Below, one piece after another: positions 1 to 64,000 of a DNA stretch of 64,000 nucleotides. This DNA is from Clostridiaceae bacterium. Its GTDB lineage: Bacteria > Bacillota > Clostridia > Christensenellales > CAG-138. The position numbers and the translations under genes are program-made. Where the stretch lies: the NCBI GenBank assembly GCA_039680365.1, contig JBDKTD010000020.1:1521-65520 (forward strand), in the 5' to 3' direction. How positions within the stretch are numbered: position 1 is the first letter of the stretch; the number at the start of each line of letters is the position of its first letter. Below the pieces are notes generated by a model. That model saw only the letters and a list, made by a program, of their open reading frames with translations, was not told the DNA's origin and searched no databases.

Positions 1-1212
1 TTAGCTTTTGAAGAAGCGCTGGGGCAGGTCTTGCGGCAGCGGTCGGATTACACACCGCTTGTACTCAAAGGATTTGCTTATTCGACGGCATGGTATGCGC
101 CGAACGATTTTTATGCGGATAATCTTCTATCAATGACAGATGCATCGAAGTCCTCTTCTATGAGATGGAATAACATCTATCGCTGGGACGACCGGATTCG
201 TCTTCCTGTCACCGCGGGCGATCTTTCGCATCTGGAGTATCAAACAATTACGCAGCGCGCGCTTTCGGCACACGACTCCCAGAATGCTGTCTGGCATACG
301 GAATGCATCATAAACGGAGACAAGGTGTTCTGGTGGCGGCAGACGTCCAGCGTACTCTACCGCGCGGATATCCGCGTTTCGTCGGGCGAAGCTTCGACGT
401 TGAACGATTTTAAATTGATCGACACGAAAGATGTTCAATCCTACGATCTGCCGTATCAAAACGCATGGTCGCCAGATGCTGAGGATCAAGCGCCAACCAT
501 CACAATCACATTGGAACAACCGACCGTGCTGAAAGAACTCTGGCTGTATGATCAACCCTCCCTGACGGATAACGTTCTCAACGCAGTCATTCTGCTGGAC
601 GGGAAACAGGCGCTGGAGACCAGCCCGCTGGCTCAAAACGGTTCGGCAACCGTTGTCTCTCTCGACAGCGCAACCCCGGTTTCTTCCATAGAGATTCGCA
701 TAACGGATTGGCAGGGCGAGCGCTGGGGAATTACGGAACTCGAGGCGTATACGCAAACACCGGAATCTGGTCTGGCGTTTGCCAAACTGACGGATGAAAA
801 GGGCAACTTTCTCTACGACGCATGGACAAAACCGGACGGGACAATCCTTCTTAAGCTCTATCGATTCCCGGCGTCGCAGAAGGATTCTCTGCAGGATTGC
901 ACCGTATCCGTGGACAACCCGCGCTGCACTGCAAATAAGGGGCAAGACGGGTTACTCGTAACTTGCCCGGTCAACGAGGAATGCCTTGTGCGCGTTTCGG
1001 ATGGGACGGACGGCAGGTACTCCGATACAATTCGCGTATCGAACCCCGCGCCCGGTGAGCGCGCCTGGATCCACGCGCTTCAGTGGATGGAGGCGCACAA
1101 GCTCGATAGAGTCAACCAGCGCGCATATTACCGCCAATTCAAATGGTGGTGTGTAGGCTTGGATTTTAAAGAGTGGGTTGATAAAATTTCGAGTAGCATA
1201 GCAAGAAAGTAG
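1..1212 (+). CDS. 5'-truncated protein with a discoidin (F5/8 type C)/CBM32-like carbohydrate-binding domain
   Basis: Frame 1 is open from base 1, so the listed TTG at 31 is probably internal. The segment ...IEIRITDWQGERWGITELEAY resembles the terminal strand of discoidin-type domains. No catalytic motif recognised. Confidence 0.45.
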   Translation, partial: LAFEEALGQVLRQRSDYTPLVLKGFAYSTAWYAPNDFYADNLLSMTDASKSSSMRWNNIYRWDDRIRLPVTAGDLSHLEYQTITQRALSAHDSQNAVWHTECIINGDKVFWWRQTSSVLYRADIRVSSGEASTLNDFKLIDTKDVQSYDLPYQNAWSPDAEDQAPTITITLEQPTVLKELWLYDQPSLTDNVLNAVILLDGKQALETSPLAQNGSATVVSLDSATPVSSIEIRITDWQGERWGITELEAYTQTPESGLAFAKLTDEKGNFLYDAWTKPDGTILLKLYRFPASQKDSLQDCTVSVDNPRCTANKGQDGLLVTCPVNEECLVRVSDGTDGRYSDTIRVSNPAPGERAWIHALQWMEAHKLDRVNQRAYYRQFKWWCVGLDFKEWVDKISSSIARK

Positions 1213-1268
1213 AACAGTAAGGTGCTTCCTAAAGAGTAATATCATTTATAATTCTCATTGATATTCGA

Positions 1269-3314
1269 ATGAAATATTTTGCATGCAGTGGGGGGATTCC
1301 TATGATCGCGGCAGTTCTCTTCTTCATTACAATCTGTTCGGGATGCGCGTTGATCAGCGCATTTTTTAAGTACCGGTTCGAGCAATCGACTGCGGTCGTT
1401 CTATTCTCGCTGATTGCAGCATTATATTTCTTTGGGCTATTGGACCTCCTGCCGATTGGCACGATCGTCGTTTTGATCGTTGCTGGAGCGGCTCTGTGCG
1501 CGGTGATCGTTCGAATTGTACGAAACCATGCGTTCCGTGAATTCCGCCGTTTGTTTTTTACACCCGCATTTTTAATATTCACGATTGCTTTTCTCATAAT
1601 ACTCTTTGCAAACCATGGGCGGCTCGTTTCAAACCGCGACGATTTTTCGCATTGGGCGAATACCGTAAAGCGGATGGCCCTACTTGACCGCTTTGCGACC
1701 AGCCCAGAATCATACGCGCAATTTCCCAACTATCCGCCGGCAATGTCATTGGTTCAGTATTATCTGCAATCCGTCAGCAAGATGTTGGGAAACGGGTTCA
1801 GCGAATGGTTGCTCTATGTCGCGTTCGAACTCTCGGTTGTAATGCTACTTCTGCCAGCGCTAAGCCATCTTGAATGGAAAAAGAAGGCAGTATTTCCAGC
1901 AACAACTCTCTTTTTCTGTACTTGCTGCGTCCCCGGTGTGTTCTACCCAGACGTATATCGCACGTTGATGATTGATCCATTCCTGGGCCTTGCAGCCGGG
2001 TACGCGTTTTCCATACTTCTGACTACGCAAGAAAGGAGCGCGCTCGACCGCATAGGCTTAGCGCTCTCTTGCGCTGTCATCACCCTGATAAAACTCCCCG
2101 GTATATATTTTTCGGTATGCATTACCATTGCGGTTGCCCTTGATGCGATCATGGAGGCAAAAACTCGAAACACGCACATGCTTCCCGGGGTAACAAAAGG
2201 TGACTTCGCAGAGGATGCTAATGAGAACCGTGCGGCAGGATTCAAAGTGAAAACACCTCGCGTTCACCCTTACATGACGGCTATTGCATGTGGCGCTGTG
2301 ACTCTCGCTACGAGCGTTTCCTGGAATATTTGGCTGAATTATGACGGCGCGCAAAAGCGCTTTACCGAATCAGTCGACTGGGCCTTGCTGTGTCGAACAT
2401 TAACCGGGCAGGATGTGGTGGGGTATCGTGGTGCCGCTCTGGCAGCGTTCTTTAAAAACATTATTATCGAAAGACAGAGTATCGGAACGCTGGGTTTGCT
2501 TCATGTAGGACTTAGCTGGTTTACGCTCTTTCTATGCCTTATTGGAATCGCTGTATTCGTTTCAATTTTCCTGCGTCGCAAATGCGAGTATCATTCAAAG
2601 CAACTCTTCGGGACGCTTGGTGTGCTCTTTGGCACCTGCCTGTTATATGTATTCGGACTCGCCGTCAGTTATCTGTTTGTATTTAACCAAACGGAGGCGG
2701 TTCAACTCGCTTCGTTCAGCCGATATATGAATATACCGCTTGTGATGATACTTATGGCACTCTACCGACCGATTGCGGAATTCGTCTGCGACTGGAAGAA
2801 AAAAGGCATTCATATAGTCATCGCGCTGCTCCTTGTAATGCTAATGTTTGCTCCGCTCAAAGAACTTACTAGTTTTGCCCTTCGGCGGAGCGTCGCCTAT
2901 TCTCGCGAGGTTCGCGCGCCATATGTTACGATCACAGAGAAACTCCCCGAAATGATTATTGATCCGGACGAAAAAATATGTATCGTTACCGACGGGAATC
3001 GTGATCTCTGCATTCAACTTCTAAATTTCTGCATGGCGCCGGTTACCGTTTCCGATTATTCGATAGATGTGTTGGATGTGTCGAATAATGATATATATGA
3101 TGATGACTTTTCTGCGGAGGATTGGGAACGTGCTCTTAATGAAGATAACTTCAAATATGTGCTGATGATTCGTTTTCCCTCGGGGTTTGAGAAGAAATAC
3201 GCTGAAGTGTTTTATGAACCGGATCGTATTACCGTAGGCGCTTTGTTTTCCGTTGACGCGACGACCGGTCGCTTATCGTATATTTGCAATGTTGGAGATG
3301 AATCCTGTCCGTAA
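1269..3314 (+). CDS. Large polytopic integral membrane protein with a soluble C-terminal domain; GT-C-like glycosyltransferase possible, function unknown
   Basis: 681-aa ORF with many long hydrophobic helices through about residue 530, then an acidic soluble tail. An alternative start at 1302 (MIAAVLFF) is preceded by a GGGGGG RBS. Confidence 0.55.
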   Translation: MKYFACSGGIPMIAAVLFFITICSGCALISAFFKYRFEQSTAVVLFSLIAALYFFGLLDLLPIGTIVVLIVAGAALCAVIVRIVRNHAFREFRRLFFTPAFLIFTIAFLIILFANHGRLVSNRDDFSHWANTVKRMALLDRFATSPESYAQFPNYPPAMSLVQYYLQSVSKMLGNGFSEWLLYVAFELSVVMLLLPALSHLEWKKKAVFPATTLFFCTCCVPGVFYPDVYRTLMIDPFLGLAAGYAFSILLTTQERSALDRIGLALSCAVITLIKLPGIYFSVCITIAVALDAIMEAKTRNTHMLPGVTKGDFAEDANENRAAGFKVKTPRVHPYMTAIACGAVTLATSVSWNIWLNYDGAQKRFTESVDWALLCRTLTGQDVVGYRGAALAAFFKNIIIERQSIGTLGLLHVGLSWFTLFLCLIGIAVFVSIFLRRKCEYHSKQLFGTLGVLFGTCLLYVFGLAVSYLFVFNQTEAVQLASFSRYMNIPLVMILMALYRPIAEFVCDWKKKGIHIVIALLLVMLMFAPLKELTSFALRRSVAYSREVRAPYVTITEKLPEMIIDPDEKICIVTDGNRDLCIQLLNFCMAPVTVSDYSIDVLDVSNNDIYDDDFSAEDWERALNEDNFKYVLMIRFPSGFEKKYAEVFYEPDRITVGALFSVDATTGRLSYICNVGDESCP

Positions 3315-3599
3315 CGCGCAAGCTTGGGCAGCAAATACTGGGTGTGTCCCCAATAGGATAATTAGAAGAAACTTTGAGTATGTATATTCAGAGGCGTAAG
3401 AAATTGGACTGGGATTCGACCTGCTCCTTAAAAAGTAGTTCACGTAAAAAGAGAAAAATGACAAATCGAGAAAAGGGAAAAGGTGGATGAAATGAAGAAG
3501 AGTAACCTGCGCCCCCGAAAAAGCAGTCCACATTGAATGAGAAAAAGCAATGTCTAGGCGACCTAGAGGCCCGATATCCGGGCACAGTCACCGTTGGAA

Positions 3600-3627
3600 C
3601 GATCATCCCCGCGTATGCGGGGAACAG
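3600..3627 (-). CRISPR. Solitary CRISPR-like repeat (type I-E repeat family); no array and no cas genes in the window
   Basis: The minus strand reads CTGTTCCCCGCATACGCGGGGATGATCG (28 nt) with a 7-bp stem (TCCCCGC/GCGGGGA). From memory, both ends and the stem match I-E repeats (E. coli GTGTTCCCCGCGCCAGCGGGGATAAACCG; S. thermophilus CRISPR4 GTTTTTCCCGCACACGCGGGGGTGATCC). The flank on the leader side (3640-3830) is AT-rich. No second copy lies one repeat+spacer unit (about 60 bp) to the left of it, and none was noticed elsewhere in the gap by eye. Confidence 0.4.
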
Positions 3628-3894
3628 TCCGCGCAGGTCGTGAACGCCTACCTTATCTTTTATGAAAAGTTTAATGCAGCCAATTCACAACTAAAAATCA
3701 CTATCAAACAAACATGGAAAAGCACACCAATCCGGCATAGAAGCTGCAATCTGACACAGTATGACTCAGCACGGTTAATCAAGAAAGCTCGCATAAAGTC
3801 TCCATTTATCCATGATGCATAACGTTGAAAAACGCACAAAATATGGTTCATACACAGCGTGTCAGCCGTTCGAATCAGTAAGTCGCTGCCATGT

Positions 3895-3922
3895 AAAAGC
3901 CCGCAACTATTTGCGGGCTTGT
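3895..3922 (-). terminator. Intrinsic terminator downstream of the GRAM-like gene
   Basis: Perfect 10-bp stem AAGCCCGCAA/TTGCGGGCTT with a 4-nt loop. On the minus strand it is followed by TTTTAC. Confidence 0.6.
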
Positions 3923-3960
3923 TCATTCCTACCTATATAATCCCTTCCGTCACCCCCGCC

Positions 3961-4269
3961 TTACTTCCCCCGATGCTTTTTTGACTGCATGGTCAGAAAC
4001 TCGATGATCTCCTCGCGGCCGTTGACCACAAACTTGTGCTCAAAGCCGTTCTCGGTGAAGACCGAAATGCCGTTGCGCGCGATGCCGAGCGTGTTGCGCT
4101 CCTTAATGAGCAGGATATCGCCGTAGTCGATTCTCGTTTCTCCGGTGCTGACGTTGAAACCGTGGGACTGAAACGTCATGCCGGTATCGTCAAAGAGCAG
4201 CTTGCCGCCAACGACCTCCGCGCCGCGGAAGTAGTTTGCCGGGATGCTGGTGCCGAGCAGGTTTCTCAT
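3961..4269 (-). CDS. Small GRAM / bacterial PH-like domain protein
   Basis: The pattern GGKLLFDDTGMTFQSHGFN...RIDYGDILLIKERNTLGI..NGISVFTENGFEHKFVV fits GRAM/bPH-type domains. I chose the start at MRNLLG (4269), preceded by AAGGAG; the ORF track extends to 4332. Confidence 0.55.
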   Translation of the reverse strand: MRNLLGTSIPANYFRGAEVVGGKLLFDDTGMTFQSHGFNVSTGETRIDYGDILLIKERNTLGIARNGISVFTENGFEHKFVVNGREEIIEFLTMQSKKHRGK

Positions 4270-4502
4270 TTTTTTCTCAATCTCCTTTATAACGGTTTTC
4301 GATGGAATGAGCATACAAAAACGCCGTCCCAATCGGGTGGATGTTTTGTCAACTGTTGGAATCGGCGCAAAAATTTGCGCGTCTTGCGGCGAATATTTAA
4401 ACGGGAGAAGACTCTCTCCGCAGTCAAATCGAGCGGGGGGATATTACATCGAATTATTGTAGAAAATAGTAGTTTTGTTGATGAATTATCAACCATTCAA
4501 CC

Positions 4503-4531
4503 TTGTAACGCATGATAAAATGGGTTACATT
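4503..4531 (+). promoter_or_regulatory. Candidate sigma-70-type promoter for the FHA/kinase island
   Basis: TTGTAA-N17-TACATT in the AT-rich gap upstream of 4579. A weak match, and the only plausible one found by eye. Confidence 0.3.
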
Positions 4532-4578
4532 ATAGTTATTGTATATGCAAGCAACGGATTGGTTGGAAGGGGAACGCA

Positions 4579-5520
4579 ATGCGATATTGTCCGGCGTGCG
4601 GAAAGGCAAACGATGGGGCCGTTTGTGTTTTCTGCGGGAGACCGCTCAGAGGCGGCCTCCGTTCTTCGGTATGGACGGCGAGGGAATTCTGCGTCATTTC
4701 TCTTACTTTGATCGGCGCCGTCATCCTTCTTTTTACCCCGCTTATCAGTTCGCCGCTCGTCGGCTCCTATAGCTATCACGATATTGCGTTTAACCCGGCG
4801 CTCAGCGGCGACGCAATCGGTATGGCCATGGATTACTCCTCGGAGGCGGCATTTACGCTGATTGCGCTCAAAGCCGTAGGGCTGATCTTTTATGCCACCA
4901 TACTGCTCTCTCTCGTTGCACTGTTCCAAAAAATAGATAAACTGACGCAAGTATTTCGCATCATCTCATTGGGGTTGGGTGCGATTTTGATGGTTGCGCT
5001 GCTTTATATTAAAGCGGAGGCGTCGCGGAGTCTGCTCACAAGCAGCCTCGTTTCCGTTCGCTTTGGCGTTTTTCTCGGCGTTGCGTGCCTGATTGCCGCC
5101 GTTGTGCTGAGCTATCGAAGGGATGTACTCACCCGCGAGCTCTACCGCATGCCTTCCAACTCGCACGGCCCCGTCATGGCCGACCCGCCTCTGGAAAAGC
5201 GAGCGGGTGCGCTGGTCTGCACGCGCGGCACGTTTTCCGGCGCACGGTTCGACCTTTCGAAAAGTCCATCGGTCGCCATCGGTCGGGACGCGCGTTCCTG
5301 CCAGATCGTGTTTCCAAAGGACATGCCGCGCATCAGCAGAAAGCACAGTCTCGTGCGGTTCAGTTCGTCGGAGAATTGTTACTATGTTACAGATGTGTCG
5401 CGTAACGGTACTTTTCTTGCCGGCGGCGCTCGCCTGCCCGCGGGGCAGCCCTGCAAACTGGCGCGCGGAACGACGATTGCCTTCGACTCCTCCGGCGCGA
5501 ACGCGTTCTATCTGGAATAA
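4579..5520 (+). CDS. Zinc-ribbon / multi-pass membrane / C-terminal FHA domain protein
   Basis: N-terminus MRYCPACG...CVFCG (CxxC-x8-CxxC), then about 4 hydrophobic helices. The C-terminus is VAIGRDARSCQIVFP..ISRKHSLV...VSRNGTFL (FHA signatures GR, SxxH, NG). RBS GGAAGGGG. Confidence 0.85.
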   Translation: MRYCPACGKANDGAVCVFCGRPLRGGLRSSVWTAREFCVISLTLIGAVILLFTPLISSPLVGSYSYHDIAFNPALSGDAIGMAMDYSSEAAFTLIALKAVGLIFYATILLSLVALFQKIDKLTQVFRIISLGLGAILMVALLYIKAEASRSLLTSSLVSVRFGVFLGVACLIAAVVLSYRRDVLTRELYRMPSNSHGPVMADPPLEKRAGALVCTRGTFSGARFDLSKSPSVAIGRDARSCQIVFPKDMPRISRKHSLVRFSSSENCYYVTDVSRNGTFLAGGARLPAGQPCKLARGTTIAFDSSGANAFYLE

Positions 5521-5540
5521 ACGCGTTCTATCTGGAATAA
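5501..5540. repeat. Exact 20-bp tandem duplication spanning the stop codon of the 4579 gene
   Basis: ACGCGTTCTATCTGGAATAA occurs twice back to back (5501-5520 and 5521-5540). The first copy contains the TAA stop. Confidence 0.95.
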
Positions 5541-5564
5541 ACGAATTCTCTGTTTGACGCAGGT

Positions 5565-5755
5565 TTTTACAAACGCAAATAAAGGCTTATTAGAAGCTTT
5601 TATATCTAGAGAATTTTACAGATGCAAATAAAGGCTTATTAAAAGCTTTTATATCTGGAGAAGTTTACGGACGTAAATAAAGGCTTATTAAAAGCTTCTT
5701 TATCCGGTACAGTTACTGCAGACGCAAATAAAAGCTCATAAAAGCTTCTATTGTT
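5565..5755. repeat. Four tandem copies of a roughly 49-bp AT-rich repeat in the intergenic gap
   Basis: The core GCAAATAAAGGCTTATTA(A/G)AAGCTTTTATATCT recurs with GCAAAT/GTAAAT at 5575, 5624, 5673 and 5724 (periods 49, 49, 51). The fourth copy is degenerate. Each unit has a 10-bp hairpin (ATAAAGGCTT/AAGCTTTTAT with one G-U) and an AAAAGCTTTT palindrome. Confidence 0.9.
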
Positions 5756-5807
5756 GATAAATGTTGATAAAGAATCCATACATCTATATGAATCAGGGGG
5801 TAAACTC

Positions 5808-6410
5808 ATGAACATGCAGCGTTGTCCCAGCGGACACTACTTCGACAAGTCAAAGTTTGACCCGTGCCCATACTGCAATCCGGCGACGAGTTCGGACAAC
5901 CGTACGATTCCGCTGGACAGCACGACGGCGGGAACCGTGGATCCCAGCTTTGGCGGCGGATGGAACAACTCTTCCGCAGCCGACGACATCGGCGTTACCG
6001 TGCCGCTGCAGTCCGGCAGCGAGGTGACCATCGCGCTCACGCCCAAGGACGAAACAGGCAAGACGTTGGATCCCGTGGTCGGCTGGTTTGTCTGTGTGGA
6101 TGGTCCTGACAAAGGGTCGGACTTCCGCATCCGCAGCGGCAACAACTCGATTGGCCGCGGAACGGGCGCGCAAATTCGCATCCAGAACGACAGCTCGATT
6201 TCCAAGGATAACATGTCCCATGTGGCGTTCGACAATCGCTCTCGCCGGTTCTACTTTGAAGCGGGCGAGGGCAGAAACTTAATCCGCGTTAACGACGAAC
6301 TTCTGCTGCCGCACCAGTCGCGCGAACTGCGCGCGTTCGACCGCGTGCTGCTGGGGCAGACCACTCTGGCGTTTATTCCGCTTTGCGGAGAGGAGTTTTC
6401 TTGGGAATGA
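5808..6410 (+). CDS. Zinc-ribbon + FHA domain protein (soluble)
   Basis: Start at MNMQRCPSGHYF..CPYCN, preceded by an AGGGGG RBS; the TTG at 5751 was rejected. The C-terminal FHA reads FRIRSGNNSIGRG..IRIQNDSSIS...HVAF...LIRVND. Confidence 0.8.
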   Translation: MNMQRCPSGHYFDKSKFDPCPYCNPATSSDNRTIPLDSTTAGTVDPSFGGGWNNSSAADDIGVTVPLQSGSEVTIALTPKDETGKTLDPVVGWFVCVDGPDKGSDFRIRSGNNSIGRGTGAQIRIQNDSSISKDNMSHVAFDNRSRRFYFEAGEGRNLIRVNDELLLPHQSRELRAFDRVLLGQTTLAFIPLCGEEFSWE

Positions 6411-7549
6411 TCGAATACGGAACTGTATTTTTGAACCAAGCGCCGTTTGTAAGCGACAACGCGACCCCGGACGCCGGGTTTCAAACGAATCCCGGTTTCA
6501 GCGCGACGTCGCCTTCGGCTGCGGCCAACACGACGCCTGGCGCCAACACGACGCCGGCCGCCGGATCGACGCCAAACCCAACGCCTCTGGCAGGCACGCT
6601 TGTCGCGTCTTCCGTCAATCCGGAAGGAACGCCGCTGCCAACCGTTACCGACGGCGGGCAGAAGGATTTGATTCTCGGGCTGTTTATTGCCGTTGCCGCG
6701 CTGGCTTGCGCTACTGTGCTGCTGGCGCGCGCGGCGATACGTCTGAAACGCAAGCAGCGTAAGCGCATCCCCGCTCACGGCGCGGCGCAGAAGGCCAGCG
6801 GGCTGGAAGTGGGTAACGCGCACCATATTGGCAAGCGCGGCAATCAGGAAGACTCCTTTGCCATCTCCGATTTGACCGACGGCAAGCTCTGCCGCCACGC
6901 GGGCGTGCTGGCGGTTGTTGCGGACGGCATGGGCGGGCTTGCGGACGGCGAACTCGTCAGCGGCGGCGTCACTTCTTCCGTGATGCGGGAATTCCCGTCT
7001 CTGCCGGAATCCTGGTCGATGCCGCAGAAGCTTTTATACCTGGTGGAAAAAGCCAACGAAGCGGGCAACGCCGTGACCGGCGGGGTCAAGAGCCACGGCG
7101 GATCGACCATGCTTCTGACGCTGATTCAGGATGGCAGCCTCTGGTTTGCCAGCGTGGGCGACAGCCGCATCTGCCTTGTGCGCGGCGGCGGTGTCGTTCA
7201 ACTGACGCGCCCGCATACATATGAGTCCGATCTGGACAAAAAAGCCGCCTGCAATGAAATCTCCTTTGAAGCCGCTTCGGCCGATTCTCAGCGGAAAGCG
7301 CTCACGAGCTACATCGGCATGGGCGAACTCTGCTCGATCGACTACAACAACCAGCCTATTCAGCTGCTGGCGGGCGACTGGATCATTCTGATGACGGACG
7401 GCGTGTTCAACGAGCTGACCAACGCCGAAATCGCGCACGCGCTTTCGGACAACGCGCCTGCCGCCGCCGAACGAATCGAGCGAATGGTGCTCGCCAAGGG
7501 CGACCCGCATCAGGACAACCTCACGGCGGTCGTGTTACGCATCTTTTAA
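6407..7549 (+). CDS. Membrane-anchored PP2C-family Ser/Thr phosphatase
   Basis: ATGA start/stop overlap with the upstream gene. Pro/Thr/Ala-rich N-terminus, one TM helix (LILGLFIAVAALACATVLLA), then PP2C motifs GKRGNQEDSF, VADGMGG, SVGDSR, LMTDGV, DNLTAVV. Confidence 0.85.
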   Translation: MIEYGTVFLNQAPFVSDNATPDAGFQTNPGFSATSPSAAANTTPGANTTPAAGSTPNPTPLAGTLVASSVNPEGTPLPTVTDGGQKDLILGLFIAVAALACATVLLARAAIRLKRKQRKRIPAHGAAQKASGLEVGNAHHIGKRGNQEDSFAISDLTDGKLCRHAGVLAVVADGMGGLADGELVSGGVTSSVMREFPSLPESWSMPQKLLYLVEKANEAGNAVTGGVKSHGGSTMLLTLIQDGSLWFASVGDSRICLVRGGGVVQLTRPHTYESDLDKKAACNEISFEAASADSQRKALTSYIGMGELCSIDYNNQPIQLLAGDWIILMTDGVFNELTNAEIAHALSDNAPAAAERIERMVLAKGDPHQDNLTAVVLRIF

Positions 7550-7645
7550 AGCACCTTCAAACGATTCGACTCTCTTTAACAAGGGCGCGCGAATCAAAAT
7601 GAAAATAATGAAAAGGACACTGGAATCTACTAGGGAGGGAATATT

Positions 7646-8962
7646 ATGAAATCAACCAAGAAATGGGTCGCACTGATTCTGACCCTGCTGCTGGCGCTGT
7701 CGCTGACGGTTACGAGCGCCGCGGCGTCCGAAAACGCCGTTGCCGACGCGCGCAATGGCGTTGTCCGCATCGTGTTTACCTATACGCTGGATGGGGAACC
7801 GGACGGTCAAATGGGCACGGGTTTCTTCGTTGGCGAAGAAGGCAAACCCGTGGAGTATATCCTTACCAACGCGCACGTTGTTACGGTTTACGATCAGTAC
7901 ACCGGAGACGTGCTGGGTACGGCGGACGAAGTGGACGTCGTATTTGACGATTACAACGAAGATTCTACCATGACGGCAAAGGTGCTCAAAATTTTCGACA
8001 ACGGCGTCGATCTCGCGGTGCTCCGGCTGGAAGCGCCGACCACGCTGCGTCAGCCGCTCAAAATGCTCAGCGCCGACTCCGTGGATATCATGGACAAAGT
8101 TTACGCACTGGGCTTCCCGGGAATTGCGGACGATACGAGCGGTATTGTCAGTTCCAATGTTGAAGACGTCACTATTACGAGCGGCAGCGTAACCAAGGAG
8201 TCGTTCATGGAAGGCAGCGTCAACTTCCTGCAGATCGACGCCGCTATCAGCTCCGGCAATTCCGGCGGCCCGCTGGTGGACGCCAACGGCAACGTCGTCG
8301 GTATCAACACGCAGGCTACCAACCCAGACGTTGGAACCGGTCTGGGCCGCGCGCTCTATATCGACTACGCAATGGACTATTTCGATACCATGGGGTATCC
8401 CTACATGAAGGCGTCCGACAACACCGAAGTACCGGTTACGACGGACGAACTGCCCGCGCCGGAACCCGAACCCGCTCCGACGCCGAGCCTGCCATGGTAT
8501 GTCTTTGCGGCAATCGGCGTTGCCGCCGCCGCGATCATCGCGCTGGTAATCGTTCTTGCGCTCAAGAGCAAAAAGAAACAGACGAACGAATATATTGCGC
8601 CCAACCCCGAACCCGCACCGACGCCGCGGGCCTCTTCCGCGCCGTTCAAGGGCAGGCAGATTATGAATGTCGGTCAGGCCAGCTCGCTGGGCGGTAAAAC
8701 GTACCCCGTGCAGGGCAAGCTCGTCATCGGCCGCGATCCGGCCAAGTGCCAGGTTGTGTTCCCGGCAAAAACGCCGGGCATCAGCAGCGCGCACTGCTCC
8801 GTACAGGAAATTGCGCAGGGCGTCGTGGTCACCGACCTCGGCTCCTCCTATGGCACCTTCCTGGAGAACGGAACGAAACTTGAACCCAACAAGCCCTACA
8901 CCGTTCCGATTGGGGAAGCGTTCTATCTGGCTTCCAAGGACAACGGCTTCCGCGTGAAATAA
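7646..8962 (+). CDS. Secreted trypsin-like (S1C/HtrA-like) serine protease - TM helix - cytoplasmic FHA domain fusion
   Basis: Signal peptide MKSTKKWVALILTLLLALSL. Triad context TNAHVV / DLAVLRL / GNSGGPLVD. TM helix WYVFAAIGVAAAAIIALVIVLAL followed by KSKKK. C-terminal FHA LVIGRD..VVFP..ISSAHC...SSYGTFLENG. Confidence 0.85.
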   Translation: MKSTKKWVALILTLLLALSLTVTSAAASENAVADARNGVVRIVFTYTLDGEPDGQMGTGFFVGEEGKPVEYILTNAHVVTVYDQYTGDVLGTADEVDVVFDDYNEDSTMTAKVLKIFDNGVDLAVLRLEAPTTLRQPLKMLSADSVDIMDKVYALGFPGIADDTSGIVSSNVEDVTITSGSVTKESFMEGSVNFLQIDAAISSGNSGGPLVDANGNVVGINTQATNPDVGTGLGRALYIDYAMDYFDTMGYPYMKASDNTEVPVTTDELPAPEPEPAPTPSLPWYVFAAIGVAAAAIIALVIVLALKSKKKQTNEYIAPNPEPAPTPRASSAPFKGRQIMNVGQASSLGGKTYPVQGKLVIGRDPAKCQVVFPAKTPGISSAHCSVQEIAQGVVVTDLGSSYGTFLENGTKLEPNKPYTVPIGEAFYLASKDNGFRVK

Positions 8963-9008
8963 AACCGTAATGGGCGCTGAACTGCGCCCGACGCGGACGA
9001 GGTAACAG

Positions 9009-10457
9009 TTGGAGAGTTTCCAGACACACAAACTATGCTATCACTGCATGCAGAACGCCGTAGAAAACGGCGTCTGCAGGAGCTGCGGAAGCATTGCCGA
9101 AACCGTACAGTCCGTGCCGTATGCTTTGCCATGCGGCACGGTTCTGCATGGCTGCTATCTGCTCGGCACGGTGCTTGGCGCGGGCGGGTTTGGTATTACC
9201 TATATCGCGCTGCGCCTGCCGGAGGGCCGGCGGGTTGCGATTAAGGAGTATTTTCCTGTGGAGGCCGCTTTTCGCGAAACGGGGGATACGTTCGTCTGCA
9301 GCAGCGAAGTCGGCGCGGAAGCGTTTCGCCGCGGGCGTGAACAGTTTCTCAAGGAAGCGCAGACGATTTACCGCCTGCGCGGCTATCCGGGAATTGTGAG
9401 CGTTGAAAAGCTGTTTGAAGAGAACAATACGGCGTACTTCAGCATGGAATACCTCGATGGGTACGATCTCAAGCACCGCGTTGCGCAGGCGGGCGGGCGG
9501 CTGAACGCCGCGGAAACCCTGCAGACGTTCGCGCCCGTGCTGGACGCGCTGGACTACATCCACAGAAGCGGCGTCATCCACCGCGACGTCAGCCCGGACA
9601 ACATTTTTTTATGCCGGAGCGGCGGGGTCAAGCTTATCGATTTCGGCGCGGCGTACGCGCGTTCGCGGGATAACCTGCGCAATATCCAGCTCATCGTCAA
9701 ACAGGGCTACGCGCCCGTGGAACAGTACTATCAGGATGGCGACGTAGGTCCCTGGTCGGATTTGTACGCGCTGTCAAGCGCCATGTATTACTGCCTGACC
9801 GGAACGGTTCCGCCGCCCGCCCTCCAGCGGGCGCAGAAAGACGAACTGGTTTCGCCAACAAAGCTCGGCGCCGCGATCTCCGTCTCTATGGAAGCGGCAA
9901 TCCTCAAGGGGATGTCGGTGGAACGCAGCGCGCGGTTCTCCAGCGCGGCGGAGATGAAAGCGCGGCTGAGCGCCTGCGCGGGGGAGACGCGCGCCGTCTC
10001 GGGCGAAACGGCTCCCGCAAGGTCGCTTCTCTTGTTGCTCAGGCAGGGAACGGATCAGATTCGAGGCGCTTTTCAGCGTAAAACGTCCGCCGAGCGCGGC
10101 GGGAGCAGAGCGGTTGCCCCGCAGACGCAGATGGGTATTTTCTGCGCTTCCGGCGTGTACGTCGGCAACACGTTTCCGCTCACGGACGACCCGCTTCTGC
10201 TGGGACGGGATGCAAACCGCTGCGGCGTCGTCTTTCCGCCGGACGCAACCGGCGTCAGCCGCGTGCATTGCGAAATTCGCGCAAACGCCGCGGCAAAGTG
10301 CATTGTGCTGCGGGACGTCGGCTCGCGGTTCGGAACACAAATTGCCGAAGGCGCGCTGCTGCACGCGGGCGAGGAACAGACGCTGCCCGTCGGCGCGGGG
10401 TTTCTGATCGGCAAAGAATATTTTACGGTCGTGCTGGTGGAGATTGGCAAGCCCTGA
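9009..10457 (+). CDS. Zinc-ribbon Hanks-type Ser/Thr kinase with C-terminal FHA domain (soluble)
   Basis: TTG start after a GAGG RBS. CYHC...CRSCG ribbon. Kinase motifs GAGGFG, VAIKEY, HRDVSPDN, DFGAA, GYAPVEQY. FHA motifs LLLGRD..VVFP..VSRVHC...GSRFGT. Confidence 0.85.
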   Translation: MESFQTHKLCYHCMQNAVENGVCRSCGSIAETVQSVPYALPCGTVLHGCYLLGTVLGAGGFGITYIALRLPEGRRVAIKEYFPVEAAFRETGDTFVCSSEVGAEAFRRGREQFLKEAQTIYRLRGYPGIVSVEKLFEENNTAYFSMEYLDGYDLKHRVAQAGGRLNAAETLQTFAPVLDALDYIHRSGVIHRDVSPDNIFLCRSGGVKLIDFGAAYARSRDNLRNIQLIVKQGYAPVEQYYQDGDVGPWSDLYALSSAMYYCLTGTVPPPALQRAQKDELVSPTKLGAAISVSMEAAILKGMSVERSARFSSAAEMKARLSACAGETRAVSGETAPARSLLLLLRQGTDQIRGAFQRKTSAERGGSRAVAPQTQMGIFCASGVYVGNTFPLTDDPLLLGRDANRCGVVFPPDATGVSRVHCEIRANAAAKCIVLRDVGSRFGTQIAEGALLHAGEEQTLPVGAGFLIGKEYFTVVLVEIGKP

Positions 10458-10503
10458 GGCACAGGGCGATTTCACCGGGCGGCGAAAGACCAAAGGAGAC
10501 AAC

Positions 10504-11223
10504 ATGCGCTTTGATGACGCGGCATATTCCAATATCGGCGGCAGGGACGTCAATGAGGACGCAACGCTCTGCCGTCAGCAGGAAGGCGCGCTGCTCGCCG
10601 CCGTCGCGGACGGCTTAGGCGGTCACGGCGGCGGGGAGATCGCTTCTTCCACCGCGCTCCTTGCACTAAAAGCCAGCCTGCAGCGGCTGATCCCCCCGAA
10701 AGAAGACATACTCCGGACAGTCACTGCGGAGCTCAATCTGGCGGTACTGGCCAAACAAACCGAACAGTTCAAGATGAAAACAACGCTTGCCATGGCGCTG
10801 ACGGACGGGGAGACGCTTGCGTTTCTGCATGTCGGCGACAGCAGGGTTTATTATTTCCACGGCGGAGAGATCGCCTACCAGTCCACCGACCACAGCGTTT
10901 CCCAGCTTGCGGTGCTGGCAAACGAGATCACGAAAGAACAGATTCGTTTCCACGAGGACCGCAGCAGGCTGCTCCGCTCGCTGGGCAGCGAAGGAAGCGC
11001 CGCGCCGGAAATCAAGCTCGTGCCCGGCGCGCCGGTTCCGGGGGACGCGCTTTTACTGTGCACGGACGGGTTCTGGGAATACGTTCTGGAAAAAGAGATG
11101 CAAAAAGAGCTCAAGCGCACGAAGACCGCAAAGGACTGGCTGGAGCAAATGAAAAAGTATATCCGCCGCCGCGCGGGAAAAAGGAACGACAACAACTCCG
11201 CGGTCGCGGTTCGAATTGGATAA
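10504..11223 (+). CDS. PP2C-family Ser/Thr phosphatase (soluble)
   Basis: Start MRFDDAAYS after an AAAGGAG RBS. Motifs GGRDVNEDA, VADGLGGHGGGE, HVGDSR, LCTDGF, DNNSAVAV. Confidence 0.85.
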   Translation: MRFDDAAYSNIGGRDVNEDATLCRQQEGALLAAVADGLGGHGGGEIASSTALLALKASLQRLIPPKEDILRTVTAELNLAVLAKQTEQFKMKTTLAMALTDGETLAFLHVGDSRVYYFHGGEIAYQSTDHSVSQLAVLANEITKEQIRFHEDRSRLLRSLGSEGSAAPEIKLVPGAPVPGDALLLCTDGFWEYVLEKEMQKELKRTKTAKDWLEQMKKYIRRRAGKRNDNNSAVAVRIG

Positions 11224-11297
11224 TACTCCGACCGGCTTTGACCGCTGGAGCGGGCGCGCGCACACAATTGAAAAATAGACTCTCAGGAGGCAGGCTT

Positions 11298-12848
11298 ATG
11301 CGATTTCGTCAAATAAAGAGACTCTTGATGCTCGCCATGGCGCTGGTATTCGCGCTGGCGGGCATACCGTCCGCGCTTGCGCAGGACGAGGCGCAGCTGC
11401 AGATTGCGGGCGGCAACGCCAGCGGGGACGTATACCAGATCGTGTTTTACTCCAGTGCGCCGGATGCGCCCACGGCGGAAACGCTGAGCGTCCAGATTGA
11501 CGGCCAGCCCGTAGATCTCAAGAGCGTCAACCCGATTTCCTACGCCGATCCGGGCACGACGTATGTTATTCTGTTCGACACCAACACCGCCGTAACCGAG
11601 CGCGCCCTGCCGGATATGAAGAGCATTGCCGAGCGGGTTCTCGCTGGCATGGGGACGCAGGACAACGCTCTGATTGCACCGTTGGGCGGAAAAATTGCAG
11701 CTTCGGACATCACGGACGACGCGGATAAACTGAACGCCTCCATTGCGGCGCTGGCAAAGGACGAAGGCGGAACCGATCTGTACTCCACCATGTCCGACGC
11801 GCTCAAACTGCTCAACGGAACGGATGTTTCCCTGCGGCCCAGAAAGTGCCTGATCGTCATGGCGGACGGGCTGGACAGCTCATCCAGCGGCATTTCCGCG
11901 CTGGAACTTTCCAACCAGATTTCAACTTCGAACGTGCCGATCTATACGATCGCGCTGACCTACAACACAAAGACAACCGAACGTGTGGAAGCGGCAAAGA
12001 CAATCTCCGGCTTTGCGCGCCAGTCGCCCGGCGGCCTGAGCCAGATGCTCAAGACCGACGGCGTTACGGTGGAAAGCGCGGCGGACGCGATTTTGGCGCA
12101 GCATGATTTAAACTACCTTGCCGTTCTGGACAGCGCGAAAGTGCGCGCGGTTTCGCAGGGAGACAGCGCGGAAGTGGCGCTGACGTTTACCGCCGCTTCC
12201 GGCACGCTTTCCGACACGCAGGCGCTCTCGCTTGCGAACCTGCCGAAGGCGGAAGCCACGGCGCAGCCTACCGCGGAACCCGCCGCTACTGTTGCGGAAT
12301 CGCCCCAGCCGGTCATTGATAACGGCGAGGAGAAGAGCTTTTTCGGCGTTGTAAAAGAAAAACTGCTTGCGCTGCCCGTCTGGGTTCTCTTTACGGCGGG
12401 TGCGGCGGTTGTCGTCGTTATTGCGCTGATCGTTTTACTGGCGAGCCTCAGCAAGAAAAAGAAAAAGAGCAAGGCGCCCGCGCCCGGTACGGTCGTCCGC
12501 TTTGGCGCAGTTTCCGAAGAGACGCCGAGCATGTCCGGTGCGCCGGATATCTGCGTGGTGCGCCTCGGTGAAAAGGAAAAAATCTGCTGCGAAATCACCA
12601 TGCCGCTGAGCTTTGCCATCGGCAAAAATCCGAAAAACGCGCAGTTGATTCTGGCGGACGATCCGGTGATCGCTCCCGTGCAGTGCCGTCTCCTCTGGAA
12701 GGACGGCGCGGTTTGGGTGGAGGAAAAGAGTAAAAAGAGCAAAACGCTGCTCAACGGCTCACCCATCGTGCGCCCCGTCCGCCTGAATTCGGGGGACGTG
12801 CTCCAGATGGGTTCGTTCGAGTACCGCGTGTTCTGGGAACAACGCTAA
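11298..12848 (+). CDS. Secreted vWA domain - TM helix - cytoplasmic FHA-like domain protein
   Basis: Start MRFRQIKRLL after AGGAGG, with signal peptide ...PSALAQD. vWA-like core YVILFDTNTAV ... GGTDLYS ... CLIVMADGLDSSS. TM helix WVLFTAGAAVVVVIALIVLLASL followed by SKKKKKSK. The C-terminal FHA fold has altered signature residues (GK, no SxxH). Confidence 0.75.
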   Translation: MRFRQIKRLLMLAMALVFALAGIPSALAQDEAQLQIAGGNASGDVYQIVFYSSAPDAPTAETLSVQIDGQPVDLKSVNPISYADPGTTYVILFDTNTAVTERALPDMKSIAERVLAGMGTQDNALIAPLGGKIAASDITDDADKLNASIAALAKDEGGTDLYSTMSDALKLLNGTDVSLRPRKCLIVMADGLDSSSSGISALELSNQISTSNVPIYTIALTYNTKTTERVEAAKTISGFARQSPGGLSQMLKTDGVTVESAADAILAQHDLNYLAVLDSAKVRAVSQGDSAEVALTFTAASGTLSDTQALSLANLPKAEATAQPTAEPAATVAESPQPVIDNGEEKSFFGVVKEKLLALPVWVLFTAGAAVVVVIALIVLLASLSKKKKKSKAPAPGTVVRFGAVSEETPSMSGAPDICVVRLGEKEKICCEITMPLSFAIGKNPKNAQLILADDPVIAPVQCRLLWKDGAVWVEEKSKKSKTLLNGSPIVRPVRLNSGDVLQMGSFEYRVFWEQR

Positions 12849-12872
12849 TTTACGTCGAGGAGAAACAGATAC

Positions 12873-15617
12873 GTGCTGAAACCGGAAGAAACATGCATGC
12901 GCTGCTTTGCGCAGCTCGCGAAGCCAAAAGGCGTCTGTCCCCAGTGCGGCTGCGACAATGCCGCGGCCTCCAACGAAGCGCACCAGCTGGAATGCGGCAG
13001 CATTCTGGCGGGTACCTACCTTATCGGCAAGGTGCTTGGACAGGGCGGGTTTGGAATTACCTACATCGGCTGGGACCTCAACCTGGATATCAAGGTTGCG
13101 ATCAAGGAATATTACCCCGAAGGGTGCGTCACGCGCGACGCGCATACGCATATTTCCGTTTTGACCTACGCGGGTCCGAAGGAAGCGTACTTTCAAAAGG
13201 GCAAGGAGCGGTTCGTCAACGAAGCCAAAGCGCTTGCCAAATTCCCAGGCGACAGCGGCGTGGTCGGCGTTCGCACGTTCTTCTACGAAAACGGGACGGC
13301 GTATATCGTAATGGACTTCGTGGAGGGCGAAACGCTCAAGGCGTACGCCCAGCGCCGGGGTGGTAAGCTGCCCGCGGCGGAAGTGCTTTCGCTGTTTCAG
13401 CCAATCTTCCGCTCGCTCGCCCGCGTGCACGACAGCGGCCTGCTGCACCGCGACATCAGCCCGGACAACCTCATGCTGAAAACGGACGGCATGCTGGCGC
13501 TGCTCGACTTTGGCGCCGCGCGTCAGATTTCCGCAGAAGGCGAACACTCCAACACAATCAACGTTAAGCACGGGTTCGCCCCGGAAGAGCAGTACCGCAC
13601 GCGCGGCGAACAGGGCCCGTGGACGGACGTTTACGCGCTTTGTGCGACGATTTACCGCCTCACTACGGGCAGAACGCCGCCGGAAGCGCTTGACCGCATG
13701 GCCGACGGAACGCTGCTCACGCCCCCCAATCAACTGGGCGCGGACTTTACGCCCGCGCAGGAAGCGGCAATTCTCCACGGTCTGGCGGTGCGCGCTTCCG
13801 ACCGGACAAGGGATGTAAGGCAACTGGAGAAGGAACTCTACGGCGGGGAAAGAACGGTTTTTGCAACGTCGCCTTTGAGCGTTTCTTATGAACCCGCCGC
13901 GCCGCAGTCGTCGTTTATCACGCAGCCGCTGACGAGAAGCGAGGAACCCGCAGCGTCGAGCGCGCCTCGGTCGTCGTTTGTCACACAGCCGCAATCTTCC
14001 TATGTCACACAGCCGCAACCGGCGAGCGTGGCACCCGTGAAAGACAGCGGGGCTTTTGCGGGAAACACTCCTGATGCGGCGCCGCTGGACGACGCAGAGC
14101 GGCAGGAAGAAAAACGCAAAAAGGGTAAAAAAGCTCGCACGATTGCTACGTCTATCGCTTTTGCAGTTTTGCTGATTATGACGTTGTTTGCATTTACCGG
14201 CATAGGTGGGTTTCTTCTGATCGGCTTACTCATTCTGGATGCTATCGGGCTGTTCTGGCTTTTGCTGCACAAGGGTGTACTCAAAAACGTAGATCATTCA
14301 GGAAAGATTGAGAAAGCCGCTTCGTTGATCACGTTATCCGGCGGCGCGTTGTCGCTTGCGCTGATCCTCGCGGGAGTTATCGCCGCCCTGAGCGCTCCTT
14401 CCGGTCCGGCGTCGGCACAAGCCGCCACGGAACCGCCGGCTTCCGCTGAACAGCCCGCCGCCACGCTCGACCCGACAATCGTCATTGACTGGCAGGATCC
14501 CACCATCGAGGCGGGAATTCGCAGCGCCATCGGCAAGAGCGAAGGGGAAGCGATCACGACGGGAGACGTGGCGTACATCTACAGCCTTAAAATAGCGGGT
14601 GATACGCTCTATATCAACGACGATTCTGTTTGGCCGTATGTTAATACATATGACAACACCTACTCGGTGGACAACGGGCAGACCTCGCTGCCGATTTCCG
14701 ACCAGACAATTTCGCTTGCAGACTTGGTAAACTTCGGCGGCTTAACAGTGCTGAATGTGTATGCGGTCAACGTATCCGGTTTGGAGTCGCTGAACGACTG
14801 CATTAGTTTGAATACGGTTTGGCTGGATGCCTGCGGCAATGTCGACCTGAATGAGTTTTCCAGTTGCGATCAATTATACGAACTTTCTATTTCTGACTGC
14901 GACGAGGTTGTGCTGACGGGCGCAGGAGAAAAGCTTTTTATCGGCAGTCTCTCGCTGAGCAACTGCGGTACGGTTGACGCTGGGGAACTCGCGCAGTTTA
15001 CCAACTTGAGTTCGCTGAGTATTTGGGCCGCTCCCCTGTCTTCCGCTGAACAAATCGGCAGCATGACGAACCTGACGAGTCTTGCAATGGGGTATAACGG
15101 TGTTTCGAATCTCGACTTTCTGCGGAATCTAGCGAATTTGTCTTCTTTATCGCTGAGCGGAGAAGAGATTACGGAACTTCCTTCGCTGGACGCGCTGACG
15201 GAGCTGACATTGCTTCATCTGACGTTCTGCACGCTGGACGATTCCGATCTGCAGCAGATTGCTTCTCATACCGCACTTACAGAGCTGATGCTCGACGGAT
15301 GCCCGTTTTCGGATTTGTCGTTTGTTGAAAATCTAGCCAATTTAGTTGTTATCTCATTTGACAGTTCGGAAGTTCGGGATATTACTCCTTTGAAGAATCT
15401 GACAAAGCTGGAGACGCTCTGGCTTATGTATATTGACGTAAACGATATCAGCGCGCTGAAGAACTGTAAGAGCCTGAAACGCGTTTACATAGTGAGCACA
15501 CGGGTTTCGAACTATTCTCCGCTGGAAGGGCTGCCTATCGAGTATATCAGCGTTGATGCTGCGTACACGGATCAAGTTCGCTCGATCCTGCCCAACGCGA
15601 TCGTTGATTCCTGGTAA
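12873..15617 (+). CDS. Zinc-ribbon Ser/Thr receptor kinase with extracellular leucine-rich-repeat domain
   Basis: GTG start after AGGAG. CMRC..CPQCG ribbon. Kinase motifs GQGGFG, VAIKEY, HRDISPDN, DFGAA, APEEQY. Two TM helices around residues 425-470 and one near 495. The C-terminal 330 aa or so carry internalin-like LRRs (..LTNLSSLSL.., DISALKNCKSLKRVYI). Confidence 0.85.
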   Translation: MLKPEETCMRCFAQLAKPKGVCPQCGCDNAAASNEAHQLECGSILAGTYLIGKVLGQGGFGITYIGWDLNLDIKVAIKEYYPEGCVTRDAHTHISVLTYAGPKEAYFQKGKERFVNEAKALAKFPGDSGVVGVRTFFYENGTAYIVMDFVEGETLKAYAQRRGGKLPAAEVLSLFQPIFRSLARVHDSGLLHRDISPDNLMLKTDGMLALLDFGAARQISAEGEHSNTINVKHGFAPEEQYRTRGEQGPWTDVYALCATIYRLTTGRTPPEALDRMADGTLLTPPNQLGADFTPAQEAAILHGLAVRASDRTRDVRQLEKELYGGERTVFATSPLSVSYEPAAPQSSFITQPLTRSEEPAASSAPRSSFVTQPQSSYVTQPQPASVAPVKDSGAFAGNTPDAAPLDDAERQEEKRKKGKKARTIATSIAFAVLLIMTLFAFTGIGGFLLIGLLILDAIGLFWLLLHKGVLKNVDHSGKIEKAASLITLSGGALSLALILAGVIAALSAPSGPASAQAATEPPASAEQPAATLDPTIVIDWQDPTIEAGIRSAIGKSEGEAITTGDVAYIYSLKIAGDTLYINDDSVWPYVNTYDNTYSVDNGQTSLPISDQTISLADLVNFGGLTVLNVYAVNVSGLESLNDCISLNTVWLDACGNVDLNEFSSCDQLYELSISDCDEVVLTGAGEKLFIGSLSLSNCGTVDAGELAQFTNLSSLSIWAAPLSSAEQIGSMTNLTSLAMGYNGVSNLDFLRNLANLSSLSLSGEEITELPSLDALTELTLLHLTFCTLDDSDLQQIASHTALTELMLDGCPFSDLSFVENLANLVVISFDSSEVRDITPLKNLTKLETLWLMYIDVNDISALKNCKSLKRVYIVSTRVSNYSPLEGLPIEYISVDAAYTDQVRSILPNAIVDSW

Positions 15618-15721
15618 ATCGCCTTCAACCGTCCGACATTGATGGAAGAAGCGGAATATGCTCGCTATTGCTTGAGGGATAACGCGCTGATAGCGTGAGG
15701 GAACCGCCAAGGGGGTTAAAC

Positions 15722-17830
15722 ATGAATCCGGAACTCATCTGCATGCACTGCATGGCGCAGCTGGAAGAACCCAAAGGAGTTTGCCCGGTCTGCGGGTTCG
15801 ATAACGCGTCCGCGGAAAATGCGCCCAACCAGCTGGAATGCGGGAGCATTCTCGCGGGGACGTATCTAATCGGCTGCGTGCTGGGTCAGGGCGGGTTCGG
15901 AATCACCTATATCGGGCTCGACCTCAACCTGAATCTCAAGGTAGCGATCAAGGAGTTCTACCCGGAGGGTTGCGTCACCCGCGACGGGCGGACGCATACC
16001 TCCGTTGTTCCGCTGCCCGGCGAAAAGAAGGCCTTCTTCGAAAAAGGCAGGGAAAAGTTCGTCAGCGAGGCGCAGATTCTGGCGAGGTTTACCGACGAGC
16101 CGTCCATTGTAGGGGTGCGCGGCTTCTTCCACGAAAACGGCACCGCGTACATCGTGATGAACTTTGTGGAGGGCGAAACGCTGAAAGCCCGTGCTCTTAG
16201 AAACGGCGGCAGGCTTCCATCTGCGGAAGTGCTTGAACTGATGAAACCGCTTTGCGCTTCCCTTTCACGCGTGCACGAAGCGGGGCTGCTGCACCGGGAT
16301 ATCAGCCCGGATAACATCATCGTCAAAAAGAACGGCATGCCGGTTCTGCTCGATTTTGGCGCGGCGCGGCAGATTTCCATGACAGGCGAGCACTCCAACA
16401 CTATCAACGTTAAGCACGGGTTCGCGCCGGAGGAGCAGTACCGCACGCACGGCGAGCAGGGGCCGTGGACGGACGTCTACGCGCTTTGCGCAACCATCTA
16501 CCGCCTTACCACGGGCGTTACTCCGCCGCAGGCGCTGGACCGGCTGACAAGCGACGTTCCGATTACCCTGCCGAACCGGCTGGGCGCGGACTTTACCCCC
16601 GCGCAGGAAGCGGCGGTCATGCACGGGCTAGCCGTGCGTTCGAAGGATCGAATCTCCAGCATGGATCAGCTGCTCGGCGAACTTTCGCGCACCGCGGTCA
16701 AGCCATCCAAGCCGCCCAAGCCACCCGAGCCGCCGATCCCTGCGAGACCCAAGTTCCTGTTGCCGGTGCTGATTGGCTGCGGTGCGGTAGCGCTGACACT
16801 GCTGCTGATACTGGTGCTCAAACCTTCCGGTCAAACGGGCGGCGGGGACGGCGCGGCGCAAGCCGCGTTCAGCGCCCAGCAGTCGGCCAAAGCGAATGCG
16901 CCGGAGGCGACAACTGCGCCGCAGGTTACATCCGAACCGACGCTCGCTCCCGAATCGACCGAGGAGCAGGGAAACCGCTTTCAGGTCGGCCAGGTGTACG
17001 ACGGTTTGCTTGCGGCGGGATCGCACTATTCGGCGGTGCTCAATTCCGATGGAACCGTCTCCGTTTATGGCGGCGGCGAGAGCGCGATTGAAGCCTCGTC
17101 CTGGACGAATGTTGCCCAGCTTTCCGGCTACGGCGATCTGCTGGCGGGGCTTCGCTCCGACGGAACAGTGGTTGTGACGGGCACCGACGCGCAGTATCTG
17201 GATATCGGCGTGATTGAAGGCTGGACGGACATCGTTCAAGTTGAAGTCGGTTATCACGGCCTGCTTGCGCTCACGCGGGATGGATACGTCCTGTATACCG
17301 GCAACATCAACACGGGAGAACAGGATTACGGCAGAAGCGACTGCGTCGATTGGTATGGCGTAAAGAAGCTGATCAAGGGCGACGAGCACATGGTTGCCAT
17401 CAACGCCGACGGCACGATGGACTCGGCCGGAATGGATAACGTGAACCAGTGCGCGGTGAGCGGCTTTAGCAGCGTCATCGATGCGGCCACCGGCTGCCAG
17501 TGCACGTACATCCTGCATGCAGACGGCACGGTGGACGTCATTGGCGGCAACCCAAAATACGACTTTGGCCAGTTTGACGCCGCTGATTGGACGGATATTA
17601 TCGCCATTGAATGTGGCGACCGGTTTGTGATAGGCTTAAAGAGCGACGGAACCGTTGTTGCCGCAGGCGACAATGAATACGGCCAGAAAAACGTTCGAAC
17701 CTGGCAGAATATCGTTGCCATCTATGCGGGAACCCGCAATGCTTATTCTTTGGACGTCAACGGCGAGCTCTACTGCACCGACTACAACAGCGGCGGACAG
17801 AAAGAAATCGACGGCACGTTTATTGACTGA
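15722..17830 (+). CDS. Zinc-ribbon Ser/Thr receptor kinase with extracellular RCC1-like beta-propeller
   Basis: Start MNPELICMHC after GGGGG. The kinase half is a close paralog of 12873. One TM helix (FLLPVLIGCGAVALTLLLILVL). The ectodomain has periodic DGTV...G...W..I..I..G blades and GDNEYGQ, typical of RCC1 repeats. Confidence 0.85.
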   Translation: MNPELICMHCMAQLEEPKGVCPVCGFDNASAENAPNQLECGSILAGTYLIGCVLGQGGFGITYIGLDLNLNLKVAIKEFYPEGCVTRDGRTHTSVVPLPGEKKAFFEKGREKFVSEAQILARFTDEPSIVGVRGFFHENGTAYIVMNFVEGETLKARALRNGGRLPSAEVLELMKPLCASLSRVHEAGLLHRDISPDNIIVKKNGMPVLLDFGAARQISMTGEHSNTINVKHGFAPEEQYRTHGEQGPWTDVYALCATIYRLTTGVTPPQALDRLTSDVPITLPNRLGADFTPAQEAAVMHGLAVRSKDRISSMDQLLGELSRTAVKPSKPPKPPEPPIPARPKFLLPVLIGCGAVALTLLLILVLKPSGQTGGGDGAAQAAFSAQQSAKANAPEATTAPQVTSEPTLAPESTEEQGNRFQVGQVYDGLLAAGSHYSAVLNSDGTVSVYGGGESAIEASSWTNVAQLSGYGDLLAGLRSDGTVVVTGTDAQYLDIGVIEGWTDIVQVEVGYHGLLALTRDGYVLYTGNINTGEQDYGRSDCVDWYGVKKLIKGDEHMVAINADGTMDSAGMDNVNQCAVSGFSSVIDAATGCQCTYILHADGTVDVIGGNPKYDFGQFDAADWTDIIAIECGDRFVIGLKSDGTVVAAGDNEYGQKNVRTWQNIVAIYAGTRNAYSLDVNGELYCTDYNSGGQKEIDGTFID

Positions 17831-17910
17831 TACAATCCGGCCGGGACGATTCAACCCGGCAAGAACAAGTTGGTGAGCACCGCAAAATAACAACGATACA
17901 TGGAGTTATT

Positions 17911-19857
17911 ATGATCAATCCTGAATTTACCTGCATGAACTGCCTGCTGCAGCTCAACGAGCCCAAAGGAGTCTGCCCGCACTGCGGGTTTGACAACGCG
18001 GCCTGCGAAAACGCGCCGCACCAGCTGGAGTGCGGCAGCATCCTCGCCGGATCGTATATGGTCGGGCGCGTGCTGGGGCAGGGCGGGTTCGGCATTACGT
18101 ATGTCGGGCTGGATCTGAACCTCGAAATGAAAGTGGCGATCAAGGAGTATTATCCGGAAGGGTGCGTTACGCGCGATACCCATACGCATATTTCCGTAAT
18201 GACATATGCCGGAGAAAAGGAACTGCAGTTCGAAAAGGGCAAGGAGCGCTTTGTGAGCGAAGCAAAATCGCTCGCCAAGTTCGCCGGCGATCCCGGAATT
18301 GTAGGCGTACGCTCGTTCTTCTACGAAAACGGCACGGCGTATATCGTAATGGACTATGTCGAAGGCGAAACGCTCAAGTCGTACGTTGCCAAGCGCGGCG
18401 GCAAGCTGCCCGCGGCGGAGGTGCTGGCGCTGTTTCAGCCGCTGCTTCGTTCGCTTAAGCGCGTGCATGATATCGGCCTGCTGCACCGGGACGTAAGCCC
18501 CGATAACATCATTCTGCGAAAAAACGGTACGCTGGTTTTGCTGGACTTTGGCGCGGCGCGGCAGATGTCCGCTTCCGGCGAGCACTCCAACACCATTAAC
18601 GTTAAACACGGGTTCGCGCCGGAAGAGCAGTACCGCACGCGCGGCGAGCAGGGCCCCTGGACGGATATCTACGCCCTGGCCGCAACCATGTACCGGCTGA
18701 TGACGGGAGTAATGCCCCCGCAAGCGCTCGACCGCCTCACCAACGAGGCCGTTCTTACGCCGCCCAGCGACTTTGGCGCCGCTCTGACCCACGCGCAGGA
18801 AAGCGCGCTGCTTCACGCGCTGGCCATCCGCGCCGAATACCGCACCAGAGATATGGCGCAGTTTGAAGCGGAACTCTATGCGGGTCAGCCAGTGGTCAAC
18901 GCGTCTTCGTCGGCAGTCCGCTCGGAGCGCGTTTCCAGTACCCCGCCGGTCGTGCCGCAGGCTGCGCCGCAAGCAGCGGCCAAACCCAAAGTCAAACGCC
19001 CCGCGCTGACCATCGGTTTGGGAGCCGCGGCGCTTATCCTTGTGATTTTTGCGATCGGCGCCATTATCGACAGCGTCAATGCGGCGCCGGACGAGCCCGC
19101 CTCGGCGAGCGGAAAGGTGCAGATCGAAGCAAAAGCGCACGCGGGCGTTGCGGACGTCAACCAGCCGGCGAACAGCGACAGCTCCGGCAACATCTCCGCT
19201 ACCAGCGAACCCGCGAGCGACCCCGTCGTCACGCCGGACATCGTTACGCTGACGCTGGGATATGGCGATACGTACTGGTGCACGCCGGATGATTTCGATC
19301 TGCCTTTCGAAGTAGCCGATAGCGACGTAGACTGGGAGGTCGTGTCCTACGACTCCGGCGTTTCCTGCGAAATCGGCATGATCCGCGCGGGAAACGTCCA
19401 GTTTGACCCGGCAAAGGAATACAACTCCATCGCCGTTGTCAATGGAACCACACCCAACGGCACGCAATTGCAGTATAACGTATTGGTTGGCGATGGTCAG
19501 ACGTATTCGTTCGACTGGTCGTCGTCCGCGCGCAGCATGAAAGCCGTGCAGGGATATACCTATATTGCGACGCCGGAAATACGCAACTGCGACGGGTTTA
19601 CGCTCAACTTTGGATTTGATCTCAGCGAAGGCAAAATCGAATACCCGAACTGGTCGGTCTGGGTGCGCGAAAACGGCACGGACTGGGTGTTCATTCAGGA
19701 TATCGATGTGGCGGAAGACACTTATCTGGACTATGACATCGTGTTCGACCGCCCGATTTCGTTTACCGAGATCATCGTCCAGCCGCAGAAACAATATAAC
19801 TATTTTTCCTACTCAAACTGGTATGAGGTTAAAAATCTCGTGTTCAGCGCACGCTGA
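17911..19857 (+). CDS. Zinc-ribbon Ser/Thr receptor kinase with an uncharacterised beta-rich ectodomain
   Basis: MINPEFTCMNC..CPHCG. The kinase half is a close paralog of 12873 and 15722. One TM helix (LTIGLGAAALILVIFAIGAII). I do not recognise the roughly 260-aa C-terminal domain. Confidence 0.85.
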   Translation: MINPEFTCMNCLLQLNEPKGVCPHCGFDNAACENAPHQLECGSILAGSYMVGRVLGQGGFGITYVGLDLNLEMKVAIKEYYPEGCVTRDTHTHISVMTYAGEKELQFEKGKERFVSEAKSLAKFAGDPGIVGVRSFFYENGTAYIVMDYVEGETLKSYVAKRGGKLPAAEVLALFQPLLRSLKRVHDIGLLHRDVSPDNIILRKNGTLVLLDFGAARQMSASGEHSNTINVKHGFAPEEQYRTRGEQGPWTDIYALAATMYRLMTGVMPPQALDRLTNEAVLTPPSDFGAALTHAQESALLHALAIRAEYRTRDMAQFEAELYAGQPVVNASSSAVRSERVSSTPPVVPQAAPQAAAKPKVKRPALTIGLGAAALILVIFAIGAIIDSVNAAPDEPASASGKVQIEAKAHAGVADVNQPANSDSSGNISATSEPASDPVVTPDIVTLTLGYGDTYWCTPDDFDLPFEVADSDVDWEVVSYDSGVSCEIGMIRAGNVQFDPAKEYNSIAVVNGTTPNGTQLQYNVLVGDGQTYSFDWSSSARSMKAVQGYTYIATPEIRNCDGFTLNFGFDLSEGKIEYPNWSVWVRENGTDWVFIQDIDVAEDTYLDYDIVFDRPISFTEIIVQPQKQYNYFSYSNWYEVKNLVFSAR

Positions 19858-19875
19858 TTGACGGGTAATAAACAG

Positions 19876-19916
19876 CGACCCCTTTGCCGTAGGCAAAGGG
19901 GTCGTTTTGTGTTTTT
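19876..19916. terminator. Strong bidirectional intrinsic terminator between the kinase island and lysR
   Basis: 13-bp perfect stem CGACCCCTTTGCC/GGCAAAGGGGTCG with a 3-nt loop, followed by TTTTGTGTTTTT. Confidence 0.85.
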
Positions 19917-20839
19917 CAGCCGGGAGAACCGGCGAGCGGCTCAACGAAGGAGAGGTTGCGGATGTAGCTTTTGAGGTATTCGTTGAACACCTGCATGCTG
20001 CGGATATGGCTCTCGATGGGCGTCCGGTTCGTAATGCGGTAGCAGGTGCGGTTTTCCGGTGGAATGAGCAGTTCATACGCTTTGATATCCGGCCGTTTTT
20101 CAAACGACTTGACCACAGAGGCGGGAACCACCGCCCAGAACCGCGGGTGATCCATAAATTCGAGAATCAGCGTTTCGGAACTGATGAGCACGTACGGGCG
20201 GATCGAAGGGTTCCACCATTGGTCGTGCCAGGCCTGGTAGGTTGGCGAGTTGTTGAAGAACAGCTCGTCTTCCGCGTCCAGCTCGGCGGGATGATAAGCG
20301 GTGCGCAGTTCGCTCTTGTTTTCGCATTGGCGCACAACATAGAGCTTTTCGGAAAACAGCGGCTCGATGAGGATGTTCTTGGAGGGAATGTTTTCGAACA
20401 CCAGCCCGATATCCGCCTCGCGGGACTCCACCATGCGGTAGATGCCCGCCGTGTCCTGCGTCCAAAGCGTTAAATCAAACAGCGCTTCGCTGTCGGTCCG
20501 GACGAGTTCCTTATACAGCGGCGTCAGCAGGTAGGCGTTGAGCGAGCTTGTGCAGCTTAAAGAAAGCGGCAGCTTGCTTTCCGAAGCGGAGAGCAGCTGA
20601 ATATCCTGCCAGAGCTGCATCCAGCGCGTGCCGATGGGCACGAACGCGCGGCCTTTAACAGTTAATTCTATATTTCGTTGTCCTTTGTGCCGTTCCATCA
20701 GCGCAAAACCCAGTTCATCCTCCAGTGACTGCAAACGGTAGCTGACGGTCGGCTGCGATAAATACAGCACTTCGGAAGCCCTGCTGATGCTGCCGGACTG
20801 CACAATTGCAAGGAATGTCTCAATTTGCAGCGAGTTCAC
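19916..20839 (-). CDS. LysR-family transcriptional regulator
   Basis: N-terminal wHTH MNSLQIETFLAIVQSGSISRASEVLYLSQPTVSYRLQSLEDELG and a length of 307 aa typical of LTTRs. It is divergent from the ABC operon. Confidence 0.9.
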   Translation of the reverse strand: MNSLQIETFLAIVQSGSISRASEVLYLSQPTVSYRLQSLEDELGFALMERHKGQRNIELTVKGRAFVPIGTRWMQLWQDIQLLSASESKLPLSLSCTSSLNAYLLTPLYKELVRTDSEALFDLTLWTQDTAGIYRMVESREADIGLVFENIPSKNILIEPLFSEKLYVVRQCENKSELRTAYHPAELDAEDELFFNNSPTYQAWHDQWWNPSIRPYVLISSETLILEFMDHPRFWAVVPASVVKSFEKRPDIKAYELLIPPENRTCYRITNRTPIESHIRSMQVFNEYLKSYIRNLSFVEPLAGSPG

Positions 20840-20876
20840 GGTTTAAAACCCTCCGCCGTTTTGTATATAGTATATC

Positions 20877-20890
20877 ACGCAAAATTGCGT
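20877..20890. promoter_or_regulatory. Candidate LysR-type operator palindrome
   Basis: ACGCAA-AA-TTGCGT (6-bp arms), embedded in a T-N11-A-like context about 37 bp upstream of the lysR start. Confidence 0.25.
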
Positions 20891-20931
20891 AAATATAGAA
20901 GAAATACATATTAATCATAAAACAGTTCCTG

Positions 20932-20960
20932 TTGCGTATACAACCGTTCGTGATTATAGT
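20932..20960 (+). promoter_or_regulatory. Candidate promoter of the ABC/M20/FGGY/aminotransferase operon
   Basis: TTGCGT-N17-TATAGT, about 95 nt upstream of the 21057 start. Confidence 0.4.
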
Positions 20961-21056
20961 AAAACCGTAGAGGCGCATGCAAAGGCGCTGCGTGCTTACA
21001 CTTCCTTACATTACGTATCTTTTTTCGACACGACAACAGAATAAGGAGGACGCGAC

Positions 21057-22682
21057 ATGAAGAAATGGTTGACCACGGTAATGGTGCTGTTGATGGCAGT
21101 TGCAATGCTCACGGGCTGCGGGCAGGCTTCCGGCACGTCCGGCGCGAAGATCCTGCGCGTGGGCTGGACCAGCGAACCGGATATTCTCAACCCGCTGTCT
21201 TCGTACAGCACGGAGTCCATGCAGGTGACGAACCTGATTTACGAAACGCTTCTGGCATACGATACGAACTTGAAGCCGTATCCCGCGCTGGCGGAAAGCT
21301 ACGAATACAGCGCGGACGGCCTGACCGCAACCTACCACCTCCGCCACGGTGTCAAGTGGCAGGACGGGGTGGACTTCACGTCCAAGGACGTCGTAACAAG
21401 CTTCCGCATCGTAATGGAGGATCAAATCGGTCCCGCGGCGCAGTTTGCCGCGGCGGTGGACAGCGTAACTGCGCCGGACGACTACACCGTAGAGGTCAAG
21501 TACAAGGAAAAGCAGGCGTTCAACATAGCGCTCGCGCTGCAGATTCTGCCCGACCATATCTGGGGCGGCATGAGCGCGGACGATATTGAACTGTTCGCCA
21601 ATGAATCTCCGGTCGGCACCGGGCCGATGAAGTTCGTGGAATGGCAGGAAGGCTCCACGCTGACGCTCGCCAGAAACGAAACATACCACGGCGACCCGGC
21701 AGGCCCCGACCAGATTATCTTTATTGAGTACGGCAATGAGGACGTGCTCGCGCAGGCGCTTAAAGCGGGCGAGGTGGATATCATTACGGAAGTTTCGCCC
21801 ACCGTTTGGGAAGGGCTGGAAGGCGCGGAGGGCGTCAAGGCCGTTTCACTCGATTCGTTCTCCTTCCACATGATCGGCATCAACTCCTATTCCAGCGACA
21901 AGTCCGGCGGCAACCCCATGCTCAAGGACGTGACCGTCCGGCAGGCGCTCAACTACGCGGTAGACCGCAATCAGCTCGTTGAAATCGCGCTGGCGGGTCA
22001 CGGCAACCCGGGCGATACGATCATTCCGCTCGGCATGGGGGACTGGCACTACACCGTCCCCGAAAGCGAGCAGATGAACGGCAATCCCGAAAAAGCCAAG
22101 GAACTGCTGGAAGCGGCGGGGTATGTGGACACGGACGGCGACGGCATTCGTGAAAAAGACGGCCAGAAGATGGAGTTCCGCCTCTACGCCATCGAGTCCA
22201 CAACCGTGGACGTCCGCGCGGCGCAGATTTTCCGCGACGCGTGCGCCGCAATCGGCGTGAGCATGGAGCTTACCACCATGGACGAAAACACCATGGGCGA
22301 CGCGATTTTCGATCCCGAAACGGCGGACTACGACCTCTTTGTCTGGGGCTGGGATGCGAATTTCCTCGATCCGGGCGACCTTTTAAGCATTGCGCTGACG
22401 AATCAGTTCGGCAACAACAACGACACCTACTACAGCAATCCGGATTACGACACGCTGTATGTTCAGCAGAGTCAGGAAATGGACGCGGCTGCGCGGCAGG
22501 CGATGGTGCACGACCTGCAGAAGATTTTCTACCGCGACGGTTCCTATATCGTCATGTGGTTCCAGGATAAGCTGCAGGCCTACCGGACGGACAACTGGAC
22601 GGGGTTTGTGGAATGCCCCGGCGGCATTATCTACAACGTGACCTACGACAACTACGTAAAAATTCAGCCGACGGGCAAGTAA
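21057..22682 (+). CDS. ABC transporter substrate-binding lipoprotein, family 5 (Opp/Dpp/Nik type)
   Basis: Lipobox MLTGC. It has the length and conserved regions of SBP family 5 (RVGWTSEPDILNP, YHLRHGVKWQDG, NPDYD). RBS AAGGAGG. Confidence 0.9.
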   Translation: MKKWLTTVMVLLMAVAMLTGCGQASGTSGAKILRVGWTSEPDILNPLSSYSTESMQVTNLIYETLLAYDTNLKPYPALAESYEYSADGLTATYHLRHGVKWQDGVDFTSKDVVTSFRIVMEDQIGPAAQFAAAVDSVTAPDDYTVEVKYKEKQAFNIALALQILPDHIWGGMSADDIELFANESPVGTGPMKFVEWQEGSTLTLARNETYHGDPAGPDQIIFIEYGNEDVLAQALKAGEVDIITEVSPTVWEGLEGAEGVKAVSLDSFSFHMIGINSYSSDKSGGNPMLKDVTVRQALNYAVDRNQLVEIALAGHGNPGDTIIPLGMGDWHYTVPESEQMNGNPEKAKELLEAAGYVDTDGDGIREKDGQKMEFRLYAIESTTVDVRAAQIFRDACAAIGVSMELTTMDENTMGDAIFDPETADYDLFVWGWDANFLDPGDLLSIALTNQFGNNNDTYYSNPDYDTLYVQQSQEMDAAARQAMVHDLQKIFYRDGSYIVMWFQDKLQAYRTDNWTGFVECPGGIIYNVTYDNYVKIQPTGK

Positions 22683-22763
22683 AGCAAACGCACCGTCAAG
22701 CGGGCGGCCGCTCCATACCGGGAGCGGCTCGCCCGCAACAAAGCAGCGCGGGATGGAGAACAC

Positions 22764-23738
22764 ATGCAGAAGCTCAAAAGCATCGCTAAAATGGCGGGGC
22801 GGCTCATCACGACCATCTGGGCAATCGCCACCTCCAACTTCGTCTTGTTCCGGGTGCTGCCGGGCGATCCGCTCAAGCTGATTGCGCGCGCCGGCCGCCT
22901 CTCGGAAGAGACGATTGCTAGGCTGCAGGAAATTTTCGGGCTGAACCAGCCCATGTGGAAACAATATCTGATCTATCTGAAAAATATCGTAACCGGCGAG
23001 TTCGGCCTTTCGATTACCTACCGCAAGCCCGTAATGGACGTTATCGGCGAGCGACTGGGCAACACGCTGATATTGCTTGCGGCGGCAACGGTGATTGTCA
23101 TCCTCGTTGGCGTCGGCCTCGGCATCGTGGCGGCCATGCGGCGCGGCTCGCGCGTGGATCGCTCGCTCGTGATTGGCTCGATGGTCGGCTGGAGTTTGCC
23201 AACGTTCTGGACGGGGCTGCTGCTGATCATCGTGTTCGGTGTGTACCTGCACGCGCTGCCGATTTCCGGCGTGCTGACGCCGGGGGCGTATTACGCCACT
23301 GCCGGCGCGAAGATTGCCGACTATACGCGGCACTTGATTTTGCCAACCATTGCGCTGGTCGTTGTTGACATGGCGCAGTTTTTCCTGATTTCCCGCAGCG
23401 CGCTGGTGGACGTGCTTACAGAAGACTATATGCTCACTGCAAAGGGCAAGGGGCTTTCGCCCCGCCGCGCGCTCTGGCGGCACGCGATGCCGAATTCCAT
23501 GCTGCCGATCATCACGACGCTGACGCTCTATGTCTGCCTCGTTATCGGCGGCGCGATTCAGGTGGAAACCGTGTTTTCGTATCCCGGCATGGGCATGCTG
23601 ATGTACGACGCGGTATTGAAGCGCGACTACCCGATTCTGGAAGCGAGCTTCTTTTTGCTCGCGGCGGTCACCGTTGTTTCCAACTTCCTTTCGGACGTGA
23701 TCTATATGCTCATCGACCCGCGGGTGAAAAGCCTATGA
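22764..23738 (+). CDS. ABC transporter permease (OppB/DppB-like)
   Basis: BPD_transp_1-type membrane protein with an N-terminus typical of DppB (RLITTIWAIATSNFVLFRVLPGDP). Confidence 0.9.
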   Translation: MQKLKSIAKMAGRLITTIWAIATSNFVLFRVLPGDPLKLIARAGRLSEETIARLQEIFGLNQPMWKQYLIYLKNIVTGEFGLSITYRKPVMDVIGERLGNTLILLAAATVIVILVGVGLGIVAAMRRGSRVDRSLVIGSMVGWSLPTFWTGLLLIIVFGVYLHALPISGVLTPGAYYATAGAKIADYTRHLILPTIALVVVDMAQFFLISRSALVDVLTEDYMLTAKGKGLSPRRALWRHAMPNSMLPIITTLTLYVCLVIGGAIQVETVFSYPGMGMLMYDAVLKRDYPILEASFFLLAAVTVVSNFLSDVIYMLIDPRVKSL

Positions 23739-24625
23739 AACAGAAAACTGCGGCGTTTCAGCCGAAGAATAAACAGCCGAACGGTGAAGTCTGGCGTCAG
23801 CTCTGGGGTGATTCCATGGGGCGCGCGGGGATTATCATCCTCGCGGTCATGCTGGTGCTGGCGGTGCTTGGCCCCGTTGTGTTTCCGTTTGAGCCGAGGG
23901 TTGCGGCAACGTCCGCAAGCGAAATTCTCCAGCCGCCGAGCGGACTGCACTGGCTCGGCACGGACGATATGGGGCGGGACGTCTTTCGCTCGCTGTTATT
24001 CGGCGCGCGCATTTCGCTGTTTGTGGGGCTGATGTCCACCGCGATCTCCATCTTTATTGGCGCGCTGGTCGGGCTGCTTTCGGGTTACTATCGCTCGTTT
24101 GTCAGTTCGCTGCTCATGCGCATTACCGATTTGTTCCTTTCGCTCCCCGTTCTGCCGCTGATTATCGTGCTGGCGGCGGTGTTCGGCCAGAGCATTTTGA
24201 TTACGATTCTCGTCATCGGTCTGACCAGCTGGGCGAGCACGGCGCGCATCGTGCGCTCGCAGGTACTCTCCATCCGGGAACGGCAGTATATCGAGCGGGT
24301 CAAAAATTTGGGCGCGTCCGATATTCGCATTCTCGGCAGACATATTCTGCCAAACGTTTTGCCGCTGATTTACGCAAACACCGTTCTGGTGATTGCGGGA
24401 TCGATTCTTTCGGAAGCGACGCTGGCGTTTCTCGGCCTGGGCGATCCGGTCAACGTCTCCTGGGGAACGATGCTGCACTATGCGTTCGTCTCCGGCGCGC
24501 TGGGGCGGGGCGCATGGTGGTATTTAATTCCGCCGGGGCTCGGCATCCTGTTTATCGTGCTGGGCTTTACGCTGGCGGGGCATACGCTGGATAAAATCAT
24601 GAACCCGAAGCTGAGGGAATTCTGA
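23735..24625 (+). CDS. ABC transporter permease (OppC/DppC-like)
   Basis: Overlaps the upstream stop by 4 nt. Motifs HWLGTDDMGRDVFSRLL-like and EATLAFLGLGDP. Confidence 0.9.
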   Translation: MKQKTAAFQPKNKQPNGEVWRQLWGDSMGRAGIIILAVMLVLAVLGPVVFPFEPRVAATSASEILQPPSGLHWLGTDDMGRDVFRSLLFGARISLFVGLMSTAISIFIGALVGLLSGYYRSFVSSLLMRITDLFLSLPVLPLIIVLAAVFGQSILITILVIGLTSWASTARIVRSQVLSIRERQYIERVKNLGASDIRILGRHILPNVLPLIYANTVLVIAGSILSEATLAFLGLGDPVNVSWGTMLHYAFVSGALGRGAWWYLIPPGLGILFIVLGFTLAGHTLDKIMNPKLREF

Positions 24626-25584
24626 TGAAGCTATTGGAGATACAAAATCTCGCTATCGAGTTTCAGAGCGCCGCCGGAACCGTGCACGCCGTGCGCGGCG
24701 TCAACCTCTGGCTGGAAAAGGGGGAACTGCTCGGCATTGCCGGGGAGTCCGGCTGCGGAAAAACGACGACCGCGCTTTCCATTCCGAGGCTTCTGCCAAA
24801 GAATGCGCGGATAGCGGGCGGGCAGATTCTCTTTGAAGGCCAGGATTTGACGCAGATGACGGAAGCAGAAATGCGCACGATCCGCTGGAAACAGATTTCC
24901 GTGATCTTTCAGGGCGCGATGAACGCGCTCAACCCCTTAAAAAACGTTGGCGCGCAGATTACCGAGCCGATATTGCTGCACGAGCCGGAAACGACGAAAC
25001 AGCAGGCGGAGGAACGCGCCAAAGAGCTGCTCGAGCAGGTCGGCATCTCCGCAAAACGGTACCGCAACTTTCCGCATGAGTTTTCCGGCGGCATGCGCCA
25101 GCGGGTCATGATTGCAATGAGCCTTGCCTGCAGGCCGAAGCTCGTGATTGCGGACGAGCCGGTCACCGCGCTGGATGTGATGATTCAGGCACAGATATTG
25201 GTGCTGCTGCGCGAGCTCTCCCAACAGTACGCGCTTTCCATGGTGATGATTTCGCACGACCTTTCGGTTTTGAGCGAGCTCTGCGACAAGATTGCCATCA
25301 TGTACGCGGGCAGGGTGGTGGAGTACGGCGCAGCAAGCGAAGTCTTTACGCATCCCGCGCACCCATACACCGTTCGGCTCATGAAATCGTACCCGAACAT
25401 CTACGGCGAAAAGACGTTTATCCACGGCATCCCCGGTTATCCGCCAAGCCTATTAAAGATTCAGCCGGGCTGTCCGTATGCCAGCCGCTGTGCTGAGCGG
25501 AAATCCCCCTGCGAGGAGCTGGAACCCGCGCTGATCGAAGTGGGAGCCGGCCACTACTGCGCCTGCCCCGGAAGCGTGAGGTAG
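24625..25584 (+). CDS. ABC transporter ATP-binding protein (OppD/DppD-like)
   Basis: Walker A GESGCGKT, signature FSGGMRQR, Walker B VIADEPVTALD, and a C-terminal oligopeptide-type extension with cysteines. Confidence 0.9.
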   Translation: MKLLEIQNLAIEFQSAAGTVHAVRGVNLWLEKGELLGIAGESGCGKTTTALSIPRLLPKNARIAGGQILFEGQDLTQMTEAEMRTIRWKQISVIFQGAMNALNPLKNVGAQITEPILLHEPETTKQQAEERAKELLEQVGISAKRYRNFPHEFSGGMRQRVMIAMSLACRPKLVIADEPVTALDVMIQAQILVLLRELSQQYALSMVMISHDLSVLSELCDKIAIMYAGRVVEYGAASEVFTHPAHPYTVRLMKSYPNIYGEKTFIHGIPGYPPSLLKIQPGCPYASRCAERKSPCEELEPALIEVGAGHYCACPGSVR

Positions 25585-25588
25585 CGAT

Positions 25589-26617
25589 ATGGAAGAACGA
25601 AAACAAACCGAACTGATCCGGATCAAGAATCTGGAAGTCGCCTTTTCTGTGCACAAAGGCGGGCGCGGCGCAAAAGGCAAGCGCGCCGTCCGCGCGGTGG
25701 ACGGCGTGTCGCTCTCCGTTTACGAAGGCGAAGTGCTGGCTGTCGTCGGCGAGTCCGGCTGCGGTAAGACCACGCTCGGCAAGGCGATTCTCAACATCAT
25801 CCCCTCCACTGCGGGGCAGATTCTCTACCGGGGCGCCGATCTCTCCAAAGTAAAGAAGCGGGAAATGCAGAAACTCCGGCAGGAACTCCAGCTGATCTAT
25901 CAGGATCCTTACGAATCGCTCGACCCCGGGCAGAGCGTTCTGGAAACGCTGATGGAGCCGCTGCTGATCCACCGACGGGATCTTTCGCCCGAGCAGAAGC
26001 GCGAGCTGGTGCTCCGCCAGTTGGAAGCGGTAGGACTCCAGCCCGCCGAGCGGTATTTGGAGTGCTATCCGCACCATCTCTCCGGCGGGGAACGTCAGCG
26101 ACTGTCGATCGGAGCTTCCATGATTCTCCAGCCCCGCTTCGTCGTTGCGGACGAGCCGGTTTCCATGCTGGACGTCTCCATCCGCGCGGAAATCCTCAAG
26201 CTGATGCTGGACTTACAGAAGAGCCGCAATCTTACGTACCTGTTTATCTCGCACGACCTCTCGCTGACCTGGATGATCGCCGACCGCATTGCGGTGTTCT
26301 ACCTCGGCAAGATGATGGAGCTCGGCCCCGCGGAGGACGTCGTGCACCGTTCAATGCATCCTTATACGCGCGCGCTGGTTTCGGTCATTCCGCAGATGGC
26401 GGGTACAAAGCGCGCGGAAACGCGGCATGTGCTCGTTGGCGAAACGCCTTCGGCAACGGAGATTCCGTCCGGCTGCCGGTTCCATACGCGCTGCTGGATG
26501 TATCAGTCGCTGGGGTGCCCGACCGTCTGCCGGGAGAAGGAACCGGCGCTGAAAAGCGAGCGTACGGATCACGAAGCCGCATGCCATTTTGATCGGGAGG
26601 GGCGATTATATGAATAA
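25589..26617 (+). CDS. ABC transporter ATP-binding protein (OppF/DppF-like)
   Basis: Walker A GESGCGKTT, signature LSGGERQR, Walker B VVADEPVSMLD. Confidence 0.9.
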   Translation: MEERKQTELIRIKNLEVAFSVHKGGRGAKGKRAVRAVDGVSLSVYEGEVLAVVGESGCGKTTLGKAILNIIPSTAGQILYRGADLSKVKKREMQKLRQELQLIYQDPYESLDPGQSVLETLMEPLLIHRRDLSPEQKRELVLRQLEAVGLQPAERYLECYPHHLSGGERQRLSIGASMILQPRFVVADEPVSMLDVSIRAEILKLMLDLQKSRNLTYLFISHDLSLTWMIADRIAVFYLGKMMELGPAEDVVHRSMHPYTRALVSVIPQMAGTKRAETRHVLVGETPSATEIPSGCRFHTRCWMYQSLGCPTVCREKEPALKSERTDHEAACHFDREGRLYE

Positions 26618-26664
26618 AACCACAAAGGGCATCCGGTTTGCCGCTGATTGGGAGAGGTGTTTAT

Positions 26665-27831
26665 ATGTTTGAAACCAAGGAACTCGTGGAGCTCGTCAAA
26701 CAGCTTGTTTCCATCGATACGTCGAACTCGTTTCTCGTGCCGGGCAGCCCGGACGAGCTGGAAGGGCAAAAATACGCAGAAGCCTTCCTGCAAAAGCTCG
26801 GCGTACCCAGCGTGATTGAACGGGTGGACGATTCGACCCACTATAACCAGGTGGCAACCATTGCGGGCGCGGGCGGCGGAAACAACCTGACGCTCTACGC
26901 GCATATGGACACCGTTGGGTATGCCCTCTGGAAGGAACGCGCGCTTTGTGCCGTGGTCGAGGGCGATACTATCGTCGGCCTCGGCGCTTCCGACGACAAA
27001 GGGTTCTGCGCGGTGATGATGATCGTTGCCAAGGCGCTTGTCGAGAGCGGAATCCGGCTCAAGGGGGATTTACATCTCTGCTTCTGTTCGGACGAAGAAG
27101 GCGCGACCTGCGGCTCGTTTGACTACGTCAAGCGCCACGCGCCGGAAGCCGCGCTGATTATGGAATCCGCGCCGATCAACCGCGTCAACGTGACGCATCA
27201 GGGGTTCGGCTGGCTCAAGATCAAGGTATTCGGCAAAGCGGGTCACGGCAGCGCGGGCGGAGACTCTCTGGACGCGATTGCCGCCATGGCGGAGGTCATC
27301 GTCCGCCTGCAGCGCAACCAGCGGGAGAATTTTGCAAAGAACCCGCATCCGCTCAACGGCGAAACGGTATACCACACCGGCACCATCTCCGGCGGAACGG
27401 ACTTTGCAACCTACCCCGCGCACTGCGAGCTGGGCATTGAAATCGGCACGCAGCCGGGGGAGACCATGAACAATCGCATCGAGGAGATTCGGGCGATCTT
27501 CCGCGAGGTCAAGGAACTCTATCCCGGATTTTCCGCGGAGATCGAGCCTGTTATCGTGCGCAGCCCGTTTGAGTCCAAGGGTGCGGAGGAACTCTACGCC
27601 GTGCTCGCCGAAGAGATTGTGCTTGCAACCGGAAAGCCTGCGGAAGCCGTCGGCGAAAACTCCTGGGGCGACGCGGAGATCTTTCAGGACGGAGGCTTTC
27701 CAACGCTCGGCATCGGTTCGCTCGGCGGCAACTTCCACGCGCCGGACGAATGGGTCTCCATTTCGGAACTGGATCAGTTCACGCGCATGCTCATCAACGT
27801 TGTCAAACGCTACTGCGGCGTTGCTGAATGA
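26665..27831 (+). CDS. M20-family metallohydrolase (ArgE/DapE/acylase-like)
   Basis: Start MFETKELV after GGAGAGG. Motifs YAHMDTVG, GASDDKG, SDEEG, HGSA. Confidence 0.8.
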   Translation: MFETKELVELVKQLVSIDTSNSFLVPGSPDELEGQKYAEAFLQKLGVPSVIERVDDSTHYNQVATIAGAGGGNNLTLYAHMDTVGYALWKERALCAVVEGDTIVGLGASDDKGFCAVMMIVAKALVESGIRLKGDLHLCFCSDEEGATCGSFDYVKRHAPEAALIMESAPINRVNVTHQGFGWLKIKVFGKAGHGSAGGDSLDAIAAMAEVIVRLQRNQRENFAKNPHPLNGETVYHTGTISGGTDFATYPAHCELGIEIGTQPGETMNNRIEEIRAIFREVKELYPGFSAEIEPVIVRSPFESKGAEELYAVLAEEIVLATGKPAEAVGENSWGDAEIFQDGGFPTLGIGSLGGNFHAPDEWVSISELDQFTRMLINVVKRYCGVAE

Positions 27832-27869
27832 TGCGACCCGGCGAAAAAGACCATGTGGTTGGAGGCAGG

Positions 27870-29354
27870 ATGAATTCGGAACTGCAAAGCTATATCATCG
27901 GGCTGGATTTGGGCACTTCCGCGGTCAAGCTGGTACTGCTCGACCCGAAGGGCGGCATTGCCGCGAGCTCGCGGCGGGAATACGCCAGCATTGAAGCCAA
28001 GGGCAACCGCGTGGAACAGCGTACCGCGGACTGGATCGACGCCATCGGCAAAGCCGCGGACGACTTACTGAGCCAGGCGGGAACCGACGTGATGAAGCGG
28101 GTTGCGGCCATCGGACTTTCCGCCCAGATGCCGACGATGGTCATCATGGACAAAAAAGGCCGCATCTATAAAAACGCCGTCGTTTGGAGCGACTGCCGCG
28201 CGCAGGAAACGGGCGCAAAGCTGCTGCAGAGCATTGGTAAGACGCGCCATTACGAGCGCACCGGCGTGGTGCTGGACGGGCACTATATTCTGCCCATGTA
28301 CCTTCATACAAAAGAGACGGATAAAGCCCTGCCGCCGGATCACCTCGTGATGTCCGCCAAGGACTATATCGGTTACTACCTGACGGGCGCGCTGGCCACC
28401 GACCCTTCCACCGCGTCCGGCTACGGCGTGTATTCCCTGCGGGAAAACCGTTGGGACGCGGAGTTTTGCCGCATGGCCGGAGTCAGCGAAACGCTGTTTC
28501 CGCGCATCCTCGACTCAAACGCCATCTGCGGCAGGCTGACGCGGGAGGCGGCGCTGGTTTTGAACCTTTCGGCGGGAATCCCCGTAATCACAGGCGGCGC
28601 GGATTCGGTTTCCGGCGTGTTCGGCCTCGGCGTGGAGCAGGGCACGGTCTGCGAAATCTGGGGATCGAGCACGGCGATTCTCGGCGTGACCGACCGCATC
28701 GTCTTAAGCCCCGACCGCTCGTTTTTTACGACCCCGCTGCTGCTTAAAAATACCTACGCCGTCGAGGCGGATTTGATGTCCACCGGCGTTTCGTATGCCT
28801 GGGCGGAGCGGCTGATTCAATACACGGTCGAAGGACGGGGGCTTATCGAGCTTGCGTCTCAGGTGCCGCCTGGCAGCGAAGGCGTGCTGTTTTACCCGTA
28901 TCTGGCGGGTGGCGAGCAAGGCGTGCTCTGGGACGAGCGGCTCTCCGGCGCAATACTGGGGCTTACGGTCAATCATTCCTTGCCGCATATGCTGCGCGCG
29001 GTGCTGGAGGGCATGTGTTACGAATCCCTTCGGTGCATCAGCGCGTTCGAAGCGGGCGGCTGCCTCTGCAGCAGCATCCTCTGCACCGGCGCGGTAACGG
29101 GGGACGCGTTCTTTATGCAGCTGCTGGCGGATATCTCCGGCAGAACCTGCAGAGCCGCGCGGGAAGCTTCCGGAAGCGCACTGGGCGCCGGGCTGATAGC
29201 GGGCGCTTCCATCGGCGCCTGGAGTCTGGACGACCTTTCACGCATCACCAAGGGCAACGGCAGGGAGTATTACCCGAGGCAGGAGACGCGCGCGCTCTAT
29301 GAACAAGGGTATCTGCGTTATCTGCAGCACACAAGGAACGCCAGAATCGACTAG
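27870..29354 (+). CDS. FGGY-family carbohydrate kinase (xylulokinase/gluconokinase-like)
   Basis: Start MNSELQSYIIGLDLGTSAVK after GGAGG. The length and C-terminal GGA..D motifs are typical of the FGGY family. Confidence 0.8.
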   Translation: MNSELQSYIIGLDLGTSAVKLVLLDPKGGIAASSRREYASIEAKGNRVEQRTADWIDAIGKAADDLLSQAGTDVMKRVAAIGLSAQMPTMVIMDKKGRIYKNAVVWSDCRAQETGAKLLQSIGKTRHYERTGVVLDGHYILPMYLHTKETDKALPPDHLVMSAKDYIGYYLTGALATDPSTASGYGVYSLRENRWDAEFCRMAGVSETLFPRILDSNAICGRLTREAALVLNLSAGIPVITGGADSVSGVFGLGVEQGTVCEIWGSSTAILGVTDRIVLSPDRSFFTTPLLLKNTYAVEADLMSTGVSYAWAERLIQYTVEGRGLIELASQVPPGSEGVLFYPYLAGGEQGVLWDERLSGAILGLTVNHSLPHMLRAVLEGMCYESLRCISAFEAGGCLCSSILCTGAVTGDAFFMQLLADISGRTCRAAREASGSALGAGLIAGASIGAWSLDDLSRITKGNGREYYPRQETRALYEQGYLRYLQHTRNARID

Positions 29355-29508
29355 ACGTTATCAAAGGCGGTCTGCTTGATTTAGTGAACACAGGCTGACA
29401 CCAGAACCGGGCCAAACAAAAAACACCCCGTCGTAACGCACCGGCTGATGCCAGAATCGAGCCAAATAAAAAAATTCAACCCCGGCTCGGATTCGGAGAG
29501 GAGAAACA

Positions 29509-30876
29509 ATGGACATGGAAAAAACGGTTTTCGAAGCGGAGTACCGGCGCAGGTTTCCAGCCAGCGCGCGGCTCTTTGAGGAAGCGAAGCGATATATCCC
29601 CTGCGGCGTCAACAGCACGGCGCGCTGCGTCTTTTCCGGCTGGGATCCCTACCCGCTGTTTGTCGATCATGGCGACGGCGCTTCTGTAACGGACGCGGAC
29701 GGAAACGTCTTTACCGACTACCTGCTTGGCCTTGGGCCGGATATTCTCGGCCACCGTCCAAAGGAAGTCACCGCCGCGGTCACAAAGCACATCAACGAGG
29801 TCGGCACCGTGTTTGCGCTGGCATCCGCGCTGGATACCGAAGTGGCGAGAAAGATGACCGAGTGCGTGCCGAGCCTGGATCAGGTTCGCCTGAACAACTC
29901 CGGCACCGAAGCGGTCACCTACGCGCTGCGGCTGGCGCGCGCCTATACCGGACGGCAGAAGATCGTCCGCTTTGAAGGGATGTACCATGGCTTTTCGGAC
30001 GGCATTTACTGGAGCAAACACCCTTCCAAGCTCGCCATCGATGAGTGGGGGCACTGCAAACCGGAACCGCAGGGGCCGGGTCTGCCCGCGGGGCTGGAAA
30101 ACAGCCTGCTGATTTGTCAGTGGAACGACCTTGCGGCGCTGTCCGAGCTGATTGAGAAAAACCATGAAGAGATTGCCGCGGTCATCACGGAGCCCATCAT
30201 GTGCAACACCGGCTGCATCCTGCCGGAGCCCGGCTATTTGGAAGGCATGCGGGAACTGACGCGCAAGTACGGCATCGTGCTCATTATGGACGAGGTGATC
30301 ACCGGCTTTCGCGTCTCTCTTGCTGGCGCGCAGGGGTATTACGGCATCAAGCCGGACATCTCGGTGTTCGCCAAGGGCATGGGCGGCGGGTTCCCTGTTG
30401 CGGCGCTCGGCGGGCGAAAGGAGATTATGCAACTCATCGACGAGGGCAAGGTCTCCGTTGCGGGCACCTACAGCGGCAACGGCATCGCGCTTTCCGCCAC
30501 CTCCGCAACGCTCGATTACCTGCGCGTTCCCGGGCGGTATGAAGCGTTTACGCAAAAATCCCTCCGCCTCATGAACGGGCTGGAAGTGCTGTTCTCGCGC
30601 TCCAAACTGGACGCGTACGTAGTGGGCGTCGGCCCATTGTTTCAGGTTTGGTTTGCGTCCCACTCGATCAAAAACTATCGAGACGCGGCGAAATACGCCA
30701 GCGAGGAGCTCTTTACCCTCTGGTGGCGGGAAATGCTCTTCCGCGGCGTGCTGTTCCATCCGCACTACTTCGAAAACATGTTCATCTCCATGGCGCATTC
30801 GGATGCGGACGTGGACGACACGCTGCAGAAGGCGGAGGACTCCATCCGCGCGATGGAAAAGAAGCTGGGGAAATAA
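29509..30876 (+). CDS. Class-III PLP aminotransferase, glutamate-1-semialdehyde aminomutase-like subfamily
   Basis: Motifs IPCGVNS, MDEVITGFR, FAKGMGGGFP (the Lys in AKG is the putative PLP lysine). RBS GGAGAGGAG. Confidence 0.8.
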   Translation: MDMEKTVFEAEYRRRFPASARLFEEAKRYIPCGVNSTARCVFSGWDPYPLFVDHGDGASVTDADGNVFTDYLLGLGPDILGHRPKEVTAAVTKHINEVGTVFALASALDTEVARKMTECVPSLDQVRLNNSGTEAVTYALRLARAYTGRQKIVRFEGMYHGFSDGIYWSKHPSKLAIDEWGHCKPEPQGPGLPAGLENSLLICQWNDLAALSELIEKNHEEIAAVITEPIMCNTGCILPEPGYLEGMRELTRKYGIVLIMDEVITGFRVSLAGAQGYYGIKPDISVFAKGMGGGFPVAALGGRKEIMQLIDEGKVSVAGTYSGNGIALSATSATLDYLRVPGRYEAFTQKSLRLMNGLEVLFSRSKLDAYVVGVGPLFQVWFASHSIKNYRDAAKYASEELFTLWWREMLFRGVLFHPHYFENMFISMAHSDADVDDTLQKAEDSIRAMEKKLGK

Positions 30877-30918
30877 CAGAATACAGGAGCAGATTCAGTA
30901 AGTCGGCTGCCGTGCCGG

Positions 30919-30955
30919 GCCGCCCGTGAAAACGGGCGGCCTGTTCTATTTACAA
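30919..30955 (+). terminator. Intrinsic terminator after the aminotransferase gene
   Basis: Stem GGCCGCCCG/CGGGCGGCC with a 6-nt loop, followed by TGTTCTATTT (a weak U tract). Confidence 0.6.
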
Positions 30956-31134
30956 GATTCATACAAAAAAAGGATGGACAAGAAGGTTGTATAATTTATT
31001 AACGAATCCTAAAAGTTACACTCAATAATTATATAATATATTAATGATGTGACTGTTTATTGACAATTGTACGGTTAAAATATACAAATAAAACAATTAA
31101 GTTGTAAAACCTGCATAATAACTGCTGGAAGACG

Positions 31135-31163
31135 TTGACAAGCGCGTTATATTCATGTAAGAT
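31135..31163 (+). promoter_or_regulatory. Strong sigma-70-type promoter of the polysaccharide locus
   Basis: TTGACA-N17-TAAGAT at the end of a very AT-rich 170-bp stretch. A second TTGACA at 31060 has a weaker -10. Confidence 0.6.
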
Positions 31164-31395
31164 ACACACCGATAGTGCGGTTAAAATCGTTTACCTCAAA
31201 ATCGCGCTATTAAGATGTAACAATTGCTGTCGCTGTTTTCCAGTCCGGTGTTTTGCTGGAAAGGTAACAAGCAGAATTGGCGATTGTTCTATCGGAAAAA
31301 TCCGGCGAAACGGCAGATGCTGAGAGTTCAGTGGTGCTTAGCCGCCGGAATCATAGATTACCTGTTCCGATAGTTGTTTCGGAGGGCGAAGCTGT

Positions 31396-31433
31396 GCCTT
31401 TGAGTCACGACTCAAAGGCCATTCTTATATTTA
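31396..31433 (+). terminator. Leader-embedded terminator-like hairpin (candidate antitermination target)
   Basis: Perfect 10-bp stem GCCTTTGAGT/ACTCAAAGGC with a 4-nt loop, followed by CATTCTTATATTT. It lies about 230 nt after the promoter and 130 nt before the NusG-paralog gene. Confidence 0.5.
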
Positions 31434-31561
31434 GGAATAACTACGAACTGTTGATTACTAAACAAACGCGAAATATCCGCTGTATTCCATAATTCGATTT
31501 CCGGCATCAACGGAGTCGACAAACCAAATAACCTAGCAAGAGAAACATGAGGGGATTTGCA

Positions 31562-32134
31562 ATGGCATCCGGTCATTTATTAAGCGCATGCAAAAATCAC
31601 TGTAATTACGGCTGCATCTTTTGCCTGACGGGAAAGGAACTGCTCGTTGCAAACGCTATCGAGGCGCAGAGTCCATTCATTCGTGCGCGGGCGGTGCGTC
31701 GTGTAACTCGGCACACGCAGCAAGGGGTTACGACGCTGCAGGACGAAGTGGTGCTGCATGGATACGTGCTTTTTGAAGCGCCGCGGTGTTTGGATCTGAC
31801 GGAGGCCATTCCGCGGGATACGGCGCTCTCTGTTCTAACATATTCGGACGGGGACTGGCGGCTCTTTGGCGACGACGAAAACTACGCAAAGTGGATCTTT
31901 CGCTATGATGGGCTGATCGACCTCTCCAACGCCTGCCAAATCGGCAACCGCATACAGATCATCGACGGTCCGCTCAAAGATTTGGAGGGGCGAATTACAA
32001 GAATCGACCGCAGAAACAGGAGCGGACAGGTGGAAATCAACATCGGCGGCAGGCTGCAGAAAGTTTGGCTTGGTTTTGACATTGTAAAGGAGTATCCGGA
32101 GGATGAAGCAATCTTCGCGCAGCGGAATAACTGA
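31562..32134 (+). CDS. NusG-paralog transcription antiterminator (LoaP/UpxY-like)
   Basis: NGN-like N-terminus (IFCLTGKELLVANAIE...VLHGYVLFEAP) and a KOW motif (IGNRIQIIDGPLKDLEGRITRIDRRNRSGQVEI). It is the first gene of a polysaccharide operon. Start at 31562 (GAGGGG RBS) or 31547. Confidence 0.75.
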   Translation: MASGHLLSACKNHCNYGCIFCLTGKELLVANAIEAQSPFIRARAVRRVTRHTQQGVTTLQDEVVLHGYVLFEAPRCLDLTEAIPRDTALSVLTYSDGDWRLFGDDENYAKWIFRYDGLIDLSNACQIGNRIQIIDGPLKDLEGRITRIDRRNRSGQVEINIGGRLQKVWLGFDIVKEYPEDEAIFAQRNN

Positions 32135-33140
32135 CCGCAAGCGGCTTTGGCGGCGAATCTTGACAAGGGGAACGATTCTTCTGCTCTGCGCGGTGGCGGT
32201 GTACGGCGCCGGCAGGCTGATCGACAGCAGCGCAAGGCAGGCAGAACCGCGGGGAGATCTTGCGTCTCGTTTTACGCAGGTGCCCGCGCTGGAACACAAA
32301 GGGGAATTCTACCGGCCGAAAGCGCAGCTCAGGTGTTACTTGATCATGGGGACGGACCATTATTCGTCCGCAGCTGAATCGGAGGGAGCGTTTCGAAACG
32401 GCGGGCAGGCGGATTACCTGCTGCTGATCGCCGTTGACGACGCGGCAAAGACGGTGCAGCCGATTCAGATTGACCGCGACACGATGACTGAAATTACGAC
32501 ACTCGGCGTGCTGGGAGATGAGACGGGGACGCGCTCGGCCCAGATCTGCCTCGCGCACGGTTTTGGAGACGGCGGCGAGCAAAGCTGCCTGCTGCAGAAG
32601 GAGGCGGTGAGCAGACTCTGCCTGGGGGTGGAGATCCCTTCCTACGCGGCGATGAGCATGGATGGCATTTCGGTGTTGAACGACGCCGCAGGCGGAATTG
32701 CGGTAACGCTCAAGGACGACTTTACGTCGCTGGATCCTTCCATGACGACGGGTACGACGCTGACGCTGCAGGGCGAGCAGGCGGAATATTACGTCCGCAA
32801 CCGCATGAACATCGGAATTGGAACCAGCGAGGCGCGAAACGCGCGCCAGCAGGACTACTGGCAAAAGCTGAGCGAAAAAATCGCGCAAATTCTGGATGCC
32901 GAGGGCAGCTCCGCTTTTTTAAACGAGCTCTACACCGCGCTGGAACCTTACCTGACAACCAATCTTTCCCGGGGAGCGCTCATCAACGAAACCTGGAAAA
33001 CGAAGGACTATGCACGTTTGCCGATTCTGGTTCCCGCCGGAACGTACATGGTTGGCGGCGACGGTTTTATGGAGTTCCATATTGATGAAGCGGCGCTGGA
33101 ACAGAATATCCTGAGCGTGTTTTACGACAAAGTGCCCTAA
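32103..33140 (+). CDS. LytR-CpsA-Psr (LCP) family glycopolymer phosphotransferase
   Basis: N-terminal TM helix, then YLIMGTDH...GGQADYLLLIAVDDAAKTVQPIQIDRDT and RNRMNIG..EARNARQQ, typical of the LCP catalytic domain. Confidence 0.8.
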   Translation: MKQSSRSGITDRKRLWRRILTRGTILLLCAVAVYGAGRLIDSSARQAEPRGDLASRFTQVPALEHKGEFYRPKAQLRCYLIMGTDHYSSAAESEGAFRNGGQADYLLLIAVDDAAKTVQPIQIDRDTMTEITTLGVLGDETGTRSAQICLAHGFGDGGEQSCLLQKEAVSRLCLGVEIPSYAAMSMDGISVLNDAAGGIAVTLKDDFTSLDPSMTTGTTLTLQGEQAEYYVRNRMNIGIGTSEARNARQQDYWQKLSEKIAQILDAEGSSAFLNELYTALEPYLTTNLSRGALINETWKTKDYARLPILVPAGTYMVGGDGFMEFHIDEAALEQNILSVFYDKVP

Positions 33141-33249
33141 AAAACAAAAATGCGTTTCGCATAAAACAAACGATGACGAAGTTGCCTGAGCGGCGGCGGG
33201 TTTGGCCGGCTCTGCCCAGCGAAAAATAAAAAAAGAGAGGTAGAAAAGC

Positions 33250-33819
33250 ATGTTGAAGAAATTGATCGGGTTGCTTCTTGCCGTCCTTTTGCTGACCGTA
33301 ACAGGCTCCGCACTGGCGGCAACGCCCAGTAAGACGACCGAGGATATGACGAGGATTACCGAGGAGACGACAAGCGGGGAAAGTCCGTCGACCGTACTGA
33401 TCTACGTACGCGAAATCCCTTCGGAGATGTCGGTCGCCGTACTCAAGGAGATTTCGGCGTATGTTGCTTCAAAAGCCGCGGTTACCGGGTATTTTTCCGA
33501 GGCGGTGCAGGCGGAAATTCTCAGCCGCGTGCCCGATAAAACCGATATTGCAGCGCTGAAGATGAGCGAGTTCGTTTCGCTGGGCATTAACGACTATGTG
33601 GAGAGCTATGGAGACGTTACCTGCGTGTTCCAGTTTCCAACGGAGTTTACCGTCGAGCAGACGGTCGTCGCGCTGGTTGGTTATCCGGATTCGACCGGCG
33701 CCATTATCTGGCAGGCGCTGGATACAACGGTGGTTGAAGGCTCGCTTCGAATCGTGTTTCCGACCGACCTGATGCTGCGCATCGGGCACGACGCGGTGCT
33801 GGCGGTATTATCCCGCTGA
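33250..33819 (+). CDS. Secreted hypothetical protein
   Basis: Signal peptide MLKKLIGLLLAVLLLTVTGSALA. No recognisable domain. RBS AGAGAGG. Confidence 0.6.
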   Translation: MLKKLIGLLLAVLLLTVTGSALAATPSKTTEDMTRITEETTSGESPSTVLIYVREIPSEMSVAVLKEISAYVASKAAVTGYFSEAVQAEILSRVPDKTDIAALKMSEFVSLGINDYVESYGDVTCVFQFPTEFTVEQTVVALVGYPDSTGAIIWQALDTTVVEGSLRIVFPTDLMLRIGHDAVLAVLSR

Positions 33820-33965
33820 AACGGACGGACGGCCGCCTGAAGGGATGACGCGGAGCGCTTAGCGCGTCCGTTCGTGCGCCGCGCGGCCGTCATCTGGGCG
33901 GCGGAACCGAGCGGTGGTTCGATGCGCCTGATCTGTATGAGCTGATATTGCTATGGAGGATATGA

Positions 33966-34745
33966 ATGACACGAGAGGAAACGTCGGGCAAAGCCATCCC
34001 CGACAAAGGCGCGCTCTACTTTACGAGCGCGCGTGACAACGGCGAGCCGGAGTTTGACCTTGCGGAGTTAATTCTGCGCCTGGTCAACCATATCAAACTG
34101 ATCATCTTTTTTGCGCTGACCGGCGCGGCGCTTGCGGCGGCTTGCACGCTGTATTTGATCACGCCCGAGTATGAGGCTACATCCAAGCTGTATGTGCTCA
34201 ACTCGAGCGACTCGGCGCTGAATCTTTCGGATCTTCAGATCGGCTCCTATCTGGCGAGCGACTATATCGAGGTCTTTAAAACATGGGAAGTACACGAAAT
34301 GGTCATCAGCAACCTCAATCTGAAGTATTCCTATGCTGAAATGCAGGACATGCTGACGGTGGAGAATCCGACCGGCACGCGAATTCTCTATATCACCGTC
34401 ACATCGCCGTCTGCGGACGAGGCCGCCGCCATCGCCAACGAATACGCTTCCGTTGCCATTAAGTACATTGCGGACACCATGTCTACGGACGAACCGAACA
34501 TCATGTCTGTCGCGCTCGTGCCCACCAACCCTGCCTCGCCTGACGTGACGCAGAATATCCTGATCGGCTTTGCCGCGGGGTTCGTACTCTCGGTCATTTG
34601 GTTCACGATCCGGTACCTGACGGACGACAAGATTAAAACGATGGAAGACGTTCAGAAGTACGCCGGTTTGCCGGTGCTCGCCATCATCCCGGAAGTCGAA
34701 GAAGAGCCCGATCAGCAAAAGCAGGCAAAGAAGAAAGGCGCATAA
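33966..34745 (+). CDS. cpsC: Wzz/CpsC-type chain-length determinant, tyrosine-kinase transmembrane modulator
   Basis: Wzz N-terminal motif (DLAELILRL..., TPEYEATSKLYV), two TM helices bracketing a periplasmic-type domain, immediately upstream of the BY-kinase. Confidence 0.85.
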   Translation: MTREETSGKAIPDKGALYFTSARDNGEPEFDLAELILRLVNHIKLIIFFALTGAALAAACTLYLITPEYEATSKLYVLNSSDSALNLSDLQIGSYLASDYIEVFKTWEVHEMVISNLNLKYSYAEMQDMLTVENPTGTRILYITVTSPSADEAAAIANEYASVAIKYIADTMSTDEPNIMSVALVPTNPASPDVTQNILIGFAAGFVLSVIWFTIRYLTDDKIKTMEDVQKYAGLPVLAIIPEVEEEPDQQKQAKKKGA

Positions 34746-34749
34746 CGAC

Positions 34750-35460
34750 GTGAAGACGATAGCTTTTAAAAAACTGCCGGAACTGGACTACGCGGGTCGA
34801 GAAGCGGTCAACACGCTCTGCACAAACCTGACGTTTACCGGCGGGAAATACAAAAAAATTATGGTTACGAGCGTTTCCAACTCGGAAGGGAAAACGTTCC
34901 TCTCCATGCAGATGCTGCGAACGCTCTCGGAGCTGGGCAAGCGCGTTGTGCTCGTGGACGCGGATTTGCGCCGTTCAACGATTGACGCAACCTACCGCGT
35001 GCAGTATGCGGATAAGGAAAAACTCGGAATTACGCACTATCTGGCAAGAAAGTGCGAAGTCGAGGATATCTTCTACAGCACGGATCTGCGGCGCGCATAC
35101 TATGTGCCCATCGGGTTTGCGGTTTCCAATTCGCTGACGCTGCTCAACTCGCCGCGATTTGCGGCTCTGCTGGATCAAATTTCGCAGAATGTCGATTACA
35201 TTCTGCTGGATGTTCCGCCGGTCGGCATGATCGTTGACGGCTTGGAGATTGCGCGCTCCTGCGACGGCGCGCTGCTTGTGCTCGGTTACAACAAAGTGCG
35301 CCGCAGGGAGATTGTTGACGTGCGCAGCCAGATTGAGCGCGCGGGGTGCGATGTTATCGGAACCGTCATCAACAGCGTACCAATGAATATCTACAGCAGC
35401 AAAAACTATATGGGGCGGCTCCACTATTCCGGGTATCAGCCGGAGTATACAAAGCTGTGA
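34750..35460 (+). CDS. cpsD: CpsD/CapB-type bacterial tyrosine kinase (BY-kinase)
   Basis: Walker A SNSEGKTF, A' VLVDADLRR, B ILLDVPP. C-terminal Tyr cluster YSSKNYMGRLHYSGYQPEY. Confidence 0.85.
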   Translation: MKTIAFKKLPELDYAGREAVNTLCTNLTFTGGKYKKIMVTSVSNSEGKTFLSMQMLRTLSELGKRVVLVDADLRRSTIDATYRVQYADKEKLGITHYLARKCEVEDIFYSTDLRRAYYVPIGFAVSNSLTLLNSPRFAALLDQISQNVDYILLDVPPVGMIVDGLEIARSCDGALLVLGYNKVRRREIVDVRSQIERAGCDVIGTVINSVPMNIYSSKNYMGRLHYSGYQPEYTKL

Positions 35461-35489
35461 AGCCTGCCTCCGCGGAAGCTGTAACCAGG

Positions 35490-36212
35490 ATGAATGCGTT
35501 TATCGATATCCATCAGCATATCCTCTACGGGGTTGACGACGGGGCGGCGAACCGGGCGGAAATGCGAAAAATGCTGCTTACCGCCAGCGCAAACGGCGTG
35601 GCAGTGATTCTTGCAACGCCCCATATTGCGCCCGGCATCAAGCCGTTTTCTGCGGATACGTTCAACAAGCGGCTGGAAGAAGCCCGCGCGATGATTCGCG
35701 AGCATCGTCTGCCAATGGAGATGCACCTGGGCGCGGAAGTTCTCTATACGTACCAGACGCCGAGGTTCTTCAGCGAACACCGGATTCCATCGCTTGCGGG
35801 CACAGGCAAGGTGCTGCTGGAGTTCCCGCGAAAGATCGACTTCTTTGAGCTGGAGAGCGCGGTTCTAATGACGCTGCGCTGCGGGTACATACCGGTTCTG
35901 GCGCATATAGAGCGGTATGAATGCCTTATGCATGGCAAACAGACTCTTTGCCGCCTCAAGGAACACGCAGAGGTCTTCTGCCAGATCAATTGCGACAGCG
36001 TTCTGCGCTGGGGAGGTCGTTCTCCAAACGGAACGCTCCGCCACATGCTGGAGGATGGACTGATCGACTTTGTCGCTTCGGACGCGCACCATGGCCTTCA
36101 GCAGAATTGCCGGATGCAGGCGGCATATGAGGCGCTCTGCAAGCTCGTTGGGGAAACAGCCGCCAACCGCATGACGCTCAACGGCGCTTCGCTCGAAGTT
36201 TTACACGAATAA
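35490..36212 (+). CDS. cpsB: CpsB/YwqE-type PHP-family phosphotyrosine phosphatase
   Basis: Start MNAFIDIHQHILYGVDDG (the signature IDIHxHxLxGxDDG); later ATPH and SDAHH motifs. Confidence 0.85.
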   Translation: MNAFIDIHQHILYGVDDGAANRAEMRKMLLTASANGVAVILATPHIAPGIKPFSADTFNKRLEEARAMIREHRLPMEMHLGAEVLYTYQTPRFFSEHRIPSLAGTGKVLLEFPRKIDFFELESAVLMTLRCGYIPVLAHIERYECLMHGKQTLCRLKEHAEVFCQINCDSVLRWGGRSPNGTLRHMLEDGLIDFVASDAHHGLQQNCRMQAAYEALCKLVGETAANRMTLNGASLEVLHE

Positions 36213-36286
36213 TGCAAAAATCGGCAGCCCTGTGCGCGAACACGCGCATGCGGCTGCCTTGAACCGAAAGAAAGACTGGAGTAACT

Positions 36287-37024
36287 ATGACGCAGCCAAT
36301 CGCAGTATTTCCTGAAGAGCCGTTGACCTTGAACAATGCGGACGTCGCGTCCGCGGCGGCAGCGGATGCGCCCGGTCAGCAGCGCCCGATCCGGCTCGCG
36401 GCGGAAACGCGCGAATCAAAAGGGTATTTGTTTGTTAAGCGTGTGTTCGATATCCTGCTTTCCGGCTTAGCGCTGATCGCGCTTTCCCCGCTGTTATTGA
36501 TCATCGCGCTGGTCATTTTTTTGGACGACCCGCATGGCAGCCCGCTCTTTGTGCAGGAGCGCGCCGGTAAAAACGGAAGCGTTTTTAAGATGCTGAAGTT
36601 TCGCAGCATGGTAATGGACGCCGAAAAGAAGCTGGGCGAACTGCTGGAAAAAAACGAGATGTCCGGCGCAATTTTCAAGATCAAGGAAGACCCGCGCATC
36701 ACCAAGGTGGGGCGGTTTATCCGGCGAACCAGCATAGACGAGCTGCCGCAGCTGGTCAATGTGCTGCTTGGACAGATGAGCATCGTAGGCCCGCGCCCCG
36801 TGGTGCTGCGGGAGGCGGCGCAGTATACGCGCTACCAGAAGCAACGTTTTGCCGTCACGCCCGGTTTGACCTGTATTTATCAGGTGCAGAAGAACCGCTA
36901 TGAGCTGAGTTTTGAGGAATGCGTTGAAATGGATTTGGAGTATATCCGCCGCCATAATTTTTGGCTGGACTGCAAACTGGTTTGGATGACGATCGGCATC
37001 GTGCTCCGGGGGATAGGCGCGTAA
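36287..37024 (+). CDS. Initiating polyprenyl-phosphate sugar-phosphate transferase (PglC/WbaP-C-domain family)
   Basis: KRVFDILLSGLALIALSPLLLIIALVI, FKMLKFRSM, DELPQLVNVLLGQMSIVGPRP, typical of Bac_transf. Confidence 0.85.
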   Translation: MTQPIAVFPEEPLTLNNADVASAAAADAPGQQRPIRLAAETRESKGYLFVKRVFDILLSGLALIALSPLLLIIALVIFLDDPHGSPLFVQERAGKNGSVFKMLKFRSMVMDAEKKLGELLEKNEMSGAIFKIKEDPRITKVGRFIRRTSIDELPQLVNVLLGQMSIVGPRPVVLREAAQYTRYQKQRFAVTPGLTCIYQVQKNRYELSFEECVEMDLEYIRRHNFWLDCKLVWMTIGIVLRGIGA

Positions 37025-37073
37025 CCGGTTGCTGATAGAAATAAAACAAGACAGGATGAGTGGAACAGGGAGT

Positions 37074-38132
37074 ATGGATCAGATCAACGTTGGTATTATC
37101 GGCTTTGGGTATATGGGGCATCACCATTACAACAAGATCCTCGCAACGGAGGGCTTGCGCGCGTATGCCGTGTTCGACATTGACCCGGCAAAGCTGGACG
37201 AAGCGGAAACGCTGGGGCTAAAGGCTTACCGCTCTGCCGAATCGTTTCTGGCGGACGAGAGCATCGGGCTGGTGCAGATTTGCACCTCTAACGAGACGCA
37301 CGCCATGTACGCCTGTATGGCGCTTTCCGCCGGCAAGCATGTGATGGCTGAAAAACCCGTGACCATGAACCTGGGCGAACTGGAAGAGGTCATCCAGTGC
37401 GCCAGGAAAAACGGCAAAATCTTTACCGTTCATCAAAACCGCCGCTGGGACGCGGACTATCTGACCGTAAAAAACGTGGTGCGCAGCGGCGGCGTGGGAA
37501 AGGTTACGACCATTCAGTCCAGCGTATTCGGCGAGCGGGGCGTTTGCTTTGGCTGGCGCGCCGACCCGGAAAAAGGCGGAGGGATGCTGCTCGACTGGGG
37601 CGTACACCTGATTGACCAGATGATCGACCTGTTTCCGGAGGAACCGGTCACCAGCATTCACGCCCGTATGCTGAGCGTACTCACCCCCGCCGTGGACGAC
37701 TATTTTGAGCTGCGGCTCGGTTTTACGCTTGGCACGGTTGCGCAGATTACGGTTGGCACGTTCGCGCTGGAAAAACTGTCTCGCTGGTTTGTCAACGGGG
37801 ACAAGGGGACGCTCAAAATTGAAACGTTCGATCCCGCAACGGGTTCGCTGCGCCGCATTCGCGGGGACGTCAAGGGGTTTGAAAGCGTTTCTGGCCAGCA
37901 TACGCTTGGCCCAAGCCGAACCATGGCGCCGCTGAAGGCGGAACATATAGAATGCGTCGGCCTGCCGGAAGTCGGGGAACTCGGCGGCGAATACTATCGA
38001 AACCTCGCTTCGTGTCTTGCAGGGCGCGAACAGCCGCATGTTGCCTGGAGCCAGATGCGAAGGGTGATGCAGATTGTAGACCTTGCGCGCGAATCGGCGC
38101 TGAGCAATCAAGTACTGCACGTTTCAATATAG
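37074..38132 (+). CDS. Gfo/Idh/MocA-family NAD(P) oxidoreductase
   Basis: Start MDQINVGIIGFGYMG after GGGAG. EKP motif (VMAEKPV). Confidence 0.8.
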   Translation: MDQINVGIIGFGYMGHHHYNKILATEGLRAYAVFDIDPAKLDEAETLGLKAYRSAESFLADESIGLVQICTSNETHAMYACMALSAGKHVMAEKPVTMNLGELEEVIQCARKNGKIFTVHQNRRWDADYLTVKNVVRSGGVGKVTTIQSSVFGERGVCFGWRADPEKGGGMLLDWGVHLIDQMIDLFPEEPVTSIHARMLSVLTPAVDDYFELRLGFTLGTVAQITVGTFALEKLSRWFVNGDKGTLKIETFDPATGSLRRIRGDVKGFESVSGQHTLGPSRTMAPLKAEHIECVGLPEVGELGGEYYRNLASCLAGREQPHVAWSQMRRVMQIVDLARESALSNQVLHVSI

Positions 38133-38146
38133 GGAGGAGGGCTACC

Positions 38147-39103
38147 TTGGAAATTCTCGTTGGAAACACCGGGTTTGTCGGCCAGAATCTGGCGGCGGAG
38201 CATCACTTTGACGGACTGTTTCACGCAAGCGACATTGCCGAAGCATACGGCGCGTGTCCGGATCTGCTCGTTTACGCGGGCGTGACCGGAACCAAATACA
38301 TGGCCAATCACGAGCCGGAAAAAGACCTTGCCGTCGTGAAAAATGCGCTGGAGAACATCCGCCGCATTCGCCCGAAGCGGCTGGTGCTGATTTCGAGCGT
38401 GGACGTGTACCGCGACCCCGTCGGCGTCGATGAGGACGATATCAGCCAAACGGAGCACATGCAAACCTACGGAATCGACCGTCTGCTGCTGGAGCAATGG
38501 GTTCGCGAGGAATATCCGGAAGCGCTGTTTGTCCGCCTGCCGGGTATTTACGGGCTGGGGCTGAAAAAGAACTTCATCTACGATTATATCCACCTCGTTC
38601 CGCCCATGCTGACCAATCAGCTATTTTTTGAACTCAGCGCGCAGGATTCGATGATTGCGGATTATTATACCGACCTGCACAACGGCTTTTACCAGTGCGC
38701 CGCGCAGGACGGACGCAGCTATGCAGCCCTGCAGCGGTACTTTACGAAGGCCGGTTTTTCCGCTATGAACTTTACCGATTCGCGCGGAATCTTTCAGTAT
38801 TACAATCTTCGCTATCTCTGGCTGCATCTCGTCGTTGCGATGAATAACCAGCTCAAACGAATCAACATCGCGACCGAACCGTTTTCCATTGCCGAACTCT
38901 GCTCGTATCTGGACGGGCGGACATTTGAGAATTATCTGGAGAAACCGCTTGTGCATTACGACGTGTATACACGCTACGCCAGCCTGTTCGGCAAGAGCGG
39001 CAACTATATCTTCTCGAAAGAAGATGTGTTCCGCGATCTTAAAAAATACATCGCCGAGCAACAGCGGCAGTTCCTGGAGGAACGCTGGGAGGAAGCGCAG
39101 TGA
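38147..39103 (+). CDS. NAD-dependent epimerase/dehydratase (extended SDR)-like protein
   Basis: TTG start after GGGAGGAGG. N-terminal ILVGNTGFVGQNL (GxxGxxG). The upstream in-frame extension to 37952 overlaps the previous gene and was rejected. Confidence 0.6.
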   Translation: MEILVGNTGFVGQNLAAEHHFDGLFHASDIAEAYGACPDLLVYAGVTGTKYMANHEPEKDLAVVKNALENIRRIRPKRLVLISSVDVYRDPVGVDEDDISQTEHMQTYGIDRLLLEQWVREEYPEALFVRLPGIYGLGLKKNFIYDYIHLVPPMLTNQLFFELSAQDSMIADYYTDLHNGFYQCAAQDGRSYAALQRYFTKAGFSAMNFTDSRGIFQYYNLRYLWLHLVVAMNNQLKRINIATEPFSIAELCSYLDGRTFENYLEKPLVHYDVYTRYASLFGKSGNYIFSKEDVFRDLKKYIAEQQRQFLEERWEEAQ

Positions 39104-39870
39104 AAACCGTTTTGCTTGCCGGCGGGTTTGGCACGCGGATTTCCGAGGAATCGCATCTTAAGCCAAAGCCCATGATTGAGATTGGCGGCATGCCGATTCT
39201 CTGGCACATCATGAAGCATTACTCGCATTACGGGTTCAACGAGTTCATCATCTGCGCGGGATACAAGCATCAGGTGATCAAGGAGTGGTTTTCCAACTAC
39301 TTTGTCAACAATTCGGACGTCACCTTCGATTTCTCGCGCGGCAATGAAACGATTATTCATAACCGCCGCTCGGAACCCTGGAAGGTCACCGTCGTAGATA
39401 CCGGGCTTACCACTATGACAGGCGGGCGCATCAAGCGCATTGGCGATTATCTCGACGCCGAGCCGTTTTTCATGACGTATGGCGACGGCGTCAGCGACGT
39501 GGATATCCCTTCGTTGCTGGCATTCCACCAATGGCATAAAAAGCTGGCGACCATGACGGCAATCCAGCCGGACAGCCGCTACGGGATGATCGATTTTGAC
39601 GGAGACCGCGTGCTGGCGTTCCGCGAAAAAAGCCAGACCGACGCAAGCTGGATTAACGGCGGCTTTATGGTATTGAACCCCGCCGTGCTGGACTACATTC
39701 GGGACGATACCGTTATGTTCGAGCGCGAGCCAATGGAGAAGATCGCCGAAGCGGGACAGCTCATGTGTTACAAACATACGGGGTTTTGGCAGTGCATGGA
39801 TACCCTGCGGGACAAGGAGCGGCTTGAACGGCTCTGGGCGGAAGGAACGCCGCCCTGGAAACTCTGGTAA
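39100..39870 (+). CDS. rfbF: Glucose-1-phosphate cytidylyltransferase
   Basis: MKTVLLAGGFGTRISEESHLKPKPMIEIGGMPILWHIMKHYSHYGFNEFIICAGYKHQVIKEWFSNYF is near-canonical RfbF sequence. GTGA overlap with the upstream gene. Confidence 0.9.
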   Translation: MKTVLLAGGFGTRISEESHLKPKPMIEIGGMPILWHIMKHYSHYGFNEFIICAGYKHQVIKEWFSNYFVNNSDVTFDFSRGNETIIHNRRSEPWKVTVVDTGLTTMTGGRIKRIGDYLDAEPFFMTYGDGVSDVDIPSLLAFHQWHKKLATMTAIQPDSRYGMIDFDGDRVLAFREKSQTDASWINGGFMVLNPAVLDYIRDDTVMFEREPMEKIAEAGQLMCYKHTGFWQCMDTLRDKERLERLWAEGTPPWKLW

Positions 39871-39892
39871 CGGAGACGGAAAAAGGGGTGTA

Positions 39893-41005
39893 ATGATGCT
39901 GGATCTGGATTTTTACCGCGGCAGACGGGTATTTCTTACGGGGCATACGGGCTTTAAGGGCGCGTGGCTCTGCAAGCTGCTCTCCAGCCTCGGCGCGGAG
40001 GTCTATGGCTTTGCCGGGCCGCCGCCGACGCTTCCTTCGCTGTATCAAATTGCGAATATCGAGTACGACGTCCACTCCGCCATCGGGGACGTCCGCGACC
40101 CGCTGAGCCTTCGCGCGGCGTTCTTGGAAGCGCGGCCGGAAATCGTTCTGCATCTGGCGGCGCAGCCGATCGTGCGCAGGAGCTACCGGAAACCTGCGCT
40201 GACCTACGAAACCAACGTGATGGGAACCGTAAACATTCTGGAGTGCGTGCGCGCGTCAAAATGCGTCCGCTCGTTTGTCAACGTTACGACCGACAAGGTT
40301 TACCTCAACCGCGAGTGGGAGTGGGGTTACCGCGAAAACGAAATGCTCGACGGGCTCGACCCGTATTCAAACTCCAAGTCCTGTTCGGAGCTCGTGACCC
40401 ATAGCTACAAAGCGAGCTTTTTTACGGACGAACACGGCAGGCCGACCGTTCCAATTTCCACCGCGCGGGCGGGAAACGTCATCGGCGGCGGGGATTTTGC
40501 CGCGGACAGGATTATTCCGGACTGTGTGCGCGCGGCGCTCGGCGGTCAGGAGATCAGCATTCGGTATCCGCATTCCGTCCGGCCGTACCAGCATGTGCTG
40601 GAACCGCTCTGCGCGTATTTAATGATCGCGGCACACCAGTACGAAACGCCCGCGCTCGCCGGTTGGTATAACGTCGGCCCGGACGACGCGGACTGCTACG
40701 AAACGGGCGATCTGGCGGAACTGTTTGTCCGCGCATGGGGCGGCGGGCTGAAATGGGTCAGCCGGGAAGAGAACGGCCCGCATGAAGCGAACTATCTCAA
40801 ACTGAACTGCGACAAGCTGAAAAAGAACTTCGGCTGGAAGCCGACCTGGCGGCTGCCGCAGGCGGTGGAAGAAACGGTTGAATGGACAAAATGCTGGCGA
40901 GACAGCGGGGATGTTCGCGCCTGCATGGACCGGCAGATCGACACGTTTTTTGAGGATATGGGCGCAGGCTGCCCGGAGACGATTCGAACGGCAAGCGCCG
41001 TTTAG
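39893..41005 (+). CDS. rfbG: CDP-glucose 4,6-dehydratase
   Basis: FYRGRRVFLTGHTGFKGAWLCKLLSSLGAEVYGF plus the YSNSK catalytic motif, immediately after rfbF. Confidence 0.85.
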   Translation: MMLDLDFYRGRRVFLTGHTGFKGAWLCKLLSSLGAEVYGFAGPPPTLPSLYQIANIEYDVHSAIGDVRDPLSLRAAFLEARPEIVLHLAAQPIVRRSYRKPALTYETNVMGTVNILECVRASKCVRSFVNVTTDKVYLNREWEWGYRENEMLDGLDPYSNSKSCSELVTHSYKASFFTDEHGRPTVPISTARAGNVIGGGDFAADRIIPDCVRAALGGQEISIRYPHSVRPYQHVLEPLCAYLMIAAHQYETPALAGWYNVGPDDADCYETGDLAELFVRAWGGGLKWVSREENGPHEANYLKLNCDKLKKNFGWKPTWRLPQAVEETVEWTKCWRDSGDVRACMDRQIDTFFEDMGAGCPETIRTASAV

Positions 41006-41025
41006 CGAAGAAAGGGGGGTATCGT

Positions 41026-41961
41026 ATGCCGGGTATGATCCGGGTTATCATCACCGGGGCGGACGGGTTTGTAGGGAGTTACACCGCGCGCTGTTTTGCC
41101 GAGCACGGCGTTTCCGTTCTGGCCGTGGATCGTTTGGCGGAGCCGCGGCGGCTAGTTCTGTCCAAGCGGCTGAGCTATCTTCAAGCCGATATTACGGATT
41201 TAGAATCGCTTCGCGCTGTTCTGCCGCAACTGGAATTTGATACGTTTATCCACCTTGCGTGGATGGGTTCCGCCGGGAGTGAGCGGTCGGATTACCGACT
41301 GCAGATGCAGAACGCGCTCTGCGCGGTGGACTGCTTGAAGTTTGCAAAGCAGATTGGCTGTAAGCGCTTCGTTTGCGCGGGCAGCATCATGGAGCGCGAA
41401 GTGGAAGCGGTGGTGCATTCGCAGGGCAGCAAGCCCGGCGCCGCCTATATCTACGGCATGGGCAAGCACATCGCCCACAGCCTCTGCAAAGCCGTTGCCG
41501 CGGAGATCGGCGTCGATCTCATTTGGCCGATAATTACAAACGCGTATGGCGAGGGCGAGTATTCGCCGCGATTTATCAATACGACGATACGAAAGATCCT
41601 CCGCAGGGAACCCCTGCAGTTTACCTCCGGTACGCAGAACTACGATTTCGTGCATGTGGAAGACGTGGCGCGCGCGCTGTATCTCATCTCCGAGCATGGC
41701 AAACCGTTTTATGAGTACCTCATCGGCAGCGGAAGCGCGCGCCCGCTCAGGCAGTTCGTTCTGGAACTGCAGCGGACGCTCGCGCCGGAGGCAGAACCGC
41801 TGTTTGGCGATTTGCCGTATACGGGCATCAACATGCCGCTTTCGGCGTTCGATACTTCCGTAACGGAGAAAGATTGCTTTTTTCGCGCGGAAATACCGTT
41901 TGCCGCAGGCGTCCGCCGTACGATGGACTGGCTGAAAACGGTGGAAGGAGAACTGGCATGA
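41026..41961 (+). CDS. NAD-dependent epimerase/reductase (extended SDR), probable CDP-4-keto-6-deoxyhexose reductase/epimerase
   Basis: VIITGADGFVGSY Rossmann motif and YGMGK (YxxxK). Its position in the CDP-sugar block supports the role. Confidence 0.6.
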   Translation: MPGMIRVIITGADGFVGSYTARCFAEHGVSVLAVDRLAEPRRLVLSKRLSYLQADITDLESLRAVLPQLEFDTFIHLAWMGSAGSERSDYRLQMQNALCAVDCLKFAKQIGCKRFVCAGSIMEREVEAVVHSQGSKPGAAYIYGMGKHIAHSLCKAVAAEIGVDLIWPIITNAYGEGEYSPRFINTTIRKILRREPLQFTSGTQNYDFVHVEDVARALYLISEHGKPFYEYLIGSGSARPLRQFVLELQRTLAPEAEPLFGDLPYTGINMPLSAFDTSVTEKDCFFRAEIPFAAGVRRTMDWLKTVEGELA

Positions 41962-42557
41962 CGCAGCCGTTTCGCTTTGACCCGCTTCCGCTGGAAGGCG
42001 CGTATTGCGTTACGCCGTTTTCCGCGTTTGACGAGCGCGGAGGCTTCATTAAGGACTACAGCGCGGAGGCGTTTGCCGTCAACGGTATAAGCCATCCGCT
42101 CAAGGAAGTGTTTTACACGCTCTCGCATCGCGGGGTGATGCGCGCGCTGCATTTTCAGCTGCAGCGCCAGCAGGCGAAACTTGTTCGCTGCGTTTCCGGG
42201 CATGTTTACGACGTTATCGTCGATCTTCGCCCCGGCTCCCCAACCTTCGGCCAGTGGCTCGGGTTCGACCTCACGGGAGAAAATCGGACGAGCCTCTACG
42301 TTCCGCGTTACTTCGGTCACGGGTATCTGGTGCTGGAGGAGTCCATCGTTTCCTACCAATGCGCGGAGAGCTTTTTTGCCGAGGGGGATTCCGGCATCCT
42401 CTGGAACGATCCCGACCTCGCTATCCGCTGGCCGCTGGAAAAAATCGGCGGGGCGGATCATATGATTCTCAGTCAAAAGGATCAAAACCTGATGCGCTTT
42501 TGCGATTATGCCGCACTTATGAAAAAATCGGCAGGCGCTTTGGAGACGAACGGATGA
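41958..42557 (+). CDS. RmlC-like cupin sugar-nucleotide 3,5-epimerase
   Basis: ATGA overlap start. The sequence FDERGGF, RGVMRALHFQ, KLVRCVSGHVYDVIVDLR, GHGYLVL matches dTDP-4-dehydrorhamnose 3,5-epimerase-family motifs. Confidence 0.75.
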   Translation: MTQPFRFDPLPLEGAYCVTPFSAFDERGGFIKDYSAEAFAVNGISHPLKEVFYTLSHRGVMRALHFQLQRQQAKLVRCVSGHVYDVIVDLRPGSPTFGQWLGFDLTGENRTSLYVPRYFGHGYLVLEESIVSYQCAESFFAEGDSGILWNDPDLAIRWPLEKIGGADHMILSQKDQNLMRFCDYAALMKKSAGALETNG

Positions 42558-43570
42558 ACGTTGTGTATTCCAGCAGCGATTCTTATGCGGAGATCGCGGG
42601 TATTTCCATGCTGTCGCTGTTTGAAACCAACAGGGAGGCCGGTTGGATCCGCGTTTTTATTCTGGATAACGGGATATCCGAACAGAACCGTGCCCGCCTG
42701 AACGAAACGGCGCGCGCGTTTGCGCGTGAAATCGTCTTTCTGCCGCCGCCGGATCTCGAACAGACGCTGGGGCTGCGTGTGGAAACCTATAAATGGAACA
42801 TCGGCACATTCTATCGGCTGTTTCTATGCTCCGTGCTGCCGCAGTCCGTGGAGCGGCTCATCTACCTAGACTGCGATACGATTGTGCGCGGAAGCCTTGC
42901 TCCACTCTGGACGCTCGATTTAAAAGGCTGCTCCATGGCGGCTGTGGACGATACCCGCGCCGACGCGTATAAGCTCGAACTCGGCCTGAACACGAGCGAC
43001 ACCTATACCAACAACGGCGTGATGCTGGTCGATCTGGCAAAATGGCGCGCCGAAGGGATTGAACGCCTGTTCATTGAAAAACTTGTCGAGAGAAAGGGCA
43101 AGTTGCCGTTTGTCGATCAGGGCGTGCTCAACGCGGTGCTTTCGCGCCGCAAAAAGGTGCTAGTGCTGCCGCCGCGCTGCAACGCCATGACGTTTCTATT
43201 TTACTTCAGCTATCCGGAGCTTCTGCGGTTTCGGCGTCCCAGCAGTCCTTATTTGACGCGCGAGGAGTTCGAGGAGGCGAGAGTCAACCCGCTGATCGTT
43301 CACTTTTTCCCCTGTTTCATGGCGGGGACGCGCCCCTGGAACGAAAAGGACACGCATCCGTTTACGCCTGAGTACCGCGCTTGCAAAGCCAGATCGCCCT
43401 GGAAGGACGCGCCATACCGCGCCGACGAGCGAAGCGCGCCGAGAAAGCTCTTTACCGTGGTTTGTAATGTGCTGCCGCGGCCAATCATGCTTTTCTTTGT
43501 TTCTCTGCTGCATGCACAGCTTCTGCCCTTTTTTCGAAAGGCGGCGGCATGGATCAAAAAGAAGACGTAA
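42554..43570 (+). CDS. Glycosyltransferase family 8
   Basis: ATGA overlap start MNVVYSSSDSYA. DxD in YLDCDTIV. Pattern typical of GT8 (LgtC/GspA-like). Confidence 0.75.
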   Translation: MNVVYSSSDSYAEIAGISMLSLFETNREAGWIRVFILDNGISEQNRARLNETARAFAREIVFLPPPDLEQTLGLRVETYKWNIGTFYRLFLCSVLPQSVERLIYLDCDTIVRGSLAPLWTLDLKGCSMAAVDDTRADAYKLELGLNTSDTYTNNGVMLVDLAKWRAEGIERLFIEKLVERKGKLPFVDQGVLNAVLSRRKKVLVLPPRCNAMTFLFYFSYPELLRFRRPSSPYLTREEFEEARVNPLIVHFFPCFMAGTRPWNEKDTHPFTPEYRACKARSPWKDAPYRADERSAPRKLFTVVCNVLPRPIMLFFVSLLHAQLLPFFRKAAAWIKKKT

Positions 43571-43584
43571 CAGGAGGGAACCCT

Positions 43585-44826
43585 TTGCGGATACTGATGA
43601 TCGAGCGCTACCTCTATCCGTTTGGCGGCGCGCAGACCTATATGCTCGCAATCGCCGATTGGCTGAAAGCAAACGGCCACGAGGTGGAGTTTTTTGGTAT
43701 GTTCGACCAGCGCAACGTCGTTGGCAACAGTGCGGGGGCATACACGCGCAATATGGACTTTCACACAAAGTCGCTCGCGCGCTTTACCTATCCGTTTACG
43801 CTGCTCTATTCGCCAGGCGCGCGCAGAAAGCTGAAAAAGGTGATCGACGCGTTTCGGCCGGACCTTGTCCATCTGCACGGGTTCAACTTTCAGCTCACGC
43901 CTTCGGTCATCTACGAAGTCAAAGCGCGCGGCATTCCCCTGATCACAACGATTCACGACGCGCAGATCGCCTGCCCGTGTCACCGGCTCTATATTGAGCA
44001 TAAGGGTGAACCCTGCCTGCGCTGCGTTTCGGGAAAGTACGTTAACTGCGTTTCCCAGCGCTGCATTTCCGGTTCGCTGGCAAAGAGCGCGCTCGCCGCG
44101 GCGGAGTCGTATCTCTATCACGCGCTGCATACCTACGACAAGATTGACCGCTTCATCCTGCCGAGCCGGTTTCTGTATAACGTTCTCTTGGAGAATGGCA
44201 TACCGGAATCCAAAATGCTGGTGCTGCACAACTTTTCCCGTATGAACCGGCGCGAAACCGCGGCAAAAAAACCTTCCGGCGAGTATGTTCTGTATTTTGG
44301 CAGGCTCAGCCGGGAAAAGGGGATGGAAACTTTTGCGCGCGCCTGCGCCCGCTTGCCGGAAATACCGTTTCTGGTTGCGGGAACCGGCCCGTCGGAAACT
44401 TGCTTTGCAGATCTGCCAAATGTAACGCTGCTGGGGCATGTTGGCGGCGCGGAACTGGAAACGCTGATCGAAGGCGCGGCGTTTTCGGTATATCCTTCCG
44501 AATGGTACGAAAACTGCCCGATGTCCGTTCTGGAATCGCAGGCGCTGGGTGTTCCGGTCGTCGGCGCGCGCATCGGCGGGATACCGGAGCTGATCGAGGA
44601 CGGCGAGACGGGCGTTTTATTCAAAAGCGGAAGTGAAGAGGAACTGACGCATGCAATTCGCTCGCTCTGGAACGATAAGGCGGCGCTGCAAGGTATGCAA
44701 GACAGCTGTCTTGCCCAGCCGCGCCTGAGCGACACGAACCAGTACTGCCAGCGCTTGATGAGCGAGTATATGAACGTTTGCGTTCGCGCCAAGGAGGGAC
44801 AAAACAGTTGCCTGATTTACTCATAA
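43585..44826 (+). CDS. Glycosyltransferase family 4 (GT-B)
   Basis: TTG after AGGAGGG (alternative ATG at 43549). The C-terminal E-x7-E region is SEWYENCPMSVLESQALGVPVVG..GGIPELI. Confidence 0.75.
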   Translation: MRILMIERYLYPFGGAQTYMLAIADWLKANGHEVEFFGMFDQRNVVGNSAGAYTRNMDFHTKSLARFTYPFTLLYSPGARRKLKKVIDAFRPDLVHLHGFNFQLTPSVIYEVKARGIPLITTIHDAQIACPCHRLYIEHKGEPCLRCVSGKYVNCVSQRCISGSLAKSALAAAESYLYHALHTYDKIDRFILPSRFLYNVLLENGIPESKMLVLHNFSRMNRRETAAKKPSGEYVLYFGRLSREKGMETFARACARLPEIPFLVAGTGPSETCFADLPNVTLLGHVGGAELETLIEGAAFSVYPSEWYENCPMSVLESQALGVPVVGARIGGIPELIEDGETGVLFKSGSEEELTHAIRSLWNDKAALQGMQDSCLAQPRLSDTNQYCQRLMSEYMNVCVRAKEGQNSCLIYS

Positions 44827-45845
44827 CGGGAGCCGTTGCTCTGGCGGCGGCTGTTCTCGCCCTGGCCGGCTTGCAAAAGCGCGGCGAAAACGAAGCGGTG
44901 TTTTCTCTGCCCACCGCGCAGACGCTCCGCGCCGCTTGCAGCGTTGTGGTCATTCTGGTGCATATTCCCGTGGCGTTTGGCAACAAAGCGCAGGATGCGA
45001 TCGGCAGCTTTGCGTTTATCTGCGTAACGCTCTTTTTCCTGCTCTCCGCGTACGGGCTGACCACGCAGTACCGCCAGAAGGGCGAAGCGTATATTAAGCA
45101 CTTCTGGAGAAACCGCCTTGCTTCGCTGTTGATTCCAATGGTGTTGATCAATGTTGCGGGTATTCTGCTGGGCAACCATCCGGAGCGCAGCTTGTTGCTG
45201 CGGCTTGTTTGGCCGAACGATTACGCGCTGACGCTGCTGCTCTATTACGTGGTGTTTTGGATTGTGCATCGCGTCAAGCGCTTGTCGGACGACGCGCGGG
45301 ACTGGATTTTGATTGGGTTTACGCTCGTTACCAGCCTCGCCGTGCAGGGGTATGTTGCGTCCAGCGGAACGCAGGCGTCGCTCTGGCCGGTGGAACGGCT
45401 GGGGTTTGCTTACGGCATTCTGGCCGCGCGCTTTGCCGGCGGAACGACGGAGCGGAAACTTGTTCAAAACGGAAAGAAATGGCTGCTATGGGCGCTTTGC
45501 TCATTTGCGGTATTCTGCGGGCTGGGGTTTCTGTATCTGCGTTTTAAGTTCAGCGGCATATGGCTTGCCTACGCGCTCAAAGCGGTTCTCGGAGCCGCCG
45601 CCATTTTGCTGATTACAATACTGCTGACGCGTTACCGTCTCGGCAACAAAGCCTCCATAGCGGCGGGGGAAACGTCCTACGAAATCTACCTTGCGCATGG
45701 AGCCGCGATCCTGTTTTTGGAGCGCGCCCTGCCACAGCTTTCAAGCGGCACGTTCATCCTCTGCGTTCTGGGGCTGACCGCCGCGCTTGCCATAGCGGTC
45801 AAACTGCTTGCAAGTCCGCTCGTAAAGCTGGTTCGAAAGAAATGA
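44808..45845 (+). CDS. Membrane acyltransferase family 3 (polysaccharide O-acetyltransferase)
   Basis: About ten TM helices, with VVILVHIP and SYEIYLAHG motifs typical of Acyl_transf_3. TTG start after AAGGAGGG. Confidence 0.7.
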   Translation: MPDLLITGAVALAAAVLALAGLQKRGENEAVFSLPTAQTLRAACSVVVILVHIPVAFGNKAQDAIGSFAFICVTLFFLLSAYGLTTQYRQKGEAYIKHFWRNRLASLLIPMVLINVAGILLGNHPERSLLLRLVWPNDYALTLLLYYVVFWIVHRVKRLSDDARDWILIGFTLVTSLAVQGYVASSGTQASLWPVERLGFAYGILAARFAGGTTERKLVQNGKKWLLWALCSFAVFCGLGFLYLRFKFSGIWLAYALKAVLGAAAILLITILLTRYRLGNKASIAAGETSYEIYLAHGAAILFLERALPQLSSGTFILCVLGLTAALAIAVKLLASPLVKLVRKK

Positions 45846-45902
45846 CCATACGAAAGCCGCGGCATCCGTGAATGAACGGTGCCAAGGCTGGCCGGAGGGC
45901 AA

Positions 45903-47111
45903 ATGAAGCGTATTCTGATCGTTATGCTGTCGCTCTATAACGGAGGCGCGGAGCGCAGCCTCGTGAACCTGCTCAACGAGTTCGACTGCCCGGAGTTCCA
46001 GATCGACCTGCTGTTGTTTCGAAAAGAAGGCATGCATCTTCCGCAGGTGCCCGCGTCTGTTCGCCTGCTGGACGCATCGAAAACGCTCGGCGCACTCTAT
46101 GAACGCCGCCCGAACGGAAAGCGCCTTTCCAGCTATCCGGCCTATTTCGTCAAAATTATCGCTTCATTGATATCCCGGCTTGCCGAACCGAAAAACAAGC
46201 GGAATGCGGATGCGTTCCGCTGGAAGCACTTTTACCGGCGCGTCGTGGAAGAACTTCCAACGCCTTACGATGTTGCGGTCTCCTTCGATTCCGGCGAAAT
46301 GCTGTATTACATCGTGGACAAAGTGCATGCAAAACGAAAGATCACCTGGGTGCATACCAACTACCGCGAGTATCAATTGCCAACGCGGTATGACCGGCCG
46401 TACTTTGCAAAGCTGGATCAAGTCGTTACCATTTCGCCCAAGTGCAAAACGGCGCTGGAAGAGGTTTTTCCAGAGTTTATCGGCAAGTTTCTCTGGCTTC
46501 CGAACCTGATTTCTTCCCGCAAGATTGAACATCTGAGCCTGGCCTATAAACCGGAAGAGTTCGCTGCCTGCCCGGGTGCGAACATACTCTCCGTGGCGCG
46601 TTTGAGTTTTGAAAAAGGAATCGATATCGCCGTGGAAGCCGCTGCAGAGCTGAAAAAGCGGGGCATTCCGTTTTGCTGGTTCATCGTTGGCGAAGGCCCC
46701 GAAGGTGTGCGTCTTAGCCAGCAAATCCATTCGCTCGGGCTGGAAGACGACGTCGTGCTGCTGGGTACGCGTGAAAACCCTTACCCCTATATACGCGGGT
46801 GCGACGTGCTGGTTCAGCCTTCCCGCGTGGAAGGCAAGTCCCTGGTGACGGACGAAGCGCGCATTTTGCATAAGCCGATCGTCTGCGCAAACTACGAGTC
46901 CGCGCCGGATCAAATTGAACACGAGGTAACGGGGCTGATCGTGCCCACTACGGGCGAAGGCATCTCCGCGGGCATTGTTCGCCTGCTGGAAGACGACGCG
47001 CTCAGAGAAGAGATTATTGCAAATTTGAAAGCAAAAGAGCAGGGCAACGCGGAGGAAATCCGCCGGTATTACGCGCTGTTTGAGGGTGTTACTGCATGCA
47101 CGCAAGGGTAA
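45903..47111 (+). CDS. Glycosyltransferase family 4 (GT-B)
   Basis: Start MKRILIVMLSLYNGGAERS after GGAGGG. C-terminal PSRVEGKSLVTDEARILHKPIV. Confidence 0.75.
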   Translation: MKRILIVMLSLYNGGAERSLVNLLNEFDCPEFQIDLLLFRKEGMHLPQVPASVRLLDASKTLGALYERRPNGKRLSSYPAYFVKIIASLISRLAEPKNKRNADAFRWKHFYRRVVEELPTPYDVAVSFDSGEMLYYIVDKVHAKRKITWVHTNYREYQLPTRYDRPYFAKLDQVVTISPKCKTALEEVFPEFIGKFLWLPNLISSRKIEHLSLAYKPEEFAACPGANILSVARLSFEKGIDIAVEAAAELKKRGIPFCWFIVGEGPEGVRLSQQIHSLGLEDDVVLLGTRENPYPYIRGCDVLVQPSRVEGKSLVTDEARILHKPIVCANYESAPDQIEHEVTGLIVPTTGEGISAGIVRLLEDDALREEIIANLKAKEQGNAEEIRRYYALFEGVTACTQG

Positions 47112-48340
47112 AAGAAGCGTTCATCCTCCTTCGGCGCGCGTATTTTCTGCTGCTGATCAGTTTGCCGCTGCTGACGATTGCGGAACGGTATATTCCGTTC
47201 CTTGGCGCGTTCACGTCCGCCGCGTTCGTAATCGTCTCCCCGCTGACGCTAGTTTCCAACAAGCGCAAAATTGCGATTCTCGTTGAGTACGCGGTTGCCG
47301 GAGCCTTGCTCTGGCTCAACTGGAAGAACATTGCGGACGTGGACTACCATCTGGATATCGTAAAATGTACGCTCGTGTTGATTTCGGTCTCCCACCAATG
47401 CGCGGACAGGGAATTCAAGCGCGAACTGCTCGTATTCATCCGCAGGCACATGCGGTATATCGAAACCCAGTTGATTCTGGTCGCGCTCGTAAATCTCGCG
47501 GTCATTCCCTTTTCGTACGGGTATTCCAATAAATACAGCGCCATGTGGGAAATTTCCGCTTTTCAGGGAATCTATATCGACCCGCATCAAGCGTCGTATC
47601 GGCTGTTTATCAGTGCAGCGCTCCTCTTTACGCTGTCGGTCTGCCGTAAGCGTCTGGGATTGCTCGGCAGGCAGTCGCGGCTGGTTTATTCGGTTCTCGC
47701 GCTTGCGGTGCTTTTGCTGGTGGTCAGAACGGGCGCGCGGGTTGCGCTGGTTCTGGCGCCGCTTCTGTTTCTTTTTACCATGCGCAATCTCCTGCCCAGA
47801 GTGAAGCTGGAATCGGGCGGCGCTTCCGTTGCCGTTTCCGCAGCGCTGGGCGCTTTGATACTGCTTGCCGCTGGGGCGTTAATCTTCGCCTTTTTTCGCT
47901 CAAGCGTGGGCGAAAAGACGATCGCCGCGTTTTCCGGAAAGAGCTTCGACAACGGGCGCAGTATCATTCGTTCGATCAGTTTGGCGACGTACGCTTCCTG
48001 GAACGCTTGGAAAAAGATATTCGGCGGCGGGCACGATATCGTCCATCAACTCACGCTCAGCAGGATGTATTTCAGCCTCTGGGCGCATAACGACTACCTG
48101 CAGATGCTCATGGGCGCGGGCTTGCTGGGGCTGGGTCAGTATCTTGTGGATACGATTCGCATGCTGCGGCAGTTTTTCCGTGCGCGTTGGGTGGGCGCGC
48201 TCACGTTTGCGGCGCTTGTGTTTACGGCATGGTTTAACGGCTTGATGCCGCATGTGCTGTTTGTTTCCACGCTGCCCATTCTTTGCGGAGCGCTGGAAGC
48301 GTTTGACGGATATGACCTGCGGGAGGTTCGGCATGGATAA
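47096..48340 (+). CDS. wzy: O-antigen polymerase/ligase-family membrane protein (Wzy-like)
   Basis: Polytopic, with the Wzy_C-type motif WAHNDYLQMLMGAGLLGL. Confidence 0.7.
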   Translation: MHARVKEAFILLRRAYFLLLISLPLLTIAERYIPFLGAFTSAAFVIVSPLTLVSNKRKIAILVEYAVAGALLWLNWKNIADVDYHLDIVKCTLVLISVSHQCADREFKRELLVFIRRHMRYIETQLILVALVNLAVIPFSYGYSNKYSAMWEISAFQGIYIDPHQASYRLFISAALLFTLSVCRKRLGLLGRQSRLVYSVLALAVLLLVVRTGARVALVLAPLLFLFTMRNLLPRVKLESGGASVAVSAALGALILLAAGALIFAFFRSSVGEKTIAAFSGKSFDNGRSIIRSISLATYASWNAWKKIFGGGHDIVHQLTLSRMYFSLWAHNDYLQMLMGAGLLGLGQYLVDTIRMLRQFFRARWVGALTFAALVFTAWFNGLMPHVLFVSTLPILCGALEAFDGYDLREVRHG

Positions 48341-49415
48341 AATCGGGTTGTTAACCATACACAATACGGCGAACTACGGCTCAACGCTGCAGGCGTTCGC
48401 TCTCTGCCATGCGCTGGCGGAGATCGGGCTGGACGCGGAACTGATCGATTACGAAAACGAAGCGATTGAAGCGCGCGAGCGCCCCATTACGCGAAGGCCC
48501 TGCACGGGGGCCAAGATGTGGCTCCAACAGCGTTTGTGGGGCAAAGCGTTCGAAGCGCGGTACGACGGAATGCGCGCCTTTTTGGAAGAGCATGTGCGCT
48601 TTTCCGCGCCGTATACGCGCGCGAACATCGCGCTTGCGGGCGAGAAATACAAGGGCTTTGTGCTGGGCAGCGATATTGTCTGGAGTCCCGCGATCACCGG
48701 CGGAGACCTGACGTATTTTTTAGATTTTGTTCCGGACCGCGTTCCCAAAATCGCGTTCGGCTCCTCCATCGGCAACCAGTGGGATGAAGCGACCGCGCGC
48801 ACAGTGGCTCCGTTGATCGCACGGTTTTCCCGCTTGTCCGTCCGAGAAGAGGAAGCGGTTGAATGGCTGAGCGAACTGACCGATCAGGAGGTGGAACTCG
48901 TATGCGATCCCACCGTGCTCTATCGGGCGGGATTCTGGAGCGGGTTTGCGGAGCCTGCCGACGCAAAGGAGCCGTACGTACTCGTCTATATGCGCGATCC
49001 TGAGGATCGGTGCCTGCTGGATGCGAAGCAATACGCCAAAGCGCGCCATTTCAGGGTGAAATACATCAACTTCTGGACGCCGGTGCCCGGCGCGGAATCG
49101 GTTAAGCCCTGCACCATTGGCGCGTTTCTGGGACTGATTCAAAACGCGGAGTGCGTTTTTACCGGCTCCTACCACGGCATGCTTTTCTCGCTCTGTTTTG
49201 GCAGGGAACTTTACTATTACTACAACGGACATTCTGCGAGGATGCGCTCCATTGCGCAGTATCTGCATCTGGAGCGGCGCAACGGGCTGGACTGCCCGGA
49301 AGCAGGGGAACCAATCGACTACACGCAGGTGTTTCCCTTACTGGAAGAACTGCAGAACCGTTCCTGGGAAATACTTCGCAAAAGCTGTCTCGTGTTTCAA
49401 AACGGCGAGAATTGA
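48333..49415 (+). CDS. Polysaccharide pyruvyl transferase
   Basis: Start MDKIGLLTIHNTANYGSTLQAFAL (typical N-terminus of the PS_pyruv_trans family). Overlaps the wzy stop. Confidence 0.75.
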   Translation: MDKIGLLTIHNTANYGSTLQAFALCHALAEIGLDAELIDYENEAIEARERPITRRPCTGAKMWLQQRLWGKAFEARYDGMRAFLEEHVRFSAPYTRANIALAGEKYKGFVLGSDIVWSPAITGGDLTYFLDFVPDRVPKIAFGSSIGNQWDEATARTVAPLIARFSRLSVREEEAVEWLSELTDQEVELVCDPTVLYRAGFWSGFAEPADAKEPYVLVYMRDPEDRCLLDAKQYAKARHFRVKYINFWTPVPGAESVKPCTIGAFLGLIQNAECVFTGSYHGMLFSLCFGRELYYYYNGHSARMRSIAQYLHLERRNGLDCPEAGEPIDYTQVFPLLEELQNRSWEILRKSCLVFQNGEN

Positions 49416-49421
49416 GGAACT

Positions 49422-50861
49422 ATGGAGCAAACTATCGATCCCATCGGCGGGCGCGCAGTCAAGTCCGGCGTTTGGTACACAATATCGTCAATCCTGTCCA
49501 AGTCGATCATCTTTTTAACGACGCCTATTTTTACGCGCATCATGTCGGTGGAGGACTTTGGCGTCGCTTCCACCTTTACCTCCTGGTATCTCGTGCTCGG
49601 CGTCATTTTTTCGCTGAACCTCATGTACAGCATCGGCAGGGCGAAGCTGGACTTTCCCGGAAAGCTGGAAGAGTACACGGGCAGCATGATCGTTCTTGCC
49701 ACAACGTTTTCGCTAATCGTCTTTGGCGCGTCGTTCTTCTTTCAAAAACAGGTCGCCGGCTTTTTGAATATGAACTGGACGCTCGCGGTTCTGATGATGA
49801 TCTATCTGCTGGCTTCGTCGGTCGTCACGTTCAAGCAGGCGAGCATCCGCTATCAATATCAGTATAAGGGCAACGTTGCCATCTCGCTGATCATCTCCGT
49901 GGGCTCGGTGGCCTGCTCGTTTGCGCTGTTTGCAATCCCCACGCTGGAGCGATATCTGGCAAAGATTATCGGCTCCATCATTCCTTCTGTCTTTCTGGCG
50001 CTGGTCTTTACCGTGCAGGGGATAGCTCGCAAAAACTACAAAATCAGCGGCGAATACTGGAAGTACGGTTTAATCATCTCCGTGCCGCTGATCTTCCACT
50101 CGCTTTCCATCAATCTGCTTTCGCAGATTGACCGCGTTTTGATCAGCCGGTTCTGCGGAGACGGCGACGCGGGGATCTACAGCCTTGCGTACCAATATAC
50201 CCATCTCGTCTTCATCGTCCTCAGCGCGGTGAACGAAGCCTGGCTGCCGTGGTTCCACGATACGCTGAATGCCGGCAACACGGAAGCGGTCAAGAAAAAC
50301 GTTCAGAAACTCATCGTCTTTGGCGGTTTCATCGGTTTCGGGTGCGTAAGCCTCGCGCCGGAGATTATGGCGGTGCTTGGAACGGAAGCGTACACGCCGG
50401 GATTGCGCGTTGTCGCTCCGCTGATGGTTGCGATTCTCTGCGGGTTTGTGTTTCAGCAGTATGAGCATGTTGAACTGCATTTTAAAAAGACCTGGTATAT
50501 CTCCCTCGGCACGGGGATTGCCGCCGCGGTGAACTATGCGCTGAACTGGTGGCTGATTCCCAAATACGGCTTCGTAGCCGCCGCGTATACGACGATGGCG
50601 AGCTATGTGCTCGTAACCGTGATTCACTGGTTCATCAACCGTGTGGTGCTGAAAAAACACATCTATCAGGATATGAGAATGTTTTTCATACTGTTTGCGT
50701 TCAGCGTGGTTTGTCTTGCAATGCCGCTTCTGTATGAGCGGGTTATCGTTCGGTTTGCGGTTCTGCTGGCCGCCTGTGCGGCGTACCTTTTTGGTAGCCG
50801 CAAGATGATTATCGGCATTCTTGCCAACCGGAAAAAAGCGCTGAAGCCGAAGTCCGTTTGA
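49422..50861 (+). CDS. wzx: MOP-superfamily oligosaccharide flippase (Wzx)
   Basis: 479 aa with about 12-14 TM helices. N-terminal VKSGVWYTISSILSKSIIFLTTPIFTRIM, typical of polysaccharide-biosynthesis flippases. Confidence 0.8.
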   Translation: MEQTIDPIGGRAVKSGVWYTISSILSKSIIFLTTPIFTRIMSVEDFGVASTFTSWYLVLGVIFSLNLMYSIGRAKLDFPGKLEEYTGSMIVLATTFSLIVFGASFFFQKQVAGFLNMNWTLAVLMMIYLLASSVVTFKQASIRYQYQYKGNVAISLIISVGSVACSFALFAIPTLERYLAKIIGSIIPSVFLALVFTVQGIARKNYKISGEYWKYGLIISVPLIFHSLSINLLSQIDRVLISRFCGDGDAGIYSLAYQYTHLVFIVLSAVNEAWLPWFHDTLNAGNTEAVKKNVQKLIVFGGFIGFGCVSLAPEIMAVLGTEAYTPGLRVVAPLMVAILCGFVFQQYEHVELHFKKTWYISLGTGIAAAVNYALNWWLIPKYGFVAAAYTTMASYVLVTVIHWFINRVVLKKHIYQDMRMFFILFAFSVVCLAMPLLYERVIVRFAVLLAACAAYLFGSRKMIIGILANRKKALKPKSV

Positions 50862-50931
50862 GCGGAATGAGCAGAGACGGATTTTGGCGGATCAATCCGC
50901 TTCGGATGCGGAAAAAAGGGAGTGGTGCACC

Positions 50932-53622
50932 ATGACGCGCAAAAGAAAGCGCAGTCGATTATGGATCGATCTCATGCTTGCGGCGGCGGCGCTGGCGCTG
51001 ATTATATTGCTTTGGCTGGGCAATGAAATGAAGAACGAGCGCGAAACGGCGCTTGAGAGCAGCGCGACGTCTCAACTCGAAAACATGACGGACGAGCGCG
51101 ACAGCAAGAATATCCGGCTCTACACGGGGAACCCTGCCGGTTCGCCGTTTGCCGCGTCCACGCAGCTGTTTACGCCGCAAGAATACGCCGCCGGAGTTAA
51201 AAATGAGCCTGCCTCCTTTTTAGGGTACGCAAGAAGCGTGTTTGACCTTCCGCAGCCTATGGTAGGCAAAGACGCGGTCTTTTTACTGACGTACACGGCG
51301 GTGAGCGAAAACCGCTGCGTCAAGATTGCAATCAATTTTTACAGCGAGGGAACGCGCGTTTGCCAGCTGACCGACTACATCGGCGTGCAGGCCGCGCAGA
51401 GAACGTTTTCGATTCGTTTTTCCGGCCGCGCCGATCAACTGGAGTTTACGCCGCTCGGCGATTACGACGGCATCCAAATCGGGGAAGTCTCCCTTGCGCC
51501 TCTTGAAGGAAACGAGGCGGCGTCCGTTGGACTCTATAATCTGGATAAACAGGTTCAGACCGAGCTGCTTGCGGAATCCCCCAGCGGGGAAAACACAACC
51601 TTCGAACAGGTCGTCAGCGACGGCGACTACCTCTATATTGGAAAAAGAGACCGGCTGGATGTGGCGGAACTGCTCGAAGACGGCGCGCTGTATACGGTAG
51701 GGAGCGTCTCGGGTCTGGGCTACATCCGCAGGATGGCGCTTACTCAAGATCGAAAGGCAATCGCCGTCGTCTCCCGCGAGTACGGAGCGTTTCTGATTGA
51801 TCTCTCCAATCCCGCTTTGCCGGTTGTCGCCTCCGCCATCGATACGCTGGAGCTCGCTTCCGGCGTATGGATCGAGGGGGAATACGCGTTCTTTGCCAAC
51901 CGCTATGGCGGCATCGAAATTTACGACATACAGGATATCGCCCGCCCGCAGTTCGTCTCCGTTGCAAAGTCGAGCCAGTCGCTCGAGCGCATCGACGCGG
52001 CGGTCTACGGCGGTTACCTCTATACTTCCGGCTGGGATCATAAAAAGATTGAGATATTCGATTTGACGGATTTGAGCAATCCGCGTTCCGTCGGGGAGGT
52101 TTCCGTGCTGGGCACACCGTATGGAATCTGCGCGAGCAATGGCATGCTGTATGTCGCAACCGGCTTTCACGACGTGGAGAATGCCTTCGAAACGCCTGAC
52201 GACGCCGGCTATGGCTGCGGCAACGGGCTTGCGATCTACAGTCTGGAGGATCCGGCTCACCCGGAGTGGAAATCCACTTCGCTGCTTGACGGCAGGTATT
52301 ACTATGTCGGCATGGACTATTGGGATGTTTCGGTTGAGGGCAATACGGCTTTTGTTTCCGCGCTTTACAGCGGCCTGTACGTCTATGACGTATCGAATCC
52401 CGGCGCGCCGGTGCGGATTGCGCACGCGGAGATTCCGGTTGCGCTCAGTTCCGCCGACGCCGCGGCGGTCAAGGACGAGACGCAGGTTTTTCCTTATGCA
52501 AAGGACGAGTCGCGCTGCCCCGTCACGAGCGCTGCTTACTATAAGAACAAAGTGTTCTTAACGGGGTGGAATTCCAATATCTATTCTTTTGCGCTGCAAA
52601 AGCACCCTGTCGACGCGACGGAAGAAACCCCCAAAACAACGCTTTCTGCAAGCGGGGAACGCGATTCCATAGTGGAAACGCTCGACCTGAGCAAGCAGGG
52701 ATACGCTGTTTCCGTCATTGGCAGCACGCGGCAGACATACGCGGTGGTGGAGTACGACAGCGTGTTTTATGTTGCCGGCAGCGACGGAATCCGCTGGTAC
52801 GACGCAAAATGGAAACAGCTTGGCTGGCTCGAAACGGGTTATGCCGTAAAGGATATGAAACTCTCCGGCAGCCTGCTGGTCACGGCGGAAGGGCTCAGCG
52901 GCCTCGGCGTCTATAAAATACGCTACTCCGAGCCGCACTTGCTGGCGCGCTATCTGCCGCAGGATAACTATGCTTCCGTTGCGGCTTCCGCGCAGGTCGC
53001 CGTATCGCCCGACGGCAAGTTTGCCGTGCTGCACTGCAGGATGCACCTGTTCAAAATGATCGACATTTCGTCACCGGAAACGCCGGTGGAAGTGGAAAAC
53101 GTGTTCGTTGGCAGCACATACTACCGGCATTTCTGCATGCGGTACTATAACAAAACGGAAGTGCTGCTTTCGCATTCGCAGGGGATATGCGTGTTTGATT
53201 TTACCGGTGAAAACAAGGGCGATTATACCGCTGCCAATATACCGGACAGTGAATACTTCGACTTCAGGGACACGTTTGCCGTAACCGACGACAACCGCGT
53301 GATCGCCATTCTGGATCGCGGCTATAAAATCCTGACGATTGAGAATGGCGCCGTTACGAGCGCTTCCGACGTGATTACGCTGGAAGGGGACGTGTTTCTG
53401 CGCGGCTATCCGGTGATTCGCGGCGATCTGCTGGTCGTTACGGACGTCGTCACGGGTAACGTGGTAATCGCCGATCTATCCGATCTGGAGCAGCCAAAGC
53501 TGAAAGCGACCTTCACGCTGTCCGGCAGCGTGGATCCCGCGCTGATTACCAAGAGCGGGAAGATACTGATACCCGCAAGGTACGACGGCTTGATTGTGCT
53601 CACGCCGCTGAAAAACAAGTGA
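50932..53622 (+). CDS. Membrane-anchored extracellular beta-propeller protein with LVIVD-type repeats
   Basis: Start MTRKRKRSRLWIDLMLAAAALALIILL (signal anchor). Repeated motifs such as YAFFANRYGGIEIYDIQDIARPQFV, GYLYTSGWDHKKIEIFDLTDLSNPRSV, TAFVSALYSGLYVYDVSNPGAPVRI. Confidence 0.65.
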   Translation: MTRKRKRSRLWIDLMLAAAALALIILLWLGNEMKNERETALESSATSQLENMTDERDSKNIRLYTGNPAGSPFAASTQLFTPQEYAAGVKNEPASFLGYARSVFDLPQPMVGKDAVFLLTYTAVSENRCVKIAINFYSEGTRVCQLTDYIGVQAAQRTFSIRFSGRADQLEFTPLGDYDGIQIGEVSLAPLEGNEAASVGLYNLDKQVQTELLAESPSGENTTFEQVVSDGDYLYIGKRDRLDVAELLEDGALYTVGSVSGLGYIRRMALTQDRKAIAVVSREYGAFLIDLSNPALPVVASAIDTLELASGVWIEGEYAFFANRYGGIEIYDIQDIARPQFVSVAKSSQSLERIDAAVYGGYLYTSGWDHKKIEIFDLTDLSNPRSVGEVSVLGTPYGICASNGMLYVATGFHDVENAFETPDDAGYGCGNGLAIYSLEDPAHPEWKSTSLLDGRYYYVGMDYWDVSVEGNTAFVSALYSGLYVYDVSNPGAPVRIAHAEIPVALSSADAAAVKDETQVFPYAKDESRCPVTSAAYYKNKVFLTGWNSNIYSFALQKHPVDATEETPKTTLSASGERDSIVETLDLSKQGYAVSVIGSTRQTYAVVEYDSVFYVAGSDGIRWYDAKWKQLGWLETGYAVKDMKLSGSLLVTAEGLSGLGVYKIRYSEPHLLARYLPQDNYASVAASAQVAVSPDGKFAVLHCRMHLFKMIDISSPETPVEVENVFVGSTYYRHFCMRYYNKTEVLLSHSQGICVFDFTGENKGDYTAANIPDSEYFDFRDTFAVTDDNRVIAILDRGYKILTIENGAVTSASDVITLEGDVFLRGYPVIRGDLLVVTDVVTGNVVIADLSDLEQPKLKATFTLSGSVDPALITKSGKILIPARYDGLIVLTPLKNK

Positions 53623-53745
53623 TCATAAGTCGTCAAAGCGCTGCCGGTCCAAACCCCGGCATATAGGAAGCGTTCAAAGCGTGCCCCCCACGTTAGGCTT
53701 CCCTCCGGCTGAGGCAATGGGTCCCGCTCGGCAGCGCAGACGAAA

Positions 53746-53780
53746 CCCCGCCTGTTTCAGGCGGGGCTTTTTCGTTTTGG
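53746..53780 (+). terminator. Intrinsic terminator ending the polysaccharide operon
   Basis: Stem CCCCGCCTG/CAGGCGGGG with a 3-nt loop, followed by CTTTTTCGTTTT. Confidence 0.8.
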
Positions 53781-53837
53781 GGAGCGTTTTTCTATTTTGC
53801 GGCGTAGCGCCCAAAAACGGGCGCGCCGCTGGCGCGG

Positions 53838-54827
53838 CTACACGGACGGCGTTTCGCGCTCCTTCTTCCGCTTGCGGAACGCAAAGAGCTTGAGCATGGC
53901 GAATGTCACCGGAATGCCGACCACCGCCGCGAGGATATAGGTAATCAGCTTGCCAAAGCCGAGCCAGTTCATAAACACCAGCACAAACGCGTTTTGAATC
54001 AAAAAGTTCGGGATATAGGAAACGCAGAACTTGATATACTTTGGAAAACTCAGCGCCTCTTTGAAGGTAAAAAAACTGTTGAGCAGATACGAAATCGTCA
54101 GGCTCAGCAGATACCCCGCCACGAACGCCAAATTCGGCTGGAGCAGCAGCGAAAAAAGGTACGCAAACAGCACGCCGTTGAACGTGTTGATCCCACCGAT
54201 GAGAAGAAAGCGCGCAAACTCCTTGGAGAGGAAAAAACGCTTCGCTTTTTGCATGGCCGACGGCTTGTATTCCGCCCAGGGAATCGCCCTTCCGTCGGAA
54301 ACGAGATAGCTCTCGCTCGCCAGCGCGGCGAGCGGAGAATCGGAGAGCGAGTCGGAGTAAAAGCGTTTGATTGGCGTTTTGCCGAACGTTTCCCGAAATC
54401 GCGCGACCTTCTCTTCGCCGTAGCAGTTTTCGCCGGTATAGGCGCCGGTTTTCGGATCCACGCGCGAGGCGATCAGGTTTTGAATACCGAGTTCGGCGCA
54501 GATCGGCCGGAGCAGGAACTCCGGTGAGGCGGAGATGATCACATCGTCCGCCGCCTTCTGTTCAAGGTACCATGGCTCGATTTTCTGCTGCCGCGCACTC
54601 CAAAAGAAGCGGACCTCAGCGTCGATATCCTTTAAACCGCGGAAGTACCGGTAGAAACGCTGTTTGAACGCCGTTTTGCTGATTAGCCCGAGCGCGTACG
54701 GAACAAACGCGAGAAACTGCCCCGGCAGAAACCGCAGCAGCAGAGGATGGCGGCGGTAACAGAAACGCGTAAAATCAAGCGTACTGTCGCCGGAATAGAT
54801 GGTTTTGTCGAAATCGTAAACGTTCAA
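53838..54827 (-). CDS. HAD-IB phosphatase fused to a GtrA-like four-helix membrane domain
   Basis: N-terminal MNVYDFDKTIY (DxDxT) and YSDSLSD. The C-terminal 130 aa (FARFLLIGGINTFNGVLFAYLF...) are GtrA-like. Confidence 0.7.
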   Translation of the reverse strand: MNVYDFDKTIYSGDSTLDFTRFCYRRHPLLLRFLPGQFLAFVPYALGLISKTAFKQRFYRYFRGLKDIDAEVRFFWSARQQKIEPWYLEQKAADDVIISASPEFLLRPICAELGIQNLIASRVDPKTGAYTGENCYGEEKVARFRETFGKTPIKRFYSDSLSDSPLAALASESYLVSDGRAIPWAEYKPSAMQKAKRFFLSKEFARFLLIGGINTFNGVLFAYLFSLLLQPNLAFVAGYLLSLTISYLLNSFFTFKEALSFPKYIKFCVSYIPNFLIQNAFVLVFMNWLGFGKLITYILAAVVGIPVTFAMLKLFAFRKRKKERETPSV

Positions 54828-54881
54828 ATTGAGAGTCTCTTTCTGATCCGCGTTTCGTTTTGCGGCGCGGACGCGGAGAAG

Positions 54882-55748
54882 TTACAGGTAGATCAGCACG
54901 ACCCAGATGACACATAGAATTGCCACAAGCGCCAGCAGCAGCTTGTCGCCCCAAAGCACGTCCACCGGGTCGCCGTCGGAGTTGCCTTCAATGCGCAGGC
55001 TGTAGCTCATGCAGATGAGTATGACAAGCGGCACCGTCCAGACCACGCCGTTGGAATGGATGCGCGCGGTCGTGATGGGGTCTACGCTCCAGAGCGAGTA
55101 AAACGCAATGGTCAGCGCAAGGCAAAGGTACATGTTTTTATCGAGGAAATCGCGGGTGTAAAAACGCAGAACCTTGCGCTGCGCACCGTCCGGCTGGCGG
55201 ATCAGTTCGTTGCGGCGTTTGCCGAGGCCGAGGTAAAAGCTCATGGCGATCACGGTTAGGTACATCCAGCGGGAGATTTCAATGCCGCTGAGCGCCGCGC
55301 CGTAGAGCACGCGAATCAGAAAGCCGGAAACGAGAATCGCGATATCGACGATGGGCCTGTTCTTAAGCCCCAGACTGTAACCAACGTTGAGCGCGAGGTA
55401 CAGCAGCAGATAGAGCCAGCCGTACCAGTGCACCGCTTTTGAAAAATAGTGCAGGACTGCAGAAGCGATCAGCAGGATCCCCGCAAGAATAACCGCCGAT
55501 TTGACGGGGACTTCGCCGCTGGCGATGGGGCGGAACTTCTTTGTCGGGTGCTCGCGGTCTGTCTTGACGTCCATGATGTCGTTGATGATATAGACCGCCG
55601 AAGAGAGCAGGCAAAACGATACAAAGCCGAGCGCCGCCTGACGCAGCAAACCCAACGCAAAGAGCTGACCGCCAAAAAGAAACGGCAGCAGGATCAGGCC
55701 GTTCTTGATGTAGTGCTTGAAGCGCATGAGCTTTATGTATTTTTTCAT
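54882..55748 (-). CDS. UbiA-superfamily prenyl-phosphate phosphoribosyltransferase (decaprenyl-phosphate 5-phosphoribosyltransferase-like)
   Basis: MRFKHYIKNGLILLPF and NDIMDVKTDREHPTKKFRPIASGE match the DPPR-synthase (Rv3806c-type) branch of UbiA enzymes. 8-9 TM helices. Confidence 0.7.
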   Translation of the reverse strand: MKKYIKLMRFKHYIKNGLILLPFLFGGQLFALGLLRQAALGFVSFCLLSSAVYIINDIMDVKTDREHPTKKFRPIASGEVPVKSAVILAGILLIASAVLHYFSKAVHWYGWLYLLLYLALNVGYSLGLKNRPIVDIAILVSGFLIRVLYGAALSGIEISRWMYLTVIAMSFYLGLGKRRNELIRQPDGAQRKVLRFYTRDFLDKNMYLCLALTIAFYSLWSVDPITTARIHSNGVVWTVPLVILICMSYSLRIEGNSDGDPVDVLWGDKLLLALVAILCVIWVVLIYL

Positions 55749-55786
55749 CGCGGTTCCTCCCTCTTACTCTGATTAAAAACAGCCGG

Positions 55787-57478
55787 TTACGCGGGGTAAT
55801 TCCGTATGCCAAAGAGGATGATTTGCAGGATATTGCCTGCGTTCAGGATCAGCATCGCGGCGGCGATACCGCCAAGAACGACAGCCTGCGCCGTTTTCCA
55901 TTTTTTCAGTAAGGCGTCGAGTGCAAGAAATGCCAGCGCCAGATACGCCCAGGAAAAATACAGCGTGTAGAGAACGAGCCCGTTTTCCGCCGTGCCCCAG
56001 CCAACGAGACACAGCAGTACAAAGGAAAACAGCACCCAGCATAAACTCACGCGCGCAAGCTTGTTTTTATAGTTCAGCGCAAATCCAACGACGGCGAAAA
56101 TCAGCACCGCAACGCCGACCGGGTTGACTGAAACGACGGGCAGGAGCTGGTACGAAATGTGCACATAGCTATTCGTATCGACGCCCGCAAGCGGACGGAC
56201 AACGCAGGCGGCGGCAAAGTTGATAAACTGCAGCAGTTTATCGCCAAAGCCGAGCCCCGCGCCCGAAAAACTCATCAGCTCCTTGAGCGAAGCCGCCGCG
56301 CTGTAGAGCAGCGGCAGCTGACCGAACACCGCGAGAAACGCGAGCAGTAATCCTCCCGCTTTGAGCAGTTCGACTAGAACCGATCGAGCGCTCTTTTTGT
56401 ATGGCAGCAGGAAAATCAACGCGCCGCTGGTGAGCATAGAGCCCGTTGCGGCAACCCAGGTGAACGTCCGCCCGGGCGCGGCCTCACAGAAGCCCTCCAC
56501 AAGGAAGATCACCCAGAACAGCGAGAAGATATACTGCTCAACGGTGAGCAGAAACAGCATCGTCGGGTACGAAACCGTCATCAGCGCAAGAAACAGCGCC
56601 TTTTTCAGCCCCTCCAGCCGGAGCAGCCTGGCAAGGATTACAAAGCAATACAGCAGCAGCGCGGCCTGCAGAATGCCAAGCAGAATGACGTATGTGTTCG
56701 GCACAAAGAAGAGCGCTTTGGAGAGCAATCTGGCCGCAATGTCAAACGGCATGGCGAACACGCCGAACAGCGGCTGACGGATATCGTTTTGAAACGCGTT
56801 GATGTTGAGAAATGTATGATCCTCTAGCAGCATGCCGGAGTCCGCCGTGTAGACCACGTCGTAAGGGATTCCGGCATCGGTAAACGCGGTTGTCATGCTG
56901 TAGACGCAGGCGATCAAAACCGCGGCGGCCAAACCCGCAATCAGCAGGTAGCGGCGTTCCACTTTGTCCGTCATTCGGAAACGGCGTCCCGCTTCCAGCA
57001 AAATGCGGTCAAGCGCGGCATAGAACAGCGTAAACAGCGCAAACAGCGCAAACGCCGCAATCCCGACGGCGAGCCAGCGCTCCAGAAATCCGTACAAGCC
57101 GCCGGAGAGGGGCAGTACGCCGCCGATTTTTTCCAGAATGCGCTCGCTCATGGAAGCGCGGAACCATTCAGAATACCGGTGCGCGGCATACAGCGCAAAC
57201 AGGACGGCTATTGCAGCCTTGGCCGGACTGACGCGGAGAAACACGCGCTCCAGCGCCTGAAAGCGGAACGCGAGCAGCGCGCAGAGCACAAGCGAACAGA
57301 AGACGCCGACAAGGCCGATGCCGGTCGAACCCCGCTGGGAAAACAGCAGCGTCGCCGCGGCGCCCGAAAGGGCAAACAAAACTTTGAAGATCCAGTGAAA
57401 GCGCAGCGGCCGATCGGAAGAGCGGCTCGCAAAAGCGGCTTTGAAAAGCCGGCGTTCGGGGCGGGATTGAACTTCCAT
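55787..57478 (-). CDS. Large polytopic membrane protein, possible GT-C glycosyltransferase using a polyprenyl-phospho-sugar donor
   Basis: 563 aa with more than 12 hydrophobic helices. It is the first gene of a three-gene unit with the UbiA and HAD-GtrA genes. No motif firmly recognised. Confidence 0.5.
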   Translation of the reverse strand: MEVQSRPERRLFKAAFASRSSDRPLRFHWIFKVLFALSGAAATLLFSQRGSTGIGLVGVFCSLVLCALLAFRFQALERVFLRVSPAKAAIAVLFALYAAHRYSEWFRASMSERILEKIGGVLPLSGGLYGFLERWLAVGIAAFALFALFTLFYAALDRILLEAGRRFRMTDKVERRYLLIAGLAAAVLIACVYSMTTAFTDAGIPYDVVYTADSGMLLEDHTFLNINAFQNDIRQPLFGVFAMPFDIAARLLSKALFFVPNTYVILLGILQAALLLYCFVILARLLRLEGLKKALFLALMTVSYPTMLFLLTVEQYIFSLFWVIFLVEGFCEAAPGRTFTWVAATGSMLTSGALIFLLPYKKSARSVLVELLKAGGLLLAFLAVFGQLPLLYSAAASLKELMSFSGAGLGFGDKLLQFINFAAACVVRPLAGVDTNSYVHISYQLLPVVSVNPVGVAVLIFAVVGFALNYKNKLARVSLCWVLFSFVLLCLVGWGTAENGLVLYTLYFSWAYLALAFLALDALLKKWKTAQAVVLGGIAAAMLILNAGNILQIILFGIRNYPA

Positions 57479-57508
57479 TGGCGCTCCTTTACCCGTTTGA
57501 TTGGATCA

Positions 57509-57537
57509 ATTTTACCATAAGAGCCGACTGTTCACAA
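57509..57537 (-). promoter_or_regulatory. Candidate promoter of the membrane-protein/UbiA/HAD-GtrA unit
   Basis: The minus strand reads TTGTGA-N17-(TGG)TAAAAT, an extended -10. It is followed by an AAAGGAG RBS before the 57478 start. Confidence 0.5.
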
Positions 57538-57569
57538 TTACCGGCTTGCGGCTCAATCTTTTTAGCGAG

Positions 57570-57600
57570 CAAACGAAAACAGCGCAGGCTGTGCGCTGTT
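57570..57600 (-). terminator. Intrinsic terminator after the GT14 gene
   Basis: Stem AACAGCGCA/TGCGCTGTT with a 5-nt loop. On the minus strand it is followed by TTCGTTTGC. Confidence 0.6.
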
Positions 57601-57631
57601 TAAAATCCCTTACGAATACGGAGCCCGCGAC

Positions 57632-58546
57632 TCAAGCCTTTTCGCGGGGACGAACGGACTGCGCGATTCTGTCGATGACCGCGCCATCCGCCGAGGAGTC
57701 GAACTTTCGCGCAAACAGCGCGCCGGAGGACGTCAGCGATTCAAAATCTTCGCTCAACAGCACCTTGGGCGAGCGTCCGCCATCCGACCAGTCCACATAC
57801 CGCATGGTGGCGGCGAGCTCGTCGTCCCAGCCGGAAAAGAAGCGGCGCTCCATGAACGGCGAATTGAAAAGGATCGTCTGGAGCCAGAGCTCGTCCGCGC
57901 AGACCGAATGTCGAAAGTAAGCGCGATAGCGCGGGAGCTGTTCGAGCACATAGAGAGCAAATTTGTGCGTAATGGAGAACCACACCGCGCCTTTTTGGAA
58001 CACGACGGGACACCGTTTGATACGGTTGACGCCGAGCGCGTTCTGCAGCCTGTTCCAGAGGGGTTCGGTTCGCTTATAGATGCGGAGGGCGAACGGCTTG
58101 ACCGGACGCTGAAACGAATACTTGCCCAGCCGCTGGGCGAGTACTCGCGGGTCGGCGTTTTTCTGGTCGAACGCGACAAACTCTTTGTCCGCGTGCTCCA
58201 AAAAGAACGCGCGGATTTCCGCCTGCGGTTTCAGCGGCAGATCGACGCCGGAGAGCAGGTGGTAATAGGCGTGCTCCGTCTTGACCGCTTCACATAAAAG
58301 CGAAACAATCGCGTCGATAAACACCTCGCTGCCCCAGCGCGCGTCCAGGCGCGGAACGAACCGAATGGAAGCCTGTTTGACGATCGCCGAAAGCTCGCCG
58401 TCATGAATCGCCGTCGCTTTTTTGTCGATATGGAGGTAGAGGTCGTTTTCCGCGTCGTCCAGCAGCGAGAGCAGCAGTTTGAGCTGCTCCGGCTTATCGT
58501 GCGCCGTAATCAGGTACGCGTGGCGCGAAGGCGTTTGCTGCGTCAT
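57632..58546 (-). CDS. Glycosyltransferase family 14 (core-2/I-branching 'Branch' family)
   Basis: HAYLITAHDKPEQLKLLLSLLDDAENDLYLHIDKKA and the later DELWLQT / RKFD motifs are typical of the Branch domain. Confidence 0.7.
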   Translation of the reverse strand: MTQQTPSRHAYLITAHDKPEQLKLLLSLLDDAENDLYLHIDKKATAIHDGELSAIVKQASIRFVPRLDARWGSEVFIDAIVSLLCEAVKTEHAYYHLLSGVDLPLKPQAEIRAFFLEHADKEFVAFDQKNADPRVLAQRLGKYSFQRPVKPFALRIYKRTEPLWNRLQNALGVNRIKRCPVVFQKGAVWFSITHKFALYVLEQLPRYRAYFRHSVCADELWLQTILFNSPFMERRFFSGWDDELAATMRYVDWSDGGRSPKVLLSEDFESLTSSGALFARKFDSSADGAVIDRIAQSVRPREKA

Positions 58547-58592
58547 AGAACTCTTCTCCCTCCTGGGTTTCGCGGCGGATGCATGGTCGGCG

Positions 58593-60143
58593 TCAGCCGA
58601 CCGGCGCGGAACCCTGGTGCTGTGCGCGCAGGCCGAACATCTTTTGAATGGTGAGGTATCCCTCGTTGCCCTTGCGCCAGAAGCTCAAGGCGTACTCGTT
58701 GCTTGTGGGATGCGCCTTGATGATCGTATTCGGCAGAGCGGCTTGCAGCTCGGCGACTTGCTCTTCGGTCAGGTGATTGCCGTTGATCCAGAGCCGTTCC
58801 AGATTCGTCAGTCCCTTATAAACGTCGATGCTCGTCACCCCGTTTGCGCTGAGGTTGAGGAAGCGGAGCTTCTTGCAGTTGCGCAAAGGTGAGACATCCG
58901 TCAAATAATTATAGGTCATCTCCAGAAATTCCAGATCGGTCTGGTTTTCCAGCGCGGAGATGTCGGTCAGGTTGCAGAGCGAAATAATCAGGTACTTCAG
59001 CTTCGGCAAACCCGCGATAAAGTCGATATTGCCGATGTGGTCGCAGTGTCCAACGTCCAGCGCAACGAGGTCGGTGCAGTACTTGAGGTTTTCAAAATCC
59101 TCCGCGTGGATATTGCCGTATTCGAAATCCTTGCCGATATAGTAGCCCATGCCGTTCGGAAACTTGCGCTTATTGCCGGTGCTGAAGCCCTGAATATCCG
59201 TGCGGATCATCCACTTGCTGACCTTGGTCATCCAGATGAACTTCGTGTTGGGATAGCGCGCGCGCATGGCGGCCATCTCTTCGTCCGTCGGCCCGCAGTT
59301 GCACATATCCAGCCTTGTCAGCGCGGGGAGCAGCTGCAGCTTGTCGGAAAACGCCGCCGCGTCCGGTACGGTATGGTCGCGCAGATCCAGCTCGGCAACG
59401 TCCGAACGGACGGAAAGATCGTCCAGCAGCTGCACGTTCCAGAGGAACGACATATTTGGGAACGCTTTGACGAGCGCGAGCTGCTCCTCCGTTGAAAAAA
59501 CGGCGGTGTCGTCAAACGTCACCGTTTTCAGTGCGGGCAGTCCCGCAAGCAAGACGGTGAGCTCCGAAGCGGTAACCGTTTTGCCGGAAAGGTCGAGCGA
59601 GGCTAGATTGCTGTCGTATGTTTCGCCTTCAAATGCAACGTTCCAGGTGAACGCGACGTTCGGATACGCCGCCGCGAGCGACGAAAGCTCAGAGTAGTTG
59701 GATTCATCCGATACGGCGAAGGAGACGGTCTTCAGGTTCGGAAAAAACGCAAGAAACGTATCGGCGTCCTCCGGCAAGTCGTTCAGTGCAAGCGCGGCAG
59801 AGTCGCTGTCAAAACGCGCGTCGCCGACCGGCACGCTCCAGAGAATTTCGCAGTTCGGCAGCGCGGCGGAGAGGGTCTGGTAGCTTTCAATCGAAATCGG
59901 ATTTCCGCGCAGGTCGAGGGAAGCCAGATTCGTTTTTTGCATCAGGCTCGAAACATCCGTCAGGTTTGTGTTGCTCAAATCGAGCGTCACGGGTTCCGGC
60001 GGTGCCGAAAGGACGCCCGCCTTGCCGCAGGCGGCAAGCGAAAGCGCAAGCGCCAGTATGGCGAGCGCCGCGGCCAGCCGTTTACCGAATCCCTTTGATG
60101 GATACTGCTGATGGGTCAAAAGAATCATCCCTCTCTCTTCCAT
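58593..60143 (-). CDS. Leucine-rich-repeat lipoprotein
   Basis: Lipobox LSLAACGK. Multiple LRRs (LDLSNTNLTDVSSL, LDLRGNPI, LTDISALENQTDLEFLEMTYNYLTDVSPLRNCKKLRFLNLSANGVTSI). Confidence 0.8.
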   Translation of the reverse strand: MEERGMILLTHQQYPSKGFGKRLAAALAILALALSLAACGKAGVLSAPPEPVTLDLSNTNLTDVSSLMQKTNLASLDLRGNPISIESYQTLSAALPNCEILWSVPVGDARFDSDSAALALNDLPEDADTFLAFFPNLKTVSFAVSDESNYSELSSLAAAYPNVAFTWNVAFEGETYDSNLASLDLSGKTVTASELTVLLAGLPALKTVTFDDTAVFSTEEQLALVKAFPNMSFLWNVQLLDDLSVRSDVAELDLRDHTVPDAAAFSDKLQLLPALTRLDMCNCGPTDEEMAAMRARYPNTKFIWMTKVSKWMIRTDIQGFSTGNKRKFPNGMGYYIGKDFEYGNIHAEDFENLKYCTDLVALDVGHCDHIGNIDFIAGLPKLKYLIISLCNLTDISALENQTDLEFLEMTYNYLTDVSPLRNCKKLRFLNLSANGVTSIDVYKGLTNLERLWINGNHLTEEQVAELQAALPNTIIKAHPTSNEYALSFWRKGNEGYLTIQKMFGLRAQHQGSAPVG

Positions 60144-60176
60144 AAAGCCAGAAAATGCGCAAACCGTCCCAGTTGA

Positions 60177-62624
60177 TCAATTGAATTTCGAGGCGACGAG
60201 GCCGGTATAGAGCCTCGGCTCTTCCTCTGTGGGCACTAGCTCGGAATAGCCCCAGAGCAGCTGGTCGGGTACGGCGCGGTAGTGTTTTTCGGCGCGCTTG
60301 TTGATATACTCGCCCATGAACACCATGGTTGCCGAAGCGCCGCCGTCGAGGTTATACGCCATGACGCAGCCTTCGTCCTGGAACATCTTTGCAAATTCGG
60401 AAAGCAGGATGCCGTGGCTGTATCCGGGGAGCCGGCCGTCCACTACGATTGCAACAAAGTGCCCCGGTTCCACAAGGCCGAGCCCCGCGCGCGGGTTGAT
60501 GCGGCCGACGCGGTCGCCATCCACGCCCTCGCAGAGTTTGCCGTTGAGAATGAGCGGCGGGCCGAAGGCGAACGTCGCCTGCGCGCCGTCCTCAATTTCG
60601 TTGAGCATGCTCATGTCGCCGCGCTCATAGATATGCATGGAGAGGTCGTCGGTAAGCACCATGCAGGATTCCGAAGAGAGCGCGCGGAAGATCCGCCCGT
60701 CGCGAATCAACAGCCCGCGGTCAAAGCCCGAATGCAGCAGGTTGTCGCCCGTTAGTCCCAGCACCGCGCGGTAGCGGCGCGCCATGGTGCAGGCGTCCAG
60801 CGTGTCCCTGCCGTTGAGCCGCGCCGAGCCAAAGCCGGAGCGGTAGGCGTCCTCATTTCGCATGTAGATATGCGCAACAAAATAGGTTTCCGGCGGGTCG
60901 CTGGTGGAATAACGCTTAATCTCCACGGCCAGCGTATCGCTGCGGTATTCGAAAATGCCGTTGTCATAGTCGAAAACGACCACTTCCTCCGGGTCGCTTT
61001 CCTTGCGGAAGTGTTCGGCCATTGGATCCGGCGTCGGCGTCGGTTCCGGCGTATCCGTCGGGGCTGGCGTTTCCGCGGCGGGGGCTGGCGAAGGTGTCGC
61101 CGCTGGAGCGGCCTTCGGCGGGAGCTGGTCGCGCAGAATCAGCGCCGTACCCGCGAGAATAAACAGCACAGCCGCCGCAATCCAAAACGCGAGCACCGTC
61201 TTTGCAACGGGGCGTTTTTTGAGCACGGTAAGGCAGAGAACCAAAAGCCCCGCGCCCAGCACGGCAAGACTGATACCAATGGGCAGGATATACGGTTCGT
61301 AATCCGGCGCGGCGGCGGTCTGTTCGGCGGGTACGGAAGGTACGTCCGGCGTTGGCGTTTCAACCGGCTCTGGCGTAACGGCTGGCGCGGGAGAAGCCGC
61401 CGCCAGCGGGTCGGCGGAGAAGCTCAAACCCGAAAGGATCGAAAAGAGCTGCGTCTGGCTGTCCGGCTCGGTCACGTAAACGCCCTCCGGATAGGTTTGC
61501 ATAAAATATGGGGTGCTTGTCACGCTTGCGTGATAGAGCTTGAGAAACTTGTATTGATCGAAGCAAGACTGCGCGAGCTCCTGCGCGCTCTTGCCGTTAA
61601 AGGCGGCCAAAGGCACGGCGGTATCGTAGAGCGGGTTTCCGCCGGAGGAGCGGTGCTGGTAGACCGCGCTGACCTGCCACGCGCCGTACGCTTCCAACGT
61701 GGCGTGATCTTTCGACTCGTCCGCGGCCTGCTCCGCCGCAAGCTGCACGTGCGTTGCGGCGAGCATATGCATGCAGTCGCTGTCTTCGCCGTTGATATCG
61801 TTTGTTATGATCACCTGCGGCTGGTAGCGGCGAATGAGCTGCAGCATGGAGAGCGAAATCTCTTTTTTATCGGCCAGCGCGTACATGCCCTTGCTGGTGG
61901 CGTAGGCGCGGTAGTACTGATACCCCATAAACACCGGCTGCACGCGGGAACCGAGCGAATATTGAATCTGTATCGCTTCCTGCTGCGCTTCTCTGCTGTA
62001 GGCCATCAGATAGACGACCGCAAAATCTTTACTCTGGAAAAACGGCAGCAGACTGCCGAAATAATACGATTCGTCGCCCGTATGCGCGCAAAGCAGCATC
62101 ACCTTGACGCCGGAGGTCTGACAATCCATGATGCAGAGGGACTCCGGCGGCGTTGCGGAGTCGTAAACCCAAAGCTCGGAGACGGCAAACTTCTGCTCGC
62201 CGTAAATGCGAACGGAGGCGCAGTTTTCCGGCAGGGCATAAAAACCGTTGAGCAGATCGGGGCTGGCCACCTGATCGGAAAGCACGGTTTCCGCGCTGTC
62301 CCGCGCTTCGATATGGCTTGCTTCGGGCGCGGTGTACCAGGCGATATAGAGACCTTTTGCTTGATCGGGGACTTCTACGATCAGCTCTTCTTTTGCGGTA
62401 AACGAAATGCGGGAGTTGTAGCGATTATCCGAAAGGCGGGAGGCTAAACCTGCGTCGTTCTCCGGCAGATGGAGCGTGCACTGCGCTGTTAAGTCGGCGG
62501 GCGCGCTCTCTTCCTCGGCCAGCGCCGAACGCCTGACGCCCAGCGGGAGGAGGAGTCCCGCGGCCAACGCAAAAAGGATTGCTCCTTTCAAAATCTTCAG
62601 GCTCGCGGCGTTCGTTCTGCTCAT
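60177..62624 (-). CDS. Multidomain surface protein: N-terminal domain + possible degenerate PIG-L/LmbE-like domain, 2 TM helices, Pro/Thr linker, C-terminal phosphodiester glycosidase (NAGPA-like) domain
   Basis: I chose the start MSRTNAASLKILKGAILFALAAG (GGGAG RBS) rather than 62732. VMLLCAHTGDES resembles the AHPDDE motif. The C-terminus ...GHFVAIVVDGR...AYNLDGGASATMVF is typical of the phosphodiester glycosidase family. Confidence 0.7.
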   Translation of the reverse strand: MSRTNAASLKILKGAILFALAAGLLLPLGVRRSALAEEESAPADLTAQCTLHLPENDAGLASRLSDNRYNSRISFTAKEELIVEVPDQAKGLYIAWYTAPEASHIEARDSAETVLSDQVASPDLLNGFYALPENCASVRIYGEQKFAVSELWVYDSATPPESLCIMDCQTSGVKVMLLCAHTGDESYYFGSLLPFFQSKDFAVVYLMAYSREAQQEAIQIQYSLGSRVQPVFMGYQYYRAYATSKGMYALADKKEISLSMLQLIRRYQPQVIITNDINGEDSDCMHMLAATHVQLAAEQAADESKDHATLEAYGAWQVSAVYQHRSSGGNPLYDTAVPLAAFNGKSAQELAQSCFDQYKFLKLYHASVTSTPYFMQTYPEGVYVTEPDSQTQLFSILSGLSFSADPLAAASPAPAVTPEPVETPTPDVPSVPAEQTAAAPDYEPYILPIGISLAVLGAGLLVLCLTVLKKRPVAKTVLAFWIAAAVLFILAGTALILRDQLPPKAAPAATPSPAPAAETPAPTDTPEPTPTPDPMAEHFRKESDPEEVVVFDYDNGIFEYRSDTLAVEIKRYSTSDPPETYFVAHIYMRNEDAYRSGFGSARLNGRDTLDACTMARRYRAVLGLTGDNLLHSGFDRGLLIRDGRIFRALSSESCMVLTDDLSMHIYERGDMSMLNEIEDGAQATFAFGPPLILNGKLCEGVDGDRVGRINPRAGLGLVEPGHFVAIVVDGRLPGYSHGILLSEFAKMFQDEGCVMAYNLDGGASATMVFMGEYINKRAEKHYRAVPDQLLWGYSELVPTEEEPRLYTGLVASKFN

Positions 62625-62740
62625 GAATCGTGCTCCCATCTGTTTGGCGGCGCGCAGGGAAACGACTGGCCATACTGGTGAAACATCGTCTGCGCCCCAT
62701 TGCGCGGCGGCGGTTACCCGCATCGCGCACAACTTGATTT

Positions 62741-62770
62741 ATTATAGTAACTTACCATTTTAGCTGTCAA
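62741..62770 (-). promoter_or_regulatory. Near-consensus promoter for the 60177-62624 gene
   Basis: The minus strand reads TTGACA-N18-TATAAT. Confidence 0.6.
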
Positions 62771-62834
62771 GAAAACCGCTCGACAGCTTGATTTTTCAGC
62801 AGCTTCCTATTTTAACTGCCAAGAAAACCGCCCG
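62757..62834. repeat. Two copies of a roughly 26-bp direct repeat (52-bp period) in the intergenic region
   Basis: ATTTTAGCTGTCAAGAAAACCGCTCG (62757) versus ATTTTAACTGCCAAGAAAACCGCCCG (62809). The first copy carries the -35 box of the promoter above. Confidence 0.85.
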
Positions 62835-62876
62835 GCGCGTGAAAAACATCTGGCGTATTTGCTGAACGCGCGGCGC

Positions 62877-64000
62877 CTAGTTGTAATACACGTCGTGTTC
62901 CACCGGGTCGCTCTTGGAGGGGACAAGCGAGGACTTGCCCCAGAGCAGCATATCCGGCAGTCTGCGCATGCCGACCGCGCCGCCTTCGAGCCTGCTGTGC
63001 TTGTTTAGGTACTCACCCATAAACACCATTGCCGCCGAACTGCCGCCGTCCAGGTTATACGCCTGCTTGCAGCCGTAAGCGTAAAACAGGTGCATAAAGT
63101 TTCTCAGCGTTGCGCCGTGGCTGTAGGCCGGTACGCGCCCGTCCACCACGATGACAACAAAGTGTCCGGGTTCTACCATGCCAACGCCGACGCGCGGGTT
63201 GCGCCCGGTGATCTTGTAGCGCGTGCCGTTGATGTTGATCACGCCGTCGCGAATCAGCGTTGGCCCAAAGGAAAACGCGTTGGTAACCCCCATACTCACA
63301 AGGTCTTCGGCGGTCGTTTCGCCGGGCGCGAAAATCTTCATCGAAAGATCGGGCATCAGCGCCATGGCGTCCATTTCCTGACGGCGGTTGTAGATGCGGC
63401 CGTTGCGGATGATAATGCCCTTGTACTGCGGCTCGTTGACGGTCAGGTTATCGCCTGTAATCGCCAGAACGGCCTGATACCGGCGCGCCATTTCGAAGGG
63501 GATTTCGTTGGACTCCGTTCCGCCCTCCTCGCCGCGCACCGCCGCGCGGAACGCGTCCTCGCCGCGCATGCGAACGTTCGCCACGCAGTAGGTAACCGGC
63601 TTGCTCTCCGCGTCGGTCAGGTGGATGCGGTCGATGATGATGGAAAGCGTATCCGTTTTATATTCCCAGTGCTCGTTGTCCCAATCTTCCACAACGACTT
63701 CGGCGGGGTCGCTCGCGCTGCGGAAATAGGAATCCTCGGAAGGCTTGGTGGACGGCGCGTCCGTCGAGAGCGCGCTGGAAGCCTTTACGCCGAAAGCGCC
63801 GGGGCCGTTGAGCTTGAGGTGGCTGATGCCGTAGAAAAAGTCATTGTTCTGCGGAAGGGGTTTAAGGTCGGGGTCGGACGCAACGAGGCCGTAGTCCGCG
63901 CGGCCGTACACTACATCCCCGACGTCCAGGGTGTAGCGGGCGGATTCGGTATACGACGCATAGAGGTCGGCTTCCACGTCGACCGACGAACGGCCGGAGA
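62877..64000 (-). CDS. Phosphodiester glycosidase (NAGPA-like) family protein, N-terminus off the window
   Basis: Paralog of the C-terminal half of 60177-62624 (GHFVVIVVDGRVPAYSHG...AYNLDGGSSAAMVFMGEYLNK). The reading frame appears to stay open from 63977 to the window edge (not translated base by base). Confidence 0.75.
   Translation of the reverse strand, partial: SGRSSVDVEADLYASYTESARYTLDVGDVVYGRADYGLVASDPDLKPLPQNNDFFYGISHLKLNGPGAFGVKASSALSTDAPSTKPSEDSYFRSASDPAEVVVEDWDNEHWEYKTDTLSIIIDRIHLTDAESKPVTYCVANVRMRGEDAFRAAVRGEEGGTESNEIPFEMARRYQAVLAITGDNLTVNEPQYKGIIIRNGRIYNRRQEMDAMALMPDLSMKIFAPGETTAEDLVSMGVTNAFSFGPTLIRDGVININGTRYKITGRNPRVGVGMVEPGHFVVIVVDGRVPAYSHGATLRNFMHLFYAYGCKQAYNLDGGSSAAMVFMGEYLNKHSRLEGGAVGMRRLPDMLLWGKSSLVPSKSDPVEHDVYYN

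Follow-up and report, generated by a model that had tools for sequence, protein, structure and literature searches.

A putative Gram-positive three-component module for pentofuranose modification of a cell-surface glycan in a Clostridiaceae bacterium

We report that three adjacent genes in an uncultured Clostridiaceae bacterium probably constitute a Gram-positive three-component system for decorating an extracytoplasmic cell-surface glycan with a pentofuranose, most likely D-ribofuranose. The genes encode proteins of 563, 288 and 329 amino acids and are located in a 64-kb stretch of DNA (hereafter the window). Specifically, the 288-aa UbiA-type enzyme, to which homology assigns the first step, would use PRPP to synthesise polyprenyl-P-ribose-5-P, and the HAD-IB domain of the 329-aa protein would strip the 5-phosphate to give polyprenyl-P-ribofuranose. 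The fused GtrA domain would carry this product to the outer leaflet, such that the fusion might physically couple dephosphorylation to export. Finally, the 563-aa GT-C-like protein would, judging from its fold, topology and gene position, put the ribofuranose on the acceptor, and this ribosylation would precede the attachment of the capsule-locus polymer to the wall by an LCP enzyme. An inverting GT-C would give an alpha linkage, like that of the Citrobacter prototype.

Organization and co-conservation of the module

The three genes are co-directional on the minus strand and span exactly 53838-57478, with gaps of 38 bp (563-aa/288-aa) and 54 bp (288-aa/329-aa; Table 1). A deposited MAG protein (P0121, "Clostridiaceae bacterium") matches the 563-aa protein at 100% identity, and homologues of all three genes are numerous; hence, they are real conserved genes and not chance ORFs. 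The sigma-70-like match upstream covers 9 of 12 consensus positions plus a TG extension, which is weak evidence for a promoter. A convergent plus-strand hairpin is present at 53746-53766, after the LVIVD gene, and genes for LRR and NAGPA surface proteins are located upstream of the module. The GT14 Branch gene is a conserved neighbour in close relatives but is positioned outside the three-component core: its position in relatives holds a 304-306-aa ORF, with a Pfam Branch domain in L003 and matching by length in L005 and L006.

Table 1 Features of the module and its surroundings (positions in the window)
Feature	Position	Strand	Remark
Wzx/Wzy capsule or wall-polysaccharide locus	32103..50861	+	convergent to module; probable acceptor-glycan source
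383-aa SDR	37952-39103		capsule locus; no specific assignment
311-aa SDR	41026-41961		capsule locus; no specific assignment
Terminator-like GC hairpin then T-run	53822..53836	-	directly 3' of HAD-GtrA stop codon; consensus scan only
329-aa HAD-GtrA fusion protein	53838..54827	-	ORF list, PF12710 and PF04138
GtrA domain, residues 206-317, four TM helices	53877..54212	-	putative polyprenyl-P-ribofuranose flippase
HAD-IB phosphatase domain, residues 1-190	54258..54827	-	putative polyprenyl-P-ribose-5-phosphate 5-phosphatase; predicted cytoplasmic
288-aa predicted polyprenyl-phosphate 5-phosphoribosyltransferase (PPPRS/DPPRS type, UbiA superfamily)	54882..55748	-	NF008978; Rv3806c match
Catalytic loop II motif NDIMDVKTDREHPTKKFRPIASGE	55512..55583	-	residues 56-79 of 288-aa protein
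563-aa polytopic membrane protein (family B)	55787..57478	-	putative GT-C-type polyprenyl-phosphate-ribofuranose:glycan ribofuranosyltransferase
Conserved acidic loop, residues 197-250 (YDVVYTxDS...NDIRQPLFG)	56729..56890	-	candidate catalytic loop of 563-aa protein; predicted outward-facing
Sigma-70-like promoter match	57509..57537	-	31 bp upstream of 563-aa ORF; consensus scan; weak
GT14 "Branch" glycosyltransferase	57632..58546	-	directly upstream of module; PF02485, 66 bits

Across species genomes, HAD-GtrA fusions were found at no fewer than 556 places, and protein clusters with the fusion number in the thousands; among the matches listed all are in Bacillota. Moreover, three-component pentofuranose systems are widespread, with Gram-positive candidates mentioned (Kelly et al., PNAS 2024, PMC11127046), and the view in the sequence-only reading that the pathway is unusual outside Corynebacteriales and a few Proteobacteria does not hold. 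A DPPRS-type UbiA gene is present within 1.5 kb at 18 of 50 species-level fusion loci, and 16 of these 18 additionally encode, within 4 kb, a protein of ≥400 aa with eight or more TM helices. At 29 of the 50 loci no UbiA gene was found in the flanking DNA compared, and some of these adjoin a GT2 gene and a large membrane protein (L033); its neighbourhoods therefore do not link the fusion to the ribose pathway exclusively.

The same components are also combined in other ways. The HAD domain of the fusion type stands alone directly after UbiA at L059, L067, L074, L082 and L083, and in P0196, P0260 and P0289 it is joined to the family-B membrane protein, which ties the 563-aa protein to the same pathway. 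Family-B relatives at 30-48% identity retain UbiA and HAD(-GtrA) next door in L092, L091, L090 and the eps cluster on the Lactococcus cremoris exopolysaccharide plasmid pF27D. In L092 the gene order is as in the window and follows Wzy-GT2-Wzx; in both L085 and L092 the module is inside an eps or Wzx/Wzy cluster. Near the module in L091 we noted an FAD/amine-oxidase-type gene and a second GtrA. Co-conservation of the three genes in relatives had been named as decisive in the sequence-only reading, and the trio is indeed kept in distant Bacillota.

Predicted functions of the three proteins

The 288-aa protein matches PF01040 (UbiA, 76.8 bits) and NF008978, "decaprenyl-phosphate phosphoribosyltransferase" (209.4 bits, cut-off 207), and its sole sequence match in the PDB is M. 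tuberculosis Rv3806c (8j8j, E=1.4e-36, full length). The NDxxDxxxDRxHxTKxxR and KRxxE motifs are intact, and N56, D57, D60, D64, R65, H67, T69, K70 and R73, as well as K177, R178 and E181, are invariant in the Clostridium, Lactococcus, Solibacillus, Rhodococcus and NGR234 enzymes. By motif position, not direct alignment, the catalytic residues are equivalent to N247/D248/D251/D255 and R366/E369 of ORF15, which were mutated by Kelly et al., and the counterpart motif residues are needed in ORF15 and Rv3806c (PMC11127046). Membership in the UbiA superfamily would also fit an aromatic or haem prenyltransferase (menaquinone, ubiquinone, haem O) with an incidental neighbourhood. This we consider extremely improbable: all non-DPPRS-type UbiA models (quinone, haem O, chlorophyll, archaeal lipid) gave at most 60 bits. 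The MenA, UbiA, CyoE, ChlG and GGGP-type models, with cut-offs of 180-420 bits, scored 17-60 bits, while the DPPRS model exceeded its own cut-off. Together with the PDB match and the DPPRS-specific motifs, these scores effectively refute such an identity, and the earlier DPPR-synthase-like assignment, which grouping with menaquinone/haem O prenyltransferases would have contradicted, is upheld. On sequence grounds, the 288-aa protein is a polyprenyl-phosphate 5-phosphoribosyltransferase by predicted activity.

The 329-aa ORF starts with MNVYDFDKT, which holds the DxDxT motif, and its HAD domain matches PF12710 (83.5 bits) and TIGR01488 (49.9 bits, cut-off 45). All four HAD motifs are invariant (D5, D7, S99/S101, K140 and D159/D163), and Foldseek ranks HAD-IB and phosphoserine-phosphatase folds highest; given the invariant catalytic motifs, a function as 5-phosphatase is plausible. 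The domain gave no match to PRK08238, the proteobacterial PRP-PPPRS type, and matched the NGR234 N-terminus with E=1e-3 only. As judged by these comparisons it is of another subfamily than the PRP domain fused to the proteobacterial PPPRS, and because of this difference its substrate is assigned by association. The remainder of the protein matches GtrA_DPMS_TM (PF04138, 51.1 bits, cut-off 26.1); its AF2 model has four long helices (residues 202-315), one of them broken at 270-272, and Foldseek matches it to the TM domain of DPMS (9ep0, 5mlz). GtrA proteins are "proposed" flippases only (PMC11127046). The fusion of a DxDxT phosphatase to a GtrA-like membrane domain is as had been described from the letters, and the remark that it is uncharacterised appears correct, as our literature search found no paper characterising it.

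No family matched the 563-aa protein above cut-off in Pfam and NCBIfam, and family B (926 clusters by profile search) is unannotated. The AF2 model has a pLDDT of 89.7 and a pTM of 0.89, and its Foldseek matches in the PDB at probability ≥0.84 are all GT-Cs, i.e. ALG12, ALG9, Pmt4, ALG3 and AftD, with EmbA-EmbB next (0.54), while the E-values are weak (0.05 or worse). Across 40 homologues, D207, D213, N231, D232, R234, Q235 and P236 show conservation of 90% or more, up to invariance. By the positive-inside count, the loop at residues 197-250 has 2 K/R versus 7 D/E, and the flanking loops have 7 and 4 K/R. Profile comparisons revealed no significant similarity of family B to the PMT_2-like family (hhalign probability 2.8%), to family C or to the protein in the GT-C position at the Kelly-type locus of NGR234 (one representative).

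Neither sequence nor profile comparison connects the 563-aa protein significantly to known GT families, its Foldseek E-values are above 0.01 and its sole Pfam hint is a sub-threshold DUF6080 match. These observations would suit a protein other than a glycosyltransferase (transporter, polymerase/ligase-like or scaffold), with the ribose used by an enzyme encoded elsewhere. We give this little credence: transporters appear in the Foldseek list at probability ≤0.1 only and the high-probability folds are all GT-C, conservation peaks at acidic or polar residues on predicted outward loops, and Wzx and Wzy are already encoded in the locus. Furthermore, PMT_2-type GT-Cs occupy the equivalent position in homologous modules of other genomes, and the HAD-family-B fusions also argue against it. 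Given its fold, its topology and the position of its gene, the 563-aa protein is thus most likely a GT-C-like enzyme of an unannotated family; the suggestion that it is the transferase gains support from the structural comparison, albeit the resemblance is weak.

The transferred sugar and the acceptor

Pfam scans of every window ORF of at least 90 aa detected no FAD_binding_4/DprE1-type protein in the 64-kb window and no SDR adjoining the module. The only SDRs in the window are 13-17 kb away, and since they adjoin genes for G1P cytidylyltransferase (TIGR02623, 399 bits) and CDP-glucose 4,6-dehydratase (TIGR02622, 425 bits) we read them as part of a nucleotide-sugar pathway. With neither a DprE1-like oxidase nor an adjacent epimerase in the window, ribofuranose is the predicted sugar, as also proposed earlier from the lack of DprE1/DprE2: no epimerase accompanies the module, so the sugar should by default remain ribose. 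It is nonetheless conceivable, though unlikely, that epimerases encoded elsewhere in the genome convert the intermediate to arabinofuranose or xylofuranose before export, e.g. DprE1/DprE2-like enzymes, an ORF13-like SDR or the two unassigned SDR-type ORFs of the capsule locus (Table 1). The visible sequence is 64 kb of the genome, one additional SDR switches ribose to xylose and the GT-C takes both (Kelly et al., PMC11127046), and the genes near the L091 module are in line with this. However, described systems keep epimerase genes within the modification cluster, the trio is contiguous and has no extra soluble oxidoreductase here and in most Bacillota modules examined, and the window SDRs belong with the CDP-glucose genes.

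Judging by gene position alone, the acceptor is most probably the polysaccharide of the convergent locus, which contains genes for LCP, Wzz, CpsB, Bac_transf, the CDP-glucose pathway, GT8, two GT4, an acyltransferase, Wzy, a pyruvyl transferase and Wzx. With the same donor pathway, there is a lesser but appreciable chance that the acceptor is instead a (lipo)teichoic acid, a protein of the S-layer or pilin type (compare TfpW of Pseudomonas aeruginosa) or a lipid. The module is convergent to the capsule locus and not part of it, LRR and NAGPA genes are upstream, and the module of Clostridium butyricum and its clostridial relatives is alone, apart from polysaccharide loci. These stand-alone modules, however, use a GT-C family other than B, which would follow if acceptor choice is set by the GT-C. 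In three independent lineages, namely the window, Lactococcus pF27D and L092, the family-B module lies within a Wzx/Wzy cluster or at its end, which favours the capsule-locus polysaccharide.

Comparison with known systems

The pathway logic has been demonstrated experimentally in Citrobacter youngae O1/O2 (ORF15 PRP-PPPRS, ORF14 transporter, ORF12 GT-C/GT136; PMC11127046). Common to both are placement in a polysaccharide locus, PRPP-dependent UbiA-type synthesis, HAD-type dephosphorylation, export and GT-C transfer onto a finished glycan, and the O1 variant likewise has no epimerase and adds ribofuranose. The HAD is on the flippase here and on the synthase there, and no match of the HAD-IB to the N-terminal domain of PRK08238 was detected; the flippase is GtrA-type while ORF14 is ArnE/F-like; the GT-C candidate is of another family (compared with one Kelly-type representative, NGR234) and is without a carbohydrate-binding domain; and the host, a monoderm, has a Wzx/Wzy capsule instead of an ABC-transporter O antigen.

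The mycobacterial decaprenyl-phosphoarabinose pathway (Rv3806c, Rv3807c, DprE1/DprE2, Rv3789, Aft/Emb GT-Cs) shares the homologous first enzyme (E=1.4e-36 to 8j8j), a GtrA-family exporter (Rv3789 being the proposed one) and the use of a lipid-linked pentofuranose by GT-Cs. There, the phosphatase is PAP2 and not HAD-IB, the lipid is C50 and here presumably C55, and essential arabinan is built whereas the present module would decorate a capsule; unlike in mycobacteria no DprE1/DprE2 was found (in the window), and therefore no arabinose is predicted. "Actinobacterial-style", as the module had been called, is apt in part only: the HAD phosphatase, the lack of epimerases and the Wzx/Wzy setting place it closer to a Citrobacter-type side-chain system than to arabinan synthesis.

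Gtr-type glucosylation (GtrA/GtrB/Gtr*; Shigella and Salmonella phages) similarly combines a flippase of the GtrA family with a variable polytopic transferase specific to the acceptor, and the modification likewise takes place after polymerisation and outside the membrane, but its donor synthase is a GT2 (GtrB) using UDP-hexose, in place of a UbiA-type phosphoribosyltransferase plus phosphatase, and the sugar here is a pentofuranose. Gram-positive Gtr-type counterparts are GtcA, CsbB/YfhO and lactococcal Csd/CflA. In pilin arabinosylation of Pseudomonas aeruginosa PA7 (PPPRS, DprE1/E2 homologues, TfpW) a PPPRS homologue also supplies a GT-C outside Actinobacteria, with a protein acceptor, epimerases and a phosphatase of another family, none of which is seen here. 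The module is most likely a Gram-positive, differently wired version of the pathway first described in 2024; its novelty is in wiring and parts, i.e. the phosphatase on the flippase and not on the synthase, a GtrA-type flippase and a GT-C family without similarity to the one Kelly-type representative compared.

Gene organisation and genomic setting

The module comprises three co-directional genes encoding a 563-aa membrane protein, a 288-aa UbiA protein and a 329-aa HAD-GtrA fusion, with intergenic gaps of 38 and 54 bp; its extent in our ORF list, 53838-57478, matches exactly that given in the reading made from the sequence alone (hereafter the sequence-only reading). As consensus matches only, a promoter-like site is present 31 bp 5' of the first gene (the 563-aa ORF), and a GC-rich hairpin with a T-run 3' of the HAD-GtrA stop codon faces the terminator-like hairpin of the convergent plus-strand gene; the promoter and hairpin matches are compatible with transcription of the three genes as one unit. 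P0121, a MAG protein of 'Clostridiaceae bacterium', has 100% identity to the 563-aa protein (P-numbers denote homologous proteins and L-numbers related loci in other genomes), and the closest genome locus among those listed, L005, is labelled Christensenellaceae, which places the source among the uncultured Clostridia.

All window ORFs of at least 90 aa were scanned against Pfam and NCBIfam. The module lies in convergent orientation to a typical Wzx/Wzy capsule or wall-polysaccharide locus of the Gram-positive kind, whose CDP-glucose genes and SDRs predict a capsule containing a CDP-derived 6-deoxy- or dideoxy-hexose. The features are listed in the table. A protein related to the LVIVD beta-propeller protein also adjoins the module in the relative L003, and NAGPA and LCP genes lie directly 3' of the module on the Lactococcus cremoris plasmid pF27D (L085), which suggests that NAGPA is recurrently associated with these loci. 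Elsewhere, the window carries a signalling island with four Ser/Thr protein-kinase paralogues and three further FHA-domain proteins, and a segment with a GC content of 46% (55-60% elsewhere) covering a 681-aa ORF without a Pfam family.

Features of the window and of related loci discussed in the text
Feature	Sequence	Position	Strand	Remarks
563-aa ORF (family B)	window	57478-55787	minus	ORF list
288-aa UbiA ORF	window	55748-54882	minus	ORF list
329-aa HAD-GtrA ORF	window	54827-53838	minus	ORF list
Capsule or wall-polysaccharide locus	window	~31.5-53.6 kb		KOW/NusG-like, LCP, Wzz, CpsB, initiating Bac_transf, GT8, two GT4, acyltransferase, pyruvyl transferase, Wzx; Wzy_C-like membrane protein (weak, sub-threshold, 20.3 bits vs cut-off 31.7)
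Glucose-1-phosphate cytidylyltransferase, CDP-glucose 4,6-dehydratase, two further SDR-type ORFs	window	37952-41961		TIGR02623, 399 bits; TIGR02622, 425 bits
912-aa LVIVD beta-propeller protein	window	50884-53622		N-terminal TM segment; end of capsule locus, convergent with module
GT14 'Branch' enzyme, LRR protein, two NAGPA phosphodiester glycosidases	window	57632-63977	minus	upstream of module
Signalling island	window	4579-19857		
PP2C phosphatase	window	6383-7549		signalling island
Protein kinase paralogue	window	9009-10457		C-terminal FHA
Protein kinase paralogue	window	12873-15617		LRRs
Protein kinase paralogue	window	15695-17830		RCC1 repeats
Protein kinase paralogue	window	17911-19857		
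Low-GC segment	window	2001-4000		
NAGPA and LCP genes	L085	10830-12659		
Second GtrA and 519-aa protein beside module	L091	9692-13659		
HAD-GtrA, GT2, 553-aa protein	L033	10001-13548		Erysipelotrichaceae
Other HAD fusion	L068	9899-11770		
Other HAD fusion	L084	10001-11764		
Other HAD fusion	L051	9977-12202		

The Pfam scans revealed no FAD_binding_4/DprE1-type protein in the 64-kb window and no SDR next to the module, the window SDRs being 13-17 kb away in the CDP-hexose context, and the absence of DprE1/DprE2 claimed from the sequence holds within these 64 kb. This check was based on Pfam scans because reference DprE1/DprE2 were not found in 50 kb of the Rhodococcus replicon carrying the glf-PAP2-DPPRS region.

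The UbiA protein and the HAD-GtrA fusion

The 288-aa protein matches NF008978 (decaprenyl-phosphate phosphoribosyltransferase) over residues 4-287 with 209.4 bits, a narrow margin above the curated cut-off of 207. The related models of DPPRS type and for HAD-UbiA proteins reach 162-187 bits, and the NCBIfam models for quinone, haem O, chlorophyll and archaeal lipid UbiA enzymes 17-60 bits against cut-offs of 180-420. The model scores favour DPPRS and effectively rule out a menaquinone- or haem-type prenyltransferase; a grouping with menaquinone/haem O enzymes, the outcome named beforehand as counting against the proposal, was not found. By sequence the only PDB matches are two entries for Rv3806c, the Mycobacterium tuberculosis DPPR synthase (8j8j, E=1.4e-36, full length), and the sole match in the phage collection comes from a 6.6-kb fragment that carries no annotation.

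When the protein is aligned with its counterparts from Clostridium butyricum, Lactococcus and Solibacillus, the Rhodococcus DPPRS and the Sinorhizobium NGR234 PRP-PPPRS, residues N56, D57, D60, D64, R65, H67, T69, K70, R73, K177, R178 and E181 are invariant; the motif cited in the sequence-only reading, NDIMDVKTDREHPTKKFRPIASGE, spans residues 56-79 of the ORF. Thus the residues of loop II, NDxxDxxxD (N56, D57, D60, D64), and loop IV, (K)RxxE (K177, R178, E181), are intact. In Rv3806c the residues of both loops line the active site; in ORF15, the PRP-PPPRS of Citrobacter youngae, they were mutated, and they are required for activity (PMC11127046). The conserved residues of the 288-aa protein correspond to those mutated in ORF15 as matched by motif position rather than by direct alignment. 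On sequence criteria the protein is a polyprenyl-phosphate 5-phosphoribosyltransferase (PPPRS) of the Rv3806c type, with predicted catalysis.

The 329-aa ORF, starting with MNVYDFDKT, has Pfam matches to HAD (83.5 bits) and GtrA_DPMS_TM (PF04138; 51.1 bits vs cut-off 26.1), and NCBIfam assigns its HAD domain to subfamily IB (TIGR01488; 49.9 bits vs 45). The four HAD motifs, DxDxT (D5/D7), S/T (S99/S101), K (K140) and DxxxD (D159/D163), are unvaried in 18 homologues. In the AlphaFold model (pLDDT 84) a Rossmann-plus-cap domain at the N-terminus precedes four long helices, which cover residues 202-315 and include one with a break at 270-272. Using Foldseek, the first part was matched to HAD-IB (3fvv) and phosphoserine-phosphatase structures and the second to the membrane domain of dolichyl-phosphate mannose synthase. 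Hence, by profile and model the C-terminal part is a GtrA domain, and we regard it as a putative flippase. Since a signal peptide is absent and the C-terminus is basic, the HAD domain is predicted to be cytoplasmic, on the side where a PRPP-derived lipid intermediate arises.

The HAD domain is of another subfamily than the PRP domain of the proteobacterial synthases: a comparison with the HAD-UbiA model PRK08238 produced nothing up to E<=10, and the alignment with the N-terminus of the NGR234 protein was weak (25% identity, E=1e-3). Its substrate is therefore assigned by association and not by orthology. Literature searches returned no characterisation of the HAD-GtrA fusion.

This association was examined among HAD-GtrA homologues, which form 5613 protein clusters at E<=1e-3 (both domains in 120/120 of the matches listed; the Clostridium butyricum homologue is 56% identical) and occupy at least 556 places in species-representative genomes. 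Eighty returned loci were subjected to local HMM analysis, 50 of which are HAD-GtrA fusion loci. A DPPRS-type UbiA gene lies within 10 kb of the fusion in 21 of the 50 and within 1.5 kb in 18, and 16 of these 18 also encode, within 4 kb, a protein that is 400 aa or longer and has eight or more TM segments. At 29 of the 50 the fetched DNA lacks UbiA, which counts against an exclusive tie. Some UbiA-less genes directly follow the housekeeping genes plsY-gpsA or ispD-ispF (isoprenoid precursor genes), as read from N-terminal sequences only (L020, L027, L030 at ~8.3-10 kb; L040, L042 at ~8.8-10 kb), and others adjoin a GT2 and another large membrane protein.

The same HAD, 51-61% identical, is also found as a stand-alone gene directly 3' of UbiA (L059, L067, L074, L082, L083) and fused to the N-terminus of the family-B membrane protein, i.e. 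the relatives of the 563-aa protein (P0196, P0260, P0289), and the proteobacterial synthase carries a fused HAD of its own (NGR234 locus; see also Kelly et al., PMC11127046). Because the phosphatase is fused in turn to each of the three other components across lineages, these 'Rosetta stone' fusions provide strong sequence evidence that the four activities belong together. Within a set of other HAD fusions (P0196, P0260, P0289, L068, L084 and L051) the partners are the family-B protein and a calcineurin-like phosphoesterase, and HAD-GtrA with a C-terminal BspA-type LRR domain also occurs. In L033 the genes for a GtrB-like GT2 and for a 553-aa protein with 11 TM segments come after HAD-GtrA, with UbiA 9 kb upstream; here one GtrA domain may serve both hexose and pentose decoration. 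A 195-aa ORF between GT2 and UbiA in Paenibacillus L090 was considered as a stand-alone HAD and proved not to be one.

The 563-aa protein and conservation of the trio

No Pfam or NCBIfam family scored above cut-off on the 563-aa protein; DUF6080 was sub-threshold (21.7 bits vs 27), and its relative P0164 carries a precomputed DUF6080 match. A sequence search of PDB gave nothing meaningful. A word-based search returned 102 relatives and a full profile search 926 clusters at 50% identity, 680 of them at E<=1e-30, together referred to as family B. Literature searches, which also covered DUF6080, GT136 follow-ups and ribofuranose in lactococcal EPS, turned up no characterisation of family B.

The AlphaFold model, generated with a 40-sequence alignment, is confident (pLDDT 89.7, pTM 0.89). 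All Foldseek matches in PDB with probability >=0.84 are GT-C enzymes (ALG12 at 1.00, ALG9, Pmt4, ALG3 and AftD), with weak E-values of 0.05-1.1 and TM scores of 0.29-0.50; EmbA-EmbB comes next at 0.54, and transporters and receptors appear only at <=0.1. The protein has ~13-14 hydrophobic segments, and its best-conserved residues in the 40-sequence alignment (D207, D213, N231, D232, R234, Q235, E314-Y316 and GWGTAENG at 493-500), including D207, D213 and D232 of the loop 197-250, are predicted by the positive-inside rule to sit in loops outside the cell. In a 462-aa Lactococcus homologue most of the variable N-terminal four helices are absent, the alignment starting at residue 173 (hhalign probability 100%, E=1e-59), so the conserved core opens with a single TM helix and then an acidic loop facing outward, as in the usual GT-C arrangement. 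With this inferred topology the protein is GT-C-like in having many TM helices and an acidic extracytoplasmic loop.

Homology to known GT-Cs was not supported, since the profile comparisons were non-significant: hhalign gave a probability of 0.2% against the 658-aa protein that fills the GT-C position at the Kelly-type NGR234 locus, a possible GT136 member, and 2.8% against the PMT_2-like family A, and neither the Clostridium butyricum 490-aa protein nor family C, another family in the GT-C position, gave significance. We therefore treat family B as a GT-C candidate on its modelled fold, topology and position. At least three families of large membrane proteins, mutually unrelated by BLAST, occupy this position beside UbiA and HAD(-GtrA) elsewhere, and the Clostridium butyricum-type family includes members with matches to Pfam PMT_2, a recognised GT-C family. 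The same pattern is seen in Gtr-type systems, where a variable, acceptor-specific GT-C lies beside conserved donor-making genes.

The trio recurs in L005, L006, L028, L082, L085, L091 and L092, and L063 also has all three parts. The close relatives L005 and L006 have the three genes in the same order, and L003, a fragmented contig, has the trio as split ORFs. The order at P0161 (37% identity; L092), Wzy-GT2-Wzx-GH16-familyB-UbiA-HAD-GtrA, is as in the window; that at P0143 (44%; L091) is familyB-HAD-GtrA-UbiA, and near a Paenibacillus family-B member (34%; L090) GtrA, GT2, UbiA, acyltransferase and family B lie within 6 kb. The mobilisable plasmid pF27D has Wzy, Wzx, family B, 'decaprenyl-phosphate phosphoribosyltransferase', 'HAD-IB family phosphatase', 'GtrA family protein', NAGPA and LCP. 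The exceptions are L004, without UbiA within 10 kb, and P0221, where family B occurs alone. In L091 a second, stand-alone GtrA and a 519-aa FAD/amine-oxidase-type protein accompany the module, and these could represent an epimerising or second modification branch.

Thus the trio is kept in close and distant relatives, and its loss from relatives, which the sequence-only reading had held out as evidence against itself, was not what we found. Two other parts of that reading, the rarity of the pathway and its actinobacterial affinity, were not supported: the fusion alone has at least 556 genome places and 5613 clusters, and we reject a rare actinobacterial import because all 80 related loci listed come from Bacillota.

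Proposed pathway and relation to known systems

The best reading of the module is a three-component, post-polymerisation pentofuranose glycosylation system. The UbiA enzyme would convert PRPP to polyprenyl-P-ribose-5-P, the HAD domain would remove the 5-phosphate, the fused GtrA domain would export polyprenyl-P-ribofuranose, and the family-B GT-C would attach the ribofuranose to a glycan outside the membrane, for which the product of the adjacent Wzx/Wzy locus is the most probable candidate. The predicted first step has strong homology to characterised enzymes, and we infer the other three. The mechanism first proposed from the sequence gains support from the UbiA homology, the HAD motifs, the fold and the co-conservation, steps two to four remaining conditional. 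Ribose is the expected sugar because the module is without an epimerase; in Citrobacter one SDR determines which sugar is added, xylose where it is present and ribose where it is absent (PMC11127046).

We put at about even the chances of the joint reading in which HAD-GtrA is a coupled phosphatase-flippase that hands dephosphorylated polyprenyl-P-ribose-5-P to its own GtrA domain, family B (~900 clusters) is a new CAZy-level family of GT-C ribofuranosyltransferases, and so far unreported ribofuranose side chains decorate the capsules and exopolysaccharides that gut Clostridia and dairy lactococci make. If the proposed pathway is correct, a system shown experimentally in Citrobacter only would extend to a large unexamined set of Bacillota, including gut Clostridia, Clostridium butyricum, Erysipelotrichaceae, Solibacillus and a mobilisable Lactococcus EPS plasmid, and ribofuranose decorations would be predicted, testably, on capsules and exopolysaccharides. 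Thousands of entries annotated as 'HAD-IB family phosphatase' or 'GtrA family protein', as well as a membrane family of ~900 clusters, would gain a concrete function. Moreover, a natural phosphatase-flippase fusion offers a handle on whether GtrA proteins, including Rv3789, translocate polyprenyl-phosphate sugars; Lactococcus with pF27D (food-grade) and Clostridium butyricum are tractable hosts, and the Lactococcus plasmid version bears on fermented-milk texture and phage receptors.

Kelly et al. (2024) established the pathway in Citrobacter youngae with the PRP-PPPRS fusion ORF15, a predicted transporter (ORF14) and ORF12, the founder of GT136; they noted transporters of possibly two types and one case of a separate PRP, and their survey, seeded with the fused ORF15, named one Bacillus example (PMC11127046). 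The general principle is accordingly already published and the module is not a new kind of system. As in the Kelly system, four functions, here the predicted PPPRS, phosphatase, small polytopic transporter and GT-C encoded by three contiguous window genes, are found together in or beside a glycan biosynthesis locus, the module being next to the Wzx/Wzy locus in the window and, in L085 and L092, within eps clusters. Four features set it apart: its phosphatase shares a polypeptide with a putative flippase of the GtrA type, whereas in the Kelly system a PRP-type HAD is fused to the PPPRS; the HAD is of another subfamily; the GT-C candidate comes from an unannotated family; and the module is associated with Wzx/Wzy capsules of monoderm bacteria.
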